Assembly: GCA_964556195.1 (NCBI GenBank)
Contig: CAZKVK010000003.1
Coordinates: forward strand, 8,134-66,570
Length of the DNA stretch: 58,437 nucleotides
Source: an uncultured Candidatus Poseidoniales archaeon
Lineage (GTDB): Archaea; Thermoplasmatota; Poseidoniia; Poseidoniales; Thalassarchaeaceae
Reading direction: 5' to 3'
In this document: positions 1-58,437 of the stretch, in pieces
Position numbering within the stretch: the stretch's first letter is position 1
How the letters are laid out: each line of letters opens with the position of its first letter
Made by a program: the position numbers and the translations under genes
Notes under the pieces: model-generated
Seen by the model: only the letters and a program-made list of their open reading frames with translations
Told to the model about the DNA's origin: nothing
The model's database searches: none

Positions 1-25
1 AGAAAAACAAACATCTCCAATCAGC

Positions 26-418
26 ATGATTGCAGGAACAAGTGCTCTAGTACTAATATTGCCTGCTGTGGTTATTGCATTGATGGAATTGTTGGATCAC
101 CTTGAATGGAGTCCTCTTTCTAATAAGTGGATTATTTATTCGATGGTATTCTCATTGACAATAATCTCAATATTATTGATTTCGGGATTGTATTTAGTGG
201 GATTCATCAAGTCTGATAATGCAAAAATGAGTTCGGGAATTTATCTCATCGCCATTAGTGCGTTAAATCTACTCATAAGACTAAGTTACCTAAACGAAGA
301 CCGAGAGATGTGGTGGGGTGGTTCATGGTTTGAATTCATTCAAAATACATGGGTACACGAACAATTAGAACTCGCCGTATTGGGTATCATCATTGGTGCC
401 TTAATCATGAAGAAATGA
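26..418 (+). CDS. Hypothetical membrane protein
   Basis: 130-aa ORF with about 4 hydrophobic segments; no family recognised. Confidence 0.6.
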   Translation: MIAGTSALVLILPAVVIALMELLDHLEWSPLSNKWIIYSMVFSLTIISILLISGLYLVGFIKSDNAKMSSGIYLIAISALNLLIRLSYLNEDREMWWGGSWFEFIQNTWVHEQLELAVLGIIIGALIMKK

Positions 419-685
419 TTTACTTCTAATTGCTTTGCTAATGGACCACAAACCCAATGCTGCAGCGGCAAACCATGCAACTTCGAGAATGAAGAATGCC
501 CACTCATCAATGAGATATGCCCTTACTGCAAGGAGTCCTGAGCCTAATGCCATGAGGACAAGATATGGCCATTCTTTACTGTGTAGGATATCACGAGTTT
601 CTAGAAAAAACGCGCTTAGAATCAGCAGCATTCCAACATAGGCCACAATTTCGTTGTGGGCAAGGTCAACGATTTGTTCCCACAT
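401..685 (-). CDS. Small membrane protein (CBU_0592-like)
   Basis: 94 aa, three hydrophobic helices, W-x-F-x-x-L-E-x-x-W pattern near the C-terminus; directly downstream of pyrG on the same strand. Confidence 0.6.
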   Translation of the reverse strand: MWEQIVDLAHNEIVAYVGMLLILSAFFLETRDILHSKEWPYLVLMALGSGLLAVRAYLIDEWAFFILEVAWFAAAALGLWSISKAIRSKSFLHD

Positions 686-705
686 CTAATCGCCTGTTTG
701 AGAAC

Positions 706-2352
706 TCAGATGTCTTCTCCAACAGCAGCTTTGAGAAGTCCTAGGAATGGTGGACTTGGCCGGTTTGGTCTTGACTTGAACTCTGGGTGATATTGAGTTC
801 CAACAAAATACGGATGATTCTCCAATTCCATGATTTCACACCGTTGACCGGTATCATCTTTTCCAACATAAACTAGACCTTCGGCTTCGATTCTCTCAAT
901 CAACTCTGGATTGACTTCGTAGCGGTGTCGGTGTCGCTCATCTACATGGTCAGCACCTCCATACAAGCGCCTTATTTTGCAATCATCGACCAGGAATGGA
1001 GTTGGCTTTGTTCCAAGTCTCATAGTTCCGCCCATGTGGGTTTTGGAAATTTCCGGCATGAAGACAACGGCTGGATTCGGAGTATTCTCGTCAAACTCTG
1101 TTGAGTTTGCATTCTCAAGGCCCAAGACATTGCGACAGAACTCGATTGTTGCAATTTGTAGCCCGAGACAAACACCGAGATATGGAACATTGTTTACTCG
1201 TGCATAATTCGCTGCGGCAATCTTTCCTTCGACTCCACGATTACCAAACCCTCCAGGCACTAGAATCCCGTCTGCGGCGCGAAGTAATCCCCACGCTTCA
1301 TCGTGCTTTTCAGTGACATCATGCGGGTCGAGGTCGGTTGATTCAATCCAATCGATTACCAATTTACGATCTACAGCAAAAGAGCTATGCTGCAAGGCCT
1401 TGATTACTGAAAGATAAGAGTCAGAAAGGCCGGTATATTTGCCGACCATTGCAATGTGAACCTCCTCTTCCAATCGGTCTACCTTATCGGCCATTTCTTT
1501 CCAATCATCGAGCATTGGTAGTGAATCAGGAACCTCAAATCCAAGGTGACTCGAGACCTTGCTCAATACAGATTGTTCGTAAAGTGAAATTGGAATTTGG
1601 TAGAGGTTGGAAACATCGTGGGCCGAGACTACCGCATCATTTCCAACATGACAGAATGCCGCCAACTTCACTCGAGTTTCCTCTTCCAATGGCTTTTCTG
1701 ATCGGCAAACAAGGATATCTGGAATAATTCCTAGTCCTCGTAGTTCTTTCACCGTGTGTTGAGTTGGTTTAGTCTTCTGTTCGCCGACCGGGCCCATTAC
1801 TGGAACAAGACTAACATGAACAAAGCAAACATTCTCTTGTCCGACTCTAAATTGGAATTGCCGCAATGCTTCGATGAAAGGTGCACTCTCGATATCTCCG
1901 ACAGTACCTCCTAATTCGATTACACAAGCATCTGGAGTTTCTCCCGAACCGTCTGCACTGACGTGTGCAACACGCTCAATCCAATCTTGGATTTCGTTGG
2001 TTATGTGTGGTACAACTTGTACGGTCTTTCCGAGATAATCGCCACGGCGTTCCTTCTCAATGACGTTTGCATAGACCTTTCCTGTGGTGATGTTATTATC
2101 ACGAGTTAAAGCCACATCGAGGAATCTTTCGTAGTTCCCAAGGTCAAGGTCGACTTCTCCGCCATCATCCAATACGAATACTTCTCCATGTTCAAAGGGT
2201 GACATGGTGCCCGCATCGCTATTTAGATAGGGGTCAATCTTTACCGAAGTGAGCCGCAGTCCTGCGGATTTTAGTAAAACTCCGATGCTCGACGCTGTGA
2301 TACCTTTCCCAAGTCCAGATAGGACGCCGCCCGTGACTACGACATACTTCAT
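706..2352 (-). CDS. pyrG: CTP synthase
   Basis: [37 protein letters not shown] (catalytic Cys) and HRHRYEVN motifs; start moved to the MKYVVV ATG at 2352. Confidence 0.98.
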
Positions 2353-2473
2353 GCAATCAACGGGGTTTGAAGCCGACATGTCTCGCATATCAACATTGGC
2401 TCTGGAGATTACAAAATTACATGTTCAACCGCTCGCCTCGCAAGTCTAAGTATCGTCTTACTCCCGAAGAGGT

Positions 2474-3436
2474 ATGGCCGACGCTCCAGGCTCACGGATT
2501 TTGGTTACCGGAGCGCTTGGTCAAATTGGTACTGAACTTGTTGAAGCATTACGCATTAGCTATGGCGCCGATGCAGTAGTCGCTAGCGATGTGCGAGATA
2601 TTCCAGATCATCCATGTGTGGTTGGAGGTCCGTACAGACATCTGAGTGTAATCGATGCTAATTCCTTCGATGAGGTCGTGGTTGAGGAATCGATCGGAAT
2701 CGTGTATCATTTAGCGGCTATCTTGAGCGCAACCGGAGAGAAGAATCCTGAATTATGCGAGAGAATCAATGTTGGTGGAACAGTCACAGTATTGGAAGCA
2801 GCTCGCAAACATGGATTGAGGGTATACGTACCTTCTTCAATCGCCGTTTTCGGGCCCGATGCACCAAAACACGCTCCACAGGTTTGCCCGCTTAATCCAA
2901 CCACCATGTATGGTAAGACCAAGGTCACTGGAGAGCGTTTGGCAATGAATTACTGGAAGCAATATGGAGTTGACGTACGAGGAATCCGATATCCCGGTTT
3001 GATTTCCTACAAGGCTCCTGCCGGTGGAGGAACTACGGATTATGCTGTAGATATATTTCACGCCGCACTTGAAAATGGGCACTACGATTGCTTTGTTCGA
3101 GCCGACACTCGTCTTCCAATGATGTACATGGATGATGCTATTCGTGCAACCATTGCTTTGATGGACGCGCCGGTTGATTCGATTGGTGATGCACGCGGCG
3201 GCTACAACATCTCGGGTTGTTCATTTACAGCCGCTGAAATCGCAGATGCAGTTGCTGCTAGGATTCCGGGATTCACTTGTGATTTCGAACCTGATGTAAG
3301 GCAGGAGTATGCGGACTCTTGGCCCGACTCAGTTGATGATTCGGTCGCCCAGAAAGATTGGGGATGGAAAGCCGAGTATGACTTAGATGCACTTTGTGAT
3401 GCAATGACTTCCGGCCTTCAATCTTCATCAATTTGA
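2474..3436 (+). CDS. Extended SDR NAD-dependent epimerase/dehydratase, likely L-threonine 3-dehydrogenase type
   Basis: TGALGQIG nucleotide-binding motif, HLAAILSATGE, YGKTK (YxxxK) and GGGTTDYAV typical of SDR threonine dehydrogenases. Confidence 0.85.
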   Translation: MADAPGSRILVTGALGQIGTELVEALRISYGADAVVASDVRDIPDHPCVVGGPYRHLSVIDANSFDEVVVEESIGIVYHLAAILSATGEKNPELCERINVGGTVTVLEAARKHGLRVYVPSSIAVFGPDAPKHAPQVCPLNPTTMYGKTKVTGERLAMNYWKQYGVDVRGIRYPGLISYKAPAGGGTTDYAVDIFHAALENGHYDCFVRADTRLPMMYMDDAIRATIALMDAPVDSIGDARGGYNISGCSFTAAEIADAVAARIPGFTCDFEPDVRQEYADSWPDSVDDSVAQKDWGWKAEYDLDALCDAMTSGLQSSSI

Positions 3437-5013
3437 TTTGACCAATCAGGGGTGCTAGGCTCGACATTAGCCCATAGAACATCATTGATTCTTAAGACTG
3501 TAATCGCCGCTTCAGTTGCACCCGTCAAGGCCTGCCGAGCAACGAAAAGAGGGTCGTGTATTCCCAATTTACCCATGTCGGCATTTTCTCCACTCATCGC
3601 ATCGAGACCGTGCCAAGCACCGTGTTTTGCTTGTGCCGCCGATAGTGCCAATATCTCGTCGATTGGATCAAGTCCAGCATTCTCAGCCAGAACACGAGGG
3701 ATTATTTCTAGAGCATCCGCAAAGCCCTCAATTGCCAATTGTTCACGACCTTTTTGAGTGGTAGCGAAGGAACGTAGGTGCCGGGCTAAATGAGTTTGAG
3801 TTCCCCCTCCACCAGGAAGGATCTTTGGCTCACGAACTAATCGGAAGGCTACACCAAGAGCATCATCGAAAGCTCTGCTAACCTCCTCCCGCATGGTGGG
3901 TGTAGTTCCACGAAGCAGGGCGGTCATCGCCCCACCTTCACCGTCGATTCTGACGTGCCAAGCATCGTTTATTTTCTCGGCTACACGCTGGCTGTAAGTT
4001 CCTACATCCTCAGTAGACATTCTATTTGCATCACGAATCATCTTTGCGCCTGTTAATATCGATAGCCTCTCCAAATCTTCTCGCTCAAACCTACGATAAG
4101 CGGTTATTCCAGCCTCTTTCAACAATGAGGTCGCCTCGTCTGCTATCCCGTCTCGAACACAAAGCAGATCGACTCCTAGGGAAGCAAGTCTGGAGACCTG
4201 TTCGGCTAATTTCACTCTCTTCCGCTCTTGGAATCCCGACAGCACACCGGTGCTTCGAATCTCAATTTGCGCATCCAACTCCAATTCTCGATTCTCAAGA
4301 CCACCATCGATAATACCGATTTTGCCTCCATCAGAGTGGCTCTCAGTGGTGAAATCGAGGCGCTGTTTCTTTAGCATTAGGCCATGAATGATTTCAGAGT
4401 CTGCACCACCACCATCTGTCATTTGTAGACGTTTTACTCGAATCCTCTCAAGATCGTCGCCGCCCTCTTCATCTTTCAGAGCCAGAGCGGCTTCAATTGC
4501 TAGTTCGGTCATGGTCTTAGCGAGGGCAGTATCTATCTTACCAGCCATAGTTGTGGATGTAGCAGAGATCAAGTCATCATCTGATGCATATCTAGAGATT
4601 TCTTCTAACTGCGAAAGCGATTCTTCCACCGCAATACGATATCCATTCATGATTATAGTTGGATGAACTCCTATTCTGGATAGTTCCAGTGCATTACGTA
4701 GAAGTTCTGATGTAAGAAGTACTGAAGTTGTTGTTCCATCTCTAGCAATCCTATCCTGGGCCGAACTGGTTGCGATGAGAAGATTGGCGGTTGGATGCTC
4801 AACCTTTGCAGTTTCCAGAACCGTAACTCCATCGTTGGTGACGACAATCTCGCCATTCTCGTTGACTAGCATCTTATCTGAACCTCTTGGCCCTAAAGTC
4901 GACCTAACGGCGCCTGCAAGTGCCAGGGCTGCATTGGTGTTGTTTACCAGTGCTGAGCGCCCCTCTATACGGTCGGTATCCTGCAAAGCAACATCCTGCT
5001 CGGACTCGACCAT
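3418..5013 (-). CDS. ths: Thermosome (group II chaperonin) subunit, divergent
   Basis: STLGPRGSDKML, TNDGVTVL, DGTTT, AENAGLDP and LRINDV motifs; likely start MVESEQ at 5013. Confidence 0.92.
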   Translation of the reverse strand: MVESEQDVALQDTDRIEGRSALVNNTNAALALAGAVRSTLGPRGSDKMLVNENGEIVVTNDGVTVLETAKVEHPTANLLIATSSAQDRIARDGTTTSVLLTSELLRNALELSRIGVHPTIIMNGYRIAVEESLSQLEEISRYASDDDLISATSTTMAGKIDTALAKTMTELAIEAALALKDEEGGDDLERIRVKRLQMTDGGGADSEIIHGLMLKKQRLDFTTESHSDGGKIGIIDGGLENRELELDAQIEIRSTGVLSGFQERKRVKLAEQVSRLASLGVDLLCVRDGIADEATSLLKEAGITAYRRFEREDLERLSILTGAKMIRDANRMSTEDVGTYSQRVAEKINDAWHVRIDGEGGAMTALLRGTTPTMREEVSRAFDDALGVAFRLVREPKILPGGGGTQTHLARHLRSFATTQKGREQLAIEGFADALEIIPRVLAENAGLDPIDEILALSAAQAKHGAWHGLDAMSGENADMGKLGIHDPLFVARQALTGATEAAITVLRINDVLWANVEPSTPDWSNQIDED

Positions 5014-5158
5014 GCGCCCAGCGAACCACAGGCTCGCTTTCAATGCGATGTTGCCGATATTGCAACGCGCTCGCACCACGTGCGTACACCCGCATACCCC
5101 CGCGCACGAGTGCCCCAGTAACCGTTCGATTCAAATATGGCAGAATGCTCGGACTATA

Positions 5159-5171
5159 CAACCTCAGGTTG
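5159..5171. promoter_or_regulatory. Perfect palindrome CAACCT-C-AGGTTG, candidate operator
   Basis: Lies 13 nt upstream of the Hsp20-like ATG, within the divergent thermosome/hsp20 intergenic region. Confidence 0.35.
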
Positions 5172-5183
5172 AGTAGTGATACA

Positions 5184-5822
5184 ATGAGCACCGCTGAAAG
5201 AGACGAATTCGAGGAGAGGATGCTCGAGCAGATGGCCCAAATGTTCGCAGACATGGGTATGCCAATCGATGTCGAATTATTGCAAAATATGATGCGACAA
5301 GTCCGAGAACAATTTGAGGAGATGGGGCTCGATCCAGACCGCATGGCATCGACTGAGATTAGAATGGGAACAGACGTAGACCCTGAGGAATTCCGCAAAC
5401 AGATGGAATCCATGCTCAACGGTCCAGGTGGAATGGGAGAGATGTTCCGCAATATGGGAATCAAGGTTCAGTTTGAAGGCAATAGCCCTGTCGAAGTCCC
5501 AGAGATTGAAGTTGAGGATGAATTAACTGAAGAATCCGATAATGATCTACCCTTGGAAGATGTATTCATCCATGAAGACAGGATGTGCATCACCGTAGAT
5601 ATATCCAGATTTACCGACCTACAGCAAGAAGAGGTCGAGCTTAACCTAACCAGTGGTGGTGAGATACTGCAACTGATGAAAACCACACAAATGCGCCCCC
5701 TAAAGCGCTACTCCCTTCCTCATTCGGCAGAAAATATCGTCGAATGGGACTTAAACAACGGAATTCTTGATGTTATATTCGACATCAATTCGGAGGCTAT
5801 AACAGCCGATGAAAGTGAGTGA
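5184..5822 (+). CDS. Hsp20/alpha-crystallin-like small heat-shock protein
   Basis: Met/Glu-rich N-terminal region and a C-terminal alpha-crystallin-like domain ending LNNGILDV; start MSTAE at 5184, because the longer ORF from 4920 overlaps the thermosome gene. Confidence 0.7.
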   Translation: MSTAERDEFEERMLEQMAQMFADMGMPIDVELLQNMMRQVREQFEEMGLDPDRMASTEIRMGTDVDPEEFRKQMESMLNGPGGMGEMFRNMGIKVQFEGNSPVEVPEIEVEDELTEESDNDLPLEDVFIHEDRMCITVDISRFTDLQQEEVELNLTSGGEILQLMKTTQMRPLKRYSLPHSAENIVEWDLNNGILDVIFDINSEAITADESE

Positions 5823-5843
5823 AATCTCAATGGAGTGAATGAA

Positions 5844-7730
5844 ATGAGCGCTGCAGTAATTGGAATAGACCTTGGAACGACAAATAGCTGTGTTGCTACC
5901 TTAGAAGGTGGAAAGGCCATAGTAATACCGAACTCAGAAGGAAGTCGAACTACTCCTTCAGTAGTTGCTTTCACGAAAGATGGAGACCGCCTTGTTGGAA
6001 TTACCGCAAAGAGACAAGCGGTCACCAACTCAGAACGTACAATCATGTCCGTGAAGAGAGAAATGGGTACGGACTGGAAGCAAACAATTGGTGATGATGA
6101 GTTTACTCCACAAGAAGTCTCAGCATTCGTACTACAGAAGCTGAAAGCCGATGCTGAGGCATACCTCGGTCAGGAAATAACACAGGCAGTTATTACCTGT
6201 CCAGCATACTTTACCGATGCTCAAAGAAAGGCTACTCGCGACGCAGGCCGAATTGCTGGTCTCGAGGTTCTTCGTATCATCAACGAACCTACTGCTGCTG
6301 CACTGGCTTATGGTGTTGACAAGGAAGACGACCAGACGATTCTGGTATACGACCTCGGCGGCGGAACTTTCGATGTGTCAATTCTTGAAATTTACCTAGT
6401 AGACGAACAACCACAGATCGAAGTCAAGGCCACTAGTGGAGACAACCGATTGGGTGGTGACGACTTCGACGAGGTCGTTATTGAGTGGATTCTGTCTGAA
6501 TTCAAGAAGACTACAGGAATCGATTTGTCAGGCGATATGCAAGCCATGAGTCGCCTAAGAGAGGCAGCTGAGAAGGCAAAGATTGAGTTGTCCGGAACCG
6601 GAACAACTCAGATTAATCTACCATTCATCACCATGCGCGATGGACAGCCGGAGCATCTCGATTTATCACTATCAAGAGCAAAATTCGAGGAATTAATTGC
6701 CGATTTAATCGAGCGAACAATGGCTCCTACCCGCCAGGCGATGAAGGATTCAGGAGTGTCCAAGGGAGAGGTGGACAAGGTCATATTAGTCGGAGGTTCT
6801 ACACGTGTTCCTGCTGTTCAAACAGCGATAGAGAAGGAAGTTGGTAAGGCTCCATTCAAGGGTATTAACCCCGATGAAGCAGTTGCTGTTGGAGCAGCTC
6901 TTCAAGCTGGAATTATCGTCGGTGACGAAGGAGTAACCGACGTACTACTACTCGACGTCACCCCACTGACTCTAGGAATTGAGACCCTAGGTGGCGTGAC
7001 TACCATGATGATCGAGCGCAATACAACGATCCCAAGTCGCCGCTCAGAGGTGTTCTCAACCGCCTCCGACAACCAACCAGCTGTAGAGGTCCACGTCCTT
7101 CAAGGAGAGCGCGAGTTCTCCAAGGATAACACAACACTAGGCCGATTCCATCTAATGGGAATCCCTCCAGCTCCTCGCGGTATTCCACAGATTGAGGTCA
7201 CCTTTGATATCGACGCAAATGGAATCGTTAACGTATCCGCTAAGGATCTCGGTACAGGAACCGAACAATCGATTAAGATAGAGAGCCAAACCTCTCTATC
7301 TGAAGATGAGATTCAGTCAAAGATCGCCGAGGCGGAAGAGTTCGCAGAGGAAGACAAGCGTCGGAAGGCTAGGGTTGACCTACGCAATCAAGCGGACAGC
7401 ATTGTTTACCAGACTCGAAAGATGATGGAAGATTCAGGTGAGAAATTGTCTGATGAGGACAAAGCTCCAGTCAACGAGAAGTTGGATGAACTTGAAGCCC
7501 TCATTATGAATGACGGTCAACCTATCGATTTTGAGGAACTCGATGAGGCTGCAATTCAAGCAAAGATGGGCGAGTTAGAGCAGGTGATGCACGGTGTCTC
7601 AACCAAGCTCTACGAGGCAGCTGCAGCAGAAATGGCCGAGCAACAGGCGGCTAACGAAGCAACAGCCGATGGTGATGGTGTCGTTGAAGCCGACTTCGAA
7701 GTAGTCGATGGCGACGATGGCGACGAGTGA
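5844..7730 (+). CDS. dnaK: Chaperone DnaK (Hsp70)
   Basis: [35 protein letters not shown] and [10 protein letters not shown] motifs; GGAG upstream of ATG 5844. Confidence 0.98.
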
Positions 7731-7731
7731 T

Positions 7732-9192
7732 TCATCCCTGAGTAATCAGGTGGTGTAGGGTTCGCACGTGAACACCTGTTCCGCCGTGTGCAACACAGGC
7801 GTTGGTGTCGACATTCCAAGCCGTTCCAGCAATGTCGAGATGAGCCCATGGAATTTCTGATTTGTCGCCAGTTCCATCCTCTCGCTCTTGAATGAATTGT
7901 TTGAGGAATGCGGCTGCAGTATTTGCTCCACCATATCGGCCCTTTCCACCGTTTCTAACATCTGCAAACTTGGAACTCGTCATTTCCTTCTCAAAAGCAG
8001 GTAGTAGAGGCATTGGCCAAGCCAATTCGTCTACTGAATTTCCAGCCTGATGAATACTTTCTCGTAATTTATCATCATTAGACCAAAGACCAGAAGCCTC
8101 TTGGCCTAGAGCAACAACACAGGCACCGGTCAAGGTGGCAAGATCAACAATGTATGAGGGGTCCAGTTCAGCAGCCTTCCACAGGCCATCAGAGAGCACA
8201 TTTCGTCCTTCGGCATCGGTGCTGAAGATTTCAATAGTCTTTCCAGAGTAAGTATCGATTACATCTCCAGGCCTGTAAGCCTCGGCGCTCGGCATATTTT
8301 CTGCCATGCAGGTAATTCCGTTTACTCGACCTTCGTATCCTGTTGCCCAAAGTGCTTGGAACAGCCCGAAGACAGTAGCGGAACCGTGCATATCGTACTT
8401 CATATCCCACATACCCTGGCTAGGTTTTATGGAAATTCCACCGGTGTCGAAGGTGATACCTTTTCCGACTATACAAGGCACCTGCTCACCGATTTGGGCG
8501 TGCGGATTCAATCGGAAGAAAACCATACAAGGTTTGCGAATACTACCCTTTCCGACAGCGATTACACCCTGCATACCTTCCTTCTGAAGTCGTCCATAAT
8601 CCCAAACCTCGACCTCGACATTATCCTTGCCTTCAGCCCATTCTAGGGCTCTGCGACCGAACTCTTCAGGGTAGAGTCGGTTCGCCGGCTCGTTTGCTAG
8701 GTCGCGAGTTAGATGAACACCAGTTACTACAAGGCTTGCTTTCTTGATAGAGTTGGCTAGACCTTCCAGATGTCGGTCGTGTGCTTGGCATTCTAACGTC
8801 CACCCATCGTGGTTCTTTTCATCGTCCTTTTTCTGATATTTATCAAACTCATAATCTCGTAGCATCATTCCCTCGGCGAATGCAGTCATATTTTCTGTAG
8901 ACCATCCGGATGTGAAGCGGATTACGATATCGGTACCGAGATCCTTAGATAGACTAGCGAGACATTTTGCACCAGAGTCCCGGGCAACTTTGTGAGTGAG
9001 TTTCTCTTTTTCTCCAAGTCCGACAAAAATTACTGTACAACCCTTGGTCCAAACACTAAGTGATTCTCCCCTCTTGCCAGAAATTGCATCGCTGGCGGCT
9101 GCTGCCTTAACAGCAATACTCGGACCACGGTCGAGGCCGACAGTGGTATTGTTTGGAGCCTTGTCTAAGTCCTTGAATACGGGAATAATCAT
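7732..9192 (-). CDS. pepA: Leucyl aminopeptidase (M17)
   Basis: VGKGITFDTGG, MKYDMHG, STDAEGR and DLATLTGA motifs; likely start MIIPVF. Confidence 0.95.
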   Translation of the reverse strand: MIIPVFKDLDKAPNNTTVGLDRGPSIAVKAAAASDAISGKRGESLSVWTKGCTVIFVGLGEKEKLTHKVARDSGAKCLASLSKDLGTDIVIRFTSGWSTENMTAFAEGMMLRDYEFDKYQKKDDEKNHDGWTLECQAHDRHLEGLANSIKKASLVVTGVHLTRDLANEPANRLYPEEFGRRALEWAEGKDNVEVEVWDYGRLQKEGMQGVIAVGKGSIRKPCMVFFRLNPHAQIGEQVPCIVGKGITFDTGGISIKPSQGMWDMKYDMHGSATVFGLFQALWATGYEGRVNGITCMAENMPSAEAYRPGDVIDTYSGKTIEIFSTDAEGRNVLSDGLWKAAELDPSYIVDLATLTGACVVALGQEASGLWSNDDKLRESIHQAGNSVDELAWPMPLLPAFEKEMTSSKFADVRNGGKGRYGGANTAAAFLKQFIQEREDGTGDKSEIPWAHLDIAGTAWNVDTNACVAHGGTGVHVRTLHHLITQG

Positions 9193-9321
9193 GATGTCTC
9201 CAGTCCGGTCAAAATTAGCGCAACTTGCCTGCATGGGTTGTGGGAAAAAGTTCCAATATACAAAGAATATCTAAAGAAATTCTTAATTTCAAGACAGTTT
9301 CTTTTCTCCAATCTATAGTTT

Positions 9322-10668
9322 CTATGCAAAATCTGTGGTTTTTCTTCGACCAGCAAAAGCAGCCACAACTATTGAAATTAGATGAATAAACAGTGAAGGC
9401 GCAGGCAGTAATCCTTTGTTGCTTTCAGAAATCTTTACGATAGAATCGTCAATATTTTCTTCCACCCATTGAGAGGCATCGATAACTCTTTTTTGGTAAT
9501 GTATACTCCACGTTCCACCCTCGATGAGAGTTAGATTTCTACCATCGAAGGTGACCTTGGTTTGATTCGTAGCATTCACTCCAAAAAGGGAAGAATGCCA
9601 CAGCAACTCTCCATTTGAATCCGAATAATGTAACGTAGCATTTGATGTGCTCGCTCGCCCATGATTAACCACATGGGCATCCACTTCATTGCCATTTATC
9701 TCGACGCTTTCAACAACCAGTCGAGCTCGCCAATACCAGATATTCTCGATTAGATATTTCATCACATCTAGCTCTTCACCAAGTCTTTGAGATAGTGGCT
9801 CTATGGTTCCAAGCAGAAACTGTTCATCATCGGTTTCAAAGGTAAAAGTTGGATATCCCATCACACCGTATCCGTAATCTCTGCTGGTTCCACAATTTGG
9901 ATAGAGGCCTTGGTTGGCATTACGGATTGGTATGTCAGAGATGTTACTATTGACTTCATCTCTGATGTAATGGAACATTTCCCAATCGGACGGTTGTTCA
10001 GGCCATTTTCCCCAGGGATAGAGCATAATCCACACACCTGTGTGCATAGTGATATACAGGTCTGCATGAGGTACGACTTCGTTCATGTAAATCGAATTTG
10101 CCAGAGTTTCAGATTCACTGAATGCACTACTTCCTGGTTGAGTCGTTGGGCAGGTGTTCCAGTAGTGATCGTAGTTTCTATTCAAGTCCACTTGGTTGAC
10201 ATTCCATCTTGTGTCGAAGTCATTGCCATCCGCGTTTAGCATTATCAGGATATGCAATTCTGTCCTCGCCAATACATCGACTACCTCTTCATCGCCATCA
10301 GCCCAACCCTCAATGTAATAATCAGCCACAAGAAAGGCAAGTTCGGTTCCAAGATGTTCGTTTCCATGATGCCCTCCATCGATGTATACGACATCTTTCG
10401 CAGTTCCGTCTGGCTTGGTATCTTGACTCCAATCGGAAATCTGCAACATCCAAAGATTCCTCCCTAATTCGGTTTGGCCCACAACTAGCAGATTGACGAT
10501 TTCTGGGTAATCGTCAGCCCACGCGTTTACATCTAAGGTTAGTGTTGCATAGGAATGATACCAATGCTCTTGGATAATGTCGGGCTGACCGATCTGCGCG
10601 TTTGCCACAGGTGCGGTAGAGACAGCAAGCATCGATGCTACTACCAATGTTGCAAGCCAGCGGCGCAT
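9322..10668 (-). CDS. Secreted M14 zinc carboxypeptidase with C-terminal membrane anchor
   Basis: Signal peptide, GGHHGNE (HxxE), DLNRNY, MHTG and FTFE motifs; hydrophobic C-terminus followed by RRK. Confidence 0.9.
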   Translation of the reverse strand: MRRWLATLVVASMLAVSTAPVANAQIGQPDIIQEHWYHSYATLTLDVNAWADDYPEIVNLLVVGQTELGRNLWMLQISDWSQDTKPDGTAKDVVYIDGGHHGNEHLGTELAFLVADYYIEGWADGDEEVVDVLARTELHILIMLNADGNDFDTRWNVNQVDLNRNYDHYWNTCPTTQPGSSAFSESETLANSIYMNEVVPHADLYITMHTGVWIMLYPWGKWPEQPSDWEMFHYIRDEVNSNISDIPIRNANQGLYPNCGTSRDYGYGVMGYPTFTFETDDEQFLLGTIEPLSQRLGEELDVMKYLIENIWYWRARLVVESVEINGNEVDAHVVNHGRASTSNATLHYSDSNGELLWHSSLFGVNATNQTKVTFDGRNLTLIEGGTWSIHYQKRVIDASQWVEENIDDSIVKISESNKGLLPAPSLFIHLISIVVAAFAGRRKTTDFA

Positions 10669-10728
10669 GCGCCGCTGTATGGGCTATTACCTACAATCAT
10701 TCGCACGATTTGAGTACGAAAAGTCCGA

Positions 10729-11646
10729 TCAATTTCTATTGGCGATATGTGCGGCAAGAATTTTTGTTGCGATTAGTGCAGCATTGAATTGAGTTAATCG
10801 ATCTTCACCAGGTGAAATCTCATTGACATCGGCTCCGATGATTTCAGCTTCGCTGGCAAATAATCCTTCGATGATTTCCACGGCACCCCAATGAGTCAGT
10901 CCCCCTGGAACAGGGGTGCCTGTGTCCGGAACCAATGAACCATCTAGACCATCGATATCAAACGTCAACCAAACAGGTCCAGTTAACTGACTAATTCGCT
11001 CGATAAGAGAATTCCAACCTGTCTTTCCAGCAGTTGGACTGAATAGTTCTTGAGCATAGAATGTCTCTATTCTATTTTCAACATCCGCAAACTTCGCTTC
11101 ATCGATTGAATAAGCGCGTATCCCGATTTGCAAAAGGCCTCCAATACCACAATCCAAAGCGCGTCTTGCGGCAGTGCCATGACTGAATCGCTCCCCATTC
11201 AATGATTCTCGCAGGTCGGCATGAGCGTCGACCTGAACAACTGTCAATTTTGAAAGGTCACCAGCGATAGTCGGGTGATTCTGTAAAGCCTCAACTAAAG
11301 GTGGTAGAAGCCCGTGCTCTCCACCTAGAACGATAGGAAATTGGTCTGCGTTAAACCAAGGATGTAGATAGTCTCGAATAGAATCTAATTGTTGTCTAAG
11401 AGTTCCAGCCTCAGAATTCCAAGCAGTGGCTGTGTGAAACGCAAGTCCGCAAGGCAACTCCTCTTCGAGCAAAGAATCGTACAATTCGACCTGCGAACTA
11501 ACCTCGATTGCGGCCGCAGGCCCGTGTTCTGTTCCCTCTCCCCAGCTTGTTGTCATCTCAAATGGAATGGGGAGTATTACCACATCCCAGGGTCCTTCTT
11601 CAGTCTCAGAGAGTCCGAGGAAGGTAGGGCTAGCCTCGCCGTCCAT
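10729..11646 (-). CDS. speB: Agmatinase / ureohydrolase family
   Basis: GGEH, DAHADL, SHGT, FDIDGLD and TGTPVPGG Mn-binding motifs. Confidence 0.88.
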   Translation of the reverse strand: MDGEASPTFLGLSETEEGPWDVVILPIPFEMTTSWGEGTEHGPAAAIEVSSQVELYDSLLEEELPCGLAFHTATAWNSEAGTLRQQLDSIRDYLHPWFNADQFPIVLGGEHGLLPPLVEALQNHPTIAGDLSKLTVVQVDAHADLRESLNGERFSHGTAARRALDCGIGGLLQIGIRAYSIDEAKFADVENRIETFYAQELFSPTAGKTGWNSLIERISQLTGPVWLTFDIDGLDGSLVPDTGTPVPGGLTHWGAVEIIEGLFASEAEIIGADVNEISPGEDRLTQFNAALIATKILAAHIANRN

Positions 11647-11767
11647 GGGTTGTGCCGAGTCGCTATTCGATTAACCACTTCGGGTCGAATCCGAAGGATT
11701 CGTGGACTCGATGTGCGATTGTTGATAAAGAGCGGGCTTCCATATTCTACCACAGGAGGGGGATGCG

Positions 11768-12190
11768 ATGGGTATGACGCTAGCAGAGTTGACTCAAGCT
11801 ATTCGCCGTAAAGTCGATTCGGAAATGGAAGTAATCGTTGCCGAGTCGATTGCCGAGCACGCACTCGGTTTTTTCGGTTTCTCAAATCGCATTATCGACA
11901 ATGCTCTCGAACCCACGGATCGTAACCTCTTCTATCAATTGCAGGATTACGACTTGCTTACCACAGAATCGGAGGAAACCACTCTCTGGGATGGTAGAGA
12001 GTGGAGAATTCACTATTGGAAATTCAAGCCAGAAGCTCGTGACTTCGCCCGAAGAGCCATGACTGAGGCGGCAAATAAAGAGGATGAAGACCCATATGCT
12101 GGAATCTACGATGATGTTCCAACATCTCTCTGGCGCGAAAGAATGACCGACGAAGATGAAGAAGACGACTGGGAAGAGCCTCTATTCTAA
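11768..12190 (+). CDS. Conserved Thermoplasmatota hypothetical protein (DUF6015-like)
   Basis: FFGFSNRIIDNALEP...EETTLWDGREWRIHYW pattern, which I recall from DUF6015 proteins; acidic tail. Confidence 0.65.
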   Translation: MGMTLAELTQAIRRKVDSEMEVIVAESIAEHALGFFGFSNRIIDNALEPTDRNLFYQLQDYDLLTTESEETTLWDGREWRIHYWKFKPEARDFARRAMTEAANKEDEDPYAGIYDDVPTSLWRERMTDEDEEDDWEEPLF

Positions 12191-12249
12191 CCCCGATTGT
12201 CCAGTCATGACGGGCAAGTCTTCAAACAATATCACGCAGGGGTACAAAT

Positions 12250-15200
12250 GTGCACAACCGATTCCAGACTGCCGTGCTCCTTACGCTAATGCTCGTCGCA
12301 CCGTTGACTGGAATTGCTGGGGCAGACGAAGTTGAACCTGCTCCAACCTGTGAAATCCTAGTCGATTGGAACTATGATTGGGCTCTAGATGAAAACGGAA
12401 CATGGCAAGAAATGGTAATTCATCGCTACAGAACTACCTTTGAGCCTGCGTTTCAAAACGGCACTTCTCCTAGTGGAGTAACCATTGATGTTCAGCACAT
12501 CAGAGATGGGCAAGTCATCGCTACAGAGGCCCAAGCATCCTATGTTGTAGCGGGTGGAGAAATTGATGTTGTGTTGCCAGATGAGCCGGAATTCCTCGAT
12601 GAGGTATTTGTCCAAGTCAGTTCGACAGAAGCCACCTGCTCACGCTCAATGGATATGACAATCTGGAACCAACCATCTGCTGACCACGAAATCACTCGTG
12701 AAACCACTTGGGAGTTACAGAATGACGCAGAGGGTGGTTCAAGCCTATATTTCGAAGGGCGAGGTTGGCAGAAGCGAACCGGTGAAATTTTGAGTTCTAG
12801 TGAATTAGGAAATGGATCCTTAGTTCTCGATTTGGACACCGGTACCGACCAGATGTATTTGACTCTTGATTTGCATAACGTATGGATGAATGAGACATAC
12901 GATGGAACTGAGATTTCACGTCAAATTTTCGAGATGCGTGGCTCAGGTAGCCTAGAATTCGTAAGTGATTCAGAAGACTCTCTAATCGATGTAGAGGCCA
13001 ATGTGTACCAAGCGTACATACTCAGAGATTGGGAAGATGGATTACTTACGGAACGACTAACTTTGGAAGCAACCGGATCTATCTCATACAACGGGGGTTC
13101 AAACAATAGTACTCAAGGCGGCTACGGAGAATTGTCAGTATTCTACATTGAAACGTGGGATGAAGATGGAATTCGTCGTCTATCTGATACACAAATTGAG
13201 GCCAACCTAAGCATTCGCCTCCAAACCCAAGACGAAGCATTTTCCTTCGAATTGGATGAATTCCGAACTAGGGAAAAGTGGCTTGACGGAGTTCGTGAGG
13301 AACAATTGTTGAAAATCAAAGGTTCTGGAGATTTTGGTTTCCTTATCCAAGATAGTCAATTCCAAGTTCAAGTTAATGGAACAGTTCCAGACATCCACTA
13401 CGAGGTACTTGGTGGCGAGGTTGTTCAGGATCGCATAATTGTCGATGGTCAATATTCTGGGGATGCTAGTGGTTCATTCGGTTATGTTCGCCAAATAGAA
13501 AAATCCCTAATTCAAGCAAATGCTACCGGAGAAGAATTCGAAGTTGATGTTATAGAAAATGAATTATGGTTTAATATCTCAGGAACTCCAATAGGACCGA
13601 TAGGACAAGAAATTGAGGCAGAACACAATCTGACCTACGAATACACTGTTCCACAAACAGATTGGGCAAATCGAACAATTCGATACCTATATGTCGAGGA
13701 CAATGGCACTACAAGTAACGAATATCCAGAAAGTTCGCCGTTAATCTTGGAGCCAGAGAGACCCCAATATGACGGTGACATGAATATCACTGGTTTCAGA
13801 GAAACTGGTATAGTTCCTGACGAATATGTAATCGGTGATAATTTTCCGACTTCCCGTGATGGAAATGGACAGACGATAGAAATCATTGGTATTAGAATGG
13901 GTATGGCCGATGGCCATGAAGTCGAGTTGGCTGAGTGGCAGGATACTGAATCACTAGACAATTTCACTGCCTATGGAACGGTAATCAATGAGGGATTACT
14001 CGCTGGTATGCTTCACGAAGTGTACCGGATTATCGATATTGGTTTGCCGATAGGAGATGAAAATGACAACGAATCAGAAGTCGTCAGAGTGGTCGAACAT
14101 CAGACTCTTGAGAGGGTTCTGTATCCATCGGTAATTACCGCCGCAGAAAATACACCTCCTACATTACTTGGTCTTAGTTTTAGAGAAGGTGTCCTATTCA
14201 CCGAAGGCGGAATTGCTCACTTAGAAGCAGTGATCGAGGACGTCGACACTGACGTGGTTGGTGTGATGGTCGATTTGAGTGAATTTGGTCTAGGAATAAT
14301 CACCCTTTCAGACACCGGCCTAAACGGTGATGATATAATTCACGATTCGGTTTGGACAGCGAAGATAAATCACGATGGTTTAGAGTTTGGAAATTTATCT
14401 GTTCCAGTAAAGATGGATGATCTCTGGACGGATGTCCAAACAACTGCCTATGTTGAAATTTCAAATGCTGCGCCTCGAATCATCTCGCGCGTGTACACGC
14501 CTGACTTTGCATATCGCGGCGAAGTTATCTCTGCAAGCCTCAAGGTGCAAGATGGACATGGTGTGGAATCGGTAGTAATCGATTTACTGAGTGCAGGTGG
14601 AGAGCTAACCCCGCTAACCTTAGACTCCAACAATGATCGATGGGTAGGTCAATTTGTCCTACCGGATTCCCTAGCTCCTGGCTTGCGGACTATTCCAATT
14701 CAGGTCGCAGATTACCAAGGTGCCAGCGCCCTCATCGATGGTGGTGCGGTAGTTCAGGTCCTAAACGAAGCACCGGAAATTACCAACGTCTCATTCTTTG
14801 ATGAAGGAGAATGGGTTCCTCTAATCGAGATTCCCAAATCGGGTGAGAAAACATACACGATTGAAGTATCAATTAACGATCCAGACGGAGTTTCCTCCGC
14901 CCAAGCGAAAATTGGACGCCTTGCGCCGATTGGGAAATCGGAGGCATGGCTATTGTTGAAGGATGATGGCCAAGATGGTGACAGAGACGCAGGTGATGGC
15001 ATATTTTCGATGCGAATAGATGTCCGCTCTACTTTATCCGAAGGCGAGATGAATTTCCTTGTTCGAGCATCGGATATTTTCCAATCAATAACGCCAGCAG
15101 ATTCTCAGACATATACCGTTGAATTGGTTGATGAGAAATCTTCGGGTGGAGGTGGAGCAAATTGGATTGCGGAAAATTCCACTACTCTAGTTCTGATTGG

Positions 15201-15270
15201 ATTGCTAATGCTCCTTGCCTTAGGTGCTACCGCAATCGTTGTGACAATGCGAAATGCGGATTTTGAGTAA
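12250..15270 (+). CDS. Large secreted, membrane-anchored surface protein with choice-of-anchor-X-like motifs
   Basis: N-terminal signal peptide, acidic beta-rich body, two D-x-G-x-x-G-D motifs (DTGLNGD, DDGQDGD...GDGIFS), Ig-like N-x-A-P-x-I repeats and a C-terminal TM helix. Confidence 0.8.
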   Translation: MHNRFQTAVLLTLMLVAPLTGIAGADEVEPAPTCEILVDWNYDWALDENGTWQEMVIHRYRTTFEPAFQNGTSPSGVTIDVQHIRDGQVIATEAQASYVVAGGEIDVVLPDEPEFLDEVFVQVSSTEATCSRSMDMTIWNQPSADHEITRETTWELQNDAEGGSSLYFEGRGWQKRTGEILSSSELGNGSLVLDLDTGTDQMYLTLDLHNVWMNETYDGTEISRQIFEMRGSGSLEFVSDSEDSLIDVEANVYQAYILRDWEDGLLTERLTLEATGSISYNGGSNNSTQGGYGELSVFYIETWDEDGIRRLSDTQIEANLSIRLQTQDEAFSFELDEFRTREKWLDGVREEQLLKIKGSGDFGFLIQDSQFQVQVNGTVPDIHYEVLGGEVVQDRIIVDGQYSGDASGSFGYVRQIEKSLIQANATGEEFEVDVIENELWFNISGTPIGPIGQEIEAEHNLTYEYTVPQTDWANRTIRYLYVEDNGTTSNEYPESSPLILEPERPQYDGDMNITGFRETGIVPDEYVIGDNFPTSRDGNGQTIEIIGIRMGMADGHEVELAEWQDTESLDNFTAYGTVINEGLLAGMLHEVYRIIDIGLPIGDENDNESEVVRVVEHQTLERVLYPSVITAAENTPPTLLGLSFREGVLFTEGGIAHLEAVIEDVDTDVVGVMVDLSEFGLGIITLSDTGLNGDDIIHDSVWTAKINHDGLEFGNLSVPVKMDDLWTDVQTTAYVEISNAAPRIISRVYTPDFAYRGEVISASLKVQDGHGVESVVIDLLSAGGELTPLTLDSNNDRWVGQFVLPDSLAPGLRTIPIQVADYQGASALIDGGAVVQVLNEAPEITNVSFFDEGEWVPLIEIPKSGEKTYTIEVSINDPDGVSSAQAKIGRLAPIGKSEAWLLLKDDGQDGDRDAGDGIFSMRIDVRSTLSEGEMNFLVRASDIFQSITPADSQTYTVELVDEKSSGGGGANWIAENSTTLVLIGLLMLLALGATAIVVTMRNADFE

Positions 15271-15280
15271 GTAACATGAC

Positions 15281-17674
15281 GTGAGAACCTCCTTATCTCA
15301 CCCCCCACTCTCCCCTGATGTGAATAGGGTATCAGCTACAATACTCGCTGCCATCGCGTTATCTGCATTGGCGTCTCCAATAATTACAGCTTCAGATGAT
15401 TCTTCGACTGTCTCGCCTCGTTCGATTACAGTTGACTTGGATTTCACCCCAATGGATGGGGATTATGTCAAACTCGATGGGCAGCAATTTTCTGTTTACT
15501 TCAAAGAGTATATTGAGAGTGATTCATTTTGGGACAGAGTGGTAATTCACTCTGTAAGAAGCGATATGGGTTATTGGACTCAAGCGGATGAGTCCTGCTC
15601 AATAGGTACCTTCACCGGACAGTGTAATGTTAGGGATACTCGTCAAGGAATGCATTTCACAGCTTACAATGATGTCTATGGTATCTCAATCGAGAGCGAT
15701 TGGACCTATGACGGAACAACATATTCGGCAATTGGAGATGATTGGTATGAAAGCGATTCTATTTACTTCGAAGATTATTACATCGATTACGGAACATGGG
15801 CTGATGATGAAGCTGGAAGATATTGGGAAAATATTACCACAGAGGTTTCTGAGAGTAGTACACCCTCTTCAATGACTGTTGGTACAACATTCACAATTAG
15901 TTCCGAAAATTGGGAAGATTGGTCCTGGGTCGACCTTAGCGATAATGGAAGTCGAACCGAGGATTCTGGTTCAGAATATTGGATGGAGGACACTTCCTTC
16001 GAAGGTATGCAAGAATTGTCGATAGAGTTCGAAGGATACAACGAGGCAGACTCATCAGGTTCCTCACCAACCACGCTATCTGTATTACAGGTTGAGGTTA
16101 GAAACGTCTCGGATGGTGGAGATCTTGTCGATTTGCTATTATTTACCGAGTGGGGAGGTCTTGCAGGATTCTATTACGACGCTGAAAACGCCACAGATTT
16201 GGTTCCAATGACAATGTGGAATAACCAAGCCGGTGGCTTCCCAGACGCGGATGGAGACGGCTGTCCCGATGAAGAGGATGCATTCCCTGACGATGCTTCT
16301 GAATGCAGCGATTTCGACTCCGATGGAATAGGTGATAACGCAGACCCAGATGACGATAATGACGGCTGGGACGACCTGGACGAATCCCAATGTGGAACTG
16401 ACCAATTCGATTCTAGTTCATACCCTTCAGACATAGATTCCGACGGATTATGTAACGGTTTAGACCCAGATGACGATAATGACGGTTTCAATGATCCAAT
16501 CGATGACTTCCCAGAAGATCCAAATGAGTGGAGTGATAACGATAATGACGACATCGGAGACAATGCAGACTTGGACGATGACAATGATGGATTTTCTGAC
16601 ATTAATGAGCAAGATTGTGGGTCTGACCCAATGAGTGTATTCTCCCAACCACTGGATACAGATGCCGATGGAGAATGTGATGAATTGGACTCTGATGATG
16701 ATAATGATGGTTGGGAAGATGACCGTGATAGTTTCCCGAAGGACCCAACGGAGTGGTTAGATACCGATTCGGATAGTATTGGCAATAACGCAGACCCAGA
16801 TGACGATAATGACGGCTGGATTGACACAAAAGAGTTAGAGTGTGGAACCGGTCCATTAGATGCACTAAGTTACCCCCAAGATTTCGATGGAGACTCACTT
16901 TGTGATGCCGTAGATACTGACGACGATGGAGACAAATGGTCAGATAGCGTGGACGTATTCCCTCTTGATCCATCAGAATGGTTCGATACCGATGGTGACG
17001 GAATTGGAAACAATGCTGATACCGATGATGATGGAGATGGTTGGTCGGACGTGGCTGAGGAAACCTGCGATGGAGACAAGGACGATTCTTCGATTGAACC
17101 AACCGATTCTGATGGGGACGGGCTCTGCGATGGTATGGATCCGGATAGGGATGGAGACGGCACTATCAACGACGATGACGCATTCCCTGATGATCCAGAT
17201 GAGTATCTAGATTCAGATGGTGATGGGATTGGAAACAACGCCGATTTAGACGATGATGGAGATGGTTTGTCAGATCTCAATGAAATTGCAGCCGGTACCG
17301 ACCCCCTGGACAGTGATACCGATTCAGACGGTTGGAATGATGGATTTGATGACTTCCCACTGAATACTGCCGAGTGGAAGGACACAGATGGTGATGGAGT
17401 AGGTGATAATTCAGATGCTTACCCGAATTTTTCTCTTTGGCAGTCCACCGGTGATATGATTTTGAGTGCATTAGTTGTAATATTATTCATTGGGTTAATT
17501 GCAGGCGGAGCGATATTTCTGACCATTTCCAGAAAGAAACCAGAGGCTCAACAATTTGCACAGGATCATTCACATCACGTAAGCCCACCAAGTCCAATTG
17601 CAATGTTTACTGATGAAGAGTTACGAGAAGCCGGTTGGAGCGAGCAACAAATCGCCGAACAACGTGGCAGATGA
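15281..17674 (+). CDS. Thrombospondin type-3 (Ca-binding) repeat surface protein
   Basis: Many DxDxDGxxD/DDDNDG repeats with interspersed Cys; signal-like N-terminus and C-terminal TM helix. Confidence 0.88.
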   Translation: MRTSLSHPPLSPDVNRVSATILAAIALSALASPIITASDDSSTVSPRSITVDLDFTPMDGDYVKLDGQQFSVYFKEYIESDSFWDRVVIHSVRSDMGYWTQADESCSIGTFTGQCNVRDTRQGMHFTAYNDVYGISIESDWTYDGTTYSAIGDDWYESDSIYFEDYYIDYGTWADDEAGRYWENITTEVSESSTPSSMTVGTTFTISSENWEDWSWVDLSDNGSRTEDSGSEYWMEDTSFEGMQELSIEFEGYNEADSSGSSPTTLSVLQVEVRNVSDGGDLVDLLLFTEWGGLAGFYYDAENATDLVPMTMWNNQAGGFPDADGDGCPDEEDAFPDDASECSDFDSDGIGDNADPDDDNDGWDDLDESQCGTDQFDSSSYPSDIDSDGLCNGLDPDDDNDGFNDPIDDFPEDPNEWSDNDNDDIGDNADLDDDNDGFSDINEQDCGSDPMSVFSQPLDTDADGECDELDSDDDNDGWEDDRDSFPKDPTEWLDTDSDSIGNNADPDDDNDGWIDTKELECGTGPLDALSYPQDFDGDSLCDAVDTDDDGDKWSDSVDVFPLDPSEWFDTDGDGIGNNADTDDDGDGWSDVAEETCDGDKDDSSIEPTDSDGDGLCDGMDPDRDGDGTINDDDAFPDDPDEYLDSDGDGIGNNADLDDDGDGLSDLNEIAAGTDPLDSDTDSDGWNDGFDDFPLNTAEWKDTDGDGVGDNSDAYPNFSLWQSTGDMILSALVVILFIGLIAGGAIFLTISRKKPEAQQFAQDHSHHVSPPSPIAMFTDEELREAGWSEQQIAEQRGR
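16335..16819 (+). repeat. Intragenic direct repeats: identical 35-mer at 16335-16369 and 16785-16819, with a 24-nt core also at 16462-16485
   Basis: ATAACGCAGACCCAGATGACGATAATGACGGCTGG read directly twice, 450 nt apart and in frame. Confidence 0.9.
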
Positions 17675-17686
17675 AGCGGTAGATTT

Positions 17687-17761
17687 TGGTACGAGTGCCG
17701 GGATTTGAACCCGGGTTCAGGCGTTGGCAACGCCCGGTGATAACCACTACACTACACTCGT
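17687..17761 (-). tRNA. tRNA-Gly(GCC), CCA encoded
   Basis: Reverse complement ACGAGTG-TA-GTGTAGTGGTTATCAC-C-GGGCG-TTGCCAA-CGCCT-GAAC-CCGGG-TTCAAAT-CCCGG-CACTCGT-A-CCA folds as a cloverleaf. Confidence 0.95.
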
Positions 17762-17805
17762 GCGAAATTCGGGAAACAAGAATCACTTTTCTAAGCGTCG
17801 GTGGT

Positions 17806-18168
17806 CTAAGCAGAGAGCCTCTGTAGGTTCTCAATGATGGTATCTCGTGTACTTCGATATACATCGATTGGTAATCCAACTGGGTCTTCGAGTCCCCAAT
17901 CCTCTGCAATAGGTAGCATTGGGCATTCAACTCCACAGCCCATGCTGATTATCAGATCCCAGCCTTCAGTTTCTACATCGTCAACAGATTTTGGTCTGAG
18001 GCCAGCTGTGCTAATTCCTATTTCCTCTAGTACGGTTAGTGAGTTTGCAGCCACAGTGGTCCCCGGGTGTGTTCCTGCGGAAGCTGCCTCATAGCCATAG
18101 TGTCGAGCCAGTGCTTCTGCCATTTGGCTTCGACAGGTATTCCCCACACAGACAAAGAGGAGTCGCAT
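17806..18168 (-). CDS. Low-molecular-weight protein-tyrosine phosphatase / thioredoxin-type arsenate reductase family
   Basis: CVGNTCRSQMAE P-loop (CX5R), ISMGCG...CP and WGLEDP motifs. Confidence 0.88.
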   Translation of the reverse strand: MRLLFVCVGNTCRSQMAEALARHYGYEAASAGTHPGTTVAANSLTVLEEIGISTAGLRPKSVDDVETEGWDLIISMGCGVECPMLPIAEDWGLEDPVGLPIDVYRSTRDTIIENLQRLSA

Positions 18169-18302
18169 ATACGGCGTTGAATAGTCGACCTACTTGAAGG
18201 AAACACCAATAGAATACAGCCCAAAGGGCTGTTCTTTGTCCTAAGATTGTATTATTTTCACCACGTAGGCTTGAAGTAGACCTCACCTCGCCCTTCGAAT
18301 CA

Positions 18303-19334
18303 ATGGCAGATTCGCCTATCTCTCACCATCCCGGCGGTGGCCTCCCAATGGCCGATTCACCAGACACATCAGAGGACGCATCGGCCTCTCCCGAACAGAA
18401 GGCGCAAATGGAGCAAGCTTACGCACAGATGCGGCGAAAGATGCGAATGACTCAGTTAGATGAACAGATCAAACACAAGATCATGGTTCTGTCTGGTAAG
18501 GGTGGAGTAGGCAAATCAACAGTGTCGGTTGGACTAGCTCTTTCCCTTGCTCGACAAGGGAAGAAGGTTGGTCTGATGGATATCGACATTACCGGCCCTA
18601 ATGTGCCAAAGATGCTCGGTATCGAGGATGCTGACTTACACGTAGAAGACGGTCAAATTTTCCCAGCGGTTGGGCCCCATGGATTGAAGGTAATTTCGAT
18701 GGCTTTCCTAATAGAAGACCCCGATAAGCCTGTGATTTGGCGCGGCCCAATCAAACTAGGAGCGATTCAACAATTCATCGGAGACGTTGCATGGGGGGAA
18801 CTGGACGCCCTCATCATCGACTTCCCACCAGGAACCAGTGATGAACCACTAACAGTCTCACAGAGTCTTCCTGGAATTGATGGAGTAGTAATCGTAACAA
18901 CCCCTCAAGACGTTGCTTTGCTCGATTCTCGTAAGTCGATTAATTTCGCCAAGACCATTTCTTTACCGTGTTTAGGAGTTGTCGAAAACATGAGTGGTTA
19001 TACCATCCGCGGGAAGGCGGAATCCAACTCAGAAATCAGTGTAATGGGACCAACTGGAACACCGATTGAAACCATCACTGATGAGAATGGAGATTGGTCC
19101 GTTACGCTAGACGTCTTCAAGTCGGGTGGAGGAGAGGCGGCAGCTATCGAACTCGAAGTTCCATTCCTTGGAGCTCTCCCATTCGATCCAGGTATAGTCA
19201 GGGGCGGTGACGATGGTGTTCACCGTATTATCGCTGAACCCGATGGTGCTACTGCCGCAGCCTTCGACGCGGTGGTGGAGAATGTCTTGGTCGAGTTAGA
19301 AGGCAGTAGTGGCCCAACCGTCCGAATCTCTTAG
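18303..19334 (+). CDS. mrp: Mrp/ApbC/Nbp35 family P-loop ATPase (atypical, lacks CxxC)
   Basis: SGKGGVGKST, DIDITGP, WRGP, DFPPGTSD, VTTPQ and VVENMS motifs; the start could be the second Met at 18348. Confidence 0.9.
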   Translation: MADSPISHHPGGGLPMADSPDTSEDASASPEQKAQMEQAYAQMRRKMRMTQLDEQIKHKIMVLSGKGGVGKSTVSVGLALSLARQGKKVGLMDIDITGPNVPKMLGIEDADLHVEDGQIFPAVGPHGLKVISMAFLIEDPDKPVIWRGPIKLGAIQQFIGDVAWGELDALIIDFPPGTSDEPLTVSQSLPGIDGVVIVTTPQDVALLDSRKSINFAKTISLPCLGVVENMSGYTIRGKAESNSEISVMGPTGTPIETITDENGDWSVTLDVFKSGGGEAAAIELEVPFLGALPFDPGIVRGGDDGVHRIIAEPDGATAAAFDAVVENVLVELEGSSGPTVRIS

Positions 19335-19418
19335 ATTCGGACGAAACTAGTCCAATTTTATTGACAATTTTGTCGGGGGTGGATTCTTGACGCATTGGTT
19401 ACCCCGTGATTTGAGGGA

Positions 19419-21569
19419 GTGGATACCGGTATGGCGGGTGGCTCTGGAATCTACATCTCTTGGCTGATGGGTGCAATTCTCGTTTCTGTTGCCCTAATGC
19501 CGCTGATGAAACCACCTTGGGCAAAAATCAGAATCCAAGGATTTGTCGACATGTTTCGTCGCTACTGGGCTCACATGTTTGTGGTATTTTCGGTCTACCT
19601 TTGGAAAGATATTCTTGACCAACTAGACCGTATTCTGATGGCAAATACTCAGCTCGACATGACACCGTATGTCTATGCTATAGAAGGAGACATTGTACTC
19701 TGGATTCAGGATGCCTTCCAAAATGATTTCCTGTCACTAGTTCTAACCCATTTCTACGTGATGGGATTCATGACAGCAACCTTTGCCTCCTTCGTTTATC
19801 CAATATATTTCGATGACCGTCACATGGCTGACAGAGTCTCTCTGTCGATGTTTTGGGTCTATGTTTTGGCGATACCATTTTACCTATTCTTCAACGTTCG
19901 AGTCACTGGAGATCATATCCCAGCAATGGAAACAATCGCATATGATTTGACTCCAGAGATTCACAATTGGTTCACCAGAATCGACCCATTCACAAATGGA
20001 ATGCCCAGTCTTCACATTGGCCTGCCATTTGCAGTTTGGTTGACCTATCTAAAATGGGATGACGATGGTCGTTGGTTCAAGTTTAGAACCGCTCTAATGG
20101 CATTCATCATGCTAACTGGATTTACAATTTTGTACCTTGGAATTCATTGGGTAGTTGACATAATTGGTGGCATACTGGTTGCAATCCTAGCAGTCAGTCT
20201 AACAGAAAGGACTCACGAACCGGTTTGGAGATTTGCTGATGAAAGACTATTCACACGTCGATTAGCACGACTGATGAAAGACCCTAGAGAATGGTTTTCT
20301 AGTGTAAAGAAATCAGTAAATACGAAAATCGCTCCTTTCCAAGAACCATCTAAGAATCAAACTGTGGCGGCAATTATTGCAATTCTACTTGGTACTGGAT
20401 TAGTCCTCCTTTGGGATGCTACTCACCAAGATTTTCCAGTCGAAGGTGTAGAATGGCCAACCTACGCTGCCGGTGCGGGAGATTGGTTGGTCACGGTACA
20501 AGAAAATGAAAACGGAACAATCGAAATAATTTCTTGGAATTCTGAAACTAGGGATTCAGAAACAATGTCTACGATAACTATCGGAGAACAAGAATGGACT
20601 TCCACACCAAGAGTATCAGCCTCCGAAAATGGTGTTGTTATATTTGATTCTGGTAAACTACAATATTGGTCTTATTCAGATACAAACCAAAGTTTCAGTA
20701 AGGCAGATTGGTCGATTGGCGCAAATAACTCTCCTAGCCCAATAATCGACGTATTACTAGCCGAAAATTCTAATCAAGAAGCAATAATTGTACTTGTCTC
20801 CAATGATGAATTAACTTTCATTGACACATCAGGACAAGAAAAACAATTCTATGTTCCACCAGGTCCGTACAGTGTGGTTACCAATTATGGTTCACTAATC
20901 GTCGTTGCGAACTCCACATCCAATGGTCCAGTAATTCACGTTGGCCACCTAGAACAGGAACAGGGTGCTTGGTATATTCCCATAGCCAATACAACCGACG
21001 AAGTTATCGATGAATTCCTTGAAGATGTCTTTGAAGAACCGGTCAACTACTCAAATTCTACAATAGTTGAACTTGCAATGGATGGCGACTATATCGTTGC
21101 GGTTGTCGATGTAGGACCGGTTAATCGTACAATTCTAATTGATTTTAGTGAAGGCACTCAACTATTGCTTTCCGATCCCGTTTGGCCTTCTTCTTCACCG
21201 AGTATCTCTGGAGAAAATGTTGCCTTCCTTCAAATTCCTAGATTCGATCCGACCGCGGAAGACGATGATTTACTAACTGCGAGAGACGTATTCCTTCATG
21301 ATATTAAGGAAAATAGAACATTGCAGTTGACTATCGATGACGATGTTGACCAATCCAACCCAGAGGTCTTGGAATCGAATGTAGCTTGGATAGAAAGTCA
21401 AGAAGATGGGAATTTGGAAATTCGAATGTATGCCCTAGAGGAAACTTTCGAGCCCTATTCTTCTGTTGTGCTACAATCTTCGATTGTACTTCTTATTCCT
21501 TTGATGATATTGTATGCCTTCCAATCTGCCAATGAATCTCAGAAATCTAATGGTCGAAGAGAAGATTGA
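19419..21569 (+). CDS. PAP2/Aur1-like (inositol-phosphorylceramide synthase-type) membrane enzyme fused to a large extracytoplasmic domain
   Basis: Multi-TM N-terminal half with MPSLH and HWVVD catalytic motifs, then about 350 aa of soluble beta-rich sequence and a terminal TM helix. Confidence 0.75.
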   Translation: MDTGMAGGSGIYISWLMGAILVSVALMPLMKPPWAKIRIQGFVDMFRRYWAHMFVVFSVYLWKDILDQLDRILMANTQLDMTPYVYAIEGDIVLWIQDAFQNDFLSLVLTHFYVMGFMTATFASFVYPIYFDDRHMADRVSLSMFWVYVLAIPFYLFFNVRVTGDHIPAMETIAYDLTPEIHNWFTRIDPFTNGMPSLHIGLPFAVWLTYLKWDDDGRWFKFRTALMAFIMLTGFTILYLGIHWVVDIIGGILVAILAVSLTERTHEPVWRFADERLFTRRLARLMKDPREWFSSVKKSVNTKIAPFQEPSKNQTVAAIIAILLGTGLVLLWDATHQDFPVEGVEWPTYAAGAGDWLVTVQENENGTIEIISWNSETRDSETMSTITIGEQEWTSTPRVSASENGVVIFDSGKLQYWSYSDTNQSFSKADWSIGANNSPSPIIDVLLAENSNQEAIIVLVSNDELTFIDTSGQEKQFYVPPGPYSVVTNYGSLIVVANSTSNGPVIHVGHLEQEQGAWYIPIANTTDEVIDEFLEDVFEEPVNYSNSTIVELAMDGDYIVAVVDVGPVNRTILIDFSEGTQLLLSDPVWPSSSPSISGENVAFLQIPRFDPTAEDDDLLTARDVFLHDIKENRTLQLTIDDDVDQSNPEVLESNVAWIESQEDGNLEIRMYALEETFEPYSSVVLQSSIVLLIPLMILYAFQSANESQKSNGRRED

Positions 21570-21570
21570 T

Positions 21571-22659
21571 TCATTCAGCGAGCCGGAACATTTCCTCGAG
21601 GCTGTGCTGTGCACGCTGAATTATTTCTTGGTCGAGTTCAATGATTTGGTCTGGACGAGGGGATCGAAGTGCCTGAAGGATGTCTTCCAATTGGGTCATT
21701 TTCATGTAACGACACATTACACAAGTTCCGATTAGATTCAACTCGTTTTCCGATTCAGCCCTAACTCTATCAGCGGTACCACATTCGGTGATTAGCATGA
21801 TGTCAGATTTACCTTCTGCTCCGAGCCTCAAAGCTTCCTCTCGAAGAACTTCGCTGCTTCCGACAACGTCGCTCTCTGCGATTACGTCCGCATCACATTC
21901 AGGATGGCTGAGCACCTGTAATTCAATTCCTTGTTCAGCAGTTCTTTTTCTCCATGAACGAATTTTTCCTCCAGTGAATGTAGCGTGTACGTAGCATTCG
22001 CCGTCATAATTGATGACTTCTTTACGACCATCCAGATACTCAGCAAGGTGCTTCCCCATCAGTTGGTCAGGCACGAATATAATTCGATCACCGGACAGTT
22101 TCTCGCAGATCCGGAGATAATTACTACTTGTTACGCAGACATCGACTTCAGCCTTTACTTCGGCGCTTGTGTTGATGTAACAGGCAACCGGCACATCGGG
22201 ATACTGTGCCTTTAGGTCCCGAACATCTTGCGCGGTTATGCTATCAGATAGAGTACAGCCCGCTTCAGGAGAAGGGTGCAGTATCGTCTTGTGAGGGCTG
22301 ACTATTTTTGCAGTCTCAGCCATGAATCTTACACTTGAGAATAGAATAGTTTGCTGAGGCGCATCTCGAGCAGCCTTTGATAGTGAGTAACTGTCGGATA
22401 CCGAGTCAGCGACCCCATAAACGATGTCCGGAGTCTGGTAAGAGTGAGCAATGAGAAAAACATCCTTTTCTCGCTTTAATTGATTAATCTCAAGGGTTAG
22501 AGGCGCTATGGTTCTGCAAATCTCAATATCCCATAATGTGCTCTGATTGATGACCCTTTGAAGCCTCTCAGCCTCCTCTTGAATTTCCTCTTCCGAGTAT
22601 GGCTTGGGTTTCAGAGAGCCACGAGGTAGCGGGGCTGAGGGCATCTGCATTGTCATCAA
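21571..22659 (-). CDS. nadA: Quinolinate synthase
   Basis: AHSYQ, RFMAE, AGCTLSD, YINTSA, ECYVH, HPEC and MCRYMK motifs, including three Fe-S Cys. Confidence 0.95.
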   Translation of the reverse strand: MMTMQMPSAPLPRGSLKPKPYSEEEIQEEAERLQRVINQSTLWDIEICRTIAPLTLEINQLKREKDVFLIAHSYQTPDIVYGVADSVSDSYSLSKAARDAPQQTILFSSVRFMAETAKIVSPHKTILHPSPEAGCTLSDSITAQDVRDLKAQYPDVPVACYINTSAEVKAEVDVCVTSSNYLRICEKLSGDRIIFVPDQLMGKHLAEYLDGRKEVINYDGECYVHATFTGGKIRSWRKRTAEQGIELQVLSHPECDADVIAESDVVGSSEVLREEALRLGAEGKSDIMLITECGTADRVRAESENELNLIGTCVMCRYMKMTQLEDILQALRSPRPDQIIELDQEIIQRAQHSLEEMFRLAE

Positions 22660-22714
22660 TTCTCGCTACTTCGTCGAATGCAACCGCTTTCAAGGCATCT
22701 CATCTCGGAGGAAC

Positions 22715-23389
22715 ATGGCTGAAGAGGCGATACCCATGTGGATTGAAGATTCAGTCCTTCATATCGGTGCAGAAGCAACTGCTATTTCCGGATCTTGGAT
22801 GGGTCGCGAAGCAGTGCTTAAAAAACGCGAACCCAGAGCCTATCGTCACCCTTCTTTAGACAGGAAATTAACCCGTCAGAGATTGGCAGCAGAGGCTAGA
22901 ATTCTTTCCCGTCTACAAAATATTGACTTTCCTTCTCCTGTACTATTGGATTTAGATGCCGAAGGTGGATGGATGCTGATTTCTCGGGTCGATGGAGTAC
23001 CATTGTACGAGGGATTACAAAGTGGCGATGCAGGGTTACAAGAAATCCGCCAGTTTGGAGAATTGATTCGAAAATTGCATGAGACAGACATCGCCCATGG
23101 AGATTTAACCACACACAATGTACTAATCGATAAACAAGGAAATTTGACTCTAATTGACTTCGGCCTTTCTCGAATTGCTCCGGAGATTGAACAACTCGGC
23201 CTAGACTTACAGGTCCTCAATGAATGCCTCACAGCTAGCCATTACAATTTCGAATCAGCAGTTCAAACAATGGTTGATGGCTATTTGTCAGCAGACTCTG
23301 GAAAGTCATTGGGGATTTCCCACCTATCTGCAAAGGAAGTAGTCGAGCGATTCAATGCGATTCGTGGCCGGGTTAGATACCATGCTTGA
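22715..23389 (+). CDS. bud32: KEOPS kinase Bud32 (Kae1-associated)
   Basis: GAEA, YRHPSLD...EAR, HGDLTTHN and IDFGL motifs; GGAGG upstream of ATG 22715. Confidence 0.92.
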   Translation: MAEEAIPMWIEDSVLHIGAEATAISGSWMGREAVLKKREPRAYRHPSLDRKLTRQRLAAEARILSRLQNIDFPSPVLLDLDAEGGWMLISRVDGVPLYEGLQSGDAGLQEIRQFGELIRKLHETDIAHGDLTTHNVLIDKQGNLTLIDFGLSRIAPEIEQLGLDLQVLNECLTASHYNFESAVQTMVDGYLSADSGKSLGISHLSAKEVVERFNAIRGRVRYHA

Positions 23390-23398
23390 GTTGAGTCG

Positions 23399-23992
23399 AT
23401 GAAGATACTCTTTGCTACCGGCAATGAAAACAAAATTGCAGAAGCCCGAGAGGTTCTTGGGCTTCTTGGGCATACGGTTGAAGGTTTGGTAATAGATGGA
23501 CAGAGACCTATTTTCGATGAACCAAAAGAACTTGGATTAGATGGCGTAGCAGAATCAAAAATTAACCAAGCAATGGCTTTGGTTCAAGAAAGCGAATTAC
23601 AAGGTTGTGCAATTCTTGTCGAAGATTCCGGTATATTTCTAGATGCATTTCCAGAATGGCCGGGAGCAGAATCTTCGGATGTAGAGAAAGAAATCGGTCT
23701 AGAGGGAATAATCGAGCGAGTAAATAGGTCTGGCAACAGGGGTACAGAATATCGAGCGGTAGCAATTCTATCGAACGGCAATCAAATTTGGAAATCGCAA
23801 GGAGTATGTAGAGGTAGAATTTCTGATCATCCACGTGGTAGCCAAGGCTTCGGATATGACCCGATTTTCATTCCCGAAGAGGGTGACGGACGAACCTTTG
23901 GAGAATTAGGCAGTGAGTTAAAAAATCAGATTTCTCACAGGAAAAAAGCCATGCAAGGGCTCTCAAATCTTCTCAAATCCCCGTCAAGGTGA
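23399..23992 (+). CDS. rdgB: Non-canonical purine NTP pyrophosphatase (Ham1/RdgB/ITPase)
   Basis: FATGNENKIAE, EDSG, GFGYDPIF and SHR motifs. Confidence 0.93.
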   Translation: MKILFATGNENKIAEAREVLGLLGHTVEGLVIDGQRPIFDEPKELGLDGVAESKINQAMALVQESELQGCAILVEDSGIFLDAFPEWPGAESSDVEKEIGLEGIIERVNRSGNRGTEYRAVAILSNGNQIWKSQGVCRGRISDHPRGSQGFGYDPIFIPEEGDGRTFGELGSELKNQISHRKKAMQGLSNLLKSPSR

Positions 23993-24028
23993 ATAGAGAT
24001 AAGCCGCTGTGGTAACTGAGGAACTGAC

Positions 24029-24928
24029 GTGGTTTCGTACAACCGACTCTTGCTTCTAGTCCTTTTAGGACTAGGAACGCCGCTATTCTTGCTGTTCCAA
24101 GGCTCGATGAATCTGGGTCAACAAATTGCAGCAGGAACAGTACTCTTGGCCTTACTTTCGCTGTTCGTATTTTCAGGTAGAAGGCCACTCCCTTCAACCC
24201 CCAAATCTCCTGTAGTTGAGATTGAAGAAGAGGACGACAAACCTGAATCAGAACCTGTCGCCGAAGAGATTGAGGTAGAAGAAGAGGCAATTCGTCGCAG
24301 TCGAGGCCGTGTTGCTACCCCAGTAGCACCACCCATGCCACCACCACCTGCAGTTGCAATGCCTAATCTAGGTGCACCAATGCCTGCATCTGGTATACCT
24401 ATGCCGCCCCCAATTTCAGCCCCTCAAGTTCCTCCGGTTGCTGGGGATGGAGAGAACGTTGCTCAGCGCCTAGTAGTTTCTCGAGATGCCCAATCAGAAA
24501 TGGAAACTGAAATCGAGAGTTATGTCGAGGAACAACGCGAGAAGAGGGCGGTTATTCGCGGTCAAATCGACCGACGTCGCCGCATGGCATTGGCTGAAAG
24601 AAAGGCAGCCAAGGTGAGGATGTGGACAGAGTTAGAAGATGGAGAAGACCTAGGTGCTTTACTCAATCAAGCAGATCATGGATTAACTGTAATTGAGGAA
24701 GACCAAAGCCCTGATGACTCGGCTCCACTAGGTGTGTCTTATGTCAGAATTGACGAGTCAAGAATACTCAAAATCAGAGTTCCATTAAAGATTCCAGAGA
24801 AGGCTGAAAGCAATTCTGTTGAGGAATTAACCGGCGTTGAGAATATGTCTTCGTTCCCCCCCCCTCCTGGTGATTTACCACCCATGCCCCCTCCGCCCGG
24901 AATGCCTCCGCCTTCACCTCCTGAGTGA
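24029..24928 (+). CDS. Membrane-anchored proline-rich hypothetical protein
   Basis: Two N-terminal TM helices, Pro-rich tracts and a charged coiled-coil-like centre. Confidence 0.7.
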   Translation: MVSYNRLLLLVLLGLGTPLFLLFQGSMNLGQQIAAGTVLLALLSLFVFSGRRPLPSTPKSPVVEIEEEDDKPESEPVAEEIEVEEEAIRRSRGRVATPVAPPMPPPPAVAMPNLGAPMPASGIPMPPPISAPQVPPVAGDGENVAQRLVVSRDAQSEMETEIESYVEEQREKRAVIRGQIDRRRRMALAERKAAKVRMWTELEDGEDLGALLNQADHGLTVIEEDQSPDDSAPLGVSYVRIDESRILKIRVPLKIPEKAESNSVEELTGVENMSSFPPPPGDLPPMPPPPGMPPPSPPE

Positions 24929-24964
24929 GCGTATCTTCAAGCGGCGGTCGCTCTTCGGTGAACC

Positions 24965-25801
24965 ATGAGCGATGACGTGCTACTGGTCGAGAATGTTCCA
25001 GTCGAGGGCTCAAGTCCCGCCGGGGGAGTAATTTCTGTTTGGACATTAAACCGACCAGAGAAACTCAATGCTCTGAACAGGGCATCGCATGATGCCCTCA
25101 AGCAAGCTTGCTCCGAAGTGGAGGCCGACGACAATGTCCGAGTGGTGGTAATTCGTGGCGCATCGCCACCACCAGCCCCAGAAGGAAAGCGTCAGAAACC
25201 AGCCGCTTTTGCGGCAGGTGCCGACATTTCGGAGTTCGTAGGAAAGAATTCCGATGACGTCCGCCCTTTTTTCGAGAACAATGCATGGGAGAGAGTTTGG
25301 AATTTGACTAAGCCAACAATCGCAATGGTCGATGGATTTGCACTTGGGGGCGGAACAGAGTTGGCCCTTTCCTGCGATTTGCGTATTGCCAGTACACGGG
25401 CTAAGTTTGGCACACCAGAAATCAATCTAGGCTTGATTCCGGGTGGAGGCGGCACCCAACGGCTTGTGGACATACTAGGGTATGGTAAGGCCATGGAGAT
25501 GGTAATGACCGGAGAAATGGTAGGCTCAGAAGAGGCGTTAAGACTTGGATTGGCCAACGATGTAGTCGAGTCTGAGGAGCTTGAAACTCGTACGATGGAA
25601 ATGGCGGAAAATATTGCTAAAAAGTCTCCCTACACAATCAAGGTTGCCAAGCGAGCGGTTCGTGCCGCGCTTGATTTAGGAATGTCCGAAGGTATACTAG
25701 CCGAGAGGTCTGAATTTGTTGCACTCTTCGACACCGAAGACAAGGAAATTGGAGTTCAGGCATTCCTTGAGCGCAAAAATCCTGAGTGGAAAGGCAACTG
25801 A
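24965..25801 (+). CDS. Enoyl-CoA hydratase/isomerase (crotonase)
   Basis: LNRPEKLNA, FAAGADI, GGGTELALSCD and PEINLGLIPGGGGTQRL motifs, with both catalytic Glu. Confidence 0.93.
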   Translation: MSDDVLLVENVPVEGSSPAGGVISVWTLNRPEKLNALNRASHDALKQACSEVEADDNVRVVVIRGASPPPAPEGKRQKPAAFAAGADISEFVGKNSDDVRPFFENNAWERVWNLTKPTIAMVDGFALGGGTELALSCDLRIASTRAKFGTPEINLGLIPGGGGTQRLVDILGYGKAMEMVMTGEMVGSEEALRLGLANDVVESEELETRTMEMAENIAKKSPYTIKVAKRAVRAALDLGMSEGILAERSEFVALFDTEDKEIGVQAFLERKNPEWKGN

Positions 25802-25829
25802 GGACTGTAGACAGTTTGGCGATGTTGCT

Positions 25830-26210
25830 TCACCGTTTTTTAACCCAGTTCCAAGCTACGAAAGGGAGACTCCAGAAAGCCCCTCCAATTGCTCCCATGG
25901 CAACCACTATTGCTAACGTAATTAGGTTGGTGTTGGGCAATCCAAATACTGGTCCAAATAGAGGCATAATCGATGTGATACATCCTATAGGTATGAGTAT
26001 CTTGAGGCTCACTTCGGGCCACTCAGCGCGTTTCCATAATTGATTAACAACTGAGGATGAAAGAGTAGCCAATGCAAAAAAAGCAACAAATAGTCCTGCA
26101 AAAGATCCGACGAACTCACTACCTTCTGCAAAGACGAATGCAACGAGAATGAATATCGCCAATAATGCCCCAGTAGCGGCACCAGCAAGTATTACCCCCA
26201 CTCGTTCCAC
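25830..26210 (-). CDS. Hypothetical membrane protein
   Basis: 126 aa with four hydrophobic helices. Confidence 0.65.
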   Translation of the reverse strand: MERVGVILAGAATGALLAIFILVAFVFAEGSEFVGSFAGLFVAFFALATLSSSVVNQLWKRAEWPEVSLKILIPIGCITSIMPLFGPVFGLPNTNLITLAIVVAMGAIGGAFWSLPFVAWNWVKKR

Positions 26211-26228
26211 AATACTCTGAGTTGTAGT

Positions 26229-26813
26229 TTAGGAATTAAGATACCTCTCAATTTTTCCGATGGGGTCCTCGATTTTTGTAAGGTCAAGCAGCAACCAGTC
26301 ATTTTTGCCAGCCAATTTAATCATCTCATCCTGTATTTCTCGAATTCTTTCGATATGGTCAAGATAATGCCGAACAGGTCTGCCGTTGTGTTTTCTTCTA
26401 CCTGTAATCATTCTCACATGCTCTTCTTCGTCTTCAACAGCCAAAACAACGCCGCAGGCCTCACCTCCTGTAGCTCTCCATTCATCGATTAGAGCAAAGT
26501 CGGGTACGAAATGAACTCCCTCCATCAAAATATCCCCCCCTCTCTTCATTTCGCGAGATACAACCGCTTGTATGGCATCATTTAGAGGACTAACTGTGGC
26601 CTTCCAATCTTTGATTGCTCCTGATCCTCCAGGCTGAAATGAGGATCGATGTAAAGCCGGTTCTTCTTCTTCGAATATTTGAGTTCTGAGAGTTTCTCTA
26701 ATTGTATCGGTAGCCACTATTTTGTCGAACTCCAAAGAGGCTGCAATCTTTGCGCTAAGGGTTGATTTTCCAACTCCGCTAGCACCGGTTATGACCAGCA
26801 ATCTGCCGACCAT
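26229..26813 (-). CDS. 2-phosphoglycerate-kinase-like P-loop small-molecule kinase
   Basis: GASGVGKST Walker A, TDTIRE, LHRSSF and EGVH motifs. Confidence 0.75.
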   Translation of the reverse strand: MVGRLLVITGASGVGKSTLSAKIAASLEFDKIVATDTIRETLRTQIFEEEEPALHRSSFQPGGSGAIKDWKATVSPLNDAIQAVVSREMKRGGDILMEGVHFVPDFALIDEWRATGGEACGVVLAVEDEEEHVRMITGRRKHNGRPVRHYLDHIERIREIQDEMIKLAGKNDWLLLDLTKIEDPIGKIERYLNS

Positions 26814-26824
26814 TCGTACAACCC

Positions 26825-28243
26825 CTAACGTTGAATCGCCTTCACTTCGAGAAATTCTTCAAGACCGTGAATGCCGAGTTCGCGACCGTTCCCTGACAAC
26901 TTGTAGCCCCCAAACGGGGCAGAGATGTTGAACGGTCCGCCGTTGATACTGACTTGTCCAGTACGCATTTGTCTAGCCACCCGCAGGGCTCTTTCTTCAT
27001 CACTTGACCAAACTCCTCCTGACAACCCGTACTCTGAATCATTGGCTAAATCTACGGCTTCCTCCTCGGTAGAGTATGTAGTGATTGACAGAACTGGTCC
27101 GAAAATCTCCTCGCGGAAAATGGTCATCTCTGGAGTTACGTCAGAGAATACGGTTGGTCGAACGAAAAATCCCTTTTCAAGCCCCTCAGGCATTCCCAAT
27201 CCTCCAACCACCAAAGTGGCTCCCTCTTCGATTCCAGCAGCAATGTACGAGGAAACACTCTCTTGCTGTCTACCCGAAACCATAGGTCCGCAGCGCTTTG
27301 ATTCGTCCATGGGATCGCCAACAGAATATTTCTCCATCTTCGTAGTAATCACTTCGACAATTTCCTGTTTTTTCGACTCGGGTACGAGTAATCTGCTCAG
27401 GGCGGAACACTCTTGACCAGAGTTTCCAAAGCACTCGTGAATCGATGCTGATGCTGCCTTAGCAATGTCAGCATCGTCCAGAATAATGTTGGCGCTCTTG
27501 CCGCCGAGCTCCAATGTTACTCTCTTTACGCTCGGGGCTGCCAACTCGCTGACTCTAACTCCGGCTCCGGTGGAGCCGGTGAAGCTTACCATATCCACAT
27601 CAGGATGACTGCTCAATACCTCGCCAATCTCTCTGCCATGTCCTGAAACTAGATTGAATACACCTGCAGGTAGGCCAATTTCGTGGATGATATCGGCAAG
27701 TACGAATGAGTTCAGAGGAGCTTCCTTGGACGGCTTGACGACCATCGTACAACCAGCGGCAATAGCCGGAGCGACCTTACCTATGATCTGGTGTAGAGGG
27801 TAGTTCCAAGGAGTAATCATTCCCACTACGCCAATGGGCTCCTTGACAATTAGTGAGTTTCGCACCTCTTCTTCCCATTCGTAGTTCTCTAGAATTTTAG
27901 CGTACGAGCGACAAACCACTCTGGGAGTGCCAACCATCGCGCCTCGGCAGTAATTGATTGGAGTTCCGACCTCTGAAGTAATCAGTTCTGTGAGCTCTTC
28001 GGTACGTTCCTTAATGGCCTGTGAGAGCATGTTCAGGTAGCCGACTCTGTCTTCCACTGAGGCATTGGACCACTCAGAGAAGGCCTCTTTGGCCGCTGCA
28101 ACAGCCGCCTCGACATCAGCGGTCGAACCGACTGGAACTGAGCCGATGATTTCCTCATTAGCAGGATTAATGACTTCGATTGCCCCTTCGCCTGTAGGCT
28201 CAACCCAACTGCCATCTATGTACAGGTGCTCGCGTGTGTGCAT
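26825..28243 (-). CDS. NAD(P)-dependent aldehyde dehydrogenase
   Basis: ITPWNYP, FTGST, LELGGKS, GQECSA (catalytic Cys), EEIFGPV and PFGGYKLSG motifs. Confidence 0.95.
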   Translation of the reverse strand: MHTREHLYIDGSWVEPTGEGAIEVINPANEEIIGSVPVGSTADVEAAVAAAKEAFSEWSNASVEDRVGYLNMLSQAIKERTEELTELITSEVGTPINYCRGAMVGTPRVVCRSYAKILENYEWEEEVRNSLIVKEPIGVVGMITPWNYPLHQIIGKVAPAIAAGCTMVVKPSKEAPLNSFVLADIIHEIGLPAGVFNLVSGHGREIGEVLSSHPDVDMVSFTGSTGAGVRVSELAAPSVKRVTLELGGKSANIILDDADIAKAASASIHECFGNSGQECSALSRLLVPESKKQEIVEVITTKMEKYSVGDPMDESKRCGPMVSGRQQESVSSYIAAGIEEGATLVVGGLGMPEGLEKGFFVRPTVFSDVTPEMTIFREEIFGPVLSITTYSTEEEAVDLANDSEYGLSGGVWSSDEERALRVARQMRTGQVSINGGPFNISAPFGGYKLSGNGRELGIHGLEEFLEVKAIQR

Positions 28244-28313
28244 GTAATGAGTGCGGAAGGGGGCGACTTATCACATTCATGCAGTTCAAAAGTGGAGCCC
28301 CCACCGCCACATC

Positions 28314-29114
28314 ATGGGAATTGAAGTGGAACGTCATGATGGTGGAGTAGCCGTTGTCACTCTCTCAGAAGAAGCTGCGAGAAATGCCTTCTCTCGTGCC
28401 TCAATTCGCGAAATCTCAACTATAATTGGCGTTTTACTTGACGACCGTTCCTGTAAGGCAATAGTGCTCACCGGAACGGGTCGATTTTTCTGTACAGGAG
28501 CAGATATTGATGAGTTCGCAGACTCGATAGACGATGGCTCGATTGGTAATCTCGTCGATGAGTTAACTAGTGTTTTGCACCCACTCGAATTGCGACTGCG
28601 CCGCAGTCCAACCGTATTCATCGCAGCAATCAACGGTTCGGCTGCAGGTGGCGGATTAGGCCTCGCACTTTGCGCCGACTATCGTGTGTGTGTTCCAGAT
28701 GCAAGGCTTGCAGCCGCTTTCTTCTCGCTCGGTTTGTCTCCAGACGGCGGCTCAACATGGCTACTTCCACGCTTGGTCGGATACCAAAGGGCTCGACGCT
28801 TCTTCTTTGATAACGAAGTTTGGACAGGCGAGCAAGCACTCGATTTGGGGGCAGTAGACGAAGTGATCGACTCAGAAAATTTACTCGAGAGAGCGATTGA
28901 GGTAGCAACAAAATGGAGTTCATGGTCAGAGGCGAGTAAACAAGGTACCAAGCAATTACTAGATGCCTCTTCAACAACCTTCATGGAAACTCAACTTGAA
29001 TTTGAAAAGGCACTGATTATGGCCGCTTCCTTAACACCTGATTTTGCGGAGGGAGTTTCAGCTTTCATAGAGAAGCGAGAGGCTAGATTTGGAACCTCAT
29101 CGGAAGAGGAATGA
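28314..29114 (+). CDS. Enoyl-CoA hydratase/isomerase, PaaG-like
   Basis: FCTGADI, AAGGGLGLALCAD and LSPDGG (Asp-type isomerase signature as in PaaG); start MGIEV at 28314. Confidence 0.85.
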   Translation: MGIEVERHDGGVAVVTLSEEAARNAFSRASIREISTIIGVLLDDRSCKAIVLTGTGRFFCTGADIDEFADSIDDGSIGNLVDELTSVLHPLELRLRRSPTVFIAAINGSAAGGGLGLALCADYRVCVPDARLAAAFFSLGLSPDGGSTWLLPRLVGYQRARRFFFDNEVWTGEQALDLGAVDEVIDSENLLERAIEVATKWSSWSEASKQGTKQLLDASSTTFMETQLEFEKALIMAASLTPDFAEGVSAFIEKREARFGTSSEEE

Positions 29115-29115
29115 A

Positions 29116-29394
29116 TCATTCTTCACGTCTTAATTTCAAGACGCCTGCAATTATTGTAATAATGCAGGATAAAGCGGCAATATTGGCTAGAGTCATCGCT
29201 ACCGAGCCAATTACGATTCCATAAACCAACCATAGGATAAGAGAGGTTGAAACCAAAGTGAATGTTGGTAGTGAAATTCCGTCGTGTTTCTTTTCTGACC
29301 AGACTCTTTGAATCTGAGGAACCCACGCAATTACACCCAGAAATCCAGCAAATACTCCAATTACTTCTACCCAGAATGGAATCAAATCATCCAC
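29116..29394 (-). CDS. SemiSWEET (PQ-loop, 3-TM) transporter
   Basis: 92 aa with three TMs, WVPQ...K..DGIS and LWLVYG motifs. Confidence 0.85.
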   Translation of the reverse strand: MDDLIPFWVEVIGVFAGFLGVIAWVPQIQRVWSEKKHDGISLPTFTLVSTSLILWLVYGIVIGSVAMTLANIAALSCIITIIAGVLKLRREE

Positions 29395-29404
29395 TCCTCA
29401 TTAG

Positions 29405-30295
29405 TCACAGTGGAAGGTCATCGCGCTCGGACTTTTCTCCATCTGTCCAATCATAAATCCCTCTTCCACTCTTCTTTCCAAGACTTCCTTCTTCAACAAG
29501 AGAATTGAGCAATTGATGAGGGCTGTATGAATCATCCTCAAACGCTTCTGCCAGACTATTGAGGATATCTCGTCTTACATCCAATCCGACTAGGTCGGAG
29601 AGTTCCAAAGGCCCCATAGGGTGCCTGTAACCTAACCGCATGGCAGTGTCGATGTCAGAGGCGCTTGCTACTCCATCGGCAAGCATACGAATCGCTTCAT
29701 TGCCGATAACAACTCCCAGTCTGCTGGTTGCAAATCCTGGTACATCGTTGACGAGGATAGTTTCTTTACCCATTGCATAACCGATTGATTGCGCCGCTAC
29801 AATAGTATCTTCAGAGCAAGACCCATGGCGAACAACTTCGAGTAATTTCATTATTGGAACCGGATTAAAAAAATGCATTCCAATTACTCTTTCTGGACAA
29901 TTTGTCGACTCTGCTATGGCAGAAATCGGTAGACTTGAGGTATTGGTTGCCAGAAGAGCGTGAGGTGGTGCCATCTCCTCTAACTGAGCAAATATTTTCT
30001 GTTTCAATTCCATGTTTTCAGGCACTGCCTCAATAACTAGATCGACACCATTGACCGCTTCAGCCAAATCGGTACATTCACTGAGGTTATCTGACCATTT
30101 GGCTTTCTCTTGCTTTGTGGTTTTTCCACGAGCAATTCCTTTATTCCAGAAAGCCTCAATGCCCTTGATTCCCTTTTCAAGCCCCTCAGGAAATGCATCA
30201 TAGAGTCGGGTTTGCCAACCCGTTTGGGCGCAAACTTGAGCAATTCCTGCGCCCATCGTACCGGCGCCGATTACGGCGACGGTCCGAACATCCAT
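29405..30295 (-). CDS. 3-hydroxyacyl-CoA dehydrogenase (PaaH/Hbd-like)
   Basis: VIGAGTMGAGIA, EAVPE, NTSSL, GMHFFNP and HPMGPLEL motifs; start at 30295 or 30313. Confidence 0.93.
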   Translation of the reverse strand: MDVRTVAVIGAGTMGAGIAQVCAQTGWQTRLYDAFPEGLEKGIKGIEAFWNKGIARGKTTKQEKAKWSDNLSECTDLAEAVNGVDLVIEAVPENMELKQKIFAQLEEMAPPHALLATNTSSLPISAIAESTNCPERVIGMHFFNPVPIMKLLEVVRHGSCSEDTIVAAQSIGYAMGKETILVNDVPGFATSRLGVVIGNEAIRMLADGVASASDIDTAMRLGYRHPMGPLELSDLVGLDVRRDILNSLAEAFEDDSYSPHQLLNSLVEEGSLGKKSGRGIYDWTDGEKSERDDLPL

Positions 30296-30299
30296 CGTA

Positions 30300-30866
30300 T
30301 CACTCCCTGCCATAGGCAGCAAGGGCTGCTTGGAATAGCCGCTGTCGTGGCACGTCATGTTCCAAGAAGCAGGTGAATGGTGCCACGTCTTTCAGTAATT
30401 CAATTGCTGAGACATAGGCGCCGTAAATGAATGGGTCAGCGACTTCCGTCGCTGGAATATCAATTCCCAACTTTGCCAATCCTTTGCGCGTATCCTCGTC
30501 CCAAATTGCATAGGTGTGTTGGGTGAAGTGGAGGTATGCTGAGAGTCTGCAGATATCCGATCGTGCCTTTTCTGTAAAGGAGTCGATAAGTAGCGTGTCT
30601 GGATAGCGAATTGCATACATTGCTAATTTGACTTCTCGAGTTGTTTCCTCTCTCCAATCGCGCTTGTCTGAACCCATCCAGTAATCCACCATATCTAGCA
30701 TGTCGTTGCTATATGGTCGGTGAACACGGTAGAGTAATTCTTCGTATCCTTCGGGATTTTGCTCTTCCGAGTGGTGATGTTCATAGAAAAGGTCAGTAAG
30801 TCTGTCGAAGAATGGCTTGCAGCGTTCCTTATCGAACGCAAGTAGTGCTAGATGTTGCATCTTCAT
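30300..30866 (-). CDS. Hypothetical protein translationally coupled to the boxB-like gene
   Basis: Its ATG at 30866 overlaps the boxB-like stop codon (ATGA); predicted helical; function unknown. Confidence 0.7.
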   Translation of the reverse strand: MKMQHLALLAFDKERCKPFFDRLTDLFYEHHHSEEQNPEGYEELLYRVHRPYSNDMLDMVDYWMGSDKRDWREETTREVKLAMYAIRYPDTLLIDSFTEKARSDICRLSAYLHFTQHTYAIWDEDTRKGLAKLGIDIPATEVADPFIYGAYVSAIELLKDVAPFTCFLEHDVPRQRLFQAALAAYGRE

Positions 30867-32005
30867 TCGCCCTTCCACTCTCGGTATTGAATCCACTCTT
30901 CCTGCATGTATTCATTCATCAGGCGGTCTTCGTCTTCGTCGGTTGGTAAAACATCGGTAAGGTAAGCGTTCCAATCAGAATCACTTCCTTCGAAATCTTC
31001 TCCTTCGAGCGTGAATCTCTTTCCTGCATACTTTCCAATTCCACGATTGAATTTGTCTGATGGAATTGTCAGCTCAGGCTCACCATCTTTTCGAGCCTTT
31101 GAGATGCGTCGCATCTCATCTCTCAATTCTTGGAAATAGAGCTCTCGGCTGGCCTCATTCAGGTGAGCCCTGTCAGCATCTCCCTCGGACTCTCTCTCAT
31201 CGTAGCGGCCCTTGATTCCGTAGACGTAGGCCCACTGGGCACTAGTCGAATCATCGGTTCCAAACAGGTCGAGTCCTGTGCTGACCCACTTGTTGATGTA
31301 TTTCTGCAAGAGGGAACAAGGAATTACTCCTTGCTTGACGATTCTTCGTAGCCCATTAGCTCCTGTACCAAGATGAAAAGATTCCTCCTTTAGCATTGGA
31401 CCCATTGATGCAGCAAGTGGCTGGAAGGAAGAAGTGCTGAGCATCTTCAATTGGTACTTTCCATCGCGATCAATAAAGTGAGTGAAGCAGAAGAAATCTA
31501 GCCAATGATCGATGGGTGCGTTGAACGACCCAAGGATTCTAGTCCCCTCCTGAGCATTTCGCTCAAGCAGTTTTGCGGCCTCCCTAACACCATGCTCTCC
31601 GAAGTAAGTGCAGAGGAGATATGCCATCTGCCAACCGTGTCTCTGCTCTTCGCACATGATACGTAGGGCCGACTTTTTGTCGTACTCAGTGGGTGCGGTC
31701 TCTAGTAGGTGGTTCTGTTGTTCCACACTAGCGAACTCAGTGTCTCCCTGAACGCTTACCATCGAGATGATTGCATCTCGGATGTTTTGTTGCGGAATTT
31801 GCATTCTTCGCTGCCATTTTGGCATCCCTTCGAAATCTCCGAATTCGATGCTGTTTCCGGCGGTGTCCCAATCGAATTTGATATCAAATCTGTAGTCTCC
31901 AAGCCACGAAGGGTCGAAGCCAATACGAGTTTGCCATTCTTGGAAATCGCTAATCCAGGCTTCAAAATTTGGAGAGTAGTCCTGAACAATCTCGGTCTCT
32001 GTCAT
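30863..32005 (-). CDS. boxB: BoxB-like benzoyl-CoA 2,3-epoxidase subunit (PaaA/BoxB diiron family)
   Basis: QGDTEFASVEQQ, EEQRH, RILGSFN, FIDRDGKYQL and EESFH match BoxB motifs, with all six diiron ligands; likely start MTETE at 32005. Confidence 0.82.
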   Translation of the reverse strand: MTETEIVQDYSPNFEAWISDFQEWQTRIGFDPSWLGDYRFDIKFDWDTAGNSIEFGDFEGMPKWQRRMQIPQQNIRDAIISMVSVQGDTEFASVEQQNHLLETAPTEYDKKSALRIMCEEQRHGWQMAYLLCTYFGEHGVREAAKLLERNAQEGTRILGSFNAPIDHWLDFFCFTHFIDRDGKYQLKMLSTSSFQPLAASMGPMLKEESFHLGTGANGLRRIVKQGVIPCSLLQKYINKWVSTGLDLFGTDDSTSAQWAYVYGIKGRYDERESEGDADRAHLNEASRELYFQELRDEMRRISKARKDGEPELTIPSDKFNRGIGKYAGKRFTLEGEDFEGSDSDWNAYLTDVLPTDEDEDRLMNEYMQEEWIQYREWKGE

Positions 32006-32078
32006 GGGTAGAGCCAAAGGTAACCCGTATATCAATGACTGCTTCTAAGACGTAGTCTTAGATTGTCGAAAACCTAGT

Positions 32079-32960
32079 TCACTTGCCTTCGAAGCGAGGA
32101 GTTCGACGCTCGACGTAAGCGGCGATACCTTCCTTTGCGTCTTCACTGTTGAAGAGGGCTGCTTGCAACTCTCTCTCAAGTGCGAGGTGGTATTCGAATG
32201 GCATCTCAGGTCCGGATTGAACCGAGCGCTTGATGTTTCCAACAGCCAAAGTGGCCTTGTATGGCAGGGTGAATTGTCCAGCGTAGTCTAGGATATCTTG
32301 GCGAAATTCGTCAAGTGAACCATCCCATACATCGTTGATTAGATCCATTTCTTTCGCCTTCTCAAAGGCCATCAACTCTCCGCTAACCATGTACTCAAGA
32401 GCTCTCGACTTACCTATGATTCGTGATAGTCGGGCTGTACCTCCAGTACCGGCTAGAACGCCGAGGTTGATTTCTGGAAGTCCACACTTTCCGCTGTCTT
32501 TTCTTGCGATTCGGATATCACAGGCCATTGCGATCTCTAATCCACCACCGACGGCGTGACCATTGATTGCACAGATTACCAACTTTGGAGTCTGTTCAAG
32601 GCGGCTAAGAGTTTCGTTTGCATGAAGACAGAAATTGTACTTGAATCCGGGTGTGACGGAGTTTAGCATTTGGATTGAAGCACCGGCGGAGAAGAATTTG
32701 TGGCCATTACCAGTGATTAGAATCACGCTGACATCATCATTGAATCGAGCCTTTACGACGGCCGTGTCGATATCTCGCATCATTTCATGGGTGTAGGTAT
32801 TCGGTCCAACTTCGTCTCCTTCCAACGGCCCACCAGCAGAGTTCGATGCAAGTTCGATAATTGCGATACCGTTGTCAGTCACTCCATAGTTCACGAGGCG
32901 GTTGGGCATTGGCTCTAGTTCAGGCCATGATGTCATAACTTGCCGACCGAAGGTCGCCAT
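32079..32960 (-). CDS. Crotonase-family protein resembling the N-terminal domain of BoxC (benzoyl-CoA-dihydrodiol lyase)
   Basis: FSAGASI...FKYNFCLHANETL resembles the BoxC FKVNFC..TNET motif; single crotonase domain; start at 32960 or 32936. Confidence 0.75.
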   Translation of the reverse strand: MATFGRQVMTSWPELEPMPNRLVNYGVTDNGIAIIELASNSAGGPLEGDEVGPNTYTHEMMRDIDTAVVKARFNDDVSVILITGNGHKFFSAGASIQMLNSVTPGFKYNFCLHANETLSRLEQTPKLVICAINGHAVGGGLEIAMACDIRIARKDSGKCGLPEINLGVLAGTGGTARLSRIIGKSRALEYMVSGELMAFEKAKEMDLINDVWDGSLDEFRQDILDYAGQFTLPYKATLAVGNIKRSVQSGPEMPFEYHLALERELQAALFNSEDAKEGIAAYVERRTPRFEGK

Positions 32961-33006
32961 ATCAAACAAACGGCGATTGAAATATAATGTTTCCAACCTT
33001 CATTCA

Positions 33007-34329
33007 TCAAATCAACAGTGCAAATAGTACGCTTATCTTTGATGGCGCATTCTCCATGGAAGTCCTTCTTGCAGTAAAATCAAACAATAGGTTCTGTAGA
33101 AATTCTTTTCTTTCAACTCTTGAGACAAATCTATTCATCAAGAACGGAGATGTGAGAAATTTTTGAAACAAAGCCGCATGAGACATTTCGACTTCCATTT
33201 CCTTCCAGAGTCGTTCCTGGTATTCTATTGCGGCCTCTTCAGGAAAGCCATCTCCTAGATAGTCGCGAGAAAAGAGAGAGATTGCTAGTTTTGCGGAATG
33301 AACTGCGTTACCTATTCCTTCCCCTGAAAAGGGGTCAACTAAACTTGCAGAATCTCCAATTAGCAATCCACCAGCCATTGCCGAGCGCCTTGGTTGAAAT
33401 CCAGAAGGCGAATTTTTCCTCGGTGACCCCAAAGGAAGCTTGGACCCCTTACCATTTCCTAATGGTTTTGCATTTTCAAATCTTGGAGCGAATTTTGGGC
33501 TTTCATTAATCACGTAATCCATCATTTTTCTTAATTTCACAGAACGTGAATCTAGGTCCTTTTGGAGAGTGCCAAGGCCAACATTTACCACTCCTTCCGA
33601 TACTGGGAAAATCCAGAAATACCCCGGAGCGATGCCGTCAATGAAGTGAACCTCTATCTGGTTTGAACAATCAGAGACTCCCGACCAATACTGTCTATAT
33701 GCGGTTGCATAATGCTTGGAGTTGGACAGAGGCTCCTCAAAGGCATCGCCAATTAGAGAACGTGAAACGGGACAATTGTAACCTCCTGCTCCTATGGTCA
33801 ACGGAGCATTAAATTCCAACTGTTCTCTTGCCCCATCAGCCGATTTCTTTTGACCTCGAATTCCAATAATTTTGTTTTTATTTTCAGAGTAAAGAATTTC
33901 TTTGACAGTAAATTCCTCAATAACAGTACCTCCTGAACTTTCCACCATATGCTTTGCCTTCTTGAACAAAGTGTGATCGAAAATTTCTCTTGTTTGGCAC
34001 CATGCTTGTGGATAGTATTCTTTACTATTCTCTGGTAAAATAATAGTAGCCTCATTTCCATTTGGACTGGACACCCTCAAGCCATTAAATGGCGCTACAT
34101 CTTCAAGAAAATCTTCAGGATTCATATTGAATTCTCTTAGAAAAGATTGGGTTTTCCATCCCAAAGCATCGCCACAAGTTTTGTCTCTAGGGAATCTAGC
34201 TCTGTCAACTAACAATACGCGATAGCCATCGCGAGCAGCATAACAGGCAGCTGCACTACCCGCAGGTCCTGAGCCAACCACAATAATGTCATGGGGGCCC
34301 CCTGATTGAGCCGATTTATTGACTGACAC
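33007..34329 (-). CDS. Geranylgeranyl reductase family FAD-dependent oxidoreductase
   Basis: VGSGPAGS, RDKTCGDAL, PGYFWIFP (PxxYxWxFP) and GDSASLVDPFSGEGIGNA motifs. Confidence 0.88.
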   Translation of the reverse strand: MSVNKSAQSGGPHDIIVVGSGPAGSAAACYAARDGYRVLLVDRARFPRDKTCGDALGWKTQSFLREFNMNPEDFLEDVAPFNGLRVSSPNGNEATIILPENSKEYYPQAWCQTREIFDHTLFKKAKHMVESSGGTVIEEFTVKEILYSENKNKIIGIRGQKKSADGAREQLEFNAPLTIGAGGYNCPVSRSLIGDAFEEPLSNSKHYATAYRQYWSGVSDCSNQIEVHFIDGIAPGYFWIFPVSEGVVNVGLGTLQKDLDSRSVKLRKMMDYVINESPKFAPRFENAKPLGNGKGSKLPLGSPRKNSPSGFQPRRSAMAGGLLIGDSASLVDPFSGEGIGNAVHSAKLAISLFSRDYLGDGFPEEAAIEYQERLWKEMEVEMSHAALFQKFLTSPFLMNRFVSRVERKEFLQNLLFDFTARRTSMENAPSKISVLFALLI

Positions 34330-34420
34330 CGTTACTGCGTAAACTATCCATTGTTTTTATTTTCCTCATGCAGTTTTAGTTGTTAATTACACCCAAATAT
34401 TGCTATAAATAACTACATAA

Positions 34421-35515
34421 ATGGTGTATTCTTTTCTTTTGATGGGTGTCATGTTGGTATCAGACGAAGCCGTAAAACCATCAGAAAACCTTGTTGTTCA
34501 GAATAGTTATGGGAAGTCTGAGATTAATGCTAAAATTAAGCCTTGGATGTCATTTGTAGGCGGTGAAAAGAGTATAATTCCAACTTGGCTAAGATGGTTT
34601 GTAATTTGGCAATTTGCATTTTTGCTACTGTTAATCGTCATGCAAGTTACAAATGCTGAAACCGAATTTCAAACGGTTGCATTGGGTGCAACTCTAGCTG
34701 GATTTTTCTTCACCTGGGCCCCCTGCCATATCTGTAGATTAATTGAAAATCTACATTCAGAATGGGAGCAAAGTCCGATAGATAAAGTTCTAGATATGGA
34801 TTGGGAATCCGAAGGACAAAGAGTGATTTCATCTAAGCTAAACTACATCGGAGTCGCAGTCCTATTCATTGCATATTCTCTATTCTACTATATTACTGCA
34901 GGTTTCTCACTACCTGACGGTCTGTGGTTCAGTAATCAGGCCTCAAACATTCTGTTTTCACTAATTATACTAACAGTATTCCTAATCGGTGGATGGGCTA
35001 CTGCATTCCTAGTTCAGGTGTCTCTATTACCAATGAAAATGAAGGCTGAAGAATCTCTTCCTCCATCTCCTTGGGAGCATCATATGCAACCTTTGAGGAC
35101 TTTATCAGGACTATTTCTTGTTCTTTCATTATATGGAACGATGGTTGTAATTTGTGTGATGATCATTGCTCTTAATTTCCCTCCAAACCTCCAACAATAT
35201 GCTTTCGCCTTGGTGATTGGAGTTGGATTAGTTGCCCTTTTTGCCTTCATCTTCCCCCAGATGGGTGTACATCAACAATTACGGGAATACAAAGATGAGT
35301 ATTTACTAGGTATTTCAGTCCAACTTGAAAAGGTTATGATGGAGGTGAAAGAGAATCCAACAGCCGAGAATCTGGCAAAATTCGAACAATTAATGAATAT
35401 GCATGATAGAATCAATGCACTTGATGAATGGCCTTTCAATATAGAACAATTAGGAACTGTTATGGCTTCTGTATTTATTCCAATGGGGGCATTCATCTTC
35501 GAAGCGTATCTCTAA
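34421..35515 (+). CDS. Multi-pass membrane hypothetical protein
   Basis: 364 aa with about 6-7 TM segments; ends ..EWPFN..QL; AT-rich coding sequence. Confidence 0.7.
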   Translation: MVYSFLLMGVMLVSDEAVKPSENLVVQNSYGKSEINAKIKPWMSFVGGEKSIIPTWLRWFVIWQFAFLLLLIVMQVTNAETEFQTVALGATLAGFFFTWAPCHICRLIENLHSEWEQSPIDKVLDMDWESEGQRVISSKLNYIGVAVLFIAYSLFYYITAGFSLPDGLWFSNQASNILFSLIILTVFLIGGWATAFLVQVSLLPMKMKAEESLPPSPWEHHMQPLRTLSGLFLVLSLYGTMVVICVMIIALNFPPNLQQYAFALVIGVGLVALFAFIFPQMGVHQQLREYKDEYLLGISVQLEKVMMEVKENPTAENLAKFEQLMNMHDRINALDEWPFNIEQLGTVMASVFIPMGAFIFEAYL

Positions 35516-35557
35516 TTACTCCCCATGTATTGAAGAAAGCCCCCTCTATCGGGAACT

Positions 35558-35980
35558 ATGGCCAGCGTGTCGGTAGTTGTTGAACCAGACACGCTGGATA
35601 CGGAATCGTTACGAAATATGCTTGAAACTGAAGGTTGCGGAAGTGTTGTTTCTTTTGTTGGATTGACTAGAGGTATCGACCAAGGACTAGAGGTCGAACG
35701 TTTGGAATTTGATGCTTGGGAGGAGCAATTACCCTCGGTATTGCAATCATTGTGTTTTGATGCATTAGAGCGCTTTTCCGTAAAGTCAGTTGTTGTAGCT
35801 CATCGCACCGGTTCTGTTGAACCTGAGGAGCCAATAGTCTGCATTCATGTCGGCTCAATACATCGTGTGGAAGGGTTTGAAGCATGTTCTTGGCTAATTT
35901 CTGAATTGAAGAACCAGGCTCCACTTTGGAAAAAGGAAGTACGAGTTGATGGGGAAATTTGGAAGGGCGGGCTGGGTTAA
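35558..35980 (+). CDS. moaE: Molybdopterin synthase catalytic subunit
   Basis: GSVVSFVGLTR, AHRTG, HRVEGFEAC and LKNQAPLWKKE motifs. Confidence 0.92.
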   Translation: MASVSVVVEPDTLDTESLRNMLETEGCGSVVSFVGLTRGIDQGLEVERLEFDAWEEQLPSVLQSLCFDALERFSVKSVVVAHRTGSVEPEEPIVCIHVGSIHRVEGFEACSWLISELKNQAPLWKKEVRVDGEIWKGGLG

Positions 35981-37320
35981 TTCATTCCTGACATTATTTC
36001 ATCAACAGCATGAGGAACATTCGCAGAGATTCCCTCTACCATCATCCATCCATGGCCTTTGACTCCATCTCCGACACAACGGATTCCTTCTACTCCAACA
36101 TCCATCGGTAACTCTGCTCCCTGGGGTGCTCGATTACATGGCCAATTACGATGATACGTGTGAACGCAAATTTCCTCACCATGATCTGCTAGCCATGGAA
36201 TTGCCTCATATAGGTCCTCGCGACCTTTGCTGATTTCTGATTTCACAGATGCGTCTGGAACATATTGGTGAGTAATCATCAGATGTTTTCCTTCAGGTGC
36301 AAGACTAGGGTCTGAGAAGGTTGGAATTACGAAGCCACCAACCCTGTCGAGATTCGGTAACATGGTTACTCCACTGCTCCTTACTGGAATATCATCATCT
36401 AGAGCAAAGCAGAATCCAATACCTCCAACCGCCTGAGTAGTATCAATTTGATTCCTTACATCTTCTTCCACTTCGAAATCATCTGAAAGGGCCTTGATTA
36501 GGTTCGGATGTCCTCCATTATGAATTATTGAATCGGCACCAACCCAAGTTGGCTCATCCCGCCCACGACGCCTTACACCGACACAGAATCGATTGTCTTT
36601 GGTTTCCTCTTCGGCGGCACCCGGAAGAATCTCAGTAACTTCGTGGCTGAGTTTTACTCTTGCTCCATTCTCCCGTAGATCCTTTCTTAGGCCATCAATC
36701 ACTCCCTTACAACCACCTTTTGGAACATGAGGGCGGTCACTCCAGAAGGAGTTCTGGAGGACACGAACAACTGAAGATGCAGGCATTTGGTCGAACCTTA
36801 GACTAATCGCGAAATTAGAGAAAGCATCAACAAAATCAACAAACTCTGGACTAAAGTATCTCTTCAACCAAGTTTTTCCATCTTCGGATTCGTCCACCCA
36901 TGGTTGTTTTGCTCCCTTGGTAAGGAGACGTGGCATATTCAGGGTATCTTTAGCGGTGAACCAAGGTAAAACACCATAGATTGAATTCGCTCCCTGAAAC
37001 TTACCATCAATCATTTGGCAAGCGAAATGAGTCGTAGGGAGTAACTCAACTCCATGACGGCCTAAATCAAGACCACCCTTACTTTTCTTACCCAAAATCA
37101 AATCTGCGAATGGCCCCTTCTTTCCATGAGGTATCATATGCACAGCACCGGTTGGAATTTGATATCCATCGTGATCATGCTGAGTGAATCTGCCACCTGC
37201 AAACGACATTCTTTCGTAGACGGTGACATCATAATCTCCGGTTTGTGCTAGTTTAGCTGCTGAAGACAGCCCTCCTAAACCCGCTCCAATAACCAATGCT
37301 TTGTTCTTTGACAACTCCAC
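35977..37320 (-). CDS. Phytoene-desaturase-like FAD-dependent oxidoreductase (COG1233-type)
   Basis: IGAGLGGL, ERMSFAGGRFT, TGAVHMIPHG..GP, PKGGCKGVID and VGDG motifs. Confidence 0.8.
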   Translation of the reverse strand: MELSKNKALVIGAGLGGLSSAAKLAQTGDYDVTVYERMSFAGGRFTQHDHDGYQIPTGAVHMIPHGKKGPFADLILGKKSKGGLDLGRHGVELLPTTHFACQMIDGKFQGANSIYGVLPWFTAKDTLNMPRLLTKGAKQPWVDESEDGKTWLKRYFSPEFVDFVDAFSNFAISLRFDQMPASSVVRVLQNSFWSDRPHVPKGGCKGVIDGLRKDLRENGARVKLSHEVTEILPGAAEEETKDNRFCVGVRRRGRDEPTWVGADSIIHNGGHPNLIKALSDDFEVEEDVRNQIDTTQAVGGIGFCFALDDDIPVRSSGVTMLPNLDRVGGFVIPTFSDPSLAPEGKHLMITHQYVPDASVKSEISKGREDLYEAIPWLADHGEEICVHTYHRNWPCNRAPQGAELPMDVGVEGIRCVGDGVKGHGWMMVEGISANVPHAVDEIMSGMN

Positions 37321-37323
37321 ACC

Positions 37324-37653
37324 TCAAGCGTATACTAATGCCCCAGTTGGACACCAAAGCAGACATCTGAGGCAGTCAGTACAATTGTCTTGGATTACTT
37401 CACACAGACCCTCTACAATCAAAGCATCATCTTTGCAAGCCATTAGGCAGTAAGAACAACCAACACATAGTTGGTCTAGAACCTGTAAGGTCATACCCTC
37501 AGAAGTTGGCTTATCATGGTCGACACCCGACTCCAATTGAGGTACGACTCCTGGAGTCGCCTTGTCACGGAAGGCTTCGGCCACGTCTCTTCGCTTCAGT
37601 TGGGGTATTTCAGAGCAGTGATTCATTCCGCACCTATGATTAGGGATATACAC
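37324..37653 (-). CDS. 2x[4Fe-4S] ferredoxin
   Basis: CVGCSYCLMAC and CTDCLRCLLWCP motifs; start uncertain. Confidence 0.85.
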   Translation of the reverse strand: MYIPNHRCGMNHCSEIPQLKRRDVAEAFRDKATPGVVPQLESGVDHDKPTSEGMTLQVLDQLCVGCSYCLMACKDDALIVEGLCEVIQDNCTDCLRCLLWCPTGALVYA

Positions 37654-37673
37654 CTCCCGAATTATCAGGGGTC

Positions 37674-38138
37674 ATGAGTTTGGAGGAGTCAATTACAGGA
37701 ATTATTGATGTTGGGTCTAAGCCAATAGTATCGCGTGAAGCAGTTGCAACTGGTGTACTAAATTTGTCACCCGCCAGTCTTGATGTTGTAGCAAACGGCC
37801 GTTCTCCAAAGGGAGATGTCCGCGAAGCATCGACGGTTGCAGTAATTCAGGCTGTGAAGGAAACTCCTCGAACCCTTCCCCATTGCCATCCCATTCCAAT
37901 TGAAGGCTGTACTGTAGATTGGATGATTGAGAAGGAGTTCCTACGATGCACAGTAACGGTTCGCACACACTGGACCACTGGAGTTGAGATGGAGGCTTTG
38001 TGCGGAGTTAATGCAGGTCTGTTGTGTGCGTGGGATATGCTGAAATCAGTCGAAAAGGACTCTAATGGCCAATATCCAGTCGCCCAAATCGACGGAGTAA
38101 GGGTTCTCAGAAAGAGCAAGGGCGACCCGCATGATTGA
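37674..38138 (+). CDS. moaC: Cyclic pyranopterin monophosphate synthase
   Basis: IDVGSKP..REAVATG, KGDV, LPHCHPIPI and TGVEMEAL motifs. Confidence 0.93.
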   Translation: MSLEESITGIIDVGSKPIVSREAVATGVLNLSPASLDVVANGRSPKGDVREASTVAVIQAVKETPRTLPHCHPIPIEGCTVDWMIEKEFLRCTVTVRTHWTTGVEMEALCGVNAGLLCAWDMLKSVEKDSNGQYPVAQIDGVRVLRKSKGDPHD

Positions 38139-38163
38139 AGGCTGAACGCTATTCGAGGTATTC

Positions 38164-39117
38164 ATGGCGACCATCGATTTAGAGAGCCATTTTCTTGCTG
38201 CGACCGAAGCCGCTGCAATCGCAGCTGCTGCATGGCGAGGTAAGGGCGACGGCAAAGCGGCTGATGGTGCGGCTGTAGAAGCCATGAGAGCAGTCTTTGA
38301 CGAGGTTCCATTCGATGGCAGGGTCGCCATTGGAGAAGGGGAACGAGATGATGCTCCTATGTTATGGATTGGAGAACCACTGGGTTCTATGCAAGGTAAT
38401 CCAGAAGCTCCTTCGATCGATATCGCAGTCGACCCTCTCGAATGCACCAATCACGTGGCGCTTGACTTACCAAATGCAATGGCAGTTCTTGCGGCCGCGC
38501 CACGAGGTGCCCTACTCCATGCTCCAGATTGTTACATGAACAAAATCGCTGGACCCGCTGAGTTAGAGGGTATAATCAGTCTCGAGGCATCGACTTCTTA
38601 CAATGTCGAGGCCGCTGCCGCGGCCTTGGGGAAGAAAGAGTCCGAACTGAACATCGTTGTTATGGATAGACCGCGACACGAAAAACTGATTTCAGAATTA
38701 AATGACCATAATGTCAATGTTGTCTTAATTGGTGATGGCGACGTTTCAGCAGCGCTAAACGCAGCCGACCCCAAATCGGAAATCGATATGTTGATGGGAA
38801 TTGGCGCTGCGCCTGAAGGGGTAATCACAGCCACAGCGTTAAGAGGACTGGAGGCTCCATTTGAGGGTAGACTTGTGTTCAAGAATGAAGGACATAGAGA
38901 GCGCGCTGAAAAAATGATTGACGGTAATATCGAGAGACTTTGGGGAAGGGATGAACTCTGTGCTAGTGAAGATGCAGTCTTCATTGGAACTGGAGTTTGT
39001 CCGGGCAGAACCTTCGGAGTTGAGGAATTGTCAGACGGCCGTTTTTCAGTCCAATCAGAGGTTATCGATGTGGCGAGTGGTGACCACAAATTTATCGATA
39101 ACATCCGCTCTGCATGA
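38164..39117 (+). CDS. glpX: Fructose-1,6-bisphosphatase class II
   Basis: KAADGAAVEAMR, IGEGERDDAPML, DIAVDPLE, GDGDV and GIGAAPEGVI motifs. Confidence 0.94.
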   Translation: MATIDLESHFLAATEAAAIAAAAWRGKGDGKAADGAAVEAMRAVFDEVPFDGRVAIGEGERDDAPMLWIGEPLGSMQGNPEAPSIDIAVDPLECTNHVALDLPNAMAVLAAAPRGALLHAPDCYMNKIAGPAELEGIISLEASTSYNVEAAAAALGKKESELNIVVMDRPRHEKLISELNDHNVNVVLIGDGDVSAALNAADPKSEIDMLMGIGAAPEGVITATALRGLEAPFEGRLVFKNEGHRERAEKMIDGNIERLWGRDELCASEDAVFIGTGVCPGRTFGVEELSDGRFSVQSEVIDVASGDHKFIDNIRSA

Positions 39118-39186
39118 ATTAAATTCCAAACTTTACCAGCAAAGGATTCTTTTCCTAATCCTACCACGTCCAGTTGAGGTTCGACA

Positions 39187-40197
39187 ATGGACACCGAACT
39201 ACTTGAGAAAACAGCGAGAGAACTTGTAGCGCCCGGGCGAGGTATTCTCGCCGCGGATGAAAGCAATGGAACAATGTCGAACAGGCTTCAAGCCGTGGGT
39301 GTCGAACCGTCCCCAGAAACCCGTCGAGCTTATCGCTCAAACATCTTCGCTACATCAGGCTACGAATCTGCGATTAGCGGTGTCATACTGTTTGACGAGA
39401 CGATACGTCAAACTATGGATGATGGTACAACAATTCCTGAATACCTCGCGAGTCGAGGAATCCACCCCGGAATCAAAGTAGACACTGGGGCTAAGGAATT
39501 GGCCCACCATTCTGGCGAGAAAGTCACAGAGGGATTGGACGGACTGCGAGAAAGGTGCACGGAATACTTCGCCATGGGTGCACGATTCGCAAAATGGCGA
39601 GCTGTAATCCGAATTGGGAATGGTATCCCTAGTGAGGCAAACATTTCCACCAACGCCCATGCCCTTGCCCGATATGCTGCGATTTGTCAGGAACAGGGCT
39701 TGGTTCCAATCATCGAGCCAGAGGTACTGATGGATGGCGACCACGATTCACAAACATGTTACGAAGTCACTGCAAGAATCCTCGATGCAACCTTTGCAGA
39801 GTGTAAAGTTCAGGGCGTTCATATTCCTGGGGCTTTACTCAAACCAAACATGGTCTTACCAGGCAAAGCTTGTGATGATCAGGGCACTCGAGAGAAGGTT
39901 GCACAAATGACAGTCGATTGTCTGACCGCCCACGTACCACATGACCTCCCTGGAATTGTCTTCCTTTCTGGCGGTCAGTCAGATAAAGATGCAACAGCAC
40001 ATCTCAATTTGATGAATGGCATGGGTGTCGAACATCCTTGGCAATTATCCTACTCCTATGGTAGGGCCCTACTCGCGCACGCTTTACAGACTTGGGCGAG
40101 TGGCTCGAATGAAGATAGCCAGAACGCTTTTGCTCACCGAGCGACAATGAATAGTTTAGCACGTAGCGGTGACTGGTCTGTAGAATTGGAAGCCTGA
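39187..40197 (+). CDS. fba: Fructose-bisphosphate aldolase class I (eukaryote/bacterial Glycolytic family)
   Basis: GRGILAADES, GIKVDTG, FAKWR, PIIEPEV, LLKPNM (Schiff-base Lys), FLSGGQ and SYGRAL motifs. Confidence 0.95.
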   Translation: MDTELLEKTARELVAPGRGILAADESNGTMSNRLQAVGVEPSPETRRAYRSNIFATSGYESAISGVILFDETIRQTMDDGTTIPEYLASRGIHPGIKVDTGAKELAHHSGEKVTEGLDGLRERCTEYFAMGARFAKWRAVIRIGNGIPSEANISTNAHALARYAAICQEQGLVPIIEPEVLMDGDHDSQTCYEVTARILDATFAECKVQGVHIPGALLKPNMVLPGKACDDQGTREKVAQMTVDCLTAHVPHDLPGIVFLSGGQSDKDATAHLNLMNGMGVEHPWQLSYSYGRALLAHALQTWASGSNEDSQNAFAHRATMNSLARSGDWSVELEA

Positions 40198-40215
40198 ATG
40201 TACAGGAATTACGAT

Positions 40216-40476
40216 TCAATTCTCGCCTTCTAGGACTCCAGGTCTCAATGTCCAAACACAGATTTCGTAACGGCCGGAGAGGGCACCGCCACGCTTTGTT
40301 GTAGATACCTTGAGTATGTCCTTGTCCTTTGAGAGAACATTTCCAAGTTGCTGAGGGGTAGTGCCATGCCTCATGGTGGAGTTGACATGTTCGAGGATTT
40401 CGGTGGTATTTGCCTCTCCTCGGACGTTTAGAAATTTCTTTATTTTTTGTCGTAGTCTTGTTGTGCGCATTTTCAT
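40216..40476 (-). CDS. Small basic wHTH-like protein (DUF3860-like)
   Basis: RLRQKIKKFL...TTEILEHVNSTMRHGTTPQQLGNVLSKDKDI pattern recalled from DUF3860. Confidence 0.75.
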   Translation of the reverse strand: MKMRTTRLRQKIKKFLNVRGEANTTEILEHVNSTMRHGTTPQQLGNVLSKDKDILKVSTTKRGGALSGRYEICVWTLRPGVLEGEN

Positions 40477-40751
40477 CTCTCCTTATTTTGGCCGGACCCT
40501 TTTCTCTCGTGATGTTCCACCCAGCTATTGGATGCCCATTCGGACACAGGCGACTCAGCTCTCCTCATCCCACTTTTACGAACGGTTCCTATTCGGGTGA
40601 TTTGTTCATCCGATTCTAGGATCCTCGTTATGTCCAAGGGGTTGTTTGCAGAATCCATCTGACTCGCTAGCCATGCAGATATCTCGATTGTATTTCGCGG
40701 CCGCTCTGAGAGGTATTTTCGAATTAGTTCGCGCAAGTTCTGCGAGTCCAT
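40473..40751 (-). CDS. Paralogous small wHTH-like protein (DUF3860-like)
   Basis: LRELIRKYLSERPRNTIEI...ILESDEQITRIG aligns by eye with its neighbour; 4-nt overlap. Confidence 0.65.
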   Translation of the reverse strand: MDSQNLRELIRKYLSERPRNTIEISAWLASQMDSANNPLDITRILESDEQITRIGTVRKSGMRRAESPVSEWASNSWVEHHERKGSGQNKER

Positions 40752-41010
40752 TTCTGTCTATTCCTCCGAGTCAAACCGGCCGCATATCGAGTCCGTTACC
40801 GACAGGACGGCAGGCGTTGATATAACAGTTCTGCACCTTACAACCTCTCTTTGTTACAAATAGTTGCACAGAATAGGCTAGATTTCACAATCAAAGTCGG
40901 TGCAGAAATGAAACTGTTACTTTTTCCATAGGAAATGTGTAATAAAATGTAACTAAAAAGCATAATTTAAGTAGGACAGTCGAACTAATTGAATTAGGAG
41001 AGGGCAATTA

Positions 41011-43629
41011 GTGTCGGATGAACTGGAAATCACTGACCCATCTCCCGATTACACTGTTCTCAAGAGAATTCGCAGTGCACACCGTCGTAGACTGCTAGAT
41101 CGATTGACCGACGGCGGAACAACGGTCAGTATTCTCGCTCGTGATTCGGGATTGAGAATTTCTCACGCTTCGGCTGAGCTTAGAAGGATGAGAAACGATG
41201 GACTAGTAGCCAGTGACCAAGTAGCTGGTGCTCGCGGTGCTCGTCTTCATCTTACACAATCTGGTTGGGAGGCAATCCGTTCAGATGAGTTGGCGAGAGC
41301 TATTCAGGTACTCCCCCTCCCCTCTCCCTCCCACAAATATTGCTTGCTGGCCAGAGATGGGGCAAACATTCTGTTAGGACTTCTTGCCCCAATAGACTCT
41401 CCACTTGTACTAATTCCCGACCGACCTGCGAGAGGCTCTGTGGCCGAAGCCACCTCCACAGGAAGCGAGGGGGTCTCATGGATTTGGGCTGTATTGAGAG
41501 AGAGGTCACCGAGATGGTTTGATCTGACCAATATGGAAATGCTACCTGAACCCCCCTCAAGTCATAATCCTGAAACCATTTCTTCCTACGCCGGAGAAAA
41601 CCAAACTCTTGGAATTGTTAGAGCCCGTTTAGTAGATCCAGATAAGCCGGTGGCATTGGCCCCTGGAATTTGGTTCGAATCTCCAACGCGTCGTCCAGAC
41701 CCTCCTCTACCAGAAGCTAGCCATCATCGAGGAGCATGGACTCTCGGCAATTGCCACAACCAATCGCCGGATATCCGACCAAAGGAGCCTGTATCGGCGG
41801 TAATGGAGGAGAGGTTGCCTAGGAGTATGCTATTGCGAACAGCACGCGCGAATGCACTGGTAATCGCCGATTTAGGAGGATTAGATTCTGGCGGCCAGGA
41901 ATTTCCAATTTCTTGCCTAGACTCTTGGATAATTCGAGCCCATCCTCGATTGACACCATCCGAAAGACGTCGTAGGCTGAATAGCTTGAGAGAACGTCTA
42001 ACCTCTACTCGAAGGGTAAGGACGGAGGAATCAACTTGGAGGCGTTTTAGAAAGGATTGGAAGGAAGCAACCTTCTCTACAGAGGAAAGTGGATTGAGGT
42101 TGTTCGATACACGCGGCTTAGCAACTACTGCAACAACGTCGCTAATCGAATGGGCAGTATCTGAGTTAGATAGGCCACCCTTGGTTCTGGAGATTCCCAA
42201 TTCAATTCCAGATGACGTCCTAAGTGCTGTAATTTCCCATCCGAATTTGAGATTGACACTTTCAACTCAATCCCGCCAACCACTCGAAATTTTTGATGAG
42301 CTTATTGTAGACCCACTAAGGCCCCTACCTTGGCTAAGGCTCCGCACTCTCGGTGGTAGGGATATGCCCGTGCGTTTGGTAGACCCAGTACCCACAGCAC
42401 CAGAAGCCACTGAGGATGATGAGGTAGCACCTTCTCCATGGACAATCTTAGGTCTTGACGATGAAATAATTCCCAGCAACATCGCAGATTCTTCTATGAT
42501 AGGTTCAGCAATTGCTCAATTTCCTGAAGGAAATGAGGATTGGTCGAATATGATGGAGGCGAGTTATCCAATAGCCGCTTGGATAGCATCTCCTCCTAGG
42601 ACACGTTGGCATCGTTGGCAGAGATTACACTCCCGACTTGATTCCGAATGGATAGCTTTGCTGGATTTGGAACATCTCCCACTTGAGAGACTTGCAGAGG
42701 TTGCGGATGAAGCACCTCCAAAAGTATTAGAGATATTTAGCGATAAACTGCGCTTCCTTTTGCATAACGATTCAGAAATAGCCCTTCGAACACGTCCGGC
42801 AACCGATCCAACAAATGCTTCGCCGGGTGCATCTTGGGTCGCAGCCCAACTTCTCAGCAATGCAGCATGGTTACCGCAAGATATGCAAGAGGATCTTATT
42901 CACTGGGCATTGGAGGCCTGGCTGGTTCATCCACCTAGTAATTCTCTAGCAGCACTACAAGCGGTTGACTGGATTTACACAGGGGGGCAAGCCGATGTAG
43001 CTAGTTATGGTCCAGTGTTGCAAGGAATTCTAAGAAGGGCAAATGAATTCCCAATAGACCACGACCTCAAGATTTGGTCTTTGCTTGTTGAAAGAATTCG
43101 TGATACTAAACAACTGCAGATAGAAGGCTTGGAGGCGATTGTAGACACTCTACCATTAGACTGGTGGGCTTTGCTGGCTCCTGAGTTATTGACCAATCTT
43201 CTATCTGAAGAATCCTCTTTCGATTGGTTACTGGATAATCCAATCCCTTGGAGCGCTGCAATTCTACGCCCAAAGGGAGAACCCAGTAGTGCTCCTGGGC
43301 TTAGTGATAGATTTCATCCCGGTTGTAGTCCTGAAATTCGTAATTCCCTCGCTAGACGTCTTAGGTCACGTAGAGAAAGAGGAACCTTGCCAGAAAGCGC
43401 AGCCCCGCTTCTCGACCTAATGGAATCACTGGACACAGTTCTTGAGGGGGGCTCGCCAAGCACCGGTAGGACCCATCCAATGGTAGGTTGGTTGGCCCAA
43501 CCAATAGAGAAATGGCCACCGATTAGCAACGAGGTAGCAATGCAAGGCGATTCACATATTGCAGAGAGGATCATATTGAAAGCTTCAGGCTACCATGAGG
43601 GTTTATCCGGACAGCAAAGCCGATTATGA
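41011..43629 (+). CDS. Large hypothetical protein with N-terminal ArsR/MarR-like wHTH
   Basis: HRRRLLDRLTDG..TVSILARDSGLRISHASAELRRMRNDGLV HTH pattern; remainder helical and unassigned. Confidence 0.75.
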   Translation: MSDELEITDPSPDYTVLKRIRSAHRRRLLDRLTDGGTTVSILARDSGLRISHASAELRRMRNDGLVASDQVAGARGARLHLTQSGWEAIRSDELARAIQVLPLPSPSHKYCLLARDGANILLGLLAPIDSPLVLIPDRPARGSVAEATSTGSEGVSWIWAVLRERSPRWFDLTNMEMLPEPPSSHNPETISSYAGENQTLGIVRARLVDPDKPVALAPGIWFESPTRRPDPPLPEASHHRGAWTLGNCHNQSPDIRPKEPVSAVMEERLPRSMLLRTARANALVIADLGGLDSGGQEFPISCLDSWIIRAHPRLTPSERRRRLNSLRERLTSTRRVRTEESTWRRFRKDWKEATFSTEESGLRLFDTRGLATTATTSLIEWAVSELDRPPLVLEIPNSIPDDVLSAVISHPNLRLTLSTQSRQPLEIFDELIVDPLRPLPWLRLRTLGGRDMPVRLVDPVPTAPEATEDDEVAPSPWTILGLDDEIIPSNIADSSMIGSAIAQFPEGNEDWSNMMEASYPIAAWIASPPRTRWHRWQRLHSRLDSEWIALLDLEHLPLERLAEVADEAPPKVLEIFSDKLRFLLHNDSEIALRTRPATDPTNASPGASWVAAQLLSNAAWLPQDMQEDLIHWALEAWLVHPPSNSLAALQAVDWIYTGGQADVASYGPVLQGILRRANEFPIDHDLKIWSLLVERIRDTKQLQIEGLEAIVDTLPLDWWALLAPELLTNLLSEESSFDWLLDNPIPWSAAILRPKGEPSSAPGLSDRFHPGCSPEIRNSLARRLRSRRERGTLPESAAPLLDLMESLDTVLEGGSPSTGRTHPMVGWLAQPIEKWPPISNEVAMQGDSHIAERIILKASGYHEGLSGQQSRL

Positions 43630-43688
43630 TTGAAATACCGAAAAAACACGAAAAATTGGCAATTTTGGTCGCTTATTGCTAATATTTT

Positions 43689-44024
43689 CAATGCGAGGGG
43701 TTCATCAAGGGACCCCATGACCCATCGATGCCCGACCGGCAACACCGTGCCGACGAAAGCCCCACGCCGGAGTTAGTAGGATGAATCACGGTACCACGGA
43801 ACGGGATTTGCCGTATGTCGAAGACCGACGTGACCCACTGCTGGGGAATGATCGTCGGGGCAAAACATACGGTCGGATTGTGATGGGTCCCCGGACGACC
43901 GAGAACGGAAGAGACCGGAATGACTTACGGGACAACCCCACAGTCCAACAGACGTCCCGGGGTGGGTCAGGTGCCCGAGCATTGCGATGAAGGTCACCGT
44001 TACGCCCCGGGGCACACACTTTTT
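43689..44024 (+). ncRNA. Candidate structured ncRNA (about 320 nt) with a K-turn; family unassigned
   Basis: Intergenic, about 61% GC by my count (200/330 nt over 43691-44020), several helices, AT-rich upstream sequence and a T5 run at 44020-44024; strand inferred. Confidence 0.55.
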
Positions 44025-44062
44025 CCGAAGTTCTCAAGACTTCATACACCGGGTGATTAACG

Positions 44063-45076
44063 ATGCACTCACTAGGACTGGTTGGCGGTACTTTCGACCG
44101 CTTTCATGCAGGGCATCGGTCCCTGATCGAGCATGGACTCTCCAAATGTCAAAGGATCGAGGTATGGTTAACCAGTGACCGGATAGCACATGCAAAAGAC
44201 CCTCGCATCGAATCATGGTCCGAAAGGTCGCTGAAATTTGTAGAATCTATTGGTGAAGAATCTACCCGGATTTCTATTCATTTACTGGAAGATGAAGATG
44301 GGCCTGCACCTTGGCATGAGGAAGCATCAGCCATTTTATGCACACCAGAGACAGCAACGGGTTGCCAGAGGATTAATCTCGCGCGCGAGAGTAATGGTCT
44401 ACCTCCTCTCGAAATTCTCAAGGTTGAGTATGTAATCGGCCACGATGGCAAGCCAATTTCAAGCTCTAGAATTCGCCAAGGAGAGATTGACATAGATGGC
44501 GAATCATATCTCCCCGAGGATGCTGGTGAAGTCAATCTAATCTTGACAGAAGAGGTAGAAGCGAACCTCAAGGACCCGTTTGGACAATTGTTTACGGGTC
44601 CAGAGGACGATACAAGCGTAGCAATGCGAGCCGTCCTTGAAGAAATATTTGGTAGCCATGGCCCAATCATCGCAGTGGGTGATGTAACGGTCAAAGCCCT
44701 ACAAGATTTGGGAAGTCCCGCAGACATCGCTCTAATCGATGGTAAGACCAAGCGACAAGAGTGGGAAGCGGCTTCGGCAATCGATCTCTCACTTTACGAT
44801 ACAAGACGCACCTGCGAGAATCCTGCAGGTCAATTGAGCTCAGATCTATTCCATGCCTGTGCGGGCGCTTTACAGGTCTGGAATGAGGACGACAAAACTT
44901 GTCTGATTGACGTGGATGGTGAAGAAGACCTAGCCCCTCTAATTCTTCACCCGATGGCACCATTGGGTGCCGTGGTTCTTTATGGTCAGCCTAACCGTGG
45001 AGTTGTACTTCGTTGGACTGGCTTTGATTCTAAGTCACGTTGTAGAGAACTTCTCGCAGCAATGGACAGGGCTTGA
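44063..45076 (+). CDS. coaD: Phosphopantetheine adenylyltransferase fused to DUF359 (archaeal GTP-dependent dephospho-CoA kinase)
   Basis: N-terminal GGTFDRFHAGH and ISSSRIR; C-terminal LKDPFG, AVGDVT, IDGKTKR, NPAG, VDGEEDL and YGQPNRG. Confidence 0.88.
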   Translation: MHSLGLVGGTFDRFHAGHRSLIEHGLSKCQRIEVWLTSDRIAHAKDPRIESWSERSLKFVESIGEESTRISIHLLEDEDGPAPWHEEASAILCTPETATGCQRINLARESNGLPPLEILKVEYVIGHDGKPISSSRIRQGEIDIDGESYLPEDAGEVNLILTEEVEANLKDPFGQLFTGPEDDTSVAMRAVLEEIFGSHGPIIAVGDVTVKALQDLGSPADIALIDGKTKRQEWEAASAIDLSLYDTRRTCENPAGQLSSDLFHACAGALQVWNEDDKTCLIDVDGEEDLAPLILHPMAPLGAVVLYGQPNRGVVLRWTGFDSKSRCRELLAAMDRA

Positions 45077-45088
45077 GGCTCAACAATC

Positions 45089-45619
45089 TCAAGATTCGGC
45101 CTTGTCCAACACATTCAGGCCGATTCCGAACATGAATGGAATTACACTGACAGCGAACACACCAGGGTCTACCCATGTATTGTATTGTGCTGACCAAGCA
45201 AGGTAGAAGACGATTGCAAACGCAATCATCCAATCTGCAATCGACTTTCGAATACCATCTTCGCCAGAGAATAATCCAGACATGCAACTTTGTAGTTCCT
45301 TAATGGCTGAAATTGTACCGCCTTCGACCGCGTTATTCATACCTAGATGACCCAAGGTAATCAAGACAATTCCTAGAATTCCGAAGACAATATCGTCGAC
45401 TAAGATTGAGATTCCATCGTGTTCTGTGTATACATCACCGAGAGAACCATTGCTGAGGAATCCAAGCCAAAGTGCCTTGAATCCTGGTGAATATGCGCCA
45501 ATTGTAACGTTGACAATTGTGAGCAATAGCACCCATCCTCCAAGCAGTAACATACCTGTCGAAACGGTTCGACTCGGGTTGGTAAGCGCCGAGTACCAGT
45601 CGTTGTCTACGAGCGACAT
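45089..45619 (-). CDS. Hypothetical membrane protein
   Basis: 176 aa with four TM segments. Confidence 0.7.
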   Translation of the reverse strand: MSLVDNDWYSALTNPSRTVSTGMLLLGGWVLLLTIVNVTIGAYSPGFKALWLGFLSNGSLGDVYTEHDGISILVDDIVFGILGIVLITLGHLGMNNAVEGGTISAIKELQSCMSGLFSGEDGIRKSIADWMIAFAIVFYLAWSAQYNTWVDPGVFAVSVIPFMFGIGLNVLDKAES

Positions 45620-45721
45620 CGGGTGCGGCGACCTAAGAACTTGGTTTAACCGTTGAGGCCCTAAAGGGCCTCGAAATTTCTAGCAGAATAGGTAAAGGAA
45701 ACCATAGAATGGCTGATTTCC

Positions 45722-46960
45722 TCAAAAATGGCCCTGCAACCGGTAGCGGCATCGAGCGGCTTCGGCGATTAGTGGGTCCGCGTCGCTCATCGTAGTTATT
45801 GCATCAACCGTCTTTGGAATTGCAGAGTTGACCTGCTTGCTACGTCCACCTCTTCCCTTGCTGACATTCCTAGCCATAATCATGCCGAGTGTATCCAACT
45901 CGTTCAGCAAGGTAGAGATTCTCCTTGGAGTCAATGGCTCAACGTTAACATTCAGACACGCATCGGAGTATGTTCTGTATACTTCTCCAGTAGAGATGTT
46001 TCGAAGTCCATTATCCTCGTTTATTCTGATTGCAAAAAGAACCAACTTCTGATGAAGCGGAAGAGTCTGCAATACCGGTGTAACTTGGTCATGCTCCAAT
46101 TGTGATTGTGCAAGCCTGACGTGTCGTGGGTCTACCTTAGTCTGAGAGCGTTGTTCGGCCTTTTGTACCGAGATTCTCAGAAGGTCCAAAGCCCGGCGTG
46201 CATCTCCATGCTCTTGTGCAGCCAAGGCAGCGCAAAGTTGTATAACACCCTGATCGAGAACATCATCTCGTAGACCAGTCTTGGCTCTCTCTGTGAGAAT
46301 GTCTGTAATTTCAGATGCTCCGTATGGATGGAAAATTAGGTCCTCTTGACCAAGTCGGCCAGATACCCTTGGGTCAAGTAACTGTGTGAAGTGTAAATCA
46401 TTACTGATTCCGATAATGCAGCATCGTGAGCGTTTCAGGATTGTGTTGAGGCTGGTCAAATTGTACAGCAGATTATCTCCTGCACGTTCTACTAGATTGT
46501 CAATTTCATCGAGTACGATAATGTGAACTCCACCAGCACGATCCATCCTTTCAACTAGATTTTCTAGGACTCTGTCAGTGGGCCAACCAGTGAATGGAAT
46601 CGGCACATCTCCTCGTTGAGTCAATTTTGTTGCCAAAGTCTGTACAACTCTGTAGCGGGTATCTACTTGCCTACAGTTGATTTCGTAGGTGCGCACAGGT
46701 TGGCCCATTTCCCTCCCCTTTTCTCTGAGTTGCCCCAAGACGAATCTGGTAACCACAGTCTTACCCGATCCAGGAACACCGTAGAGTAGCATGTTGGATG
46801 GAATATGCCCGTTGAGGGCGTCGACTAAATTTCTTACAAGCGCCTCCACCTCGCGGTCTCGGTGAGGTAGAGTAGTGGGTTCGAAAGCGTGGTCGAAGGC
46901 CTTTCTATCGAGGAAGAGGGAATCTTGTCCCAAAATCTTCTCGAAAATATTTCCTTCCAT
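45722..46960 (-). CDS. cdc6: Cdc6/Orc1 replication initiator
   Basis: YGVPGSGKT Walker A, IVLDEID Walker B, LDPRVSGRL, HGDARRALDLL and a C-terminal wHTH. Confidence 0.96.
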   Translation of the reverse strand: MEGNIFEKILGQDSLFLDRKAFDHAFEPTTLPHRDREVEALVRNLVDALNGHIPSNMLLYGVPGSGKTVVTRFVLGQLREKGREMGQPVRTYEINCRQVDTRYRVVQTLATKLTQRGDVPIPFTGWPTDRVLENLVERMDRAGGVHIIVLDEIDNLVERAGDNLLYNLTSLNTILKRSRCCIIGISNDLHFTQLLDPRVSGRLGQEDLIFHPYGASEITDILTERAKTGLRDDVLDQGVIQLCAALAAQEHGDARRALDLLRISVQKAEQRSQTKVDPRHVRLAQSQLEHDQVTPVLQTLPLHQKLVLFAIRINEDNGLRNISTGEVYRTYSDACLNVNVEPLTPRRISTLLNELDTLGMIMARNVSKGRGGRSKQVNSAIPKTVDAITTMSDADPLIAEAARCRYRLQGHF

Positions 46961-47367
46961 ATTTTAACACACAACCGCTTATCTTTCCAAGTCCACCGCC
47001 TCGTCCTGTGTCAGGAGTCATCGGAAGTAAACGCGGATTCTTCACGAGGGCGTTAGAGGTAATGAAAGTTGCCGGGCCTATGGTGAAGAAATGCCTCATT
47101 ATGTCAGTTGCTAATATGGTAATGATTTTTTCATTCGACCGAAAGAATTTCTCTAAATTAACAGTTCAGTAGGCCTTTTTTTGAAATAGTTGGTGAAATT
47201 GGTTTACTTTTTTCACCTAAGAGAAAGGAATAGATTTGACTTTGATAAAGCAGAATTGAAATTATGGTTATGAGTATTGAAAATCACAATACCAAATTCG
47301 TCAAACAATTGTAAAATCAGGTCCTTTTTCCGCCCCCTACATATTTATAGAAGATAATATTTGACTA
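46961..47367. other. AT-rich non-coding region upstream of cdc6, candidate replication origin or promoter
   Basis: About 400 bp without a credible ORF, AT-rich distal half and a GGTGAAA...TTTCACC inverted repeat; no clear ORB consensus seen. Confidence 0.35.
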
Positions 47368-48186
47368 TTATTTTCTAACATGAATCTTATCATTATTTTC
47401 GTCAATGAGCAATTCATCTCCATCCTCAAGTTGAACGATCCCCTCGTTCAATTTCGGTGTAGGGAAACCTCCTTCTTGATCCAAAGCATCCGAGTAATTG
47501 TGAGTGACTAGAATTGTCGCATGTGGATGTCTTTCAGCCAGTGAATTAACTTGGCTAGGATTGTGATGATTAGGGCTCTCGACAAAATCTGGCACCCCCA
47601 TTTCAATCAGAATAGCATCAGCTTCTGTGGCTCGTGATTCAATCTCCTGACAAGGGCCGGAGTCACCGCAATGCAGTAGTTTGAATCCACTCTTGTGAGT
47701 TAGCATATAGCCATGTGGATCGGTCTCGGGAGTGTGAACCACTCTGAATCTCTCGTAACTCCAATCCGATTTTTCTATTTCTCCAGATTCGCTTTCCAGC
47801 CAATTAATGTCATCGGTTAGAACTTGGCTCAAGCTTCCTGGAAAACCAACATTACTGAGGTTGTAGAGAATCTCTCTTCCCCCCGGTCTGAGGTATACAT
47901 TCAAAGGATTTTCAGCATCAGAGACAACTCTCCTCTCAAGAATGAAAAATGGAAATCCGAACATATGATCAGCATGCCAATGGGTAAACAATAGGTGCTC
48001 AATCTGGTTGGTTGAGACTCCTACGCGTCGTAATTGTGGTAGCAGTGTTGGCGGTGCGTCGACCAGTATTTTTTCATCAATTAAAATCAGCGCATGCATC
48101 CTTCCATGAGGTGAGAAAGCATTCCCCGTGCCGAGGAACTGCACGCGCGGCATGACTCTCCATGTGGCGTCCATGACTTGAGCCAT
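47368..48186 (-). CDS. Metallo-beta-lactamase-fold hydrolase (RNase Z/PhnP-like)
   Basis: FLGTG, THWHADH (HxHxDH), GDSGP and NHH motifs. Confidence 0.85.
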   Translation of the reverse strand: MAQVMDATWRVMPRVQFLGTGNAFSPHGRMHALILIDEKILVDAPPTLLPQLRRVGVSTNQIEHLLFTHWHADHMFGFPFFILERRVVSDAENPLNVYLRPGGREILYNLSNVGFPGSLSQVLTDDINWLESESGEIEKSDWSYERFRVVHTPETDPHGYMLTHKSGFKLLHCGDSGPCQEIESRATEADAILIEMGVPDFVESPNHHNPSQVNSLAERHPHATILVTHNYSDALDQEGGFPTPKLNEGIVQLEDGDELLIDENNDKIHVRK

Positions 48187-48273
48187 TCGGGTCTCAACGC
48201 CCGCTACGCGGGCGAACCTAATCCCCCTTGTTTGATAAACGGACTTCGATTCGGCGACACGCTGGTGAGTACT

Positions 48274-49551
48274 ATGTCCGATTGGAGTGCAAAGAACCCG
48301 TATACCTCTAAGTTAACGGAAAATCACGTTCTTAATGGAGAAGGCTCGAGAAAGGAAACTCGCCACATAGTATTCGATTTGGGAGATTCTGGTCTAGAAT
48401 ACAAGGCCGGAGATGCACTGGGTGTGATCCCCCGCTGTCCACCTGAGTTGGTTGAGGATTTACTCTCAACAGCCAACTTCAGTGGAGATGAATTGGTAGA
48501 AACACATCTCGGTGAGACTACACTAAAGGAAGCCCTCACCGATCATCTAGAGATCCATCGAGTTTCAAAGAAATGGCTTCAAAATATTGGCAACAGAATG
48601 GGAGGTGATGGACCTGTGGAGATTAGAATTGCTCGCAGACATCGAGTATCAACCGAGGATGGAGCACTTCTGGTAGATTGGTCGGGCTCGGGAGAAGGCG
48701 AAGACGTCCCAGAAGGTTACGAAGAAATCGGTGCAGCCTGTGACCCAGCTGAAATTCTTTGGAGAAATCTAACGGAAGACGCAGATGCCATGGAGGATTA
48801 CATCTGGTCTCGCGATTACATTGATGCCATGTGTGATTTCGGACACATCGGATTTACCGCTCAACAATTCGTCGATGGGATGGACCGGCTGAAGCCGCGT
48901 CTATACTCTATCGCTAGTAGTCCAGAGCATGAGCCTGGAACAGTTCACTTGACCGTAGGAATCGTCCGATATTATCACCACGAGCGAGACCGAACTGGTC
49001 TTTGCACTGGCTACCTGGCCGATCGTTGTGATGTTGATGATACCAAGATTGGCGTATTCATGTCACCAACCCGTTCATTCATCTTACCTGAAGACGGTAA
49101 CACCGATTGCATAATGGTCGGTCCAGGAACTGGAATCGCTCCTTTCCGTGCCTACCTTCAACAGCGTGATATCAATGATGACAAGGGTCGCAATTGGCTA
49201 TTCTTTGGCGACTGGACCGAAGAAGGAGAATACTACTATCAAGATGAAATGGAAGACTGGAAGGCGCGAGGAGTTCTCGATCGCCACGACCTAGCATGGA
49301 GTCGCGCTGGAGATGAGAAGGTATACGTCCAACATCTAATGGCAAAGCACGGCGAAGAAATCTGGAATTGGATCGATGGTGGAGCTTACTTCTACGTCTG
49401 TGGCGACAAGAATTACATGGCTAAGGACGTACATTCAACCCTAATCCAAATATGTGCAGAACATGGTGGTATGACCCCAGATGAGGCCAAAGAATTCGTA
49501 GAGGTTGGAATGATGAAAACCGACAAGAGATATCTACGAGACGTCTACTGA
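48274..49551 (+). CDS. CysJ/cytochrome P450 reductase-type FAD/NADPH reductase lacking the flavodoxin domain
   Basis: KETRHIVFDL, PRLYSIASS, GLCTGYL, GPGTGIAPFR, LFFG, AWSR, YVCGD and a terminal DVY; start MSDW at 48274 after GGTGAG. Confidence 0.88.
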   Translation: MSDWSAKNPYTSKLTENHVLNGEGSRKETRHIVFDLGDSGLEYKAGDALGVIPRCPPELVEDLLSTANFSGDELVETHLGETTLKEALTDHLEIHRVSKKWLQNIGNRMGGDGPVEIRIARRHRVSTEDGALLVDWSGSGEGEDVPEGYEEIGAACDPAEILWRNLTEDADAMEDYIWSRDYIDAMCDFGHIGFTAQQFVDGMDRLKPRLYSIASSPEHEPGTVHLTVGIVRYYHHERDRTGLCTGYLADRCDVDDTKIGVFMSPTRSFILPEDGNTDCIMVGPGTGIAPFRAYLQQRDINDDKGRNWLFFGDWTEEGEYYYQDEMEDWKARGVLDRHDLAWSRAGDEKVYVQHLMAKHGEEIWNWIDGGAYFYVCGDKNYMAKDVHSTLIQICAEHGGMTPDEAKEFVEVGMMKTDKRYLRDVY

Positions 49552-49583
49552 TTGTAGCGATTTTTCTTACATTTTCTTTCCCA

Positions 49584-49602
49584 CGACCGCCTACGGCGGT
49601 CG
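49584..49602. terminator. 8-bp GC-rich hairpin CGACCGCC-TAC-GGCGGTCG
   Basis: Perfect inverted repeat following a T-rich tract between the reductase and biotin carboxylase genes. Confidence 0.4.
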
Positions 49603-49637
49603 CCGAACTCTACATAGGATTCAGCCTACAGCGACCT

Positions 49638-50978
49638 TTGATGTTCCGCAGGGTGCTGATTGCAAATCGAGGTGAGATAGCCTTGCGAATTTTGCGTTCT
49701 CTAAGGACACTAGGAGTTGAGGCGGTAATGATTCACGGTCGTGAAGACCGGCTAACTACACCAGTCCGACTTTCCGATGAAGCGATTCACATTGCCCGAG
49801 ATGATCCTCTAGCATCTTACCTCGACATAGAGGCAATTGTAGCTGCCGCCAAAGAGGTCGGAGCGGACGCCGTACACCCAGGCTATGGCTTCCTTGCCGA
49901 GAACCCAATTTTCGCTGATAGGTTAGCCGAGGAGGGAATTACATTCATCGGCCCAAGTCCAGAGGTGTTGAGAATCCTCGGCGACAAAATCACTGCTCGA
50001 GAGACTATGTCTAAGGCGGGGTTACCCATCGCAAAGGGGTCTCCTGGACCGGTTTCTAATCCCAAAGAAGCCGCATCAATCGCCGATGATATCGGCTTCC
50101 CTGTAATCATCAAAGCGGCCGCTGGTGGTGGTGGAATTGGTATGCAGGTGGTCGATTCTTCCAATGAATTTGAATCGGCTCTGAACCTATGTCAAGGACG
50201 AGCCCTTTCCGCCTTCGGTGATGACAGAGTCTTCTTGGAGAAATTTATCGAAGGTGCACAACACGTGGAATTCCAAGTTCTTGGAGACGGTGAAAATGCA
50301 ATTCATTTCGGAGAGAGATTCTGCTCTATTCAACGCCGTCACCAGAAAATTCTCGAAGAAGGTCCATGGTTATCTGAAGATGTTAGAACCGATATCGGCG
50401 CCCGTGTCGTAGCAGGAGCCAAAGCGGTCGGTTACAAGGGATTAGCAACCTTTGAATTCCTAAGAGATACTCATGGCGAGTTCTACTTCCTAGAAGTTAA
50501 TCCTCGAGTTCAGGTAGAGCATACGGTTACTGAGATGATTACTGGACACGACCTAGTTTCGCTTGGAATCAGAGTCGCCTCCGGAGAAAGCCTACCTCTT
50601 TCACAAGATGATATTGAGATATCAGGCCATGCGATTCAGGCCCGACTGAATGCCGAAAACCCGAGAACTTTGGAGCCGTCCCCAGGTCGACTTTGGGAAT
50701 GCCATTGGCCTGCAGGCCCAGGTGTTCGTGTAGATACTCATGCTCACACTGGATACGATATGCCACCATCATTCGACTCATTACTCGCCAAACTAATCGT
50801 TTGGGGAAGAGATAGAGAAGAGGCGATTAGAAGGCTCGATTCCGCTCTTGCCGAGACTATGATTTTAGGAGTCGAAACCCTAATCCCATTGCATCAAGCA
50901 ATTCTTTCGGAAGAAGATTTCCGAAACAGAGATGTAACAATCCGGTATCTTGAGGAACATCCGGAATTGTTGAATTGA
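49638..50978 (+). CDS. accC: Biotin carboxylase subunit of an acyl-CoA/pyruvate carboxylase
   Basis: ANRGEIA, HPGYGFLAEN, KAAAGGGGIGM, RFCSIQRRHQK, EVNPRVQVEH and FDSLLAKLI motifs. Confidence 0.92.
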   Translation: MMFRRVLIANRGEIALRILRSLRTLGVEAVMIHGREDRLTTPVRLSDEAIHIARDDPLASYLDIEAIVAAAKEVGADAVHPGYGFLAENPIFADRLAEEGITFIGPSPEVLRILGDKITARETMSKAGLPIAKGSPGPVSNPKEAASIADDIGFPVIIKAAAGGGGIGMQVVDSSNEFESALNLCQGRALSAFGDDRVFLEKFIEGAQHVEFQVLGDGENAIHFGERFCSIQRRHQKILEEGPWLSEDVRTDIGARVVAGAKAVGYKGLATFEFLRDTHGEFYFLEVNPRVQVEHTVTEMITGHDLVSLGIRVASGESLPLSQDDIEISGHAIQARLNAENPRTLEPSPGRLWECHWPAGPGVRVDTHAHTGYDMPPSFDSLLAKLIVWGRDREEAIRRLDSALAETMILGVETLIPLHQAILSEEDFRNRDVTIRYLEEHPELLN

Positions 50979-50987
50979 GGTGAGAGT

Positions 50988-51953
50988 ATGGACATGGTAA
51001 TCGTTGGCTCAATCGGATATGATGACATCCAAACTCCAGCTGGAAGCGGCTCAGACCTGCTCGGAGGTGCCGCTGTATACTCTGGACTTGCTGCCTCTTT
51101 CCACCTTCGAACCAAGGACGAAGAACCAACTAAGGTCGGTCTGGTAGGGGTCGTCGGTGATGATTTTGCAGTTTACGATCAAATGATTCTCGAGAAAGCC
51201 GGATTGAATTTAGCCGGAGTTCTACGCGCCGATGGAGAAACATTTCGATGGTCAGGCAAGTACGAGGGTGCTATGGAATCTGTTGAGACATTAGCAACAG
51301 AGGTCAATGTTCTAGGTGAATTTAAACCAAAGTTACCAGAAGCCTGGGAAAACCCAGAAGTTCTCTTCTGTGCCAGTACTCACCCTGCTACTCAAGTAGC
51401 GGTATTGGACCAATGCCCCGGCGCTCAGTTGACCGTCCTAGACACTTTCATGCTCTGGATTGAGACTGAATTTGAGACTCTAAGCGAAGCCATGCGAAAG
51501 GTCGACTTAGTGGTAATAAATGAACAGGAAGTTTGTGCTATTGCTGGTGATGAAATTCTGCCACGCGCGATGAAATCTATCATCTCTGGCGAGGCTCTAC
51601 ATGGTGGTTCAGCCGCGGGTCCTGGCCCTCGTTGTTTAATCGCCAAGCGTGGAAGTGGTGGGGTCCTTGCAATACTTCCAGGGGGTATACTATCACTACC
51701 TGCATACCCTACTGATGAGATTGTTGACCCTACAGGTTGTGGTGATTCATTCGCGGGCTCCCTAATTGCATACCTTGTAGGTAGGCAGGGAATATTGAGT
51801 GATATTGAAGCGATTAGAAATTCCCTAGTTCACGCCACAGTCACCTCTTCATTCACATTAGGAGGACTTGGTACTTCTGGAATCGCCTCAATTGATCGCG
51901 GTGTCTATCACGCGCGTGTAGACAGATATCGACGAATAGCCGGAATAAAGTGA
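50988..51953 (+). CDS. PfkB family carbohydrate/nucleoside kinase
   Basis: LGGAAVY, FRWSGKY, INEQE and DPTGCGDSFAG motifs. Confidence 0.9.
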   Translation: MDMVIVGSIGYDDIQTPAGSGSDLLGGAAVYSGLAASFHLRTKDEEPTKVGLVGVVGDDFAVYDQMILEKAGLNLAGVLRADGETFRWSGKYEGAMESVETLATEVNVLGEFKPKLPEAWENPEVLFCASTHPATQVAVLDQCPGAQLTVLDTFMLWIETEFETLSEAMRKVDLVVINEQEVCAIAGDEILPRAMKSIISGEALHGGSAAGPGPRCLIAKRGSGGVLAILPGGILSLPAYPTDEIVDPTGCGDSFAGSLIAYLVGRQGILSDIEAIRNSLVHATVTSSFTLGGLGTSGIASIDRGVYHARVDRYRRIAGIK

Positions 51954-51957
51954 GACT

Positions 51958-53691
51958 TCACTTCAATTGGCGAATACCAGGTAATCGACGATCACCTTTC
52001 TGACTGGTCAGACGAAGTTGGGAAAATCTTAGTTGGTCATTTTCTGAGTTACTGGTTGTTTCTCTTTCTTCTCCAGATGCAACCCGCTCCACGACACTGT
52101 CAAGTGCATCTCTAGCTGATGAAGGACTAGAAGTGGTAGTCATTTCCCTAGCCCTTGTAGCTACATCAGCTTGGTGGTCTTGATCCGACCGTAACCTGAG
52201 GAGTTGACTGGACCTGAACCTTGCATCTCCACTATGAGTATCGCCATCCTCATCGCCATAAACATCGGCATATTGCCTCCTTGATTGGGTTGGAGAAATT
52301 AGCGAAGCAAGCCAATTTTGTTTCCTTGGTTTACCTGCTGAACTTCGAACACGACCACTGGTCATACTATTGGCGAGTTTCGACACTGCAGGGAATTCTT
52401 CCCCAAAGTTTTCTGGGTCTGTAGTTGGAGCGGATAATGCTCTAGTTTGGTTCTCGCTTTGCCATGCATAGCGTGCCTTTGCCGTCTTTACTAGACCCGG
52501 CTTACACTCTTCGCGAACAGCATTTTCGGTTGGATTTGGAAGACCCCATGTTGGAGCGTTGGTTGATTGTGGTTGACCATGCCGGGATTGTGCCGACCGA
52601 ATCATCTGTGAACTTGATAGAGGTTTATTTGGATTCGATGTAGTCGGTGGTGAATACGAAGTAGGTGTTGTGATACCGTTTGTTGTGGGCTGAGGTGTTG
52701 TTGGTGCATCATCGAATAGTGAGAAGTCCATACTCGGTTCAGATTCACTGTAATTTGTCGGAGTCACGTTATTGGTAGGAGATTCAACTCCGAACAGACC
52801 TCCTTCTCCAAACATATCGAATGAACCCATAGCATCTGAGAAAGCCTCGTCAAGTCTATCCTCCTGTGGAGCCTCCTTTTCGTGATACCATTCAGGAGAT
52901 TCTGGGCGCCCCCACGCTCTTTCGTACGCAGAGCGAGAATCAGCCGATTTTGCAGGAAGATTAGAGGTTGTAGGTGGACTTTGTTCCAGAGCGTCTAGAG
53001 AAGCAAAAATCCCACCTTCTTGAGTAATAGGTCGTGCAAACTCAGATTCGGTCAACCCAGAGGTCATGGGATTTGAGGTAGTTTTTACTGCTGAGGGATA
53101 CATCGAAGAAACCGGTTCAGCCTCAAAGATTGTACGATCATAATCCTCTATGGTTTCTGGTGCATTGAGAAGAGCCTTGGGCTGATTTTCAGCAAGAAAT
53201 CTTTCCCTTTCTTCCTCTAGTTCTTGAAGACCTGCCTTTGCCTCTTCGATTGTACTACCGTGCATAACTCTGTCAACCATCATACATAACCGAAGTAATT
53301 CTGACTGAGTTCCTGTAACGAGGTATTTGTCTCCAGCATTCGTCTCAATCGACAATACAGGATTCTTCATTCTTAGATAGCCGAACACCGAAAGAGCACC
53401 TGTTACGGCGACTATCCAACCAAATGGAGGGGTGATTATAGTAGCACCTACCCAAACCCCAAGAGTGCCTATGGTAAGGAAACTATTCGGCAATTTTGCT
53501 AGATTGATATTTCGGAGGGTTGAGATGTTGGAGAGATTGATTCTGATTCCATATCCAGAGTAGTCCTCAAAGGTAAGCTGTCGCTCTGTTAGGATTCCGC
53601 AAAATCTCCCACTTATGCCGACTAGATTCAGGTTATCGAATAGTTCCGAATCTCCTTCATCCAGTCGGGCATTACGCCCGGCTGAGTACAT
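51958..53691 (-). CDS. Hypothetical protein with an N-terminal membrane hairpin and a long S/T/P-rich disordered region
   Basis: 577-aa ORF with two TM helices near residues 70-105 and low-complexity remainder. Confidence 0.75.
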   Translation of the reverse strand: MYSAGRNARLDEGDSELFDNLNLVGISGRFCGILTERQLTFEDYSGYGIRINLSNISTLRNINLAKLPNSFLTIGTLGVWVGATIITPPFGWIVAVTGALSVFGYLRMKNPVLSIETNAGDKYLVTGTQSELLRLCMMVDRVMHGSTIEEAKAGLQELEEERERFLAENQPKALLNAPETIEDYDRTIFEAEPVSSMYPSAVKTTSNPMTSGLTESEFARPITQEGGIFASLDALEQSPPTTSNLPAKSADSRSAYERAWGRPESPEWYHEKEAPQEDRLDEAFSDAMGSFDMFGEGGLFGVESPTNNVTPTNYSESEPSMDFSLFDDAPTTPQPTTNGITTPTSYSPPTTSNPNKPLSSSQMIRSAQSRHGQPQSTNAPTWGLPNPTENAVREECKPGLVKTAKARYAWQSENQTRALSAPTTDPENFGEEFPAVSKLANSMTSGRVRSSAGKPRKQNWLASLISPTQSRRQYADVYGDEDGDTHSGDARFRSSQLLRLRSDQDHQADVATRAREMTTTSSPSSARDALDSVVERVASGEERETTSNSENDQLRFSQLRLTSQKGDRRLPGIRQLK

Positions 53692-53814
53692 CCCACTCGG
53701 CCCAGCGCCTCCTTGAGGCTATAACTGCTCGGGAAGCCGAGCAGGCTTAGGAGCGGCTTGCGCGCGCGTGACACGAGCGCCGAAAGTTCCGCTACAATTT
53801 CAGAATAAACGAAA

Positions 53815-54837
53815 TTAGGATTCTACGATGGTTTCCACACTACCAATGATTCTCATCGGCATAGCGTCGAGTTGTGTAATCAATATCTGTGGCGAGCCTT
53901 CGGCTCTAATCCAAAGTGGATTCTCCCATTCAACAGAAATCATGTCTCCTTCAACTTGCTTTATTCTGCCAACAACAAATTGCAAATCAACGGCTGCATG
54001 TATTACATCTTCATTAGATAATTTTCTTTTTTGGAAAGGCGCTGTTTTGATTTTTATCTGGGAATTTTCATGGCGAATAAGTGCCTCTGATTCGGGATGA
54101 ATAATCATACATCCACGATGCAATGCTTCCTCTCTCAGGTTTCTCAATGCAACACCCACACGGTCACCCGCAATGGCCGCGTCAACATCGTCATCCATTA
54201 CTTGCAGAGATCTAACCACCCCTGTTTCATTTGCTGGCAAAATTACTACCTCGTCATGCTTGTTCACAACACCCGATTGCACATAACCGATAGCAACTAA
54301 CCCAACTCCCTTGACGTTGAAATGTTGGTCAACAGGTAATACCAAATTCGATGAGGTATTTTTCGAACCAACCACATCCATGTGTTGATACAGTTCCTCT
54401 CTCAAATCATGTGAATCAGGAACCGATTCATACAACTTCCAAGTCTCAAGGCCGGCCTGTGCGAGAATCATATTGACTTGTTCGGAATCTACCCATTGAT
54501 CCTCTGTAGGATTGATGATCGCAATACCTCTGTCTATTCCAGCCGCACCAAAAGATACCAGAATCTCTCCTAGAGCCGCATCGACATTTGTGATTTCGAC
54601 AATACCGACCTCGGCTACGTTGAGAACTGAGAGAAGAGGTCTAAGTTTCTCCGGATGCCTTAGTGGCCGAAGTAAAGACAGAACGCAGGTTTCACCCTGT
54701 CGCAGTTCTTTGTAAACGTACGATTCAATATCTCGAACATCGTTAGATTTCGCTAACTTTCTGGCAAGTTTTTCACTGCCAACAAAGGCAACATTCAGCA
54801 CCGGCATGGATTGCGCGGGCGGAGATATGGTCATCAA
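53815..54837 (-). CDS. SelB/EF-Tu-like protein with degenerate G domain (aSelBL-like)
   Basis: EF-Tu domain II motifs (VDQHFNVKGVGLVAIG, VRSLQVMD, AGDRVGVAL); no GxxxxGKT or NKxD in the N-terminal domain. Confidence 0.8.
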   Translation of the reverse strand: MMTISPPAQSMPVLNVAFVGSEKLARKLAKSNDVRDIESYVYKELRQGETCVLSLLRPLRHPEKLRPLLSVLNVAEVGIVEITNVDAALGEILVSFGAAGIDRGIAIINPTEDQWVDSEQVNMILAQAGLETWKLYESVPDSHDLREELYQHMDVVGSKNTSSNLVLPVDQHFNVKGVGLVAIGYVQSGVVNKHDEVVILPANETGVVRSLQVMDDDVDAAIAGDRVGVALRNLREEALHRGCMIIHPESEALIRHENSQIKIKTAPFQKRKLSNEDVIHAAVDLQFVVGRIKQVEGDMISVEWENPLWIRAEGSPQILITQLDAMPMRIIGSVETIVES

Positions 54838-54871
54838 TTCGACGGGTAGAAATGGTTGACAATGAGTTCAA

Positions 54872-55273
54872 ATGAGATACAATGTATGGACAATCATGGA
54901 AGAACAGTCCCCGTCAGTAGTTTTCGTCCACAAAGATCGAGAAACAGGGAGTGGGACTGCTTCTCACCTCTGTGGTTCATTGGTAAATCTAATATTCCCT
55001 TTTTTCAGTTGGGTTGTACCATTAATTTTGTACTCTTCAAATACTAGTGAAGATACTATCTTGAAACATCATTTAGCACAATCTCTCAATGCTTCGCTTA
55101 CATTTACATTAGCTCTTCTGGTTCATACTGCATTGATGGTGGTTTGTCTAGGCATCATTACAGTCCTTGTTCATTGGATATTTTATCTCGTTTGGTCTGT
55201 TAATGCAAATAATGCACTAAAGGCAGGACAAATGTACAATTATCCGTTTACAATAAATTTCGTCAATCCGTAA
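54872..55273 (+). CDS. DUF4870-like membrane protein
   Basis: SHL...PLI..., HLAQSLN, three TMs and a C-terminal YNYPFTI; the start may be 54896. Confidence 0.8.
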   Translation: MRYNVWTIMEEQSPSVVFVHKDRETGSGTASHLCGSLVNLIFPFFSWVVPLILYSSNTSEDTILKHHLAQSLNASLTFTLALLVHTALMVVCLGIITVLVHWIFYLVWSVNANNALKAGQMYNYPFTINFVNP

Positions 55274-55275
55274 AT

Positions 55276-55725
55276 TCAACGCATTGCATCGCGAGCCCTT
55301 TGCGCCGAATCCCAGAGTTCTTTCTCTTCGTCGCTGGTTGCAGTAAATTGAGGGACCTCTACTGGTTGCATTGAATCATCGATTGCGACCATGAAAAAGA
55401 ATCCAGAACAAATTTCCTCGGGATCCCAGTTTGAACGTGTCATCCTGCAGGATCTTACTAGGACACCTACGGTTCTTCGACTGGTCCAAACAACTCTTGC
55501 TATTGTTCGAATAACATCACCTTGGTAAGCTGGTCTCTTGAATTTCAAAGCGTCAACTGAGACTGTGACGAATTCATTGTGAGCGAATTGGCTAGCAGCC
55601 ATTCCAGCGGCAGTATCCATGATTGACATCAGGCGACCACCAAATAGTGTATCTAGGGCATTTGTATCGCCGGGAAATACTTCATTCAGTAGCACAACGG
55701 GTTCGGAGGAGCGCGGTTCAGCCAT
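55276..55725 (-). CDS. Acyl-CoA thioesterase (hotdog fold, YciA-like)
   Basis: VFPGDTNALDTLFGG.LMSIMD and VTVSVD..FKRP motifs. Confidence 0.92.
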   Translation of the reverse strand: MAEPRSSEPVVLLNEVFPGDTNALDTLFGGRLMSIMDTAAGMAASQFAHNEFVTVSVDALKFKRPAYQGDVIRTIARVVWTSRRTVGVLVRSCRMTRSNWDPEEICSGFFFMVAIDDSMQPVEVPQFTATSDEEKELWDSAQRARDAMR

Positions 55726-55794
55726 CTCTCTCAGACATATCCGCGCACTCCCCCTCCTTCAATCCAACCACCGCAGGATAGGCTCTGAAAGCGG

Positions 55795-56649
55795 TTGTTT
55801 GACCGTTTAAGTCAAGCCATACAGACGATTCGGGATATTATGAGCGCAACAAAATTGGCTTGGAATCCGGTGATTTTCGATGATCCGGATGGTGGTAGAG
55901 TTCTGCTCTGGCCTCACCTACCATGCGTTCGAATGCCAACTGTACTCAGAACCCGAGAACATTGGGATGGGATTGCTCTATTAGCCTCCGAGGATGAAAT
56001 CAGAGGATGGCCAGAAGAGGAAAAGGAAGACCAAGAAAGCCCTGGAGTGCATGTTGCTGCAGCTATGGCTTCCGGTACAGTCCTTGGTCGCCTATTGGAT
56101 GATTTGACAATCTACGAAGTCGATGGTCCAACAATTCCCGATCCCGAACCTATGCGGTTACTGCACCACGCAAATAACGCCCGTGGGGGTTTGCCTATTT
56201 ACGCACTTGAACCATCTATGGATGACGAATCATGGGTAGATTGGATGACACGTGCCGCCGATGAGCAGGTATCCATGTCCTCTCTACTTTCTAGCGTCAC
56301 AATTGGTAGGCGTTGGAAAAAATTGCGAAGTGCGAACGCAAGTCGTGTTGAGGCCGCAAAAGGAGTCGATGCAGAATTGGGTGCAGCAGCAGCTTCGAGC
56401 GCAGCATGGTGGCAAGAGGAAAACAAAGGCCTCAGTGCTGAATTAATCTCAGAAAGGTCTTCCCGAATTGTGGCGAGGATTAGAGGCGCTCTTGCAGACC
56501 TTAGAGAGGGCAGGGTTGATGACTCCAATACAACAGGCCCATCTCTGATGGTTCCGGTCCATCAACCACGTCTGCCCTCATTGGTGAGGTCCTTCGAAGG
56601 TTGTCCGGATTCCGAAACCATGCAATCGATGCAAACTCAGGGGGGCTAG
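55795..56649 (+). CDS. Hypothetical protein
   Basis: 284-aa ORF (alternative ATG at 55840); first gene of an apparent three-gene operon. Confidence 0.7.
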   Translation: MFDRLSQAIQTIRDIMSATKLAWNPVIFDDPDGGRVLLWPHLPCVRMPTVLRTREHWDGIALLASEDEIRGWPEEEKEDQESPGVHVAAAMASGTVLGRLLDDLTIYEVDGPTIPDPEPMRLLHHANNARGGLPIYALEPSMDDESWVDWMTRAADEQVSMSSLLSSVTIGRRWKKLRSANASRVEAAKGVDAELGAAAASSAAWWQEENKGLSAELISERSSRIVARIRGALADLREGRVDDSNTTGPSLMVPVHQPRLPSLVRSFEGCPDSETMQSMQTQGG

Positions 56650-56651
56650 TT

Positions 56652-57182
56652 TTGGACGATGATGTTAGGATTAGGGTCAATGTCGAAACTCAGACCTTCC
56701 GTTTCATCCCCAGCAAGCCAATCAATCATAATGACGCGGTTAAACTCGCAAAGGGCATCAAATCGGGGCCTTGGGTTGTAATTAGTCACAAGGAACCTAG
56801 GGCGACTTTCGTGGTGGAGGAGTCAGGTAGCGTTTTAGTTCACGGAATTGCTAGATTAGAGGTTGCCCGATTGGTCATGCAAGAACTTCTCCTAAGTCTT
56901 GGAATGTCTGAAGAAGGATTGCACTCAGAAGCAGGAGATATGTTGGTTAGTTTCTCATTCGGCCGAGCGGTTCTGTTAGACTTGGCAGCGGCGCGATTTG
57001 CGGATGTGAAAAAAGATGAGCGAGTCGGTTGTATTCGCATAGATGCAAATAGGCATAACTGCAATCTTTTGGTATTCAATAATGGCCACGGAGTAGTAAC
57101 CGGACAATCCTCCAAACGAGTCGCCGAGATGGCAGTTCGCCATTGGGGCGCTCAGTTAGACGAGGAAGGCGCATTGGCATGA
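56652..57182 (+). CDS. Divergent TATA-binding-protein (TBP)-fold protein
   Basis: Two TBP-like repeats recognised by eye (EPRATFVVEESGSVLVHG and NLLVFNNGHGVVTGQSS); probable TTG start at 56652 (ORF track start 56601). Confidence 0.6.
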   Translation: MDDDVRIRVNVETQTFRFIPSKPINHNDAVKLAKGIKSGPWVVISHKEPRATFVVEESGSVLVHGIARLEVARLVMQELLLSLGMSEEGLHSEAGDMLVSFSFGRAVLLDLAAARFADVKKDERVGCIRIDANRHNCNLLVFNNGHGVVTGQSSKRVAEMAVRHWGAQLDEEGALA

Positions 57183-58072
57183 GTTTCATCGTCGACAGGC
57201 ACTGGACGGGTCCAGTTGTCGACCAACATATTCACCTAGACCGCTCGAACCGTTATCTATCAGCCATCGAAGAATTCGTTCGGGTTGGCGGAAGTGGAAT
57301 AATGCTGGTTCACAAACCCGGTTTTGGTGGAAGGTTACCCCTCGACAAAGATGGCTATCGTCAAGCATATTCTGAAACCATTTTGATGGCTGAGGAAGTC
57401 AGAGAAAAATTTGCGATTACTGTCGGAGTTGTACTCGGTCCTCACCCAGTTGCTTGGGAACATCAAATCTTAGATTTAGGAATTGATAGAGCTAGTGAAT
57501 TGCACCTTGAATCGGTCGATCTTGCTCTCGAATTGATTGAGGAAGGAAAGGCCCATTGCCTTGGTGAGGTTGGAAGGCCACATTACCAAGTTAGTGAGGA
57601 AACTTGGTCGGCAGCAAATGAAAATCTCTCCCAGATTATGGCTGAAGCCGCCACTTCCAAGGTTCCAATTCAATTGCACGTTGAGGATGCTGGCGCTCAA
57701 ACCTATACTGAAATATCCCAAATGGCGATCCAGGCAGGTCTTCCTATTGAGCAGACGATTAGGCACTATGCCCCTGCAGATGTATCATCGAATTTCACCC
57801 ATGACCTGCCCTGCACGGTTAGCGTTGGTCGAGGCAGTGTGGAGGGCTTGATATCGACTCATGAAAAAGCATCAGCACCATGGGGGATGGAAACGGATTT
57901 TCTGGATGATCCTAGGCGACCTGGTGCTGTTCTCGGGCCCAAGACAATTCCGAAAAGAACCGACGAATTATGTTCTGCTTTATTGGCTGAATATGAACAG
58001 GATGAAGTAGAAAATCTGCTCTTCAAAATACATTCGGAATGGCCGAGTAAATTGTATGGCATACAATTTTAA
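57179..58072 (+). CDS. tatD: TatD-family metal-dependent hydrolase
   Basis: DQHIHLD, GPHP, LGEVGRPH, QLHVE and METDFLDDP motifs; ATGA overlap with the upstream gene. Confidence 0.88.
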   Translation: MSFIVDRHWTGPVVDQHIHLDRSNRYLSAIEEFVRVGGSGIMLVHKPGFGGRLPLDKDGYRQAYSETILMAEEVREKFAITVGVVLGPHPVAWEHQILDLGIDRASELHLESVDLALELIEEGKAHCLGEVGRPHYQVSEETWSAANENLSQIMAEAATSKVPIQLHVEDAGAQTYTEISQMAIQAGLPIEQTIRHYAPADVSSNFTHDLPCTVSVGRGSVEGLISTHEKASAPWGMETDFLDDPRRPGAVLGPKTIPKRTDELCSALLAEYEQDEVENLLFKIHSEWPSKLYGIQF

Positions 58073-58278
58073 TTTCCTTCACCAAATGGAGACTTCAGTT
58101 GGGGTGTGAATGTCAACATACCTCCTATTACAAACAATACTAGGAATCCGAAGAATAGTTGCAAATCACCCCAAGGTAGGGTGTAGCCTAGTAACTCCAA
58201 GACCATCTTCCAAAGTGGTAAATTGATCGGTAAGAAGATGAATAACATCACTATACCTAGCCGCTGCCTTAGAAGCAT
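58069..58278 (-). CDS. Small membrane protein
   Basis: 69 aa with two TM helices; convergent 4-nt overlap with tatD. Confidence 0.55.
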   Translation of the reverse strand: MLLRQRLGIVMLFIFLPINLPLWKMVLELLGYTLPWGDLQLFFGFLVLFVIGGMLTFTPQLKSPFGEGN

Positions 58279-58377
58279 GAGCAGGCGAATCGTCCTTCCT
58301 TATTGAAATTCAGTAGTCTGCGATGCTCACCTTTCACACCGAATCGGTCAAAGAGTAGTCCTCTTTGGGCGAACCGC

Positions 58378-58437
58378 GCGTCCGTGGTGTAGGGGTAGCA
58401 CAAGAGGTTTCCAACCTCTTTGCCCGGGTTCAAATCC
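58378..58437 (+). tRNA. tRNA-Gly(TCC), truncated by the window end
   Basis: GCGTCCG-TG-GTGTAGGGGTAGCAC-A-AGAGG-TTTCCAA-CCTCT-TTGC-CCGGG-TTCAAAT-CC... Confidence 0.93.

Follow-up and report, generated by a model that had tools for sequence, protein, structure and literature searches.

Can an oxygenase of the BoxB type work in the company of neither the BoxA reductase nor the ring-opening enzyme BoxC? The question is raised by Marine Group II (MGII), archaea that are abundant in the ocean, through a window of 58,437 nucleotides (the whole stretch of DNA analysed) from a Poseidoniales genome, in which the original prediction saw a horizontally acquired, remodelled pathway for benzoyl-CoA or another aromatic-CoA. 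That interpretation is, as a whole, partly supported. The genes concerned are these:

24965-25801, plus strand: crotonase ECH_A, a PaaF-like or short-chain enoyl-CoA hydratase by its domains, 38% identical to E. coli PaaF
26229-26813, minus strand: P-loop kinase resembling 2-phosphoglycerate kinase, conserved beside the aldehyde dehydrogenase
26825-28243, minus strand: aldehyde dehydrogenase (ALDH; Aldedh, 557 bits), candidate for the BoxD/PaaZ-ALDH step
28251-29114, plus strand: crotonase ECH_B, resembling PaaG isomerase or "alternative oxepin-CoA hydrolase" by NCBIfam and PDB matches
29116-29394, minus strand: SemiSWEET/PQ-loop transporter by domain and profile matches, last gene of the operon
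29405-30295, minus strand: 3-hydroxyacyl-CoA dehydrogenase with a PaaH-like N-terminal part (3HCDH_N and 3HCDH domains)
30300-30866, minus strand: all-helical orphan protein, 188 aa
30863-32005, minus strand: short BoxB-family di-iron oxygenase, 380 aa, presumed aryl-CoA ring epoxidase (profile, PDB, tree and fold)
32079-32996, minus strand: crotonase ECH_C, extended at the N-terminus, candidate epoxide handler by its likeness to the BoxC N-terminal domain
33007-34329, minus strand: flavoprotein of the geranylgeranyl-reductase family, in the same orientation as ECH_C and 10 nt upstream of it
48178-49551, plus strand: CysJ-like reductase module (FAD/NADPH), candidate electron donor and sole FNR-type protein of the genome

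ECH_C, oxygenase, orphan, dehydrogenase and SemiSWEET form, in that order, a run on the minus strand; the oxygenase stop and the orphan start share a 4-nt ATGA overlap, and a 4-nt gap separates orphan from dehydrogenase. The oxygenase open reading frame extends over 30863-32035 and that of the dehydrogenase over 29405-30358, with true starts at 32005 (giving 380 aa, as in relatives) and 30295; the likely starts of ECH_C and ECH_B lie within 32939-32960 and at 28314. The flavoprotein gene is not conserved with the module and thus probably lies outside it; housekeeping genes border the cluster in this stretch. The co-oriented run, with a PaaG-like isomerase, an ALDH and a further crotonase alongside, is as originally predicted; the PaaG-like enzyme is ECH_B, whereas ECH_A is PaaF-like. 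The kinase gene is an addition to the earlier gene list.

Sequence comparison and a structural model support assignment of the di-iron protein to the BoxB family and not to PaaA. It scores 221 bits against the NCBIfam BoxB model TIGR03225 (equivalog cut-off 499) and 42 bits against the PaaA profile; among PDB sequences it matches BoxB at 168 bits and PaaA at 28 bits, the BoxB entry 3per with E 2e-48. The phylogenetic check that had been proposed places it with BoxB, and its AF2 model (pLDDT 92.6) gives TM 0.82-0.85 against BoxB. As had been claimed, the motifs GDTE, EEQRH, FID and EESFH are all present, and they align with the BoxB ligands E120, E150/H153, D211 and E240/H243, so that all six iron ligands are kept. 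Six of seven benzoyl-pocket residues are also kept (Q116, T119, S123, F193, F203, F206), and T210 is replaced by Ile; the same set positions the benzoyl group in BoxB (PMC5489048). Every archaeal member and 120 further members of the short family have, without exception, the six ligands together with Q116, T119, S123, F193, F203 and F/Y206.

BoxB of Azoarcus/Aromatoleum evansii (PDB 3PER, 3PM5, 3Q1G; TIGR03225), the oxygenase component of benzoyl-CoA 2,3-epoxidase, thus has in common with the short protein a ferritin-like di-iron fold, the six ligands, thioester binding by Gln116, the T119/S123/F193/F203/F206 pocket, ~29-40% identity and an adjoining crotonase gene. The short protein differs in being ~95 residues shorter, with trimmed loops and termini, and in a system that has neither BoxA nor a two-domain BoxC; BoxB, a monomer, does without a structural subunit, whereas short BoxB has an obligate 188-aa partner, and BoxB belongs to a patchy catabolic island, whereas short BoxB is a core gene of an archaeal order. 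The Sulfolobus PaaA/BoxB-like protein SSO1313 (PDB 4MUD) resembles short BoxB at 77 bits (TM 0.51 on the query, 0.85 on the target), but with 235 aa and without conservation of Q116, T119 and S123 it belongs to a different subfamily. We know of no enzyme activity for any short-BoxB protein, and of no bacterial operon of this kind with a characterised member; the lack of a known activity and the score far short of the BoxB cut-off both count against a Box-type function.

The orphan is present in 80 of 301 Thermoplasmatota genomes, never without the oxygenase and, at each listed locus of those 80, directly downstream of it; searches of Pfam, NCBIfam, PDB and folds returned no match, and it has neither conserved cysteines nor a cofactor motif. 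It is restricted to Thermoplasmatota, where it is a candidate subunit, effector or docking protein, an obligate partner of short BoxB. An accessory-protein gene right behind that of the catalytic subunit is also a feature of the E. coli PaaABC(D)E + PaaG/PaaZ/PaaF/PaaH/PaaJ system, which shares with the cluster CoA-dependent aerobic ring epoxidation and the presence of PaaG-, PaaF- and PaaH-like genes and an ALDH near the oxygenase. However, likeness to PaaA is remote (42 bits, 24% identity) and neither PaaB nor PaaC is related to the orphan.

The accompanying genes fit a Box/Paa-type lower pathway: three crotonase genes out of the genome's five, an ALDH, and a dehydrogenase that is 44% identical to E. 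coli PaaH and comes after oxygenase and orphan in MGIIa, MGIIb and other Thermoplasmatota (in MGIIa an EamA transporter stands between orphan and dehydrogenase, in place of SemiSWEET). The designation of ECH_C as BoxC-like holds for one domain. ECH_C is the genome's best BoxC match and is 31% identical to the N-terminal crotonase domain of real BoxC over residues 11-214, N-terminal extension included, with both hydratase Glu present and FKYNFCLHANET corresponding to WKVNFCKFTNET of BoxC in the NFC..NET segment; but it is a single-domain protein of ~290 aa (BoxC, ~550) and reaches 83.7 bits, the cut-off being 712. Its closest PDB entry is the Geobacillus hydratase 2ppy (219 bits, as against 101 for PaaF and 80 for BoxC), and its greater overall nearness to ordinary enoyl-CoA hydratases (2ppy, 5zai) counts against a Box-type function. 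In other lineages, too, ECH_C orthologs immediately precede short BoxB, and the order oxygenase, orphan, dehydrogenase with a nearby ECH_C recurs across Poseidoniales families and other Thermoplasmatota. ECH_B, with oxepin_alt (161 bits) and PaaG (150 bits) among its top NCBIfam matches, both below cut-off, and PaaG of E. coli and T. thermophilus among its top PDB matches, has GLSPDGG and neither hydratase Glu; oxepin_alt is the top match of its MGIIa ortholog. It is always paired with an ALDH. The ALDH corresponds to no specific equivalog, and two different subfamilies occupy the same position in MGII lineages; a generic enzyme swapped in this way is a point against the Box-type assignment.

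Profile searches of this genome found neither BoxA nor BoxC above cut-off, and BoxA is found in none of 70 high-quality Poseidoniales genomes. The only AMP-forming ligase of the genome is of the FadD type; searches of it for an aryl-CoA ligase, an ADP-forming synthetase, a family III CoA-transferase and IOR came back empty, which leaves no evident source of aryl-CoA and is a further argument against a Box-type route. Nor does the genome hold a paa set elsewhere (PaaB, C, E, I, K and Y not found, PaaD a weak match only). The predicted lack of BoxA and benzoate-CoA ligase is thus borne out, and with it the need for another electron donor. That no reductase is conserved near the archaeal oxygenase genes also weighs against the assignment. 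The CysJ-like module, a candidate donor, lies ~17 kb from the cluster in a conserved macro-synteny; in one genus a deletion has cut this distance to 2.5 kb.

What is not supported is horizontal acquisition. Of 201 Poseidoniales genomes, 196, covering all 24 genera, have the oxygenase as a single-copy gene, which is therefore core and no recent acquisition; its identity, 75-96% within Thalassarchaeaceae and ~60% between the two main Poseidoniales families, diverges with the order, and ~30 other Thermoplasmatota genomes encode it with the same partner every time. The module is old and belongs to the core of Poseidoniales; any inter-domain transfer would, from these comparisons, be ancient. An order-wide core pathway for catabolism of aromatics is unusual, which is itself an objection to a Box-type route.

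The short-BoxB family is broad and takes in bacteria (Binatia, Eisenbacteria and others, Acidoferrales), whose proteins are 61-67% identical to a non-MGII archaeal query and whose cluster representatives are ~45-50% identical to the MGII protein. The pocket is identical, including V or I at position 210, and at some loci ECH and dehydrogenase genes are neighbours; in contrast to the archaea, the bacterial loci have no orphan and encode instead a NuoE/NuoF-like reductase or a 4-hydroxybenzoyl-CoA reductase. Direct downstream pairing with a NuoE/NuoF-like NADH module, at three loci, argues for the need of a reductant. Some stand-alone relatives have TetR, MgtE or methyltransferase genes as neighbours, which speaks against the Box-type assignment. 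In an Acidoferrales MAG, short BoxB, ECH, dehydrogenase and 4-hydroxybenzoyl-CoA reductase make up one co-oriented run, the reductase alpha subunit passing its equivalog cut-off (1012.8 against 994.55).

The archaeal genome, judged by sequence, has a 4-hydroxybenzoyl-CoA-reductase-like Mo enzyme of its own on contig C11. Its alpha subunit scores 823 bits against the corresponding model (next family 517; cut-off 994.55) and 640 bits against PDB 1rm6_A (next entry 277), and all four Cys of the extra [4Fe-4S] loop of HcrB are kept. HcrABC of Thauera aromatica (PDB 1RM6) is by far the closest relative of all three subunits; the C11 enzyme differs in falling below the equivalog cut-offs, in belonging to an aerobic planktonic archaeon and not an anaerobic aromatic degrader, and in being unlinked to the Box-like cluster. 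It occurs in 63 of 64 sampled Poseidoniales genomes; outside Poseidoniales its co-occurrence with short BoxB is only partial, which counts against a Box-type route. The Acidoferrales run and the C11 enzyme point to benzoyl-CoA itself. The original prediction mentioned neither these reductase-like genes nor the bacterial NuoEF-like operons, nor the orphan as a conserved module.

On balance, the cluster probably encodes an O2- and CoA-dependent route of the Box type, epoxidation followed by beta-oxidation, for benzoyl-CoA or a very close aryl-CoA, with the donor encoded outside the operon. Oxygenase and partner would epoxidize the ring, as family, ligands and pocket suggest, with two electrons from that donor; ECH_C, possibly with ECH_B, would take the epoxide or oxepin through hydrolytic ring opening (BoxC co-purifies with BoxB and relieves its product inhibition; PMC4498308), and the ALDH would oxidize the semialdehyde. 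ECH_B would then move the 3,4 double bond, ECH_A hydrate and the PaaH-like dehydrogenase oxidize, and one of three thiolases encoded elsewhere would, by analogy with Box and Paa, release succinyl-CoA and acetyl-CoA. Benzoyl-CoA could come from 4-hydroxybenzoyl-CoA through the C11 enzyme, or from phenyl-substituted acids that enter beta-oxidation after activation by the single ligase of the FadD type. If this is true, abundant ocean archaea break down benzoyl-type CoA without the bacterial reductase and ring-opening enzyme.

A serious though unlikely alternative is that another small acyl-CoA is what short BoxB, with its partner, oxygenates by hydroxylation, desaturation or epoxidation: an alicyclic, heteroaromatic, substituted-aromatic (e.g., 4-hydroxy- or 2-amino-benzoyl) or phenylacetyl-type CoA ester, with crotonases, dehydrogenase and ALDH processing the product. 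Where canonical BoxB invariably has T210, all members of the short family have I, V or L, and substrate or chemistry may therefore differ; F206 is mostly Y, the score is below the BoxB cut-off and the partner set is unlike BoxB's. Canonical BoxB is, moreover, a long-stem derived clade within a short-family polytomy, so the ancestral substrate need not have been benzoyl-CoA. Set against this are the invariance of six of the seven benzoyl-positioning residues, thioester-binding Gln included, in a pocket that is BoxB's and not PaaA's, the high substrate specificity of BoxB and PaaA (PMC4498308), and the 4-hydroxybenzoyl-CoA reductase links, which favour benzoyl-CoA.

Oxygenase and orphan might instead serve in housekeeping or protection, for example by tailoring cofactors, lipids or quinones or by repairing damaged CoA esters, next to an ordinary beta-oxidation set that adjoins them by chance or shared regulation; this is decidedly improbable. 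The core, single-copy status of the oxygenase, the housekeeping genes around the cluster, the stand-alone bacterial relatives in non-catabolic settings, and the listing of MGII boxB among highly expressed genes in a Red Sea metatranscriptome (PMC5069720), which also counts in favour of the Box-type route, would suit such a role; but the ECH_C subtype and the same dehydrogenase recur beside the oxygenase in distant archaea and bacteria, transporters and an HTH_10 regulator are attached to the cluster in several lineages, and the genes of general beta-oxidation, which encode a FadB-like fusion and four ACADs, are located elsewhere. That the di-iron protein is an inactive or structural relic within a plain fatty-acid beta-oxidation cluster, a notion that draws on the failure to find a reductase partner or BoxC, is scarcely credible: beta-oxidation is already served by the four ACADs and the FadB-like fusion, hundreds of sequences from two domains of life show perfect conservation of ligands and pocket, and the identities within Thalassarchaeaceae indicate strong purifying selection.

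The best-supported reading of this gene cluster, and one that we consider fairly probable, is a predicted aerobic route of the Box type that acts on benzoyl-CoA or a closely similar aryl-CoA. Its central component is a di-iron protein (short BoxB) that scores 221.4 bits against the BoxB equivalog model TIGR03225, under the cut-off of 499.1 (canonical BoxB members score 509-908 bits). Among PDB sequences it matches BoxB at 168 bits, Sulfolobus SSO1313 at 77 bits and PaaA at 28 bits. Its AF2 model (pLDDT 92.6) matches the BoxB structures 3PM5, 3PER and 3Q1G in Foldseek with E ~1e-21 and a query TM of 0.82-0.85; the next best fold match is SSO1313 (TM 0.51), and PaaA follows at ~0.47. For the active site we rely on a DFT study of PDB 3PM5, which supplies the BoxB ligands and second-shell residues and in which Q116 provides a hydrogen bond to the substrate (PMC5489048). 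The aligned columns of the six di-iron ligands (E120, E150, H153, D211, E240 and H243) show no variation across the window protein and all archaeal relatives, and six of the seven second-shell residues that position the benzoyl group are retained in the window protein (Q116, T119, S123, F193, F203 and F206), the exception being T210, which is replaced by Ile. The same ligand and pocket pattern is common to every archaeal relative examined and to 120 further family members; among the sequences aligned, position 210 is V, I or L throughout the short family and T in all canonical BoxB. Ligand columns, TIGR03225, PDB match and fold thus bear out the original description of a BoxB-like di-iron protein with all six ligands. 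Short BoxB is ~95 residues shorter than BoxB, with several loops and both termini trimmed.

The short BoxB gene lies in a minus-strand run, and further candidate pathway genes lie alongside:

33007-34329, minus strand: GGR-family flavoprotein; 10 nt gap to ECH_C
32079-32996, minus strand: crotonase ECH_C; 73 nt gap to the di-iron protein gene
30863-32005, minus strand: di-iron protein (short BoxB), 380 aa, starting MTETE; ATGA overlap with the orphan gene
30300-30866, minus strand: 188-aa orphan protein; 4 nt gap to the dehydrogenase gene
29405-30295, minus strand: 3-hydroxyacyl-CoA dehydrogenase, PaaH-like; 10 nt gap to SemiSWEET
29116-29394, minus strand: SemiSWEET, last of the run
28251-29114, plus strand: crotonase ECH_B, convergent with the minus-strand run
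26825-28243, minus strand: aldehyde dehydrogenase (ALDH), divergent from ECH_B
26229-26813, minus strand: 2-phosphoglycerate-kinase-like P-loop gene beside ALDH, divergent from ECH_B
24965-25801, plus strand: crotonase ECH_A, PaaF-like, after the P-loop gene

The genes lie where they were first described, and in that description only the labels given to two of the crotonases need correction. The window's proteins have their nearest relatives in Candidatus Poseidoniales / Thalassarchaeaceae, which belong to Marine Group II (MGII). In the 73-nt spacer (32006-32078), TTGATATA lies ~30 nt 5' of the oxygenase ATG and might serve as a TATA box, from which a short-leader transcript would begin within the gene run. 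The P-loop kinase (26229-26813) scores 117 bits against a 2-phosphoglycerate-kinase-like model, far under the cut-off; it keeps its ALDH neighbor across many MGII lineages and has no evident role in a Box-like pathway. The ALDH slot beside ECH_B is occupied in different MGII lineages by two subfamilies of 472 aa and 512 aa (window 26825-28243 and comparison locus L029, 13654-15189, respectively represent the two) with ~35% mutual identity.

The roles that we infer for the crotonases follow their resemblances. ECH_C retains both hydratase glutamates, and its nearest PDB entry is a Geobacillus enoyl-CoA hydratase (2ppy, 219 bits). Over residues 11-214 it shares 31% identity with the N-terminal domain of a genuine BoxC, encoded in a boxCBA locus (L057), in an alignment that takes in the N-terminal extension and the segment FKYNFCLHANET versus WKVNFCKFTNET. 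ECH_C is also the genome's top match to the BoxC model TIGR03222, with 83.7 bits confined to the N-terminal domain against a cut-off of 712. The label "boxC-like" therefore holds for likeness to that domain and fails for BoxC as a whole, which has ~550 aa and two crotonase-like domains, whereas ECH_C has a single one. ECH_B lacks both hydratase glutamates and carries GLSPDGG; the Asp of a GL.PD.GG motif, combined with loss of the Glu pair, is what we take to be the isomerase-type active site of PaaG. Among specific models, those for "alternative oxepin-CoA hydrolase" and PaaG (149.6 bits on TIGR02280, cut-off 345) match it best, and PaaG structures are among its top PDB matches. Three of the five crotonase genes of the genome lie within the cluster; outside it are a FadB-like fusion, four acyl-CoA dehydrogenases and three thiolases. 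With its crotonases, ALDH and dehydrogenase, the cluster has, on these predicted roles, exactly the catalytic types that would have to act once the ring is epoxidized, namely a ring hydrolase, an aldehyde dehydrogenase, an isomerase, a hydratase and a dehydrogenase.

The orphan, an all-helical protein, lacks conserved cysteines. It has no relatives in Pfam, NCBIfam or the PDB by phmmer and profile search, and none by hhalign against the BoxB alignment; Foldseek with its AF2 model (pLDDT 67) returns nothing significant, the top match being 8-oxoG glycosylase at a probability of 0.10. An orphan profile nevertheless matches 80 of 301 Thermoplasmatota genomes, the gene being directly downstream of short BoxB in every match listed, and no genome has the orphan without the oxygenase: the two form an obligate two-gene module. 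In this respect, too, short BoxB departs from characterized BoxB, a monomer requiring no structural subunit (PMC4498308). The order oxygenase-orphan-(transporter)-dehydrogenase recurs in the MGII families MGIIb and MGIIa, in a third Poseidoniales family and in other Thermoplasmatota, and in several of these archaeal loci ECH_C adjoins or sits within a few kb. In Poseidoniales loci ECH_B is nearby, paired with ALDH and the P-loop kinase; in MGIIa an EamA transporter replaces SemiSWEET, and an HTH_10 regulator lies directly upstream in MGIIa and some MGIIb. ECH_C orthologs (58-62% identity) also stand immediately 5' of short BoxB in two additional metagenomic loci.

In a library of 1.8 billion proteins, no more than 889 clusters (50% identity) match the di-iron protein. 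The phylogeny proposed as a check places the MGII proteins within the BoxB family, in a "short BoxB" assemblage to which PaaA and PaaC are a remote outgroup; canonical BoxB emerges as a long-stem clade (branch length 2.8) within the short-family polytomy. Textbook BoxABC may be, as this analysis suggests, the derived form. Of 201 Poseidoniales genomes, 196 carry one copy of short BoxB. It is present in 59 of 61 high-quality genomes of the order and in all 24 genera, and shows 75-96% identity inside Thalassarchaeaceae and ~60% to Poseidoniaceae. Consequently it is vertically inherited within the order, and this near-universal single-copy presence, with divergence along the order, gives no support to the originally proposed horizontal acquisition as a recent event. 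Elsewhere the protein is sporadic: it occurs in ~30 of ~240 other Thermoplasmatota genomes and is missing from all eight genomes of a sister family in the same class. Since MAGs of Binatia, Limnocylindria, Acidoferrales, Eisenbacteria and "Deltaproteobacteria" encode proteins 61-67% identical to a non-MGII archaeal version, an ancient exchange between domains is likely.

In three bacterial loci (Binatia, Eisenbacteria and one further) the order is PtsP-like (GAF-PtsP-like), short BoxB, NuoE-like 2Fe-2S protein, NuoF-like FMN/4Fe-4S protein:

L063, 7001-9741: NuoEF-linked short BoxB locus
L066, 8001-10742: NuoEF-linked short BoxB locus
L067, 514-3256: NuoEF-linked short BoxB locus
L064, 238-9473: Acidoferrales MAG locus, one co-oriented run

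Here the NuoE/NuoF-like pair, a dedicated NADH-reductase module, takes the position of BoxA, which argues that the short-family proteins are true reductant-dependent oxygenases. The Acidoferrales run comprises TetR, a small ferritin-like gene, short BoxB, an enoyl-CoA hydratase (ECH), a three-subunit Mo enzyme, Amidohydro_2, a dehydrogenase and a second ECH; the alpha subunit of its Mo enzyme exceeds the equivalog cut-off for 4-hydroxybenzoyl-CoA reductase (4-HBCR), at 1012.8 versus 994.55. 4-HBCR yields benzoyl-CoA. Other bacterial short-BoxB relatives are solitary, beside TetR, MgtE or methyltransferase genes.

BoxA, the reductase of BoxB (2x[4Fe-4S], FAD, NADPH), was noted as missing, and nothing exceeds the cut-off of TIGR03224 either in this genome (1.52 Mb, 87.6% complete) or in any of 70 high-quality Poseidoniales genomes. 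No counterpart of E. coli PaaB, C, E, I, K or Y turns up in the genome by tblastn and the di-iron protein reaches only 41.6 bits on the PaaA model TIGR02156 (cut-off 280), so that the refuting case, a PaaA-grouped protein with a full paa set, is not seen. A search for aryl-CoA ligases, likewise called for, found a single AMP-forming ligase, of the FadD type, and the genome has no ADP-forming acyl-CoA synthetase, family III CoA-transferase or IOR. Around short BoxB in other Thermoplasmatota there is no reductase and no ligase. Three candidates for a dedicated redox partner were rejected. The GGR-like flavoprotein and a nearby ferredoxin (37324-37653) are not conserved with the module. The third is the sole FNR-type protein of the genome, which is core in the order:

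48178-49551, plus strand: CysJ-like FAD/NADPH module

Its constant distance of ~17 kb reflects conserved macro-synteny, and its adjacency in one genus arose through deletion. This CysJ-like module has no flavodoxin domain and always has biotin carboxylase downstream of it (48178-50978); the two move as a unit with Cdc6 and a metallo-beta-lactamase-fold gene. A NuoF-type reductase like that of the bacterial loci is absent from this genome, and the only NuoE-like resemblance is a lone thioredoxin-like 2Fe-2S ferredoxin on another contig (C8:19060-19707; L070, 7060-7707), which shares 35% identity with the NuoE-like partner of the bacterial loci. The neighbor of this ferredoxin resembles pterin-4a-carbinolamine dehydratase, by eye only.

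The family, fold, di-iron ligands and pocket of the oxygenase, the structure and conservation of the operon and the lack of the classical partners are shown by these data; the substrate, the functions of the individual crotonases and of the orphan, the electron donor and the origin of the aryl-CoA are inferred. The replacement of T210, the sub-threshold model scores and the missing electron donor together leave room for a different acyl-CoA substrate; set beside the six retained benzoyl-positioning residues, this alternative is unlikely. A non-catabolic role of the oxygenase-orphan pair is less likely still, and we regard it as quite improbable. An O2-dependent substitute for acyl-CoA dehydrogenase was rejected, because the genome has four such dehydrogenases.

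A Box-type pathway for benzoyl-CoA would need a source of aryl-CoA, and a candidate lies on a further contig, C11, of the same genome:

C11:18167-24175 (L069, 8167-14175), minus strand: HBCR-like operon of XdhC, HTH_10 regulator, gamma, alpha and beta subunits

4-HBCR is the best family for each subunit under the equivalog models TIGR03194/03195/03193. Alpha scores 823 bits (cut-off 994.55) versus 517 for the next family, beta 243 bits (cut-off 404.55) and gamma 173 bits (cut-off 257.8), the last nearly tied with glyceraldehyde dehydrogenase gamma (171 bits). Alpha matches Thauera HcrA (1rm6_A) at 640 bits, with the next PDB entry at 277, and beta matches HcrB at 154 bits, with the next at 71. 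In the alignment to 1rm6_B, beta retains all four Cys of the extra [4Fe-4S] loop, which we take to be C122, C138, C146 and C155 of HcrB. The C11 enzyme thus keeps the distinguishing loop of the FAD subunit of HBCR but falls under the equivalog cut-offs. An additional [4Fe-4S] cluster in HBCR is reported by Unciuleac et al. (2004). Of 64 Poseidoniales genomes sampled, 63 carry the alpha gene; outside the order its distribution is patchy, and its co-occurrence there with short BoxB is only partial. A shared HTH_10 regulon of the two operons was considered and rejected: the regulators are not orthologous, and the Box-associated one is absent here. The enzyme is of the "anaerobic type", and its host is an aerobic archaeon of the plankton.

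These elements can be joined in a wider proposal, tentative and on balance doubtful as a whole: a core, highly expressed, O2-dependent benzoyl-CoA pathway in Poseidoniales and several other Thermoplasmatota, fed by HBCR and driven by a new two-protein epoxidase. The "anaerobic-type" 4-hydroxybenzoyl-CoA reductase would supply the pathway; short BoxB and the orphan would constitute the epoxidase, the orphan making a dedicated BoxA- or NuoEF-type reductase unnecessary, for instance as a docking protein for a general ferredoxin. Bacterial BoxABC would then be a derived offshoot of a far larger and older short-BoxB family, and planktonic archaea a major sink, so far overlooked, for dissolved organic matter that derives from benzoate, hydroxybenzoate, tyrosine and phenylpropanoids. 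MGII rank with the most abundant archaea of the plankton, have a known diet of proteins and lipids, and to our knowledge have never been cultured; a core CoA-dependent aerobic ring-cleavage operon together with the HBCR-like enzyme would extend that diet to aromatic dissolved organic matter. We know of no archaeal Box-type pathway, so that this one would be the first. The published literature searched contains none, nor any analysis of this MGII pathway; JGI annotation already names these MGII proteins boxB. The claim of high expression is drawn from a single metatranscriptome, in which MGII boxB is among the highly expressed genes (PMC5069720). The large uncharacterized short BoxB family would offer at least two new routes of electron supply, NuoEF-like in bacteria and by the orphan partner in archaea. 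All of the parts are small, soluble proteins, which makes the hypothesis directly testable through expression in E. coli.

Two minor observations are added. In four genomes of the Thermoplasmatota families f22 and f31 (G223, G251, G346 and G425) the sole relative of the oxygenase is shorter and partial (37-39% identical across residues ~52-270), perhaps SSO1313-like; these genomes carry the HBCR-like alpha gene as well. Window 44063-45076 encodes a cytidylyltransferase-like (PPAT-type) domain fused to DUF359, presumably the archaeal dephospho-CoA kinase, and would accordingly be a gene of CoA biosynthesis.

Follow-up and report, generated by a model that had tools for sequence, protein, structure and literature searches.

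A probable four-hairpin box H/ACA guide sRNA of Marine Group II archaea, a counterpart of the Afu4/Pf7/Pab40 RNAs

Marine Group II archaea (MGII), which are still uncultured, belong to the most abundant archaea of the plankton. To our knowledge, their non-coding RNAs are essentially unannotated. We wanted to find out what is encoded in a short GC-rich region in front of a predicted gene of coenzyme A (CoA) synthesis in one of them. The region lies in a window of 58,437 nt, the whole stretch of DNA analyzed here, to whose first letter all positions refer. The window belongs to a MAG of ~1.5 Mb, and the host of the RNA is Ca. Thalassarchaeum (MGIIb-O1, Poseidoniales). An earlier, sequence-only reading described a structured RNA candidate at 43689-44024 and left four options: a highly divergent RNase P RNA, a guide RNA, a new ncRNA class or a switch-like leader for CoA biosynthesis. 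Our results agree with the guide RNA, which is of the known box H/ACA class, and speak against the other three.

Very likely, in our view, the locus encodes a box H/ACA guide sRNA of ~290 nt that is transcribed independently. With the same high confidence we regard it as the Poseidoniales counterpart of the three-motif Afu4/Pf7/Pab40 RNA (Rfam HgcG), to which a fourth hairpin was added on the 5' side. What was established computationally is a structure of four hairpins (by covariation), invariant guide, K-turn and ACA elements, complementarity to rRNA, a link to HgcG, and genes for Cbf5 and Nop10. The RNA is thus a conserved, unannotated ncRNA whose class is not new. Its four-hairpin layout and the two hairpins without an ACA box (H1 and H2) are unusual for an H/ACA guide; the archaeal H/ACA RNAs in the literature which we searched have one to three motifs. 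We found no relevant paper when we searched the literature for H/ACA sRNAs of MGII or Poseidoniales.

Structure and conservation of the RNA

At gathering thresholds, Rfam identified two tRNAs and nothing else in the whole window, and the ncRNA gene sits in a gap left empty by this standard annotation. The GC content was 0.595 at 43700-43999 versus 0.42-0.52 in the flanks, which is in line with the GC island of about 61% noticed before; the T5 end noticed with it was located at 44020-44024. The + strand folded better than its shuffles (z = -2.6, 0/100) and the - strand did not (z = -0.25). The MFE fold of the whole region was a long-range fold that disagreed with the covarying structure, and it was discarded. 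A protein-coding reading of the 69-87-aa ORFs was excluded by a 1-nt indel within the genus and by covariation of the RNA type.

The features of the locus and of its neighbours are as follows.

41011-43629: upstream neighbour, an 872-aa ORF with no Pfam match
43694..43708, + strand: putative sRNA promoter, CGAGGGG (BRE-like) and TTCATCAA (TATA-like, 43701-43708), ending 21 nt before H1
43730..44019, + strand: primary transcript predicted for the four-hairpin H/ACA sRNA, ~290 nt
43731-43805, + strand: hairpin H1, followed by an AUUUG linker and no ANA box; lower stem CCCG-A-CCG / CGG-AA-CGGG; 5' guide GCAAC (43739-43743), 3' guide ACCA (43793-43796); upper stem ACCGUG/CACGGU, C.U, C.A and tandem G.A (43752-53 with 43783-84), 10 layers
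43811-43872, + strand: hairpin H2, apparent equivalent of Pab40 motif 1, followed by a UC linker (2 nt) and no ANA box; lower stem CCGUAUGU/ACAUACGG; 5' guide UCGAAG (43818-43823), 3' guide GCAAA (43860-43864); upper stem A.G, CCGACG/CGUCGG, U.U; K-turn with GA 43832-33, C stem CCC/GGG, bulge AAU 43847-49 and GA 43850-51
43875-43946, + strand: hairpin H3, apparent equivalent of Afu4/Pab40 motif 2, with ACA at 43948-43950; lower stem GGAUUGUG/CACAGUCC; 5' guide AUGGGU (43883-43888), 3' guide ACAACCC (43932-43938); irregular upper stem of 10 layers; K-turn with GA 43897-98, C stem CCGA/CCGG, bulge AAU 43919-21 and GA 43922-23
43955-44012, + strand: hairpin H4, apparent equivalent of Pab40 motif 3, followed by C, ACA at 44014-44016 and T5; lower stem UCCCGGGGU/GCCCCGGGG; 5' guide GGGUCA (43964-43969), 3' guide GUUAC (43999-44003); upper stem GGUG-CC / GG-U-CACC, then C.A; K-loop with GA 43977-78, GC-AUU-GC, bulge GAU and GA 43989-90
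44020..44024, + strand: T5 run, a probable oligo-T terminator judged from sequence
44031-44038, + strand: downstream promoter box TTCTCAAG, in front of the ATG at 44063 of the PPAT + DUF359 fusion (context 44031..44065)
44063-45076: downstream neighbour, a fusion of PPAT (CTP_transf_like) and DUF359 (Pfam)

We built two covariance models, R1 for H3 and H4 and R2 for H1 and H2. Of 151 Poseidoniales genomes, 116 gave a single copy with R1, representing 20 of 22 genera, and copies were also present in a sister order. An nhmmer search located the block in front of the PPAT-DUF359 gene of other Thalassarchaeaceae and of Poseidoniaceae. In 24 genomes of the same genus the conserved block was 85-100% identical and had sharp edges and divergent flanks.

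Covariation among homologs, which the sequence-only reading had named as a check, was clearly present. Two structural alignments, one of 34 and one of 33 diverse copies, were compared with a slid control, in which the partners were moved by 1-3 columns. Paired cells made up 92.7% and 94.1% in the two alignments versus 30-53% with slid partners; as the alignments were fitted to the models the pairing is somewhat inflated, but the gap to the slid controls is still very large. Double-sided changes were found in 27/34 and 28/31 pairs (55/65 in total), and 0/500 shuffles reached the observed values. In a plain MAFFT alignment the invariant columns were exactly the pocket strands, the GA/UGA motifs of the K-turns and the two ACA boxes.

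All four hairpins are built of a lower stem, an internal loop (the pseudouridylation pocket) and an upper stem, as expected of H/ACA RNAs. Every one of them has the tandem GA/GA and the 3-nt bulge of a K-turn or K-loop, invariant across the order. Counted directly from the pocket up to the second G.A pair, H1-H3 have 10 layers, and H4 has 9 layers and a bulged U. In crystal structures, and in those Pyrococcus motifs that are productive, an upper-stem length of ~10 layers was critical (PMC4652768). H1 covaries (alignment A5, helices 1-4), and its GCAAC, GA, UGA and ACC are invariant across the order. In H2 double-sided changes were observed in 8/8 lower-stem pairs and 5/6 upper-stem pairs. H3 and H4 covary as well (alignment A4, helices 1-3 and 4-6, respectively).

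We compared this structure with the helices proposed earlier. The helix CCGTATGT/ACATACGG (43811-43872), enclosing CCGACG/CGTCGG, and the K-turn U-GA-CCC...GGG-AAU-GA-U are real, and both covary across genera. The remaining elements did not hold. The 3' half of the helix GGGGTTC/GGACCCC (43697-43716) varies without compensation, and the helix overlaps the promoter box upstream of the predicted start. The two strands of CGGGAC/GTCCCG (43928/43954) belong to separate covarying hairpins, H3 and H4. The supposed closing stem CAATGC/GCATTG (43689/43979) joins non-conserved upstream DNA to the K-loop of H4, and TGACCCA at 43718, suggested as a partner in alternative folds, falls in the variable spacer between promoter and start.

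Predicted targets in 23S rRNA and the guide machinery

We searched for targets of the guides in 16S and 23S rRNA of two genomes of the same genus; the window's own MAG has no rRNA genes. The predicted sites are listed below, with the target U in brackets and positions given in the closed genome and in E. coli numbering.

H4: 23S GUAAC[U]A UGACCC in helix 69, 11/11 bp, closed-genome 1925, E. coli U1915
H3: 23S A-loop GGGUUGU[U]C GCCCAU, 13 bp, closed-genome 2557, E. coli U2555
H2: 23S UUGC[U]A CUUCGA, 10/10 bp, closed-genome 2498, E. coli U2496
H1: 23S (A)GGU[U]U GUUGC, 8 bp, closed-genome 2608, E. coli U2606

The complementarity of H3 extends to 9+8 nt when its lower-stem strands are counted. 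Shuffled guides as good as the observed ones occurred in 0/300 cases for each of H2, H3 and H4, and in 3/300 cases for H1. The target U2606 of H1 is therefore the weaker, marginal one of the four, and the 3' guide of H1 pairs with it through 3 bp only. None of the four targets varied among the Poseidoniales 23S pieces that include them (12 such pieces for the target of H4). We found no better targets in tRNAs, RNase P RNA and SRP RNA of the host genome.

For H3 an alternative target is U2556 (E. coli U2554), with a UNN spacer and the canonical 15 nt to ACA. The H3 guides of six other genera differ by two correlated substitutions (UAGGU/ACUACC), which mismatch the unchanged A-loop, and no new target for these variant guides was found in the available 23S pieces.

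The targets at 2498, 2557 and 2608 in the 23S rRNA of the same genus are separated by 59 and 51 nt, and the same spacing is observed for P. abyssi 2588, 2647 and 2698. Pab35 covers the positions of RluE, RluC and RluB (PMC2377435). From that statement we derived an offset of 92 between P. abyssi and E. coli numbering, so that the three sites are E. coli 2496, 2555 and 2606. The equivalence of our targets to the P. abyssi sites was thus deduced from identical spacing together with this offset. The E. coli numbering around A2503 and in helix 69 was also used.

The predicted role of the RNA is to guide the synthesis of pseudouridines at four sites of the catalytic core of the large rRNA. In MGII these would be four specific pseudouridines, located in the peptidyl-transferase region and helix 69, at sites which are common to Pyrococcus and, at least some of them, to eukaryotes.

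The genome encodes Cbf5 (C7:27777-28742; domains DKCLD, TruB_N, TruB_C_2 and PUA) and Nop10 (C12:24441-24662). A search for Gar1 (PF04410) found none in four MGII genomes, of which two are closed; as it also missed Gar1 in one of four archaeal control genomes, this does not establish its absence. We infer that the RNA is transcribed, bound by proteins and active in pseudouridine formation at the 23S sites. By analogy with characterized archaeal H/ACA RNPs, L7Ae would bind each hairpin at its K-turn or K-loop, and Cbf5-Nop10 would sit on the lower stem and pocket. Both pocket strands would pair with 23S rRNA and flank the unpaired U-N, and Cbf5 would then isomerise the unpaired U to pseudouridine.

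Relation to known H/ACA RNAs and the ANA box

A permissive Rfam scan of 43550-44150 gave a match to RF00064 (HgcG/Pab40) at 43811-44012 on the + strand (E 4.8e-6), with a score of 28.4 bits that is far below the gathering threshold of 77 bits for this family. The alignment covered H2-H3-H4, was colinear over three motifs and spanned model positions 58-268 of 276, with H2 at 58-125 and H4 at about 200-268. Judged by this score, the locus is a remote homologue or a functional counterpart of RF00064 and not a curated member.

The RNAs of this family (Afu4, Pf7 and Pab40, from Archaeoglobus and Thermococcales) have three colinear motifs with a K-turn or K-loop, as do H2-H3-H4. Pab40 motif 1 guides modification of P. 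abyssi 23S 2588 and motif 3 that of 2016 (Muller et al. 2008, PMC2377435). The predicted target of H2 corresponds to 2588, the verified site of motif 1, and H4 is predicted to target helix 69, the region of the motif 3 site. Three colinear motifs, the first with a predicted target equivalent to 2588 and the third with one in helix 69, are thus present at the locus, as in HgcG. For motif 2 of Afu4, the proposed site is the counterpart of P. abyssi 2647, to which the A-loop target of H3 corresponds; for motif 2 of Afu4/Pf7, Muller et al. favour the position equivalent to P. abyssi 2678 (PMC2377435). For H3 this position (E. coli 2586) gave 5+4 bp versus 13-17 for the A-loop, and we treat it as a secondary possibility. 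In addition, ACA follows motifs 2 and 3 of the family as it follows H3 and H4. By order and alignment, and for H2 and H4 also by predicted target, H2, H3 and H4 appear as motifs 1, 2 and 3 of Afu4/Pf7/Pab40.

There are also differences. The Rfam HgcG model has no counterpart of H1, and the ANA box which follows motif 1 in Pab40 was lost after H2. In the sister order of the same class, probably Marine Group III (MGIII), the copies (loci L158-L161) have three hairpins only and score 36-50 bits against HgcG. They share with MGII the order of hairpins and the guides UCGAAGG/GCAAA, UGGGU/ACAACCC and GGGUCA/GUUAC. However, they represent the canonical form, with ACA or AAA at 15-16 nt after each hairpin, the first included, and without H1. 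The R2 model found no H1 in MGIII. A strict H1 pattern, which recovers H1 in two MGII controls, gave only chance matches without stem complementarity in ten MGIII genomes. Since the sister-order copies have three hairpins, each with ANA, and no H1, the MGII form looks derived: H1 was gained and the canonical ANA box after H2 was lost.

H1 itself can be compared with two other systems. Its predicted site (E. coli 2606, P. abyssi 2698) adjoins site 2697 of motif 2 of Pab35 in P. abyssi. It also corresponds to a position that is frequently pseudouridylated in eukaryotes (PMC2377435), where snoRNAs act on the peptidyl-transferase region. In contrast to those RNAs, to which H1 has no detected sequence homology, its pairing is 8 bp and it lacks ANA.

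The ANA box lies 14-16 nt from the upper stem, 14-15 nt in productive folds, and Cbf5 binding is said to require it (PMC2377435). Contrary to the earlier statement that no ACA box is correctly placed, the ACA of H4 lies 15 nt from the upper stem and that of H3 16 nt, or 15 nt if U2554 is the target, and both boxes are conserved across the order. At 16 nt, with U2555 as the target, the ACA of H3 is one nucleotide beyond the 14-15 nt rule. After H1 no ANA box was found in any lineage, and none was found at 14-16 nt after H1 or H2 in any Thalassarchaeaceae. Poseidoniaceae (MGIIa) have (U)AAAC after H2, but this AAA is only 11-12 nt from the upper stem.

Together with the short guide-target match of H1, the missing boxes would suit a reading in which only H3 and H4 are active guides, and H1 and H2, unable to recruit Cbf5 productively, serve as an L7Ae-bound scaffold, as chaperone elements that bind rRNA, or are decaying relics. 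We consider this rather unlikely. Across the order, H1 and H2 keep invariant guide nucleotides while their stems covary freely, which argues for selection on pairing to the target. Moreover, the 10-bp match of H2 falls on a site that is experimentally modified by the homologous Pab40 motif 1, and 14% of Pyrobaculum's H/ACA-like motifs have no ANA or NCA box at all (PMC4652768). These Pyrobaculum sRNAs (sR203-sR210; Bernick et al. 2012, as reviewed in PMC4652768) are atypical K-turn guides with a conserved upper-stem length, and those without a box resemble H1 and H2. However, the lower stem was lost there, whereas H1 and H2 keep full, covarying lower stems and sit within a multi-hairpin RNA.

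Our preferred reading remains a four-hairpin H/ACA RNA. That all four motifs are active, H1 and H2 included, with Cbf5 loaded in the absence of ANA and perhaps in an RNP without recognisable Gar1, is a tentative suggestion that we consider less likely than not. If H1 and H2 are active, Cbf5 might be positioned by the K-turn through an L7Ae-Nop10 contact, or by the neighbouring hairpin, as the linker after H2 is only 2 nt long in the genus Ca. Thalassarchaeum. Such activity would mean that loading of Cbf5 is possible without ANA. The three canonical motifs of MGIII and the four motifs of MGII, two of them without ANA, form a natural experiment on how far the H/ACA RNP depends on this box.

Transcription signals and readings other than a guide RNA

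The box CGAnGnnTT(C/G)AWWW was found at a constant distance from H1 in every Poseidoniales lineage, whereas the DNA around it diverges. A box of the type TT(C/G)AWRW is also present ~22-30 nt upstream of the tRNA genes and the SRP RNA gene of the host genome. We infer from these motifs that the box at 43694..43708 acts as the promoter of the sRNA. The spacing from this putative promoter suggests a start of the RNA near 43730, and the T-run suggests its end. In most lineages a tract rich in T comes after the terminal ACA.

Throughout Poseidoniales the RNA directly precedes the PPAT-DUF359 gene and lies on its strand, as would be the case for a cis-regulatory leader or riboswitch of this gene of CoA synthesis. 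The sequence motifs point in another direction: the RNA has its own promoter box and ends in ACA and T5, and a promoter box of the gene's own lies 24 nt before the ATG. Furthermore, all conserved unpaired nucleotides are accounted for as rRNA guides or K-turns, and the homologous Pab40 family is a trans-acting guide. A leader is thus very improbable, and in our reading as a guide RNA the locus has no bearing on CoA regulation.

The score below the Rfam threshold and the two hairpins without ANA could be taken as signs of a new ncRNA class, unrelated to guides and with coincidental rRNA complementarity. This would, however, leave three independent perfect or near-perfect matches to chance, each better than 300/300 shuffles and each at a central rRNA site that is a pseudouridine position elsewhere; it would also leave the colinear HgcG alignment and the canonical three-hairpin form of the sister order, with ANA after each hairpin, without a reason. 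We give this reading hardly any weight. By the criterion of the sequence-only reading itself, under which a strong match to a known Rfam family would remove the novelty, the match to HgcG/Pab40 disposes of a new class. An RNase P RNA, SRP RNA or another known large ncRNA in highly divergent form, which size, GC richness and K-turns might suggest, has a negligible probability, since RNase P RNA (232 bits) and SRP RNA (135 bits) were found elsewhere in the same genome, where the earlier reading advised to look, and no match to either family was obtained at 43550-44150 even at E up to 10.

The covariance models obtained in this analysis could be used for annotation of the whole class. The downstream gene had been named coaD before, and we found the PPAT domain in it, fused to DUF359. 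Its promoter box is of the same type as the boxes of the sRNA and the tRNAs. Since this box of its own ends 24 nt before the ATG, the PPAT-DUF359 mRNA is probably leaderless.

Guide variants and the three-hairpin form

We observed that the H3 hairpin of the predicted box H/ACA sRNA does not carry the same guides in all Thalassarchaeaceae. In other genera of this family (loci L102, L116, L119, L123, L125 and L126) the H3 guides bear two correlated substitutions, AUGGGU being replaced by (U)UAGGU and ACAACC by ACUACC. The 23S A-loop, the predicted target of H3, is unaltered in those of the genera for which 23S data exist. The variant guides would either pair with the A-loop with two mismatches or be directed to a new target.

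In a sister order, probably MGIII, loci L158-L161 encode a canonical three-hairpin RNA, in which each hairpin is followed by ACA or AAA. These copies scored 36-50 bits against Rfam HgcG. Since this is under the Rfam threshold, they are presumably unannotated.

The apical parts of the sRNA hairpins were plastic (window 43754-43779; locus L125, 200-363). The H1 of Thalassarchaeaceae has an insertion of ~20 nt after a CGAAAG element; in family f2 (L025) this element folds into a simple K-loop. In one genus (L125) the apical loop of H2 has an insertion of ~30 nt.

Putative promoter box and flanking genes

The sRNA gene lies between two protein genes:

41011-43629, + strand, 872-aa ORF, directly upstream and conserved there within the genus
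44063-45076, + strand, PPAT-DUF359 fusion of 337 aa, a cytidylyltransferase-like (PPAT) domain joined to DUF359

A putative, lineage-typical promoter box, approximately CGAnGnnTT(C/G)AWWW, was detected at window 43694-43708 and 44031-44038, as well as upstream of tRNA genes of the same genome. It ends about 21-30 nt upstream of the RNA genes (tRNAs, SRP RNA and sRNA) and of the PPAT-DUF359 ATG. This suggests that the TATA box of MGII is of the TTSAWWW type and that many MGII mRNAs are leaderless.

The 872-aa ORF gave no match in Pfam-A at E <= 0.001. The PPAT-DUF359 fusion is common to Poseidoniales, and remoter relatives match chiefly over the DUF359 half. DUF359 is the archaeal GTP-dependent dephospho-CoA kinase family, so the fusion would be bifunctional and catalyse both of the final steps in CoA synthesis.

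Putative partner proteins and the rRNA genes

Six-frame searches of four MGII genomes (G000, G017, G023 and G026; two of them closed) gave no match to Gar1 (PF04410). Cbf5 and Nop10 are present. Gar1 may be truly missing in MGII, or it may have diverged beyond detection. In the closed genome of the same genus (G023:C1) the 16S gene lies at about 1,250 kb and the 23S gene at about 869 kb, and the two are unlinked, with ~380 kb between them.

Follow-up and report, generated by a model that had tools for sequence, protein, structure and literature searches.

The gene at positions 56652–57182 of the window, the whole stretch of 58,437 nt of Poseidoniales DNA that was analysed, encodes a real, lineage-specific and functional archaeal TBP paralogue, which has a full two-repeat saddle and is not the basal TBP. 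The exclusive co-occurring partner of this protein, designated TBPL, is the orphan protein encoded directly upstream (unkA) and not the TatD-like protein encoded downstream. New in TBPL is that three of the four positions of intercalating phenylalanines are lost and that a coupled, order-restricted partner has been gained; the link to TatD is not new.

TBPL and its place among TATA-binding proteins

The locus is organised as follows:
55795–55839, plus strand: leader or promoter region of the three-gene unit, upstream non-coding, carrying a GACCGTT element
55840–56649, plus strand: unkA, encoding a 269-aa orphan protein, translationally coupled to the TBP-like gene
56652–57182, plus strand: TBPL, encoding a 176-aa divergent two-repeat TBP paralogue, TTG start
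56670–56909, plus strand: TBPL repeat 1, residues ~7–86, delimited by AF2 secondary structure, order-wide alignment and residue mapping
56919–57167, plus strand: TBPL repeat 2, residues ~90–172, the half matched by Pfam PF00352
57179–58072, plus strand: TatD-like metal-dependent hydrolase, 297 aa, PF01026

The three genes are as tightly packed as the sequence-only reading had described. In the ORF layout, the TAG stop codon of unkA (56647–56649) and the TTG start codon of TBPL (56652), which aligns with the ATG of homologues, are separated by 2 nt, and the TGA stop codon of TBPL (57180–57182) overlaps the ATG of the TatD-like gene (57179–57181) within an ATGA. Shine-Dalgarno-like purine runs lie 5′ of both starts, GGGGGG at 56640–56645 for TBPL and GAGGAAGG at 57162–57169 for the TatD-like gene. 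The start proposed earlier for the upstream gene, TTG 55795, had to be revised: homologues align from ATG 55840 and gene callers give proteins of 264–266 aa, so that ATG 55840 is most likely the start codon of unkA.

The AF2 model of TBPL (pLDDT 93.7) shows the topology S1-H1-S2-S3-S4-S5-H2 twice, corresponding to a complete two-repeat TBP saddle. A Foldseek search of the PDB with this model returned TBPs as all of its top 44 matches, with E-values down to 3e-13 and TM scores of 0.84–0.87, in agreement with the two-repeat TBP fold suggested before. Of the two repeats read from the sequence before, Pfam detected repeat 2 alone (PF00352, 30.2 bits against a cut-off of 22.9). Repeat 1 reached 11.4 bits in a six-frame search; nothing but the structure and a collinear phmmer alignment to Pyrococcus woesei TBP (1PCZ), which covers residues 40–175, revealed it. 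All seven NCBIfam TBP models scored at most 19.8 bits against cut-offs of 181–347. Global alignment of the TBPL family to canonical TBPs by hhalign placed repeat 2 onto canonical repeat 1 only, at a probability of 9.5%, and was used for residue register alone, alongside HMMER alignments. With two complete repeats, TBPL is not one of the single-domain (~90 aa) proteins exemplified by TbpA of haloarchaea and the monopartite proteins with a TBP domain in Thermococcales, which are divergent, occur beside a normal TBP, comprise one domain in 82–136 aa and have no known function (Brindefalk et al. 2013, PMC3597702).

The same genome encodes a canonical TBP elsewhere (G000:C6:39741–40424; 89 and 79 bits) with both EQFPG motifs and all four phenylalanines, in support of the earlier proposal that TBPL is not a basal factor. 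A canonical TBP was also present in all seven Poseidoniales sampled; it is extremely conserved, has an insertion where repeat 2 begins and is located away from the TatD-like gene. The genome furthermore contains a second, divergent TFB gene, i.e. two TFB genes in all.

TBPL was detected as a single-copy gene in 195 of 201 Poseidoniales (Marine Group II) genomes, including 60 of the 61 of high quality and 24 of 24 genera. Apart from one 22-bit match, no TBPL was found in 8 genomes of the sister order and ~229 other Thermoplasmatota. Among 1.84e9 proteins, 70 representatives of the family were retrieved, none of them a canonical TBP. The gene is under strong constraint, with a dN/dS of 0.049, which is below the values of its neighbours unkA (0.11) and the TatD-like gene (0.09), and it is free of stop codons across ~195 genomes. 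TBPL proteins of the two large families share 33–39% identity, while canonical TBPs of the same two families are at most ~0.1 changes per column apart on the tree; TBPL evolves more than 10 times faster than canonical TBP.

With canonical archaeal TBPs (PF00352; P. woesei 1PCZ/1AIS, Sulfolobus acidocaldarius 1MP9) TBPL shares a length of ~180 aa, two tandem domains and the order of strands and helices, and it occupies the same slot upstream of the TatD-like hydrolase gene as tbp of many Thermoplasmatota. It differs from them by an identity of 17–18% to the archaeal crystal structures, by its failure with the NCBIfam models, by the loss of FPG motifs and of Phe and Asn residues, by its coexistence with a true TBP and by its rate of evolution. 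In a TBP tree the TBPL clade was monophyletic (support 100/100) on a stem of ~6 substitutions per site. Because of this stem the tree does not place the clade, and duplication inside the lineage, an older duplication and transfer of either copy are alike compatible with it. Its grouping with a second TBP found in the sister order, which belongs to the same class, received only 53/50 support and is subject to long-branch risk. This 183-aa protein (loci L171–L176) resembles TBPL as an extra TBP beside the canonical one and in lacking FPG in repeat 1, and it matches the TBPL profile weakly (22–29 bits). Unlike TBPL, it scores ~100 bits with canonical TBP models, has a near-canonical repeat 2 and is encoded between Dph2-like and PP-loop ATPase genes, with neither unkA nor TatD.

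Residues at the DNA-contacting positions

TBP kinks TATA DNA by two intercalating phenylalanine pairs (F99, F116, F190 and F207 in yeast) and contacts the minor groove by a central asparagine pair and a threonine pair (N69/N159 and T124/T215). These positions were mapped onto 17 order-wide TBPL sequences in yeast TBP numbering, using sequence and profile alignments rather than superposed coordinates. The mapping substantiated the view that most DNA-kinking residues are lost, as three of the four Phe positions are replaced: F99 by Gly or Ser, F116 by Glu or Asp, making this position invariantly acidic, and F190 by Val, Leu or Ile. The fourth, F207, corresponds to F142 of TBPL, which is Phe or Trp in 17 of 17 sequences and proved to be the single retained LVF noticed in the sequence-only reading. 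Both FPG motifs are lost, and repeat 1 is devoid of both phenylalanines. The central Asn of repeat 2 (N159) is lost as well, with Asp, Glu, Pro, Gly or Ser in its place; T124 is replaced by an invariant His and T215 is occupied by Thr, Leu, Ile, Ala or Ser, while the N69 position holds Thr or Asn in a part where the alignment is uncertain. Aliphatic residues are kept at the positions of L114, V122, V161 and V213. Fifteen residues of TBPL are invariant throughout the order, 11 of them (E12, R17, F18, P49, T52, G59, H64, G65, A72, E78 and G84) in repeat 1, which is the more conserved half of the protein.

Few proteins of transcription in archaea and eukaryotes are regarded as being as invariant as TBP, and to our knowledge it is mainly animals that are known to have paralogues without the DNA-kinking residues (TRF2/TBPL1). 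TBPL1/TRF2 coexists with TBP and has been proposed to work at non-TATA promoters. In haloarchaea and Methanosarcina multiple TBPs permit combinatorial promoter choice by TBP and TFB; these paralogues are of canonical sequence and keep the Phe pairs, in contrast to TBPL. Like TBPL, metazoan TBPL1/TRF2/TLF is a TBP-fold paralogue found beside TBP and diverged at the DNA-contacting signature positions (PMC7221094). TBPL is of independent origin, being confined to one archaeal order where TBPL1 is eukaryote-specific, and it is far more diverged, as TBPL1 keeps most signature residues; moreover, metazoan TBPL1 has no obligatory co-encoded partner.

unkA and the TatD-like hydrolase

The gene order unkA-TBPL-TatD was found at every locus with room for it among 80 species-level genomes, and also in 10 of 10 distant genomes (33–39% TBPL identity) despite different flanks. 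A conserved three-gene module, undescribed so far, had been postulated, and the order-wide comparison corroborates it. Across the loci compared, the stop codon of unkA and the start codon of TBPL overlap or are at most ~10 nt apart.

The unkA protein was present in seven of seven Poseidoniales and in none of 54 other Thermoplasmatota, and no homologue was found beside tbp in other Thermoplasmatota. Searches of Pfam, NCBIfam and the PDB, including a PDB profile search, gave no match. Its AF2 model is of high confidence (pLDDT 91.7, pTM 0.90), and Foldseek detected no match in the PDB at E<1e-3; the best one, 7w5z_E with a TM score of 0.43, was judged spurious. Motifs such as PDPE and RxxxRxRG hinted at a TraB/GumN/Tiki-type protein, and this identity was rejected as no such structure occurred among the Foldseek matches. 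We retrieved 164 metagenomic homologues, of which those with a name are nearly all hypothetical proteins and those with a taxon label belong to MGII/Thermoplasmatota.

The TatD-like protein matched PF01026 with 71.4 bits (cut-off 27) over profile positions 1–242 of 253. Residues H17, H19, E130, H167, H196 and D240 are the same in all 16 sequences compared across the order and represent the HxH, Glu, His, His and Asp metal ligands. Alignment to E. coli YjjV (1ZZM) matched the GE(V/I)G and LH motifs, and a further motif, DDxRRPGAVLGPKTxPKRT, is conserved. The protein scored 19.1 bits with TIGR00010 (cut-off 206) and falls outside this subfamily of bacterial YchF/TatD exonucleases. Searched as a single sequence against the PDB it matched no chain at E<0.01, and a profile search yielded weak TatD-family matches only.

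The TatD-like gene is single-copy in 58 of 61 Thermoplasmatota, and in at least 11 of 54 sampled non-Poseidoniales Thermoplasmatota it is directly preceded by the canonical tbp gene (at most 100 nt apart on the same strand; pairs from at least eight families), in two cases with a 4-nt overlap. TBPL therefore occupies a tbp slot. Adjacency to TatD had been taken as a sign of a special partnership with TBPL; it does not support one, since a linkage common to canonical tbp genes elsewhere in the phylum is nothing specific to TBPL. Most sampled Thermoplasmatota, the sister order among them, have tbp unlinked from the TatD-like gene, and the missing linkage in the sister order weakens the positional argument without removing it. 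The recurrent tbp-tatD pair is an unexplained association across Thermoplasmatota, and in the literature searched we found no paper linking TBP with TatD or describing a TBP paralogue of Poseidoniales.

Proposed function and the unkA leader

The best explanation as a whole, to which we assign a probability of about 0.55, is that TBPL is a non-basal TBP paralogue in the tatD slot which would form a two-subunit, non-kinking factor with unkA. Judging from gene position, a history in three steps appears most parsimonious: tbp would have been duplicated by the time the order Poseidoniales arose; one copy would have retained the basal duty; and the tatD-adjacent copy, freed from it, would have lost three of the four intercalating phenylalanines, one of them to Asp or Glu, together with the central Asn of repeat 2. 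TBPL would be co-translated with unkA and probably binds it, because both genes show the same phyletic pattern and are translationally coupled. The two proteins would then act as a TBP-fold factor which does not kink TATA DNA. The pair could be an alternative (non-TATA) initiation factor or a regulatory factor, possibly working with the second, divergent TFB; the poor order-wide conservation of the stirrup by which repeat 2 faces TFB does not speak for conserved TFB binding. Alternatively, the concave face of the saddle may now accommodate a ligand, be it a protein or something else. The TatD-like hydrolase would be co-transcribed by virtue of a gene order common to canonical tbp genes and need not be a physical partner.

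We suggest tentatively, and at odds well below even, that in the MGII ancestor the original, TatD-linked TBP gene was relieved of basal duty by a second TBP and rebuilt with a new orphan-fold protein into such a two-subunit non-kinking factor, which perhaps directs or regulates non-TATA promoters. A whole globally abundant, uncultured archaeal order carries a near-universal, strongly constrained, single-copy TBP paralogue coupled to a protein of no recognisable fold. Should the pair work in transcription, archaea would have evolved specialised TBP-related factors independently, and Marine Group II gene regulation would become accessible through this pair. If the two-subunit reading is true, it would provide a prokaryotic counterpart of the animal TBP-related factors in one of the ocean's most abundant archaeal groups.

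It is rather unlikely that TBPL alone is an alternative-specificity initiation factor, whose saddle binds a non-TATA element and recruits one of the two TFBs with unkA as a mere neighbour. The predicted saddle fold is intact, the aromatic residue at the F207 position and the four aliphatic residues are kept, and where the TFB-contacting Y-E-P-E stirrup has its first Glu, TBPL has a nearly invariant acidic residue, D122; one of the two TFB genes is divergent, and TBPL1 is an earlier case of a changed Phe position (PMC7221094). However, the invariant Asp/Glu at F116 and the Gly/Ser at F99 abolish the kink of repeat 1, the net charge of TBPL is neutral to acidic, and the strict co-occurrence and coupling with unkA are left unexplained.

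An old functional tie behind the tbp-tatD pairing, with TBPL as an accessory subunit or regulator which delivers or gates a nucleic-acid substrate of the TatD-like hydrolase in the manner of the TBP-like domain of RNase HIII, appears improbable. The tight pairing recurs in Thermoplasmatota and all Poseidoniales genomes examined have it, the catalytic ligands of the hydrolase are intact, and RNase HIII and DNA glycosylases use TBP domains to bind nucleic acids (PMC3597702). Against such a tie stand the separation of both genes in most sampled Thermoplasmatota, sister order included, the phylum-wide occurrence of TatD as opposed to the order-specific TBPL, and a gap of ~60 nt between TBPL and TatD in one family in which unkA and TBPL stay overlapped.

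A slightly poorer candidate still is a decoy or sequestering saddle that, with or without unkA, binds TFB, canonical TBP or another factor but not DNA and so tunes global transcription. The lost kink residues, the acidic substitution on the presumed concave face, the TBP fold as such and the strong purifying selection fit a decoy, but the stirrup of repeat 2 that faces TFB belongs to the less conserved regions, and conservation is concentrated in repeat 1, for which no archaeal partner is known. That TBPL is a decaying duplicate without a function of its own, kept only by its operon position, might be read from its fast evolution relative to canonical TBP and is effectively refuted by its low dN/dS and its near-universal single copy without stop codons, to which the fifteen invariant residues and the confident fold prediction can be added.

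The GACCGTT element of the unkA leader (55801–55807) lies at a fixed distance, −39 to −33 relative to the unkA start codon. The idea of a genome-wide motif was dismissed: the window shows no enrichment (16 matches versus 11.4 expected), and the other family, in which unkA directly adjoins the gene of a giant surface protein, lacks the element. It is therefore taken to be local, serving a promoter or regulatory function. ARAGORN detected no tRNA at the window end. The ACCGTT core and its spacing are kept in nearly all of the 46 related loci compared, down to 48% protein identity, with one ACCGTC and one ACCGCT as the exceptions.

A conserved three-gene unit

The divergent TBP-like gene (TBPL) is situated between an orphan gene, unkA, and a gene encoding a TatD-like hydrolase, and all three genes are co-directional.

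Genes and leader element of the unit (window coordinates)
55801-55807: GACCGTT, in the non-coding stretch 55795-55839, positions -39 to -33 relative to the unkA start
55795-56649, +: listed ORF of unkA; likely start ATG 55840, giving 269 aa
56652-57182, +: TBPL, from TTG to TGA, 176 aa
57179-58072, +: TatD-like hydrolase, from ATG, 297 aa

The sequence-only reading had placed the unkA start at 55795; the start is more likely ATG 55840, where the alignment of homologues begins. Gene callers assigned 264-266 aa to unkA in related contigs. TBPL starts 2 nt after the unkA stop, with TTG standing where homologues have ATG, and its own stop overlaps the TatD-like start as ATGA. An SD-like, purine-rich run stands ahead of each internal start, at 56640-56645 for TBPL and at 57162-57169 for the TatD-like gene.

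This unit is conserved. By tblastn over 89 related loci, the order unkA-TBPL-TatD was found in every locus whose contig had room, and a divergent 4HBT thioesterase was kept only in the window's own family. The unit was also present in 10/10 more distant genomes, drawn from the second large family and from remote genera, in which TBPL is 33-39% identical and the flanks differ. In nearly all genomes unkA and TBPL share a 4-nt overlap or are no more than ~10 nt apart; the spacing between TBPL and the TatD-like gene is looser in one family (~60 nt).

The ACCGTT core of the leader element keeps a fixed distance to the unkA start in almost every one of the 46 related loci listed, with two one-base variants, and persists down to 48% protein identity. 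It is followed by an AA(G/T)C core where the TATA box of a leaderless transcript would be expected. No AT-rich TATA box was present in the unkA leader, and the element was not enriched elsewhere in the window.

TBPL, a functional and order-specific TBP-fold paralogue

Pfam matched repeat 2 of TBPL to PF00352 with 30.2 bits (gathering score 22.9), and residues 40-175 are collinear with Pyrococcus woesei TBP (1PCZ/1AIS) by phmmer and family profile. The AlphaFold2 model based on 23 homologues (mean pLDDT 93.7) revealed the element order S1-H1-S2-S3-S4-S5-H2 twice. Its 44 best Foldseek matches in the PDB are TBPs, including S. acidocaldarius 1MP9 (E 3e-13, TM 0.84) and P. woesei TBP (TM 0.87), at an identity of 17-18% to these structures. 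The two-repeat TBP saddle suggested previously is therefore confirmed by modelling and structure search; a different fold did not emerge.

All NCBIfam TBP models scored far under their cut-offs on TBPL. Among 1.84 billion representative proteins, a TBPL profile retrieved no more than 70 relatives, most of them fragments; canonical TBPs were absent at E<1e-3. TBPL forms a narrow family, clearly set apart. Named relatives originate from Candidatus Thalassarchaeum, Thalassarchaeaceae, Poseidoniales and Marine Group II (MGII) MAGs, and members are labelled 'TATA-box binding protein' in some sources and hypothetical in others. TBPL belongs to the known TBP family as a variant without earlier description in the literature searched, which contained no paper on this paralogue or on a tbp-tatD pairing.

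Whole-genome searches detected TBPL as a single copy in 195/201 genomes of the order; it occurs in 60/61 high-quality genomes, covering 24/24 genera and three families. It was found in 0/8 genomes of the sister order, and ~229 other Thermoplasmatota genomes yielded nothing except one 22-bit match. Within a genus-level group, unkA and the TatD-like gene had dN/dS values of 0.109 and 0.092, and TBPL one of 0.049; at 0.049, TBPL is therefore a functional gene. Our confidence in its identity and evolutionary setting is high.

TBPL positions were assigned to yeast TBP purely at the sequence level, using HMMER and hhalign registers and an order-wide alignment of 17 sequences.

DNA-contacting positions of yeast TBP and their state in TBPL
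F99: G/S (17/17)
F116: E/D (17/17)
F190: V/L/I
F207: F/W, aromatic kept
T124: His, invariant
T215: variable
N159: D/E/P/G/S
L114, V122, V161, V213: mostly aliphatic

These replacements suggest that TATA kinking has probably been lost in TBPL. Fifteen residues are invariant throughout the order (E12, R17, F18, P49, T52, G59, H64, G65, A72, E78, G84, G95, H135, G145 and W165), 11 of them in the first repeat. In repeat 2, conservation of the TFB-facing stirrup is only moderate, with D122 nearly invariant.

Canonical TBP, TatD linkage and origin of TBPL

The window's own genome, 1.52 Mb in size with 87.6% completeness, has a canonical TBP gene on a different contig (G000:C6:39741-40424; 89 + 79 bits), whose product shows the motifs VVNVVAST and QNMVATY, both EQFPG and both (L/I)(M/I)F. 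TBPL is thus not the basal factor, as had been supposed, and a canonical TBP of this type was found in 7/7 Poseidoniales genomes of the phylum sample. In a maximum-likelihood tree (LG+C20+F+G4), the canonical TBPs of both Poseidoniales families form one separate 100/100 clade whose internal branches do not exceed 0.05 changes per column, whereas TBPL, with an identity of only 33-39% across these two families, forms a 100/100 clade with internal branches at least 10 times longer, on a stem of ~6 substitutions per site whose attachment point is not fixed by the tree.

Where repeat 2 begins, between QNMVATYALHYPEDY and RKLNLNxLTFHL, Poseidoniales canonical TBPs (loci L015:1209-1934, on G000:C6 of the own genome, and L161-L166) contain an insertion, ~20 aa long in most and ~50 aa in the own genome. 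The TBP of genome G005 (L166:2207-3970) comprises 587 aa, with a further insertion of ~360 aa in the linker between the repeats; TBPs of other Thermoplasmatota have 182-215 aa. The own genome also carries two TFB genes (G000:C14:20491-21042 and G000:C35:13087-13620), one canonical (PF00382, 91 + 80 bits) and the other clearly more divergent (53 + 50 bits). The divergent TFB is a possible partner of the divergent TBP.

The TatD-like hydrolase matches PF01026 (71.4 bits) and is single-copy in 58/61 sampled Thermoplasmatota. Its six TatD metal ligands and an extra motif, DDxRRPGAVLGPKTxPKRT, are invariant. Solved TatD proteins are only distant relatives of this hydrolase, and its score is far under the TIGR00010 cut-off. 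Comparison of its coordinates with those of canonical TBP in each genome, with ORFs checked in the loci, revealed canonical tbp immediately upstream, co-directional and <=100 nt away, in non-Poseidoniales Thermoplasmatota of at least 8 family codes (genomes G252, G221, G211, G231, G230, G251, G225, G241, G214, G223 and G242; loci L148-L158). The genes overlap by 4 nt in L149 and L150, are ~390 nt apart in genome G235 and are separated by one gene in G216. Two given genes would be neighbours by chance with a probability of about 1 in 1000 per genome; tbp and tatD therefore constitute a conserved gene pair.

TatD linkage is common to TBPL and canonical tbp genes elsewhere in the phylum, and this is the main point on which the sequence-only reading, which had considered a TBPL-TatD partnership, needs correction. 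Therefore, TBPL holds the tbp slot of these relatives and the Poseidoniales canonical TBP is the copy located elsewhere; by position, TBPL probably descends from the TatD-linked tbp gene. A caveat comes from the sister order, in which the TatD-like gene is unlinked to either of the two TBP genes (8/8 genomes). The second, moderately divergent TBP of this order, with 183 aa and present in every sampled genome (L171-L176, e.g. L171:4016-4567), lacks FPG in repeat 1 and is always flanked by Dph2-like and PP-loop ATPase genes. It matches the TBPL profile weakly (22-29 bits) and shares TBPL's side of the tree with support of only 53/50 and a long-branch risk. The duplication may have taken place in the ancestor common to the class.

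Putative function of TBPL with unkA, and neighbouring genes

unkA has no sequence relatives in Pfam, NCBIfam or the PDB. Its AlphaFold2 model (pLDDT 91.7, pTM 0.90) has a mixed alpha/beta architecture and no Foldseek match in the PDB at E<1e-3. The gene occurs in 7/7 Poseidoniales and 0/54 other Thermoplasmatota of the phylum sample. A collection of 5.8 billion proteins contained 164 homologues, nearly all of those named being annotated as hypothetical and those with taxon labels belonging to MGII/Thermoplasmatota; unkA and TBPL thus have identical phyletic patterns. unkA was not found beside tbp in other lineages. We infer that unkA and TBPL are physical partners. In the reading that we favour, they would form a two-subunit TBP-fold factor which would no longer bend TATA DNA and would act in transcription initiation or regulation, a mechanism to which we assign a probability of about one in three. 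Metazoan TBPL1/TRF2 is the closest functional analogy.

Alternatively, TBPL may act alone as an alternative-specificity TBP, a reading that would leave the constant company of unkA unexplained. It could also be an accessory subunit of the TatD-like hydrolase. A decoy role is a further alternative, and a decaying duplicate is effectively excluded.

Elsewhere in the window, a 340-aa protein (53815-54837, -) has EF-Tu domain 2 (PF03144) as its sole match, with no GTPase domain detected, and its place beside the thioesterase is conserved in related loci. A 69-aa hydrophobic ORF (58069-58278, -) is convergent with the TatD-like gene, and related contigs have genes of 66-70 aa called at this position. 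The final ~60 nt (58380-58437), where ARAGORN reported no tRNA, resemble a 3' tRNA half truncated at the window border. The second large family has the unit directly 3' of a giant surface-protein gene, encoding 1388 aa in the locus examined (L108:11-4177). This protein is predicted to be anchored in the membrane by its C-terminus, the stop codon of its gene overlaps the start of unkA (GTGA), and its cytoplasmic tail (...QWTQEEIQGYFDQGW...DWVxNQ) is conserved across genomes.
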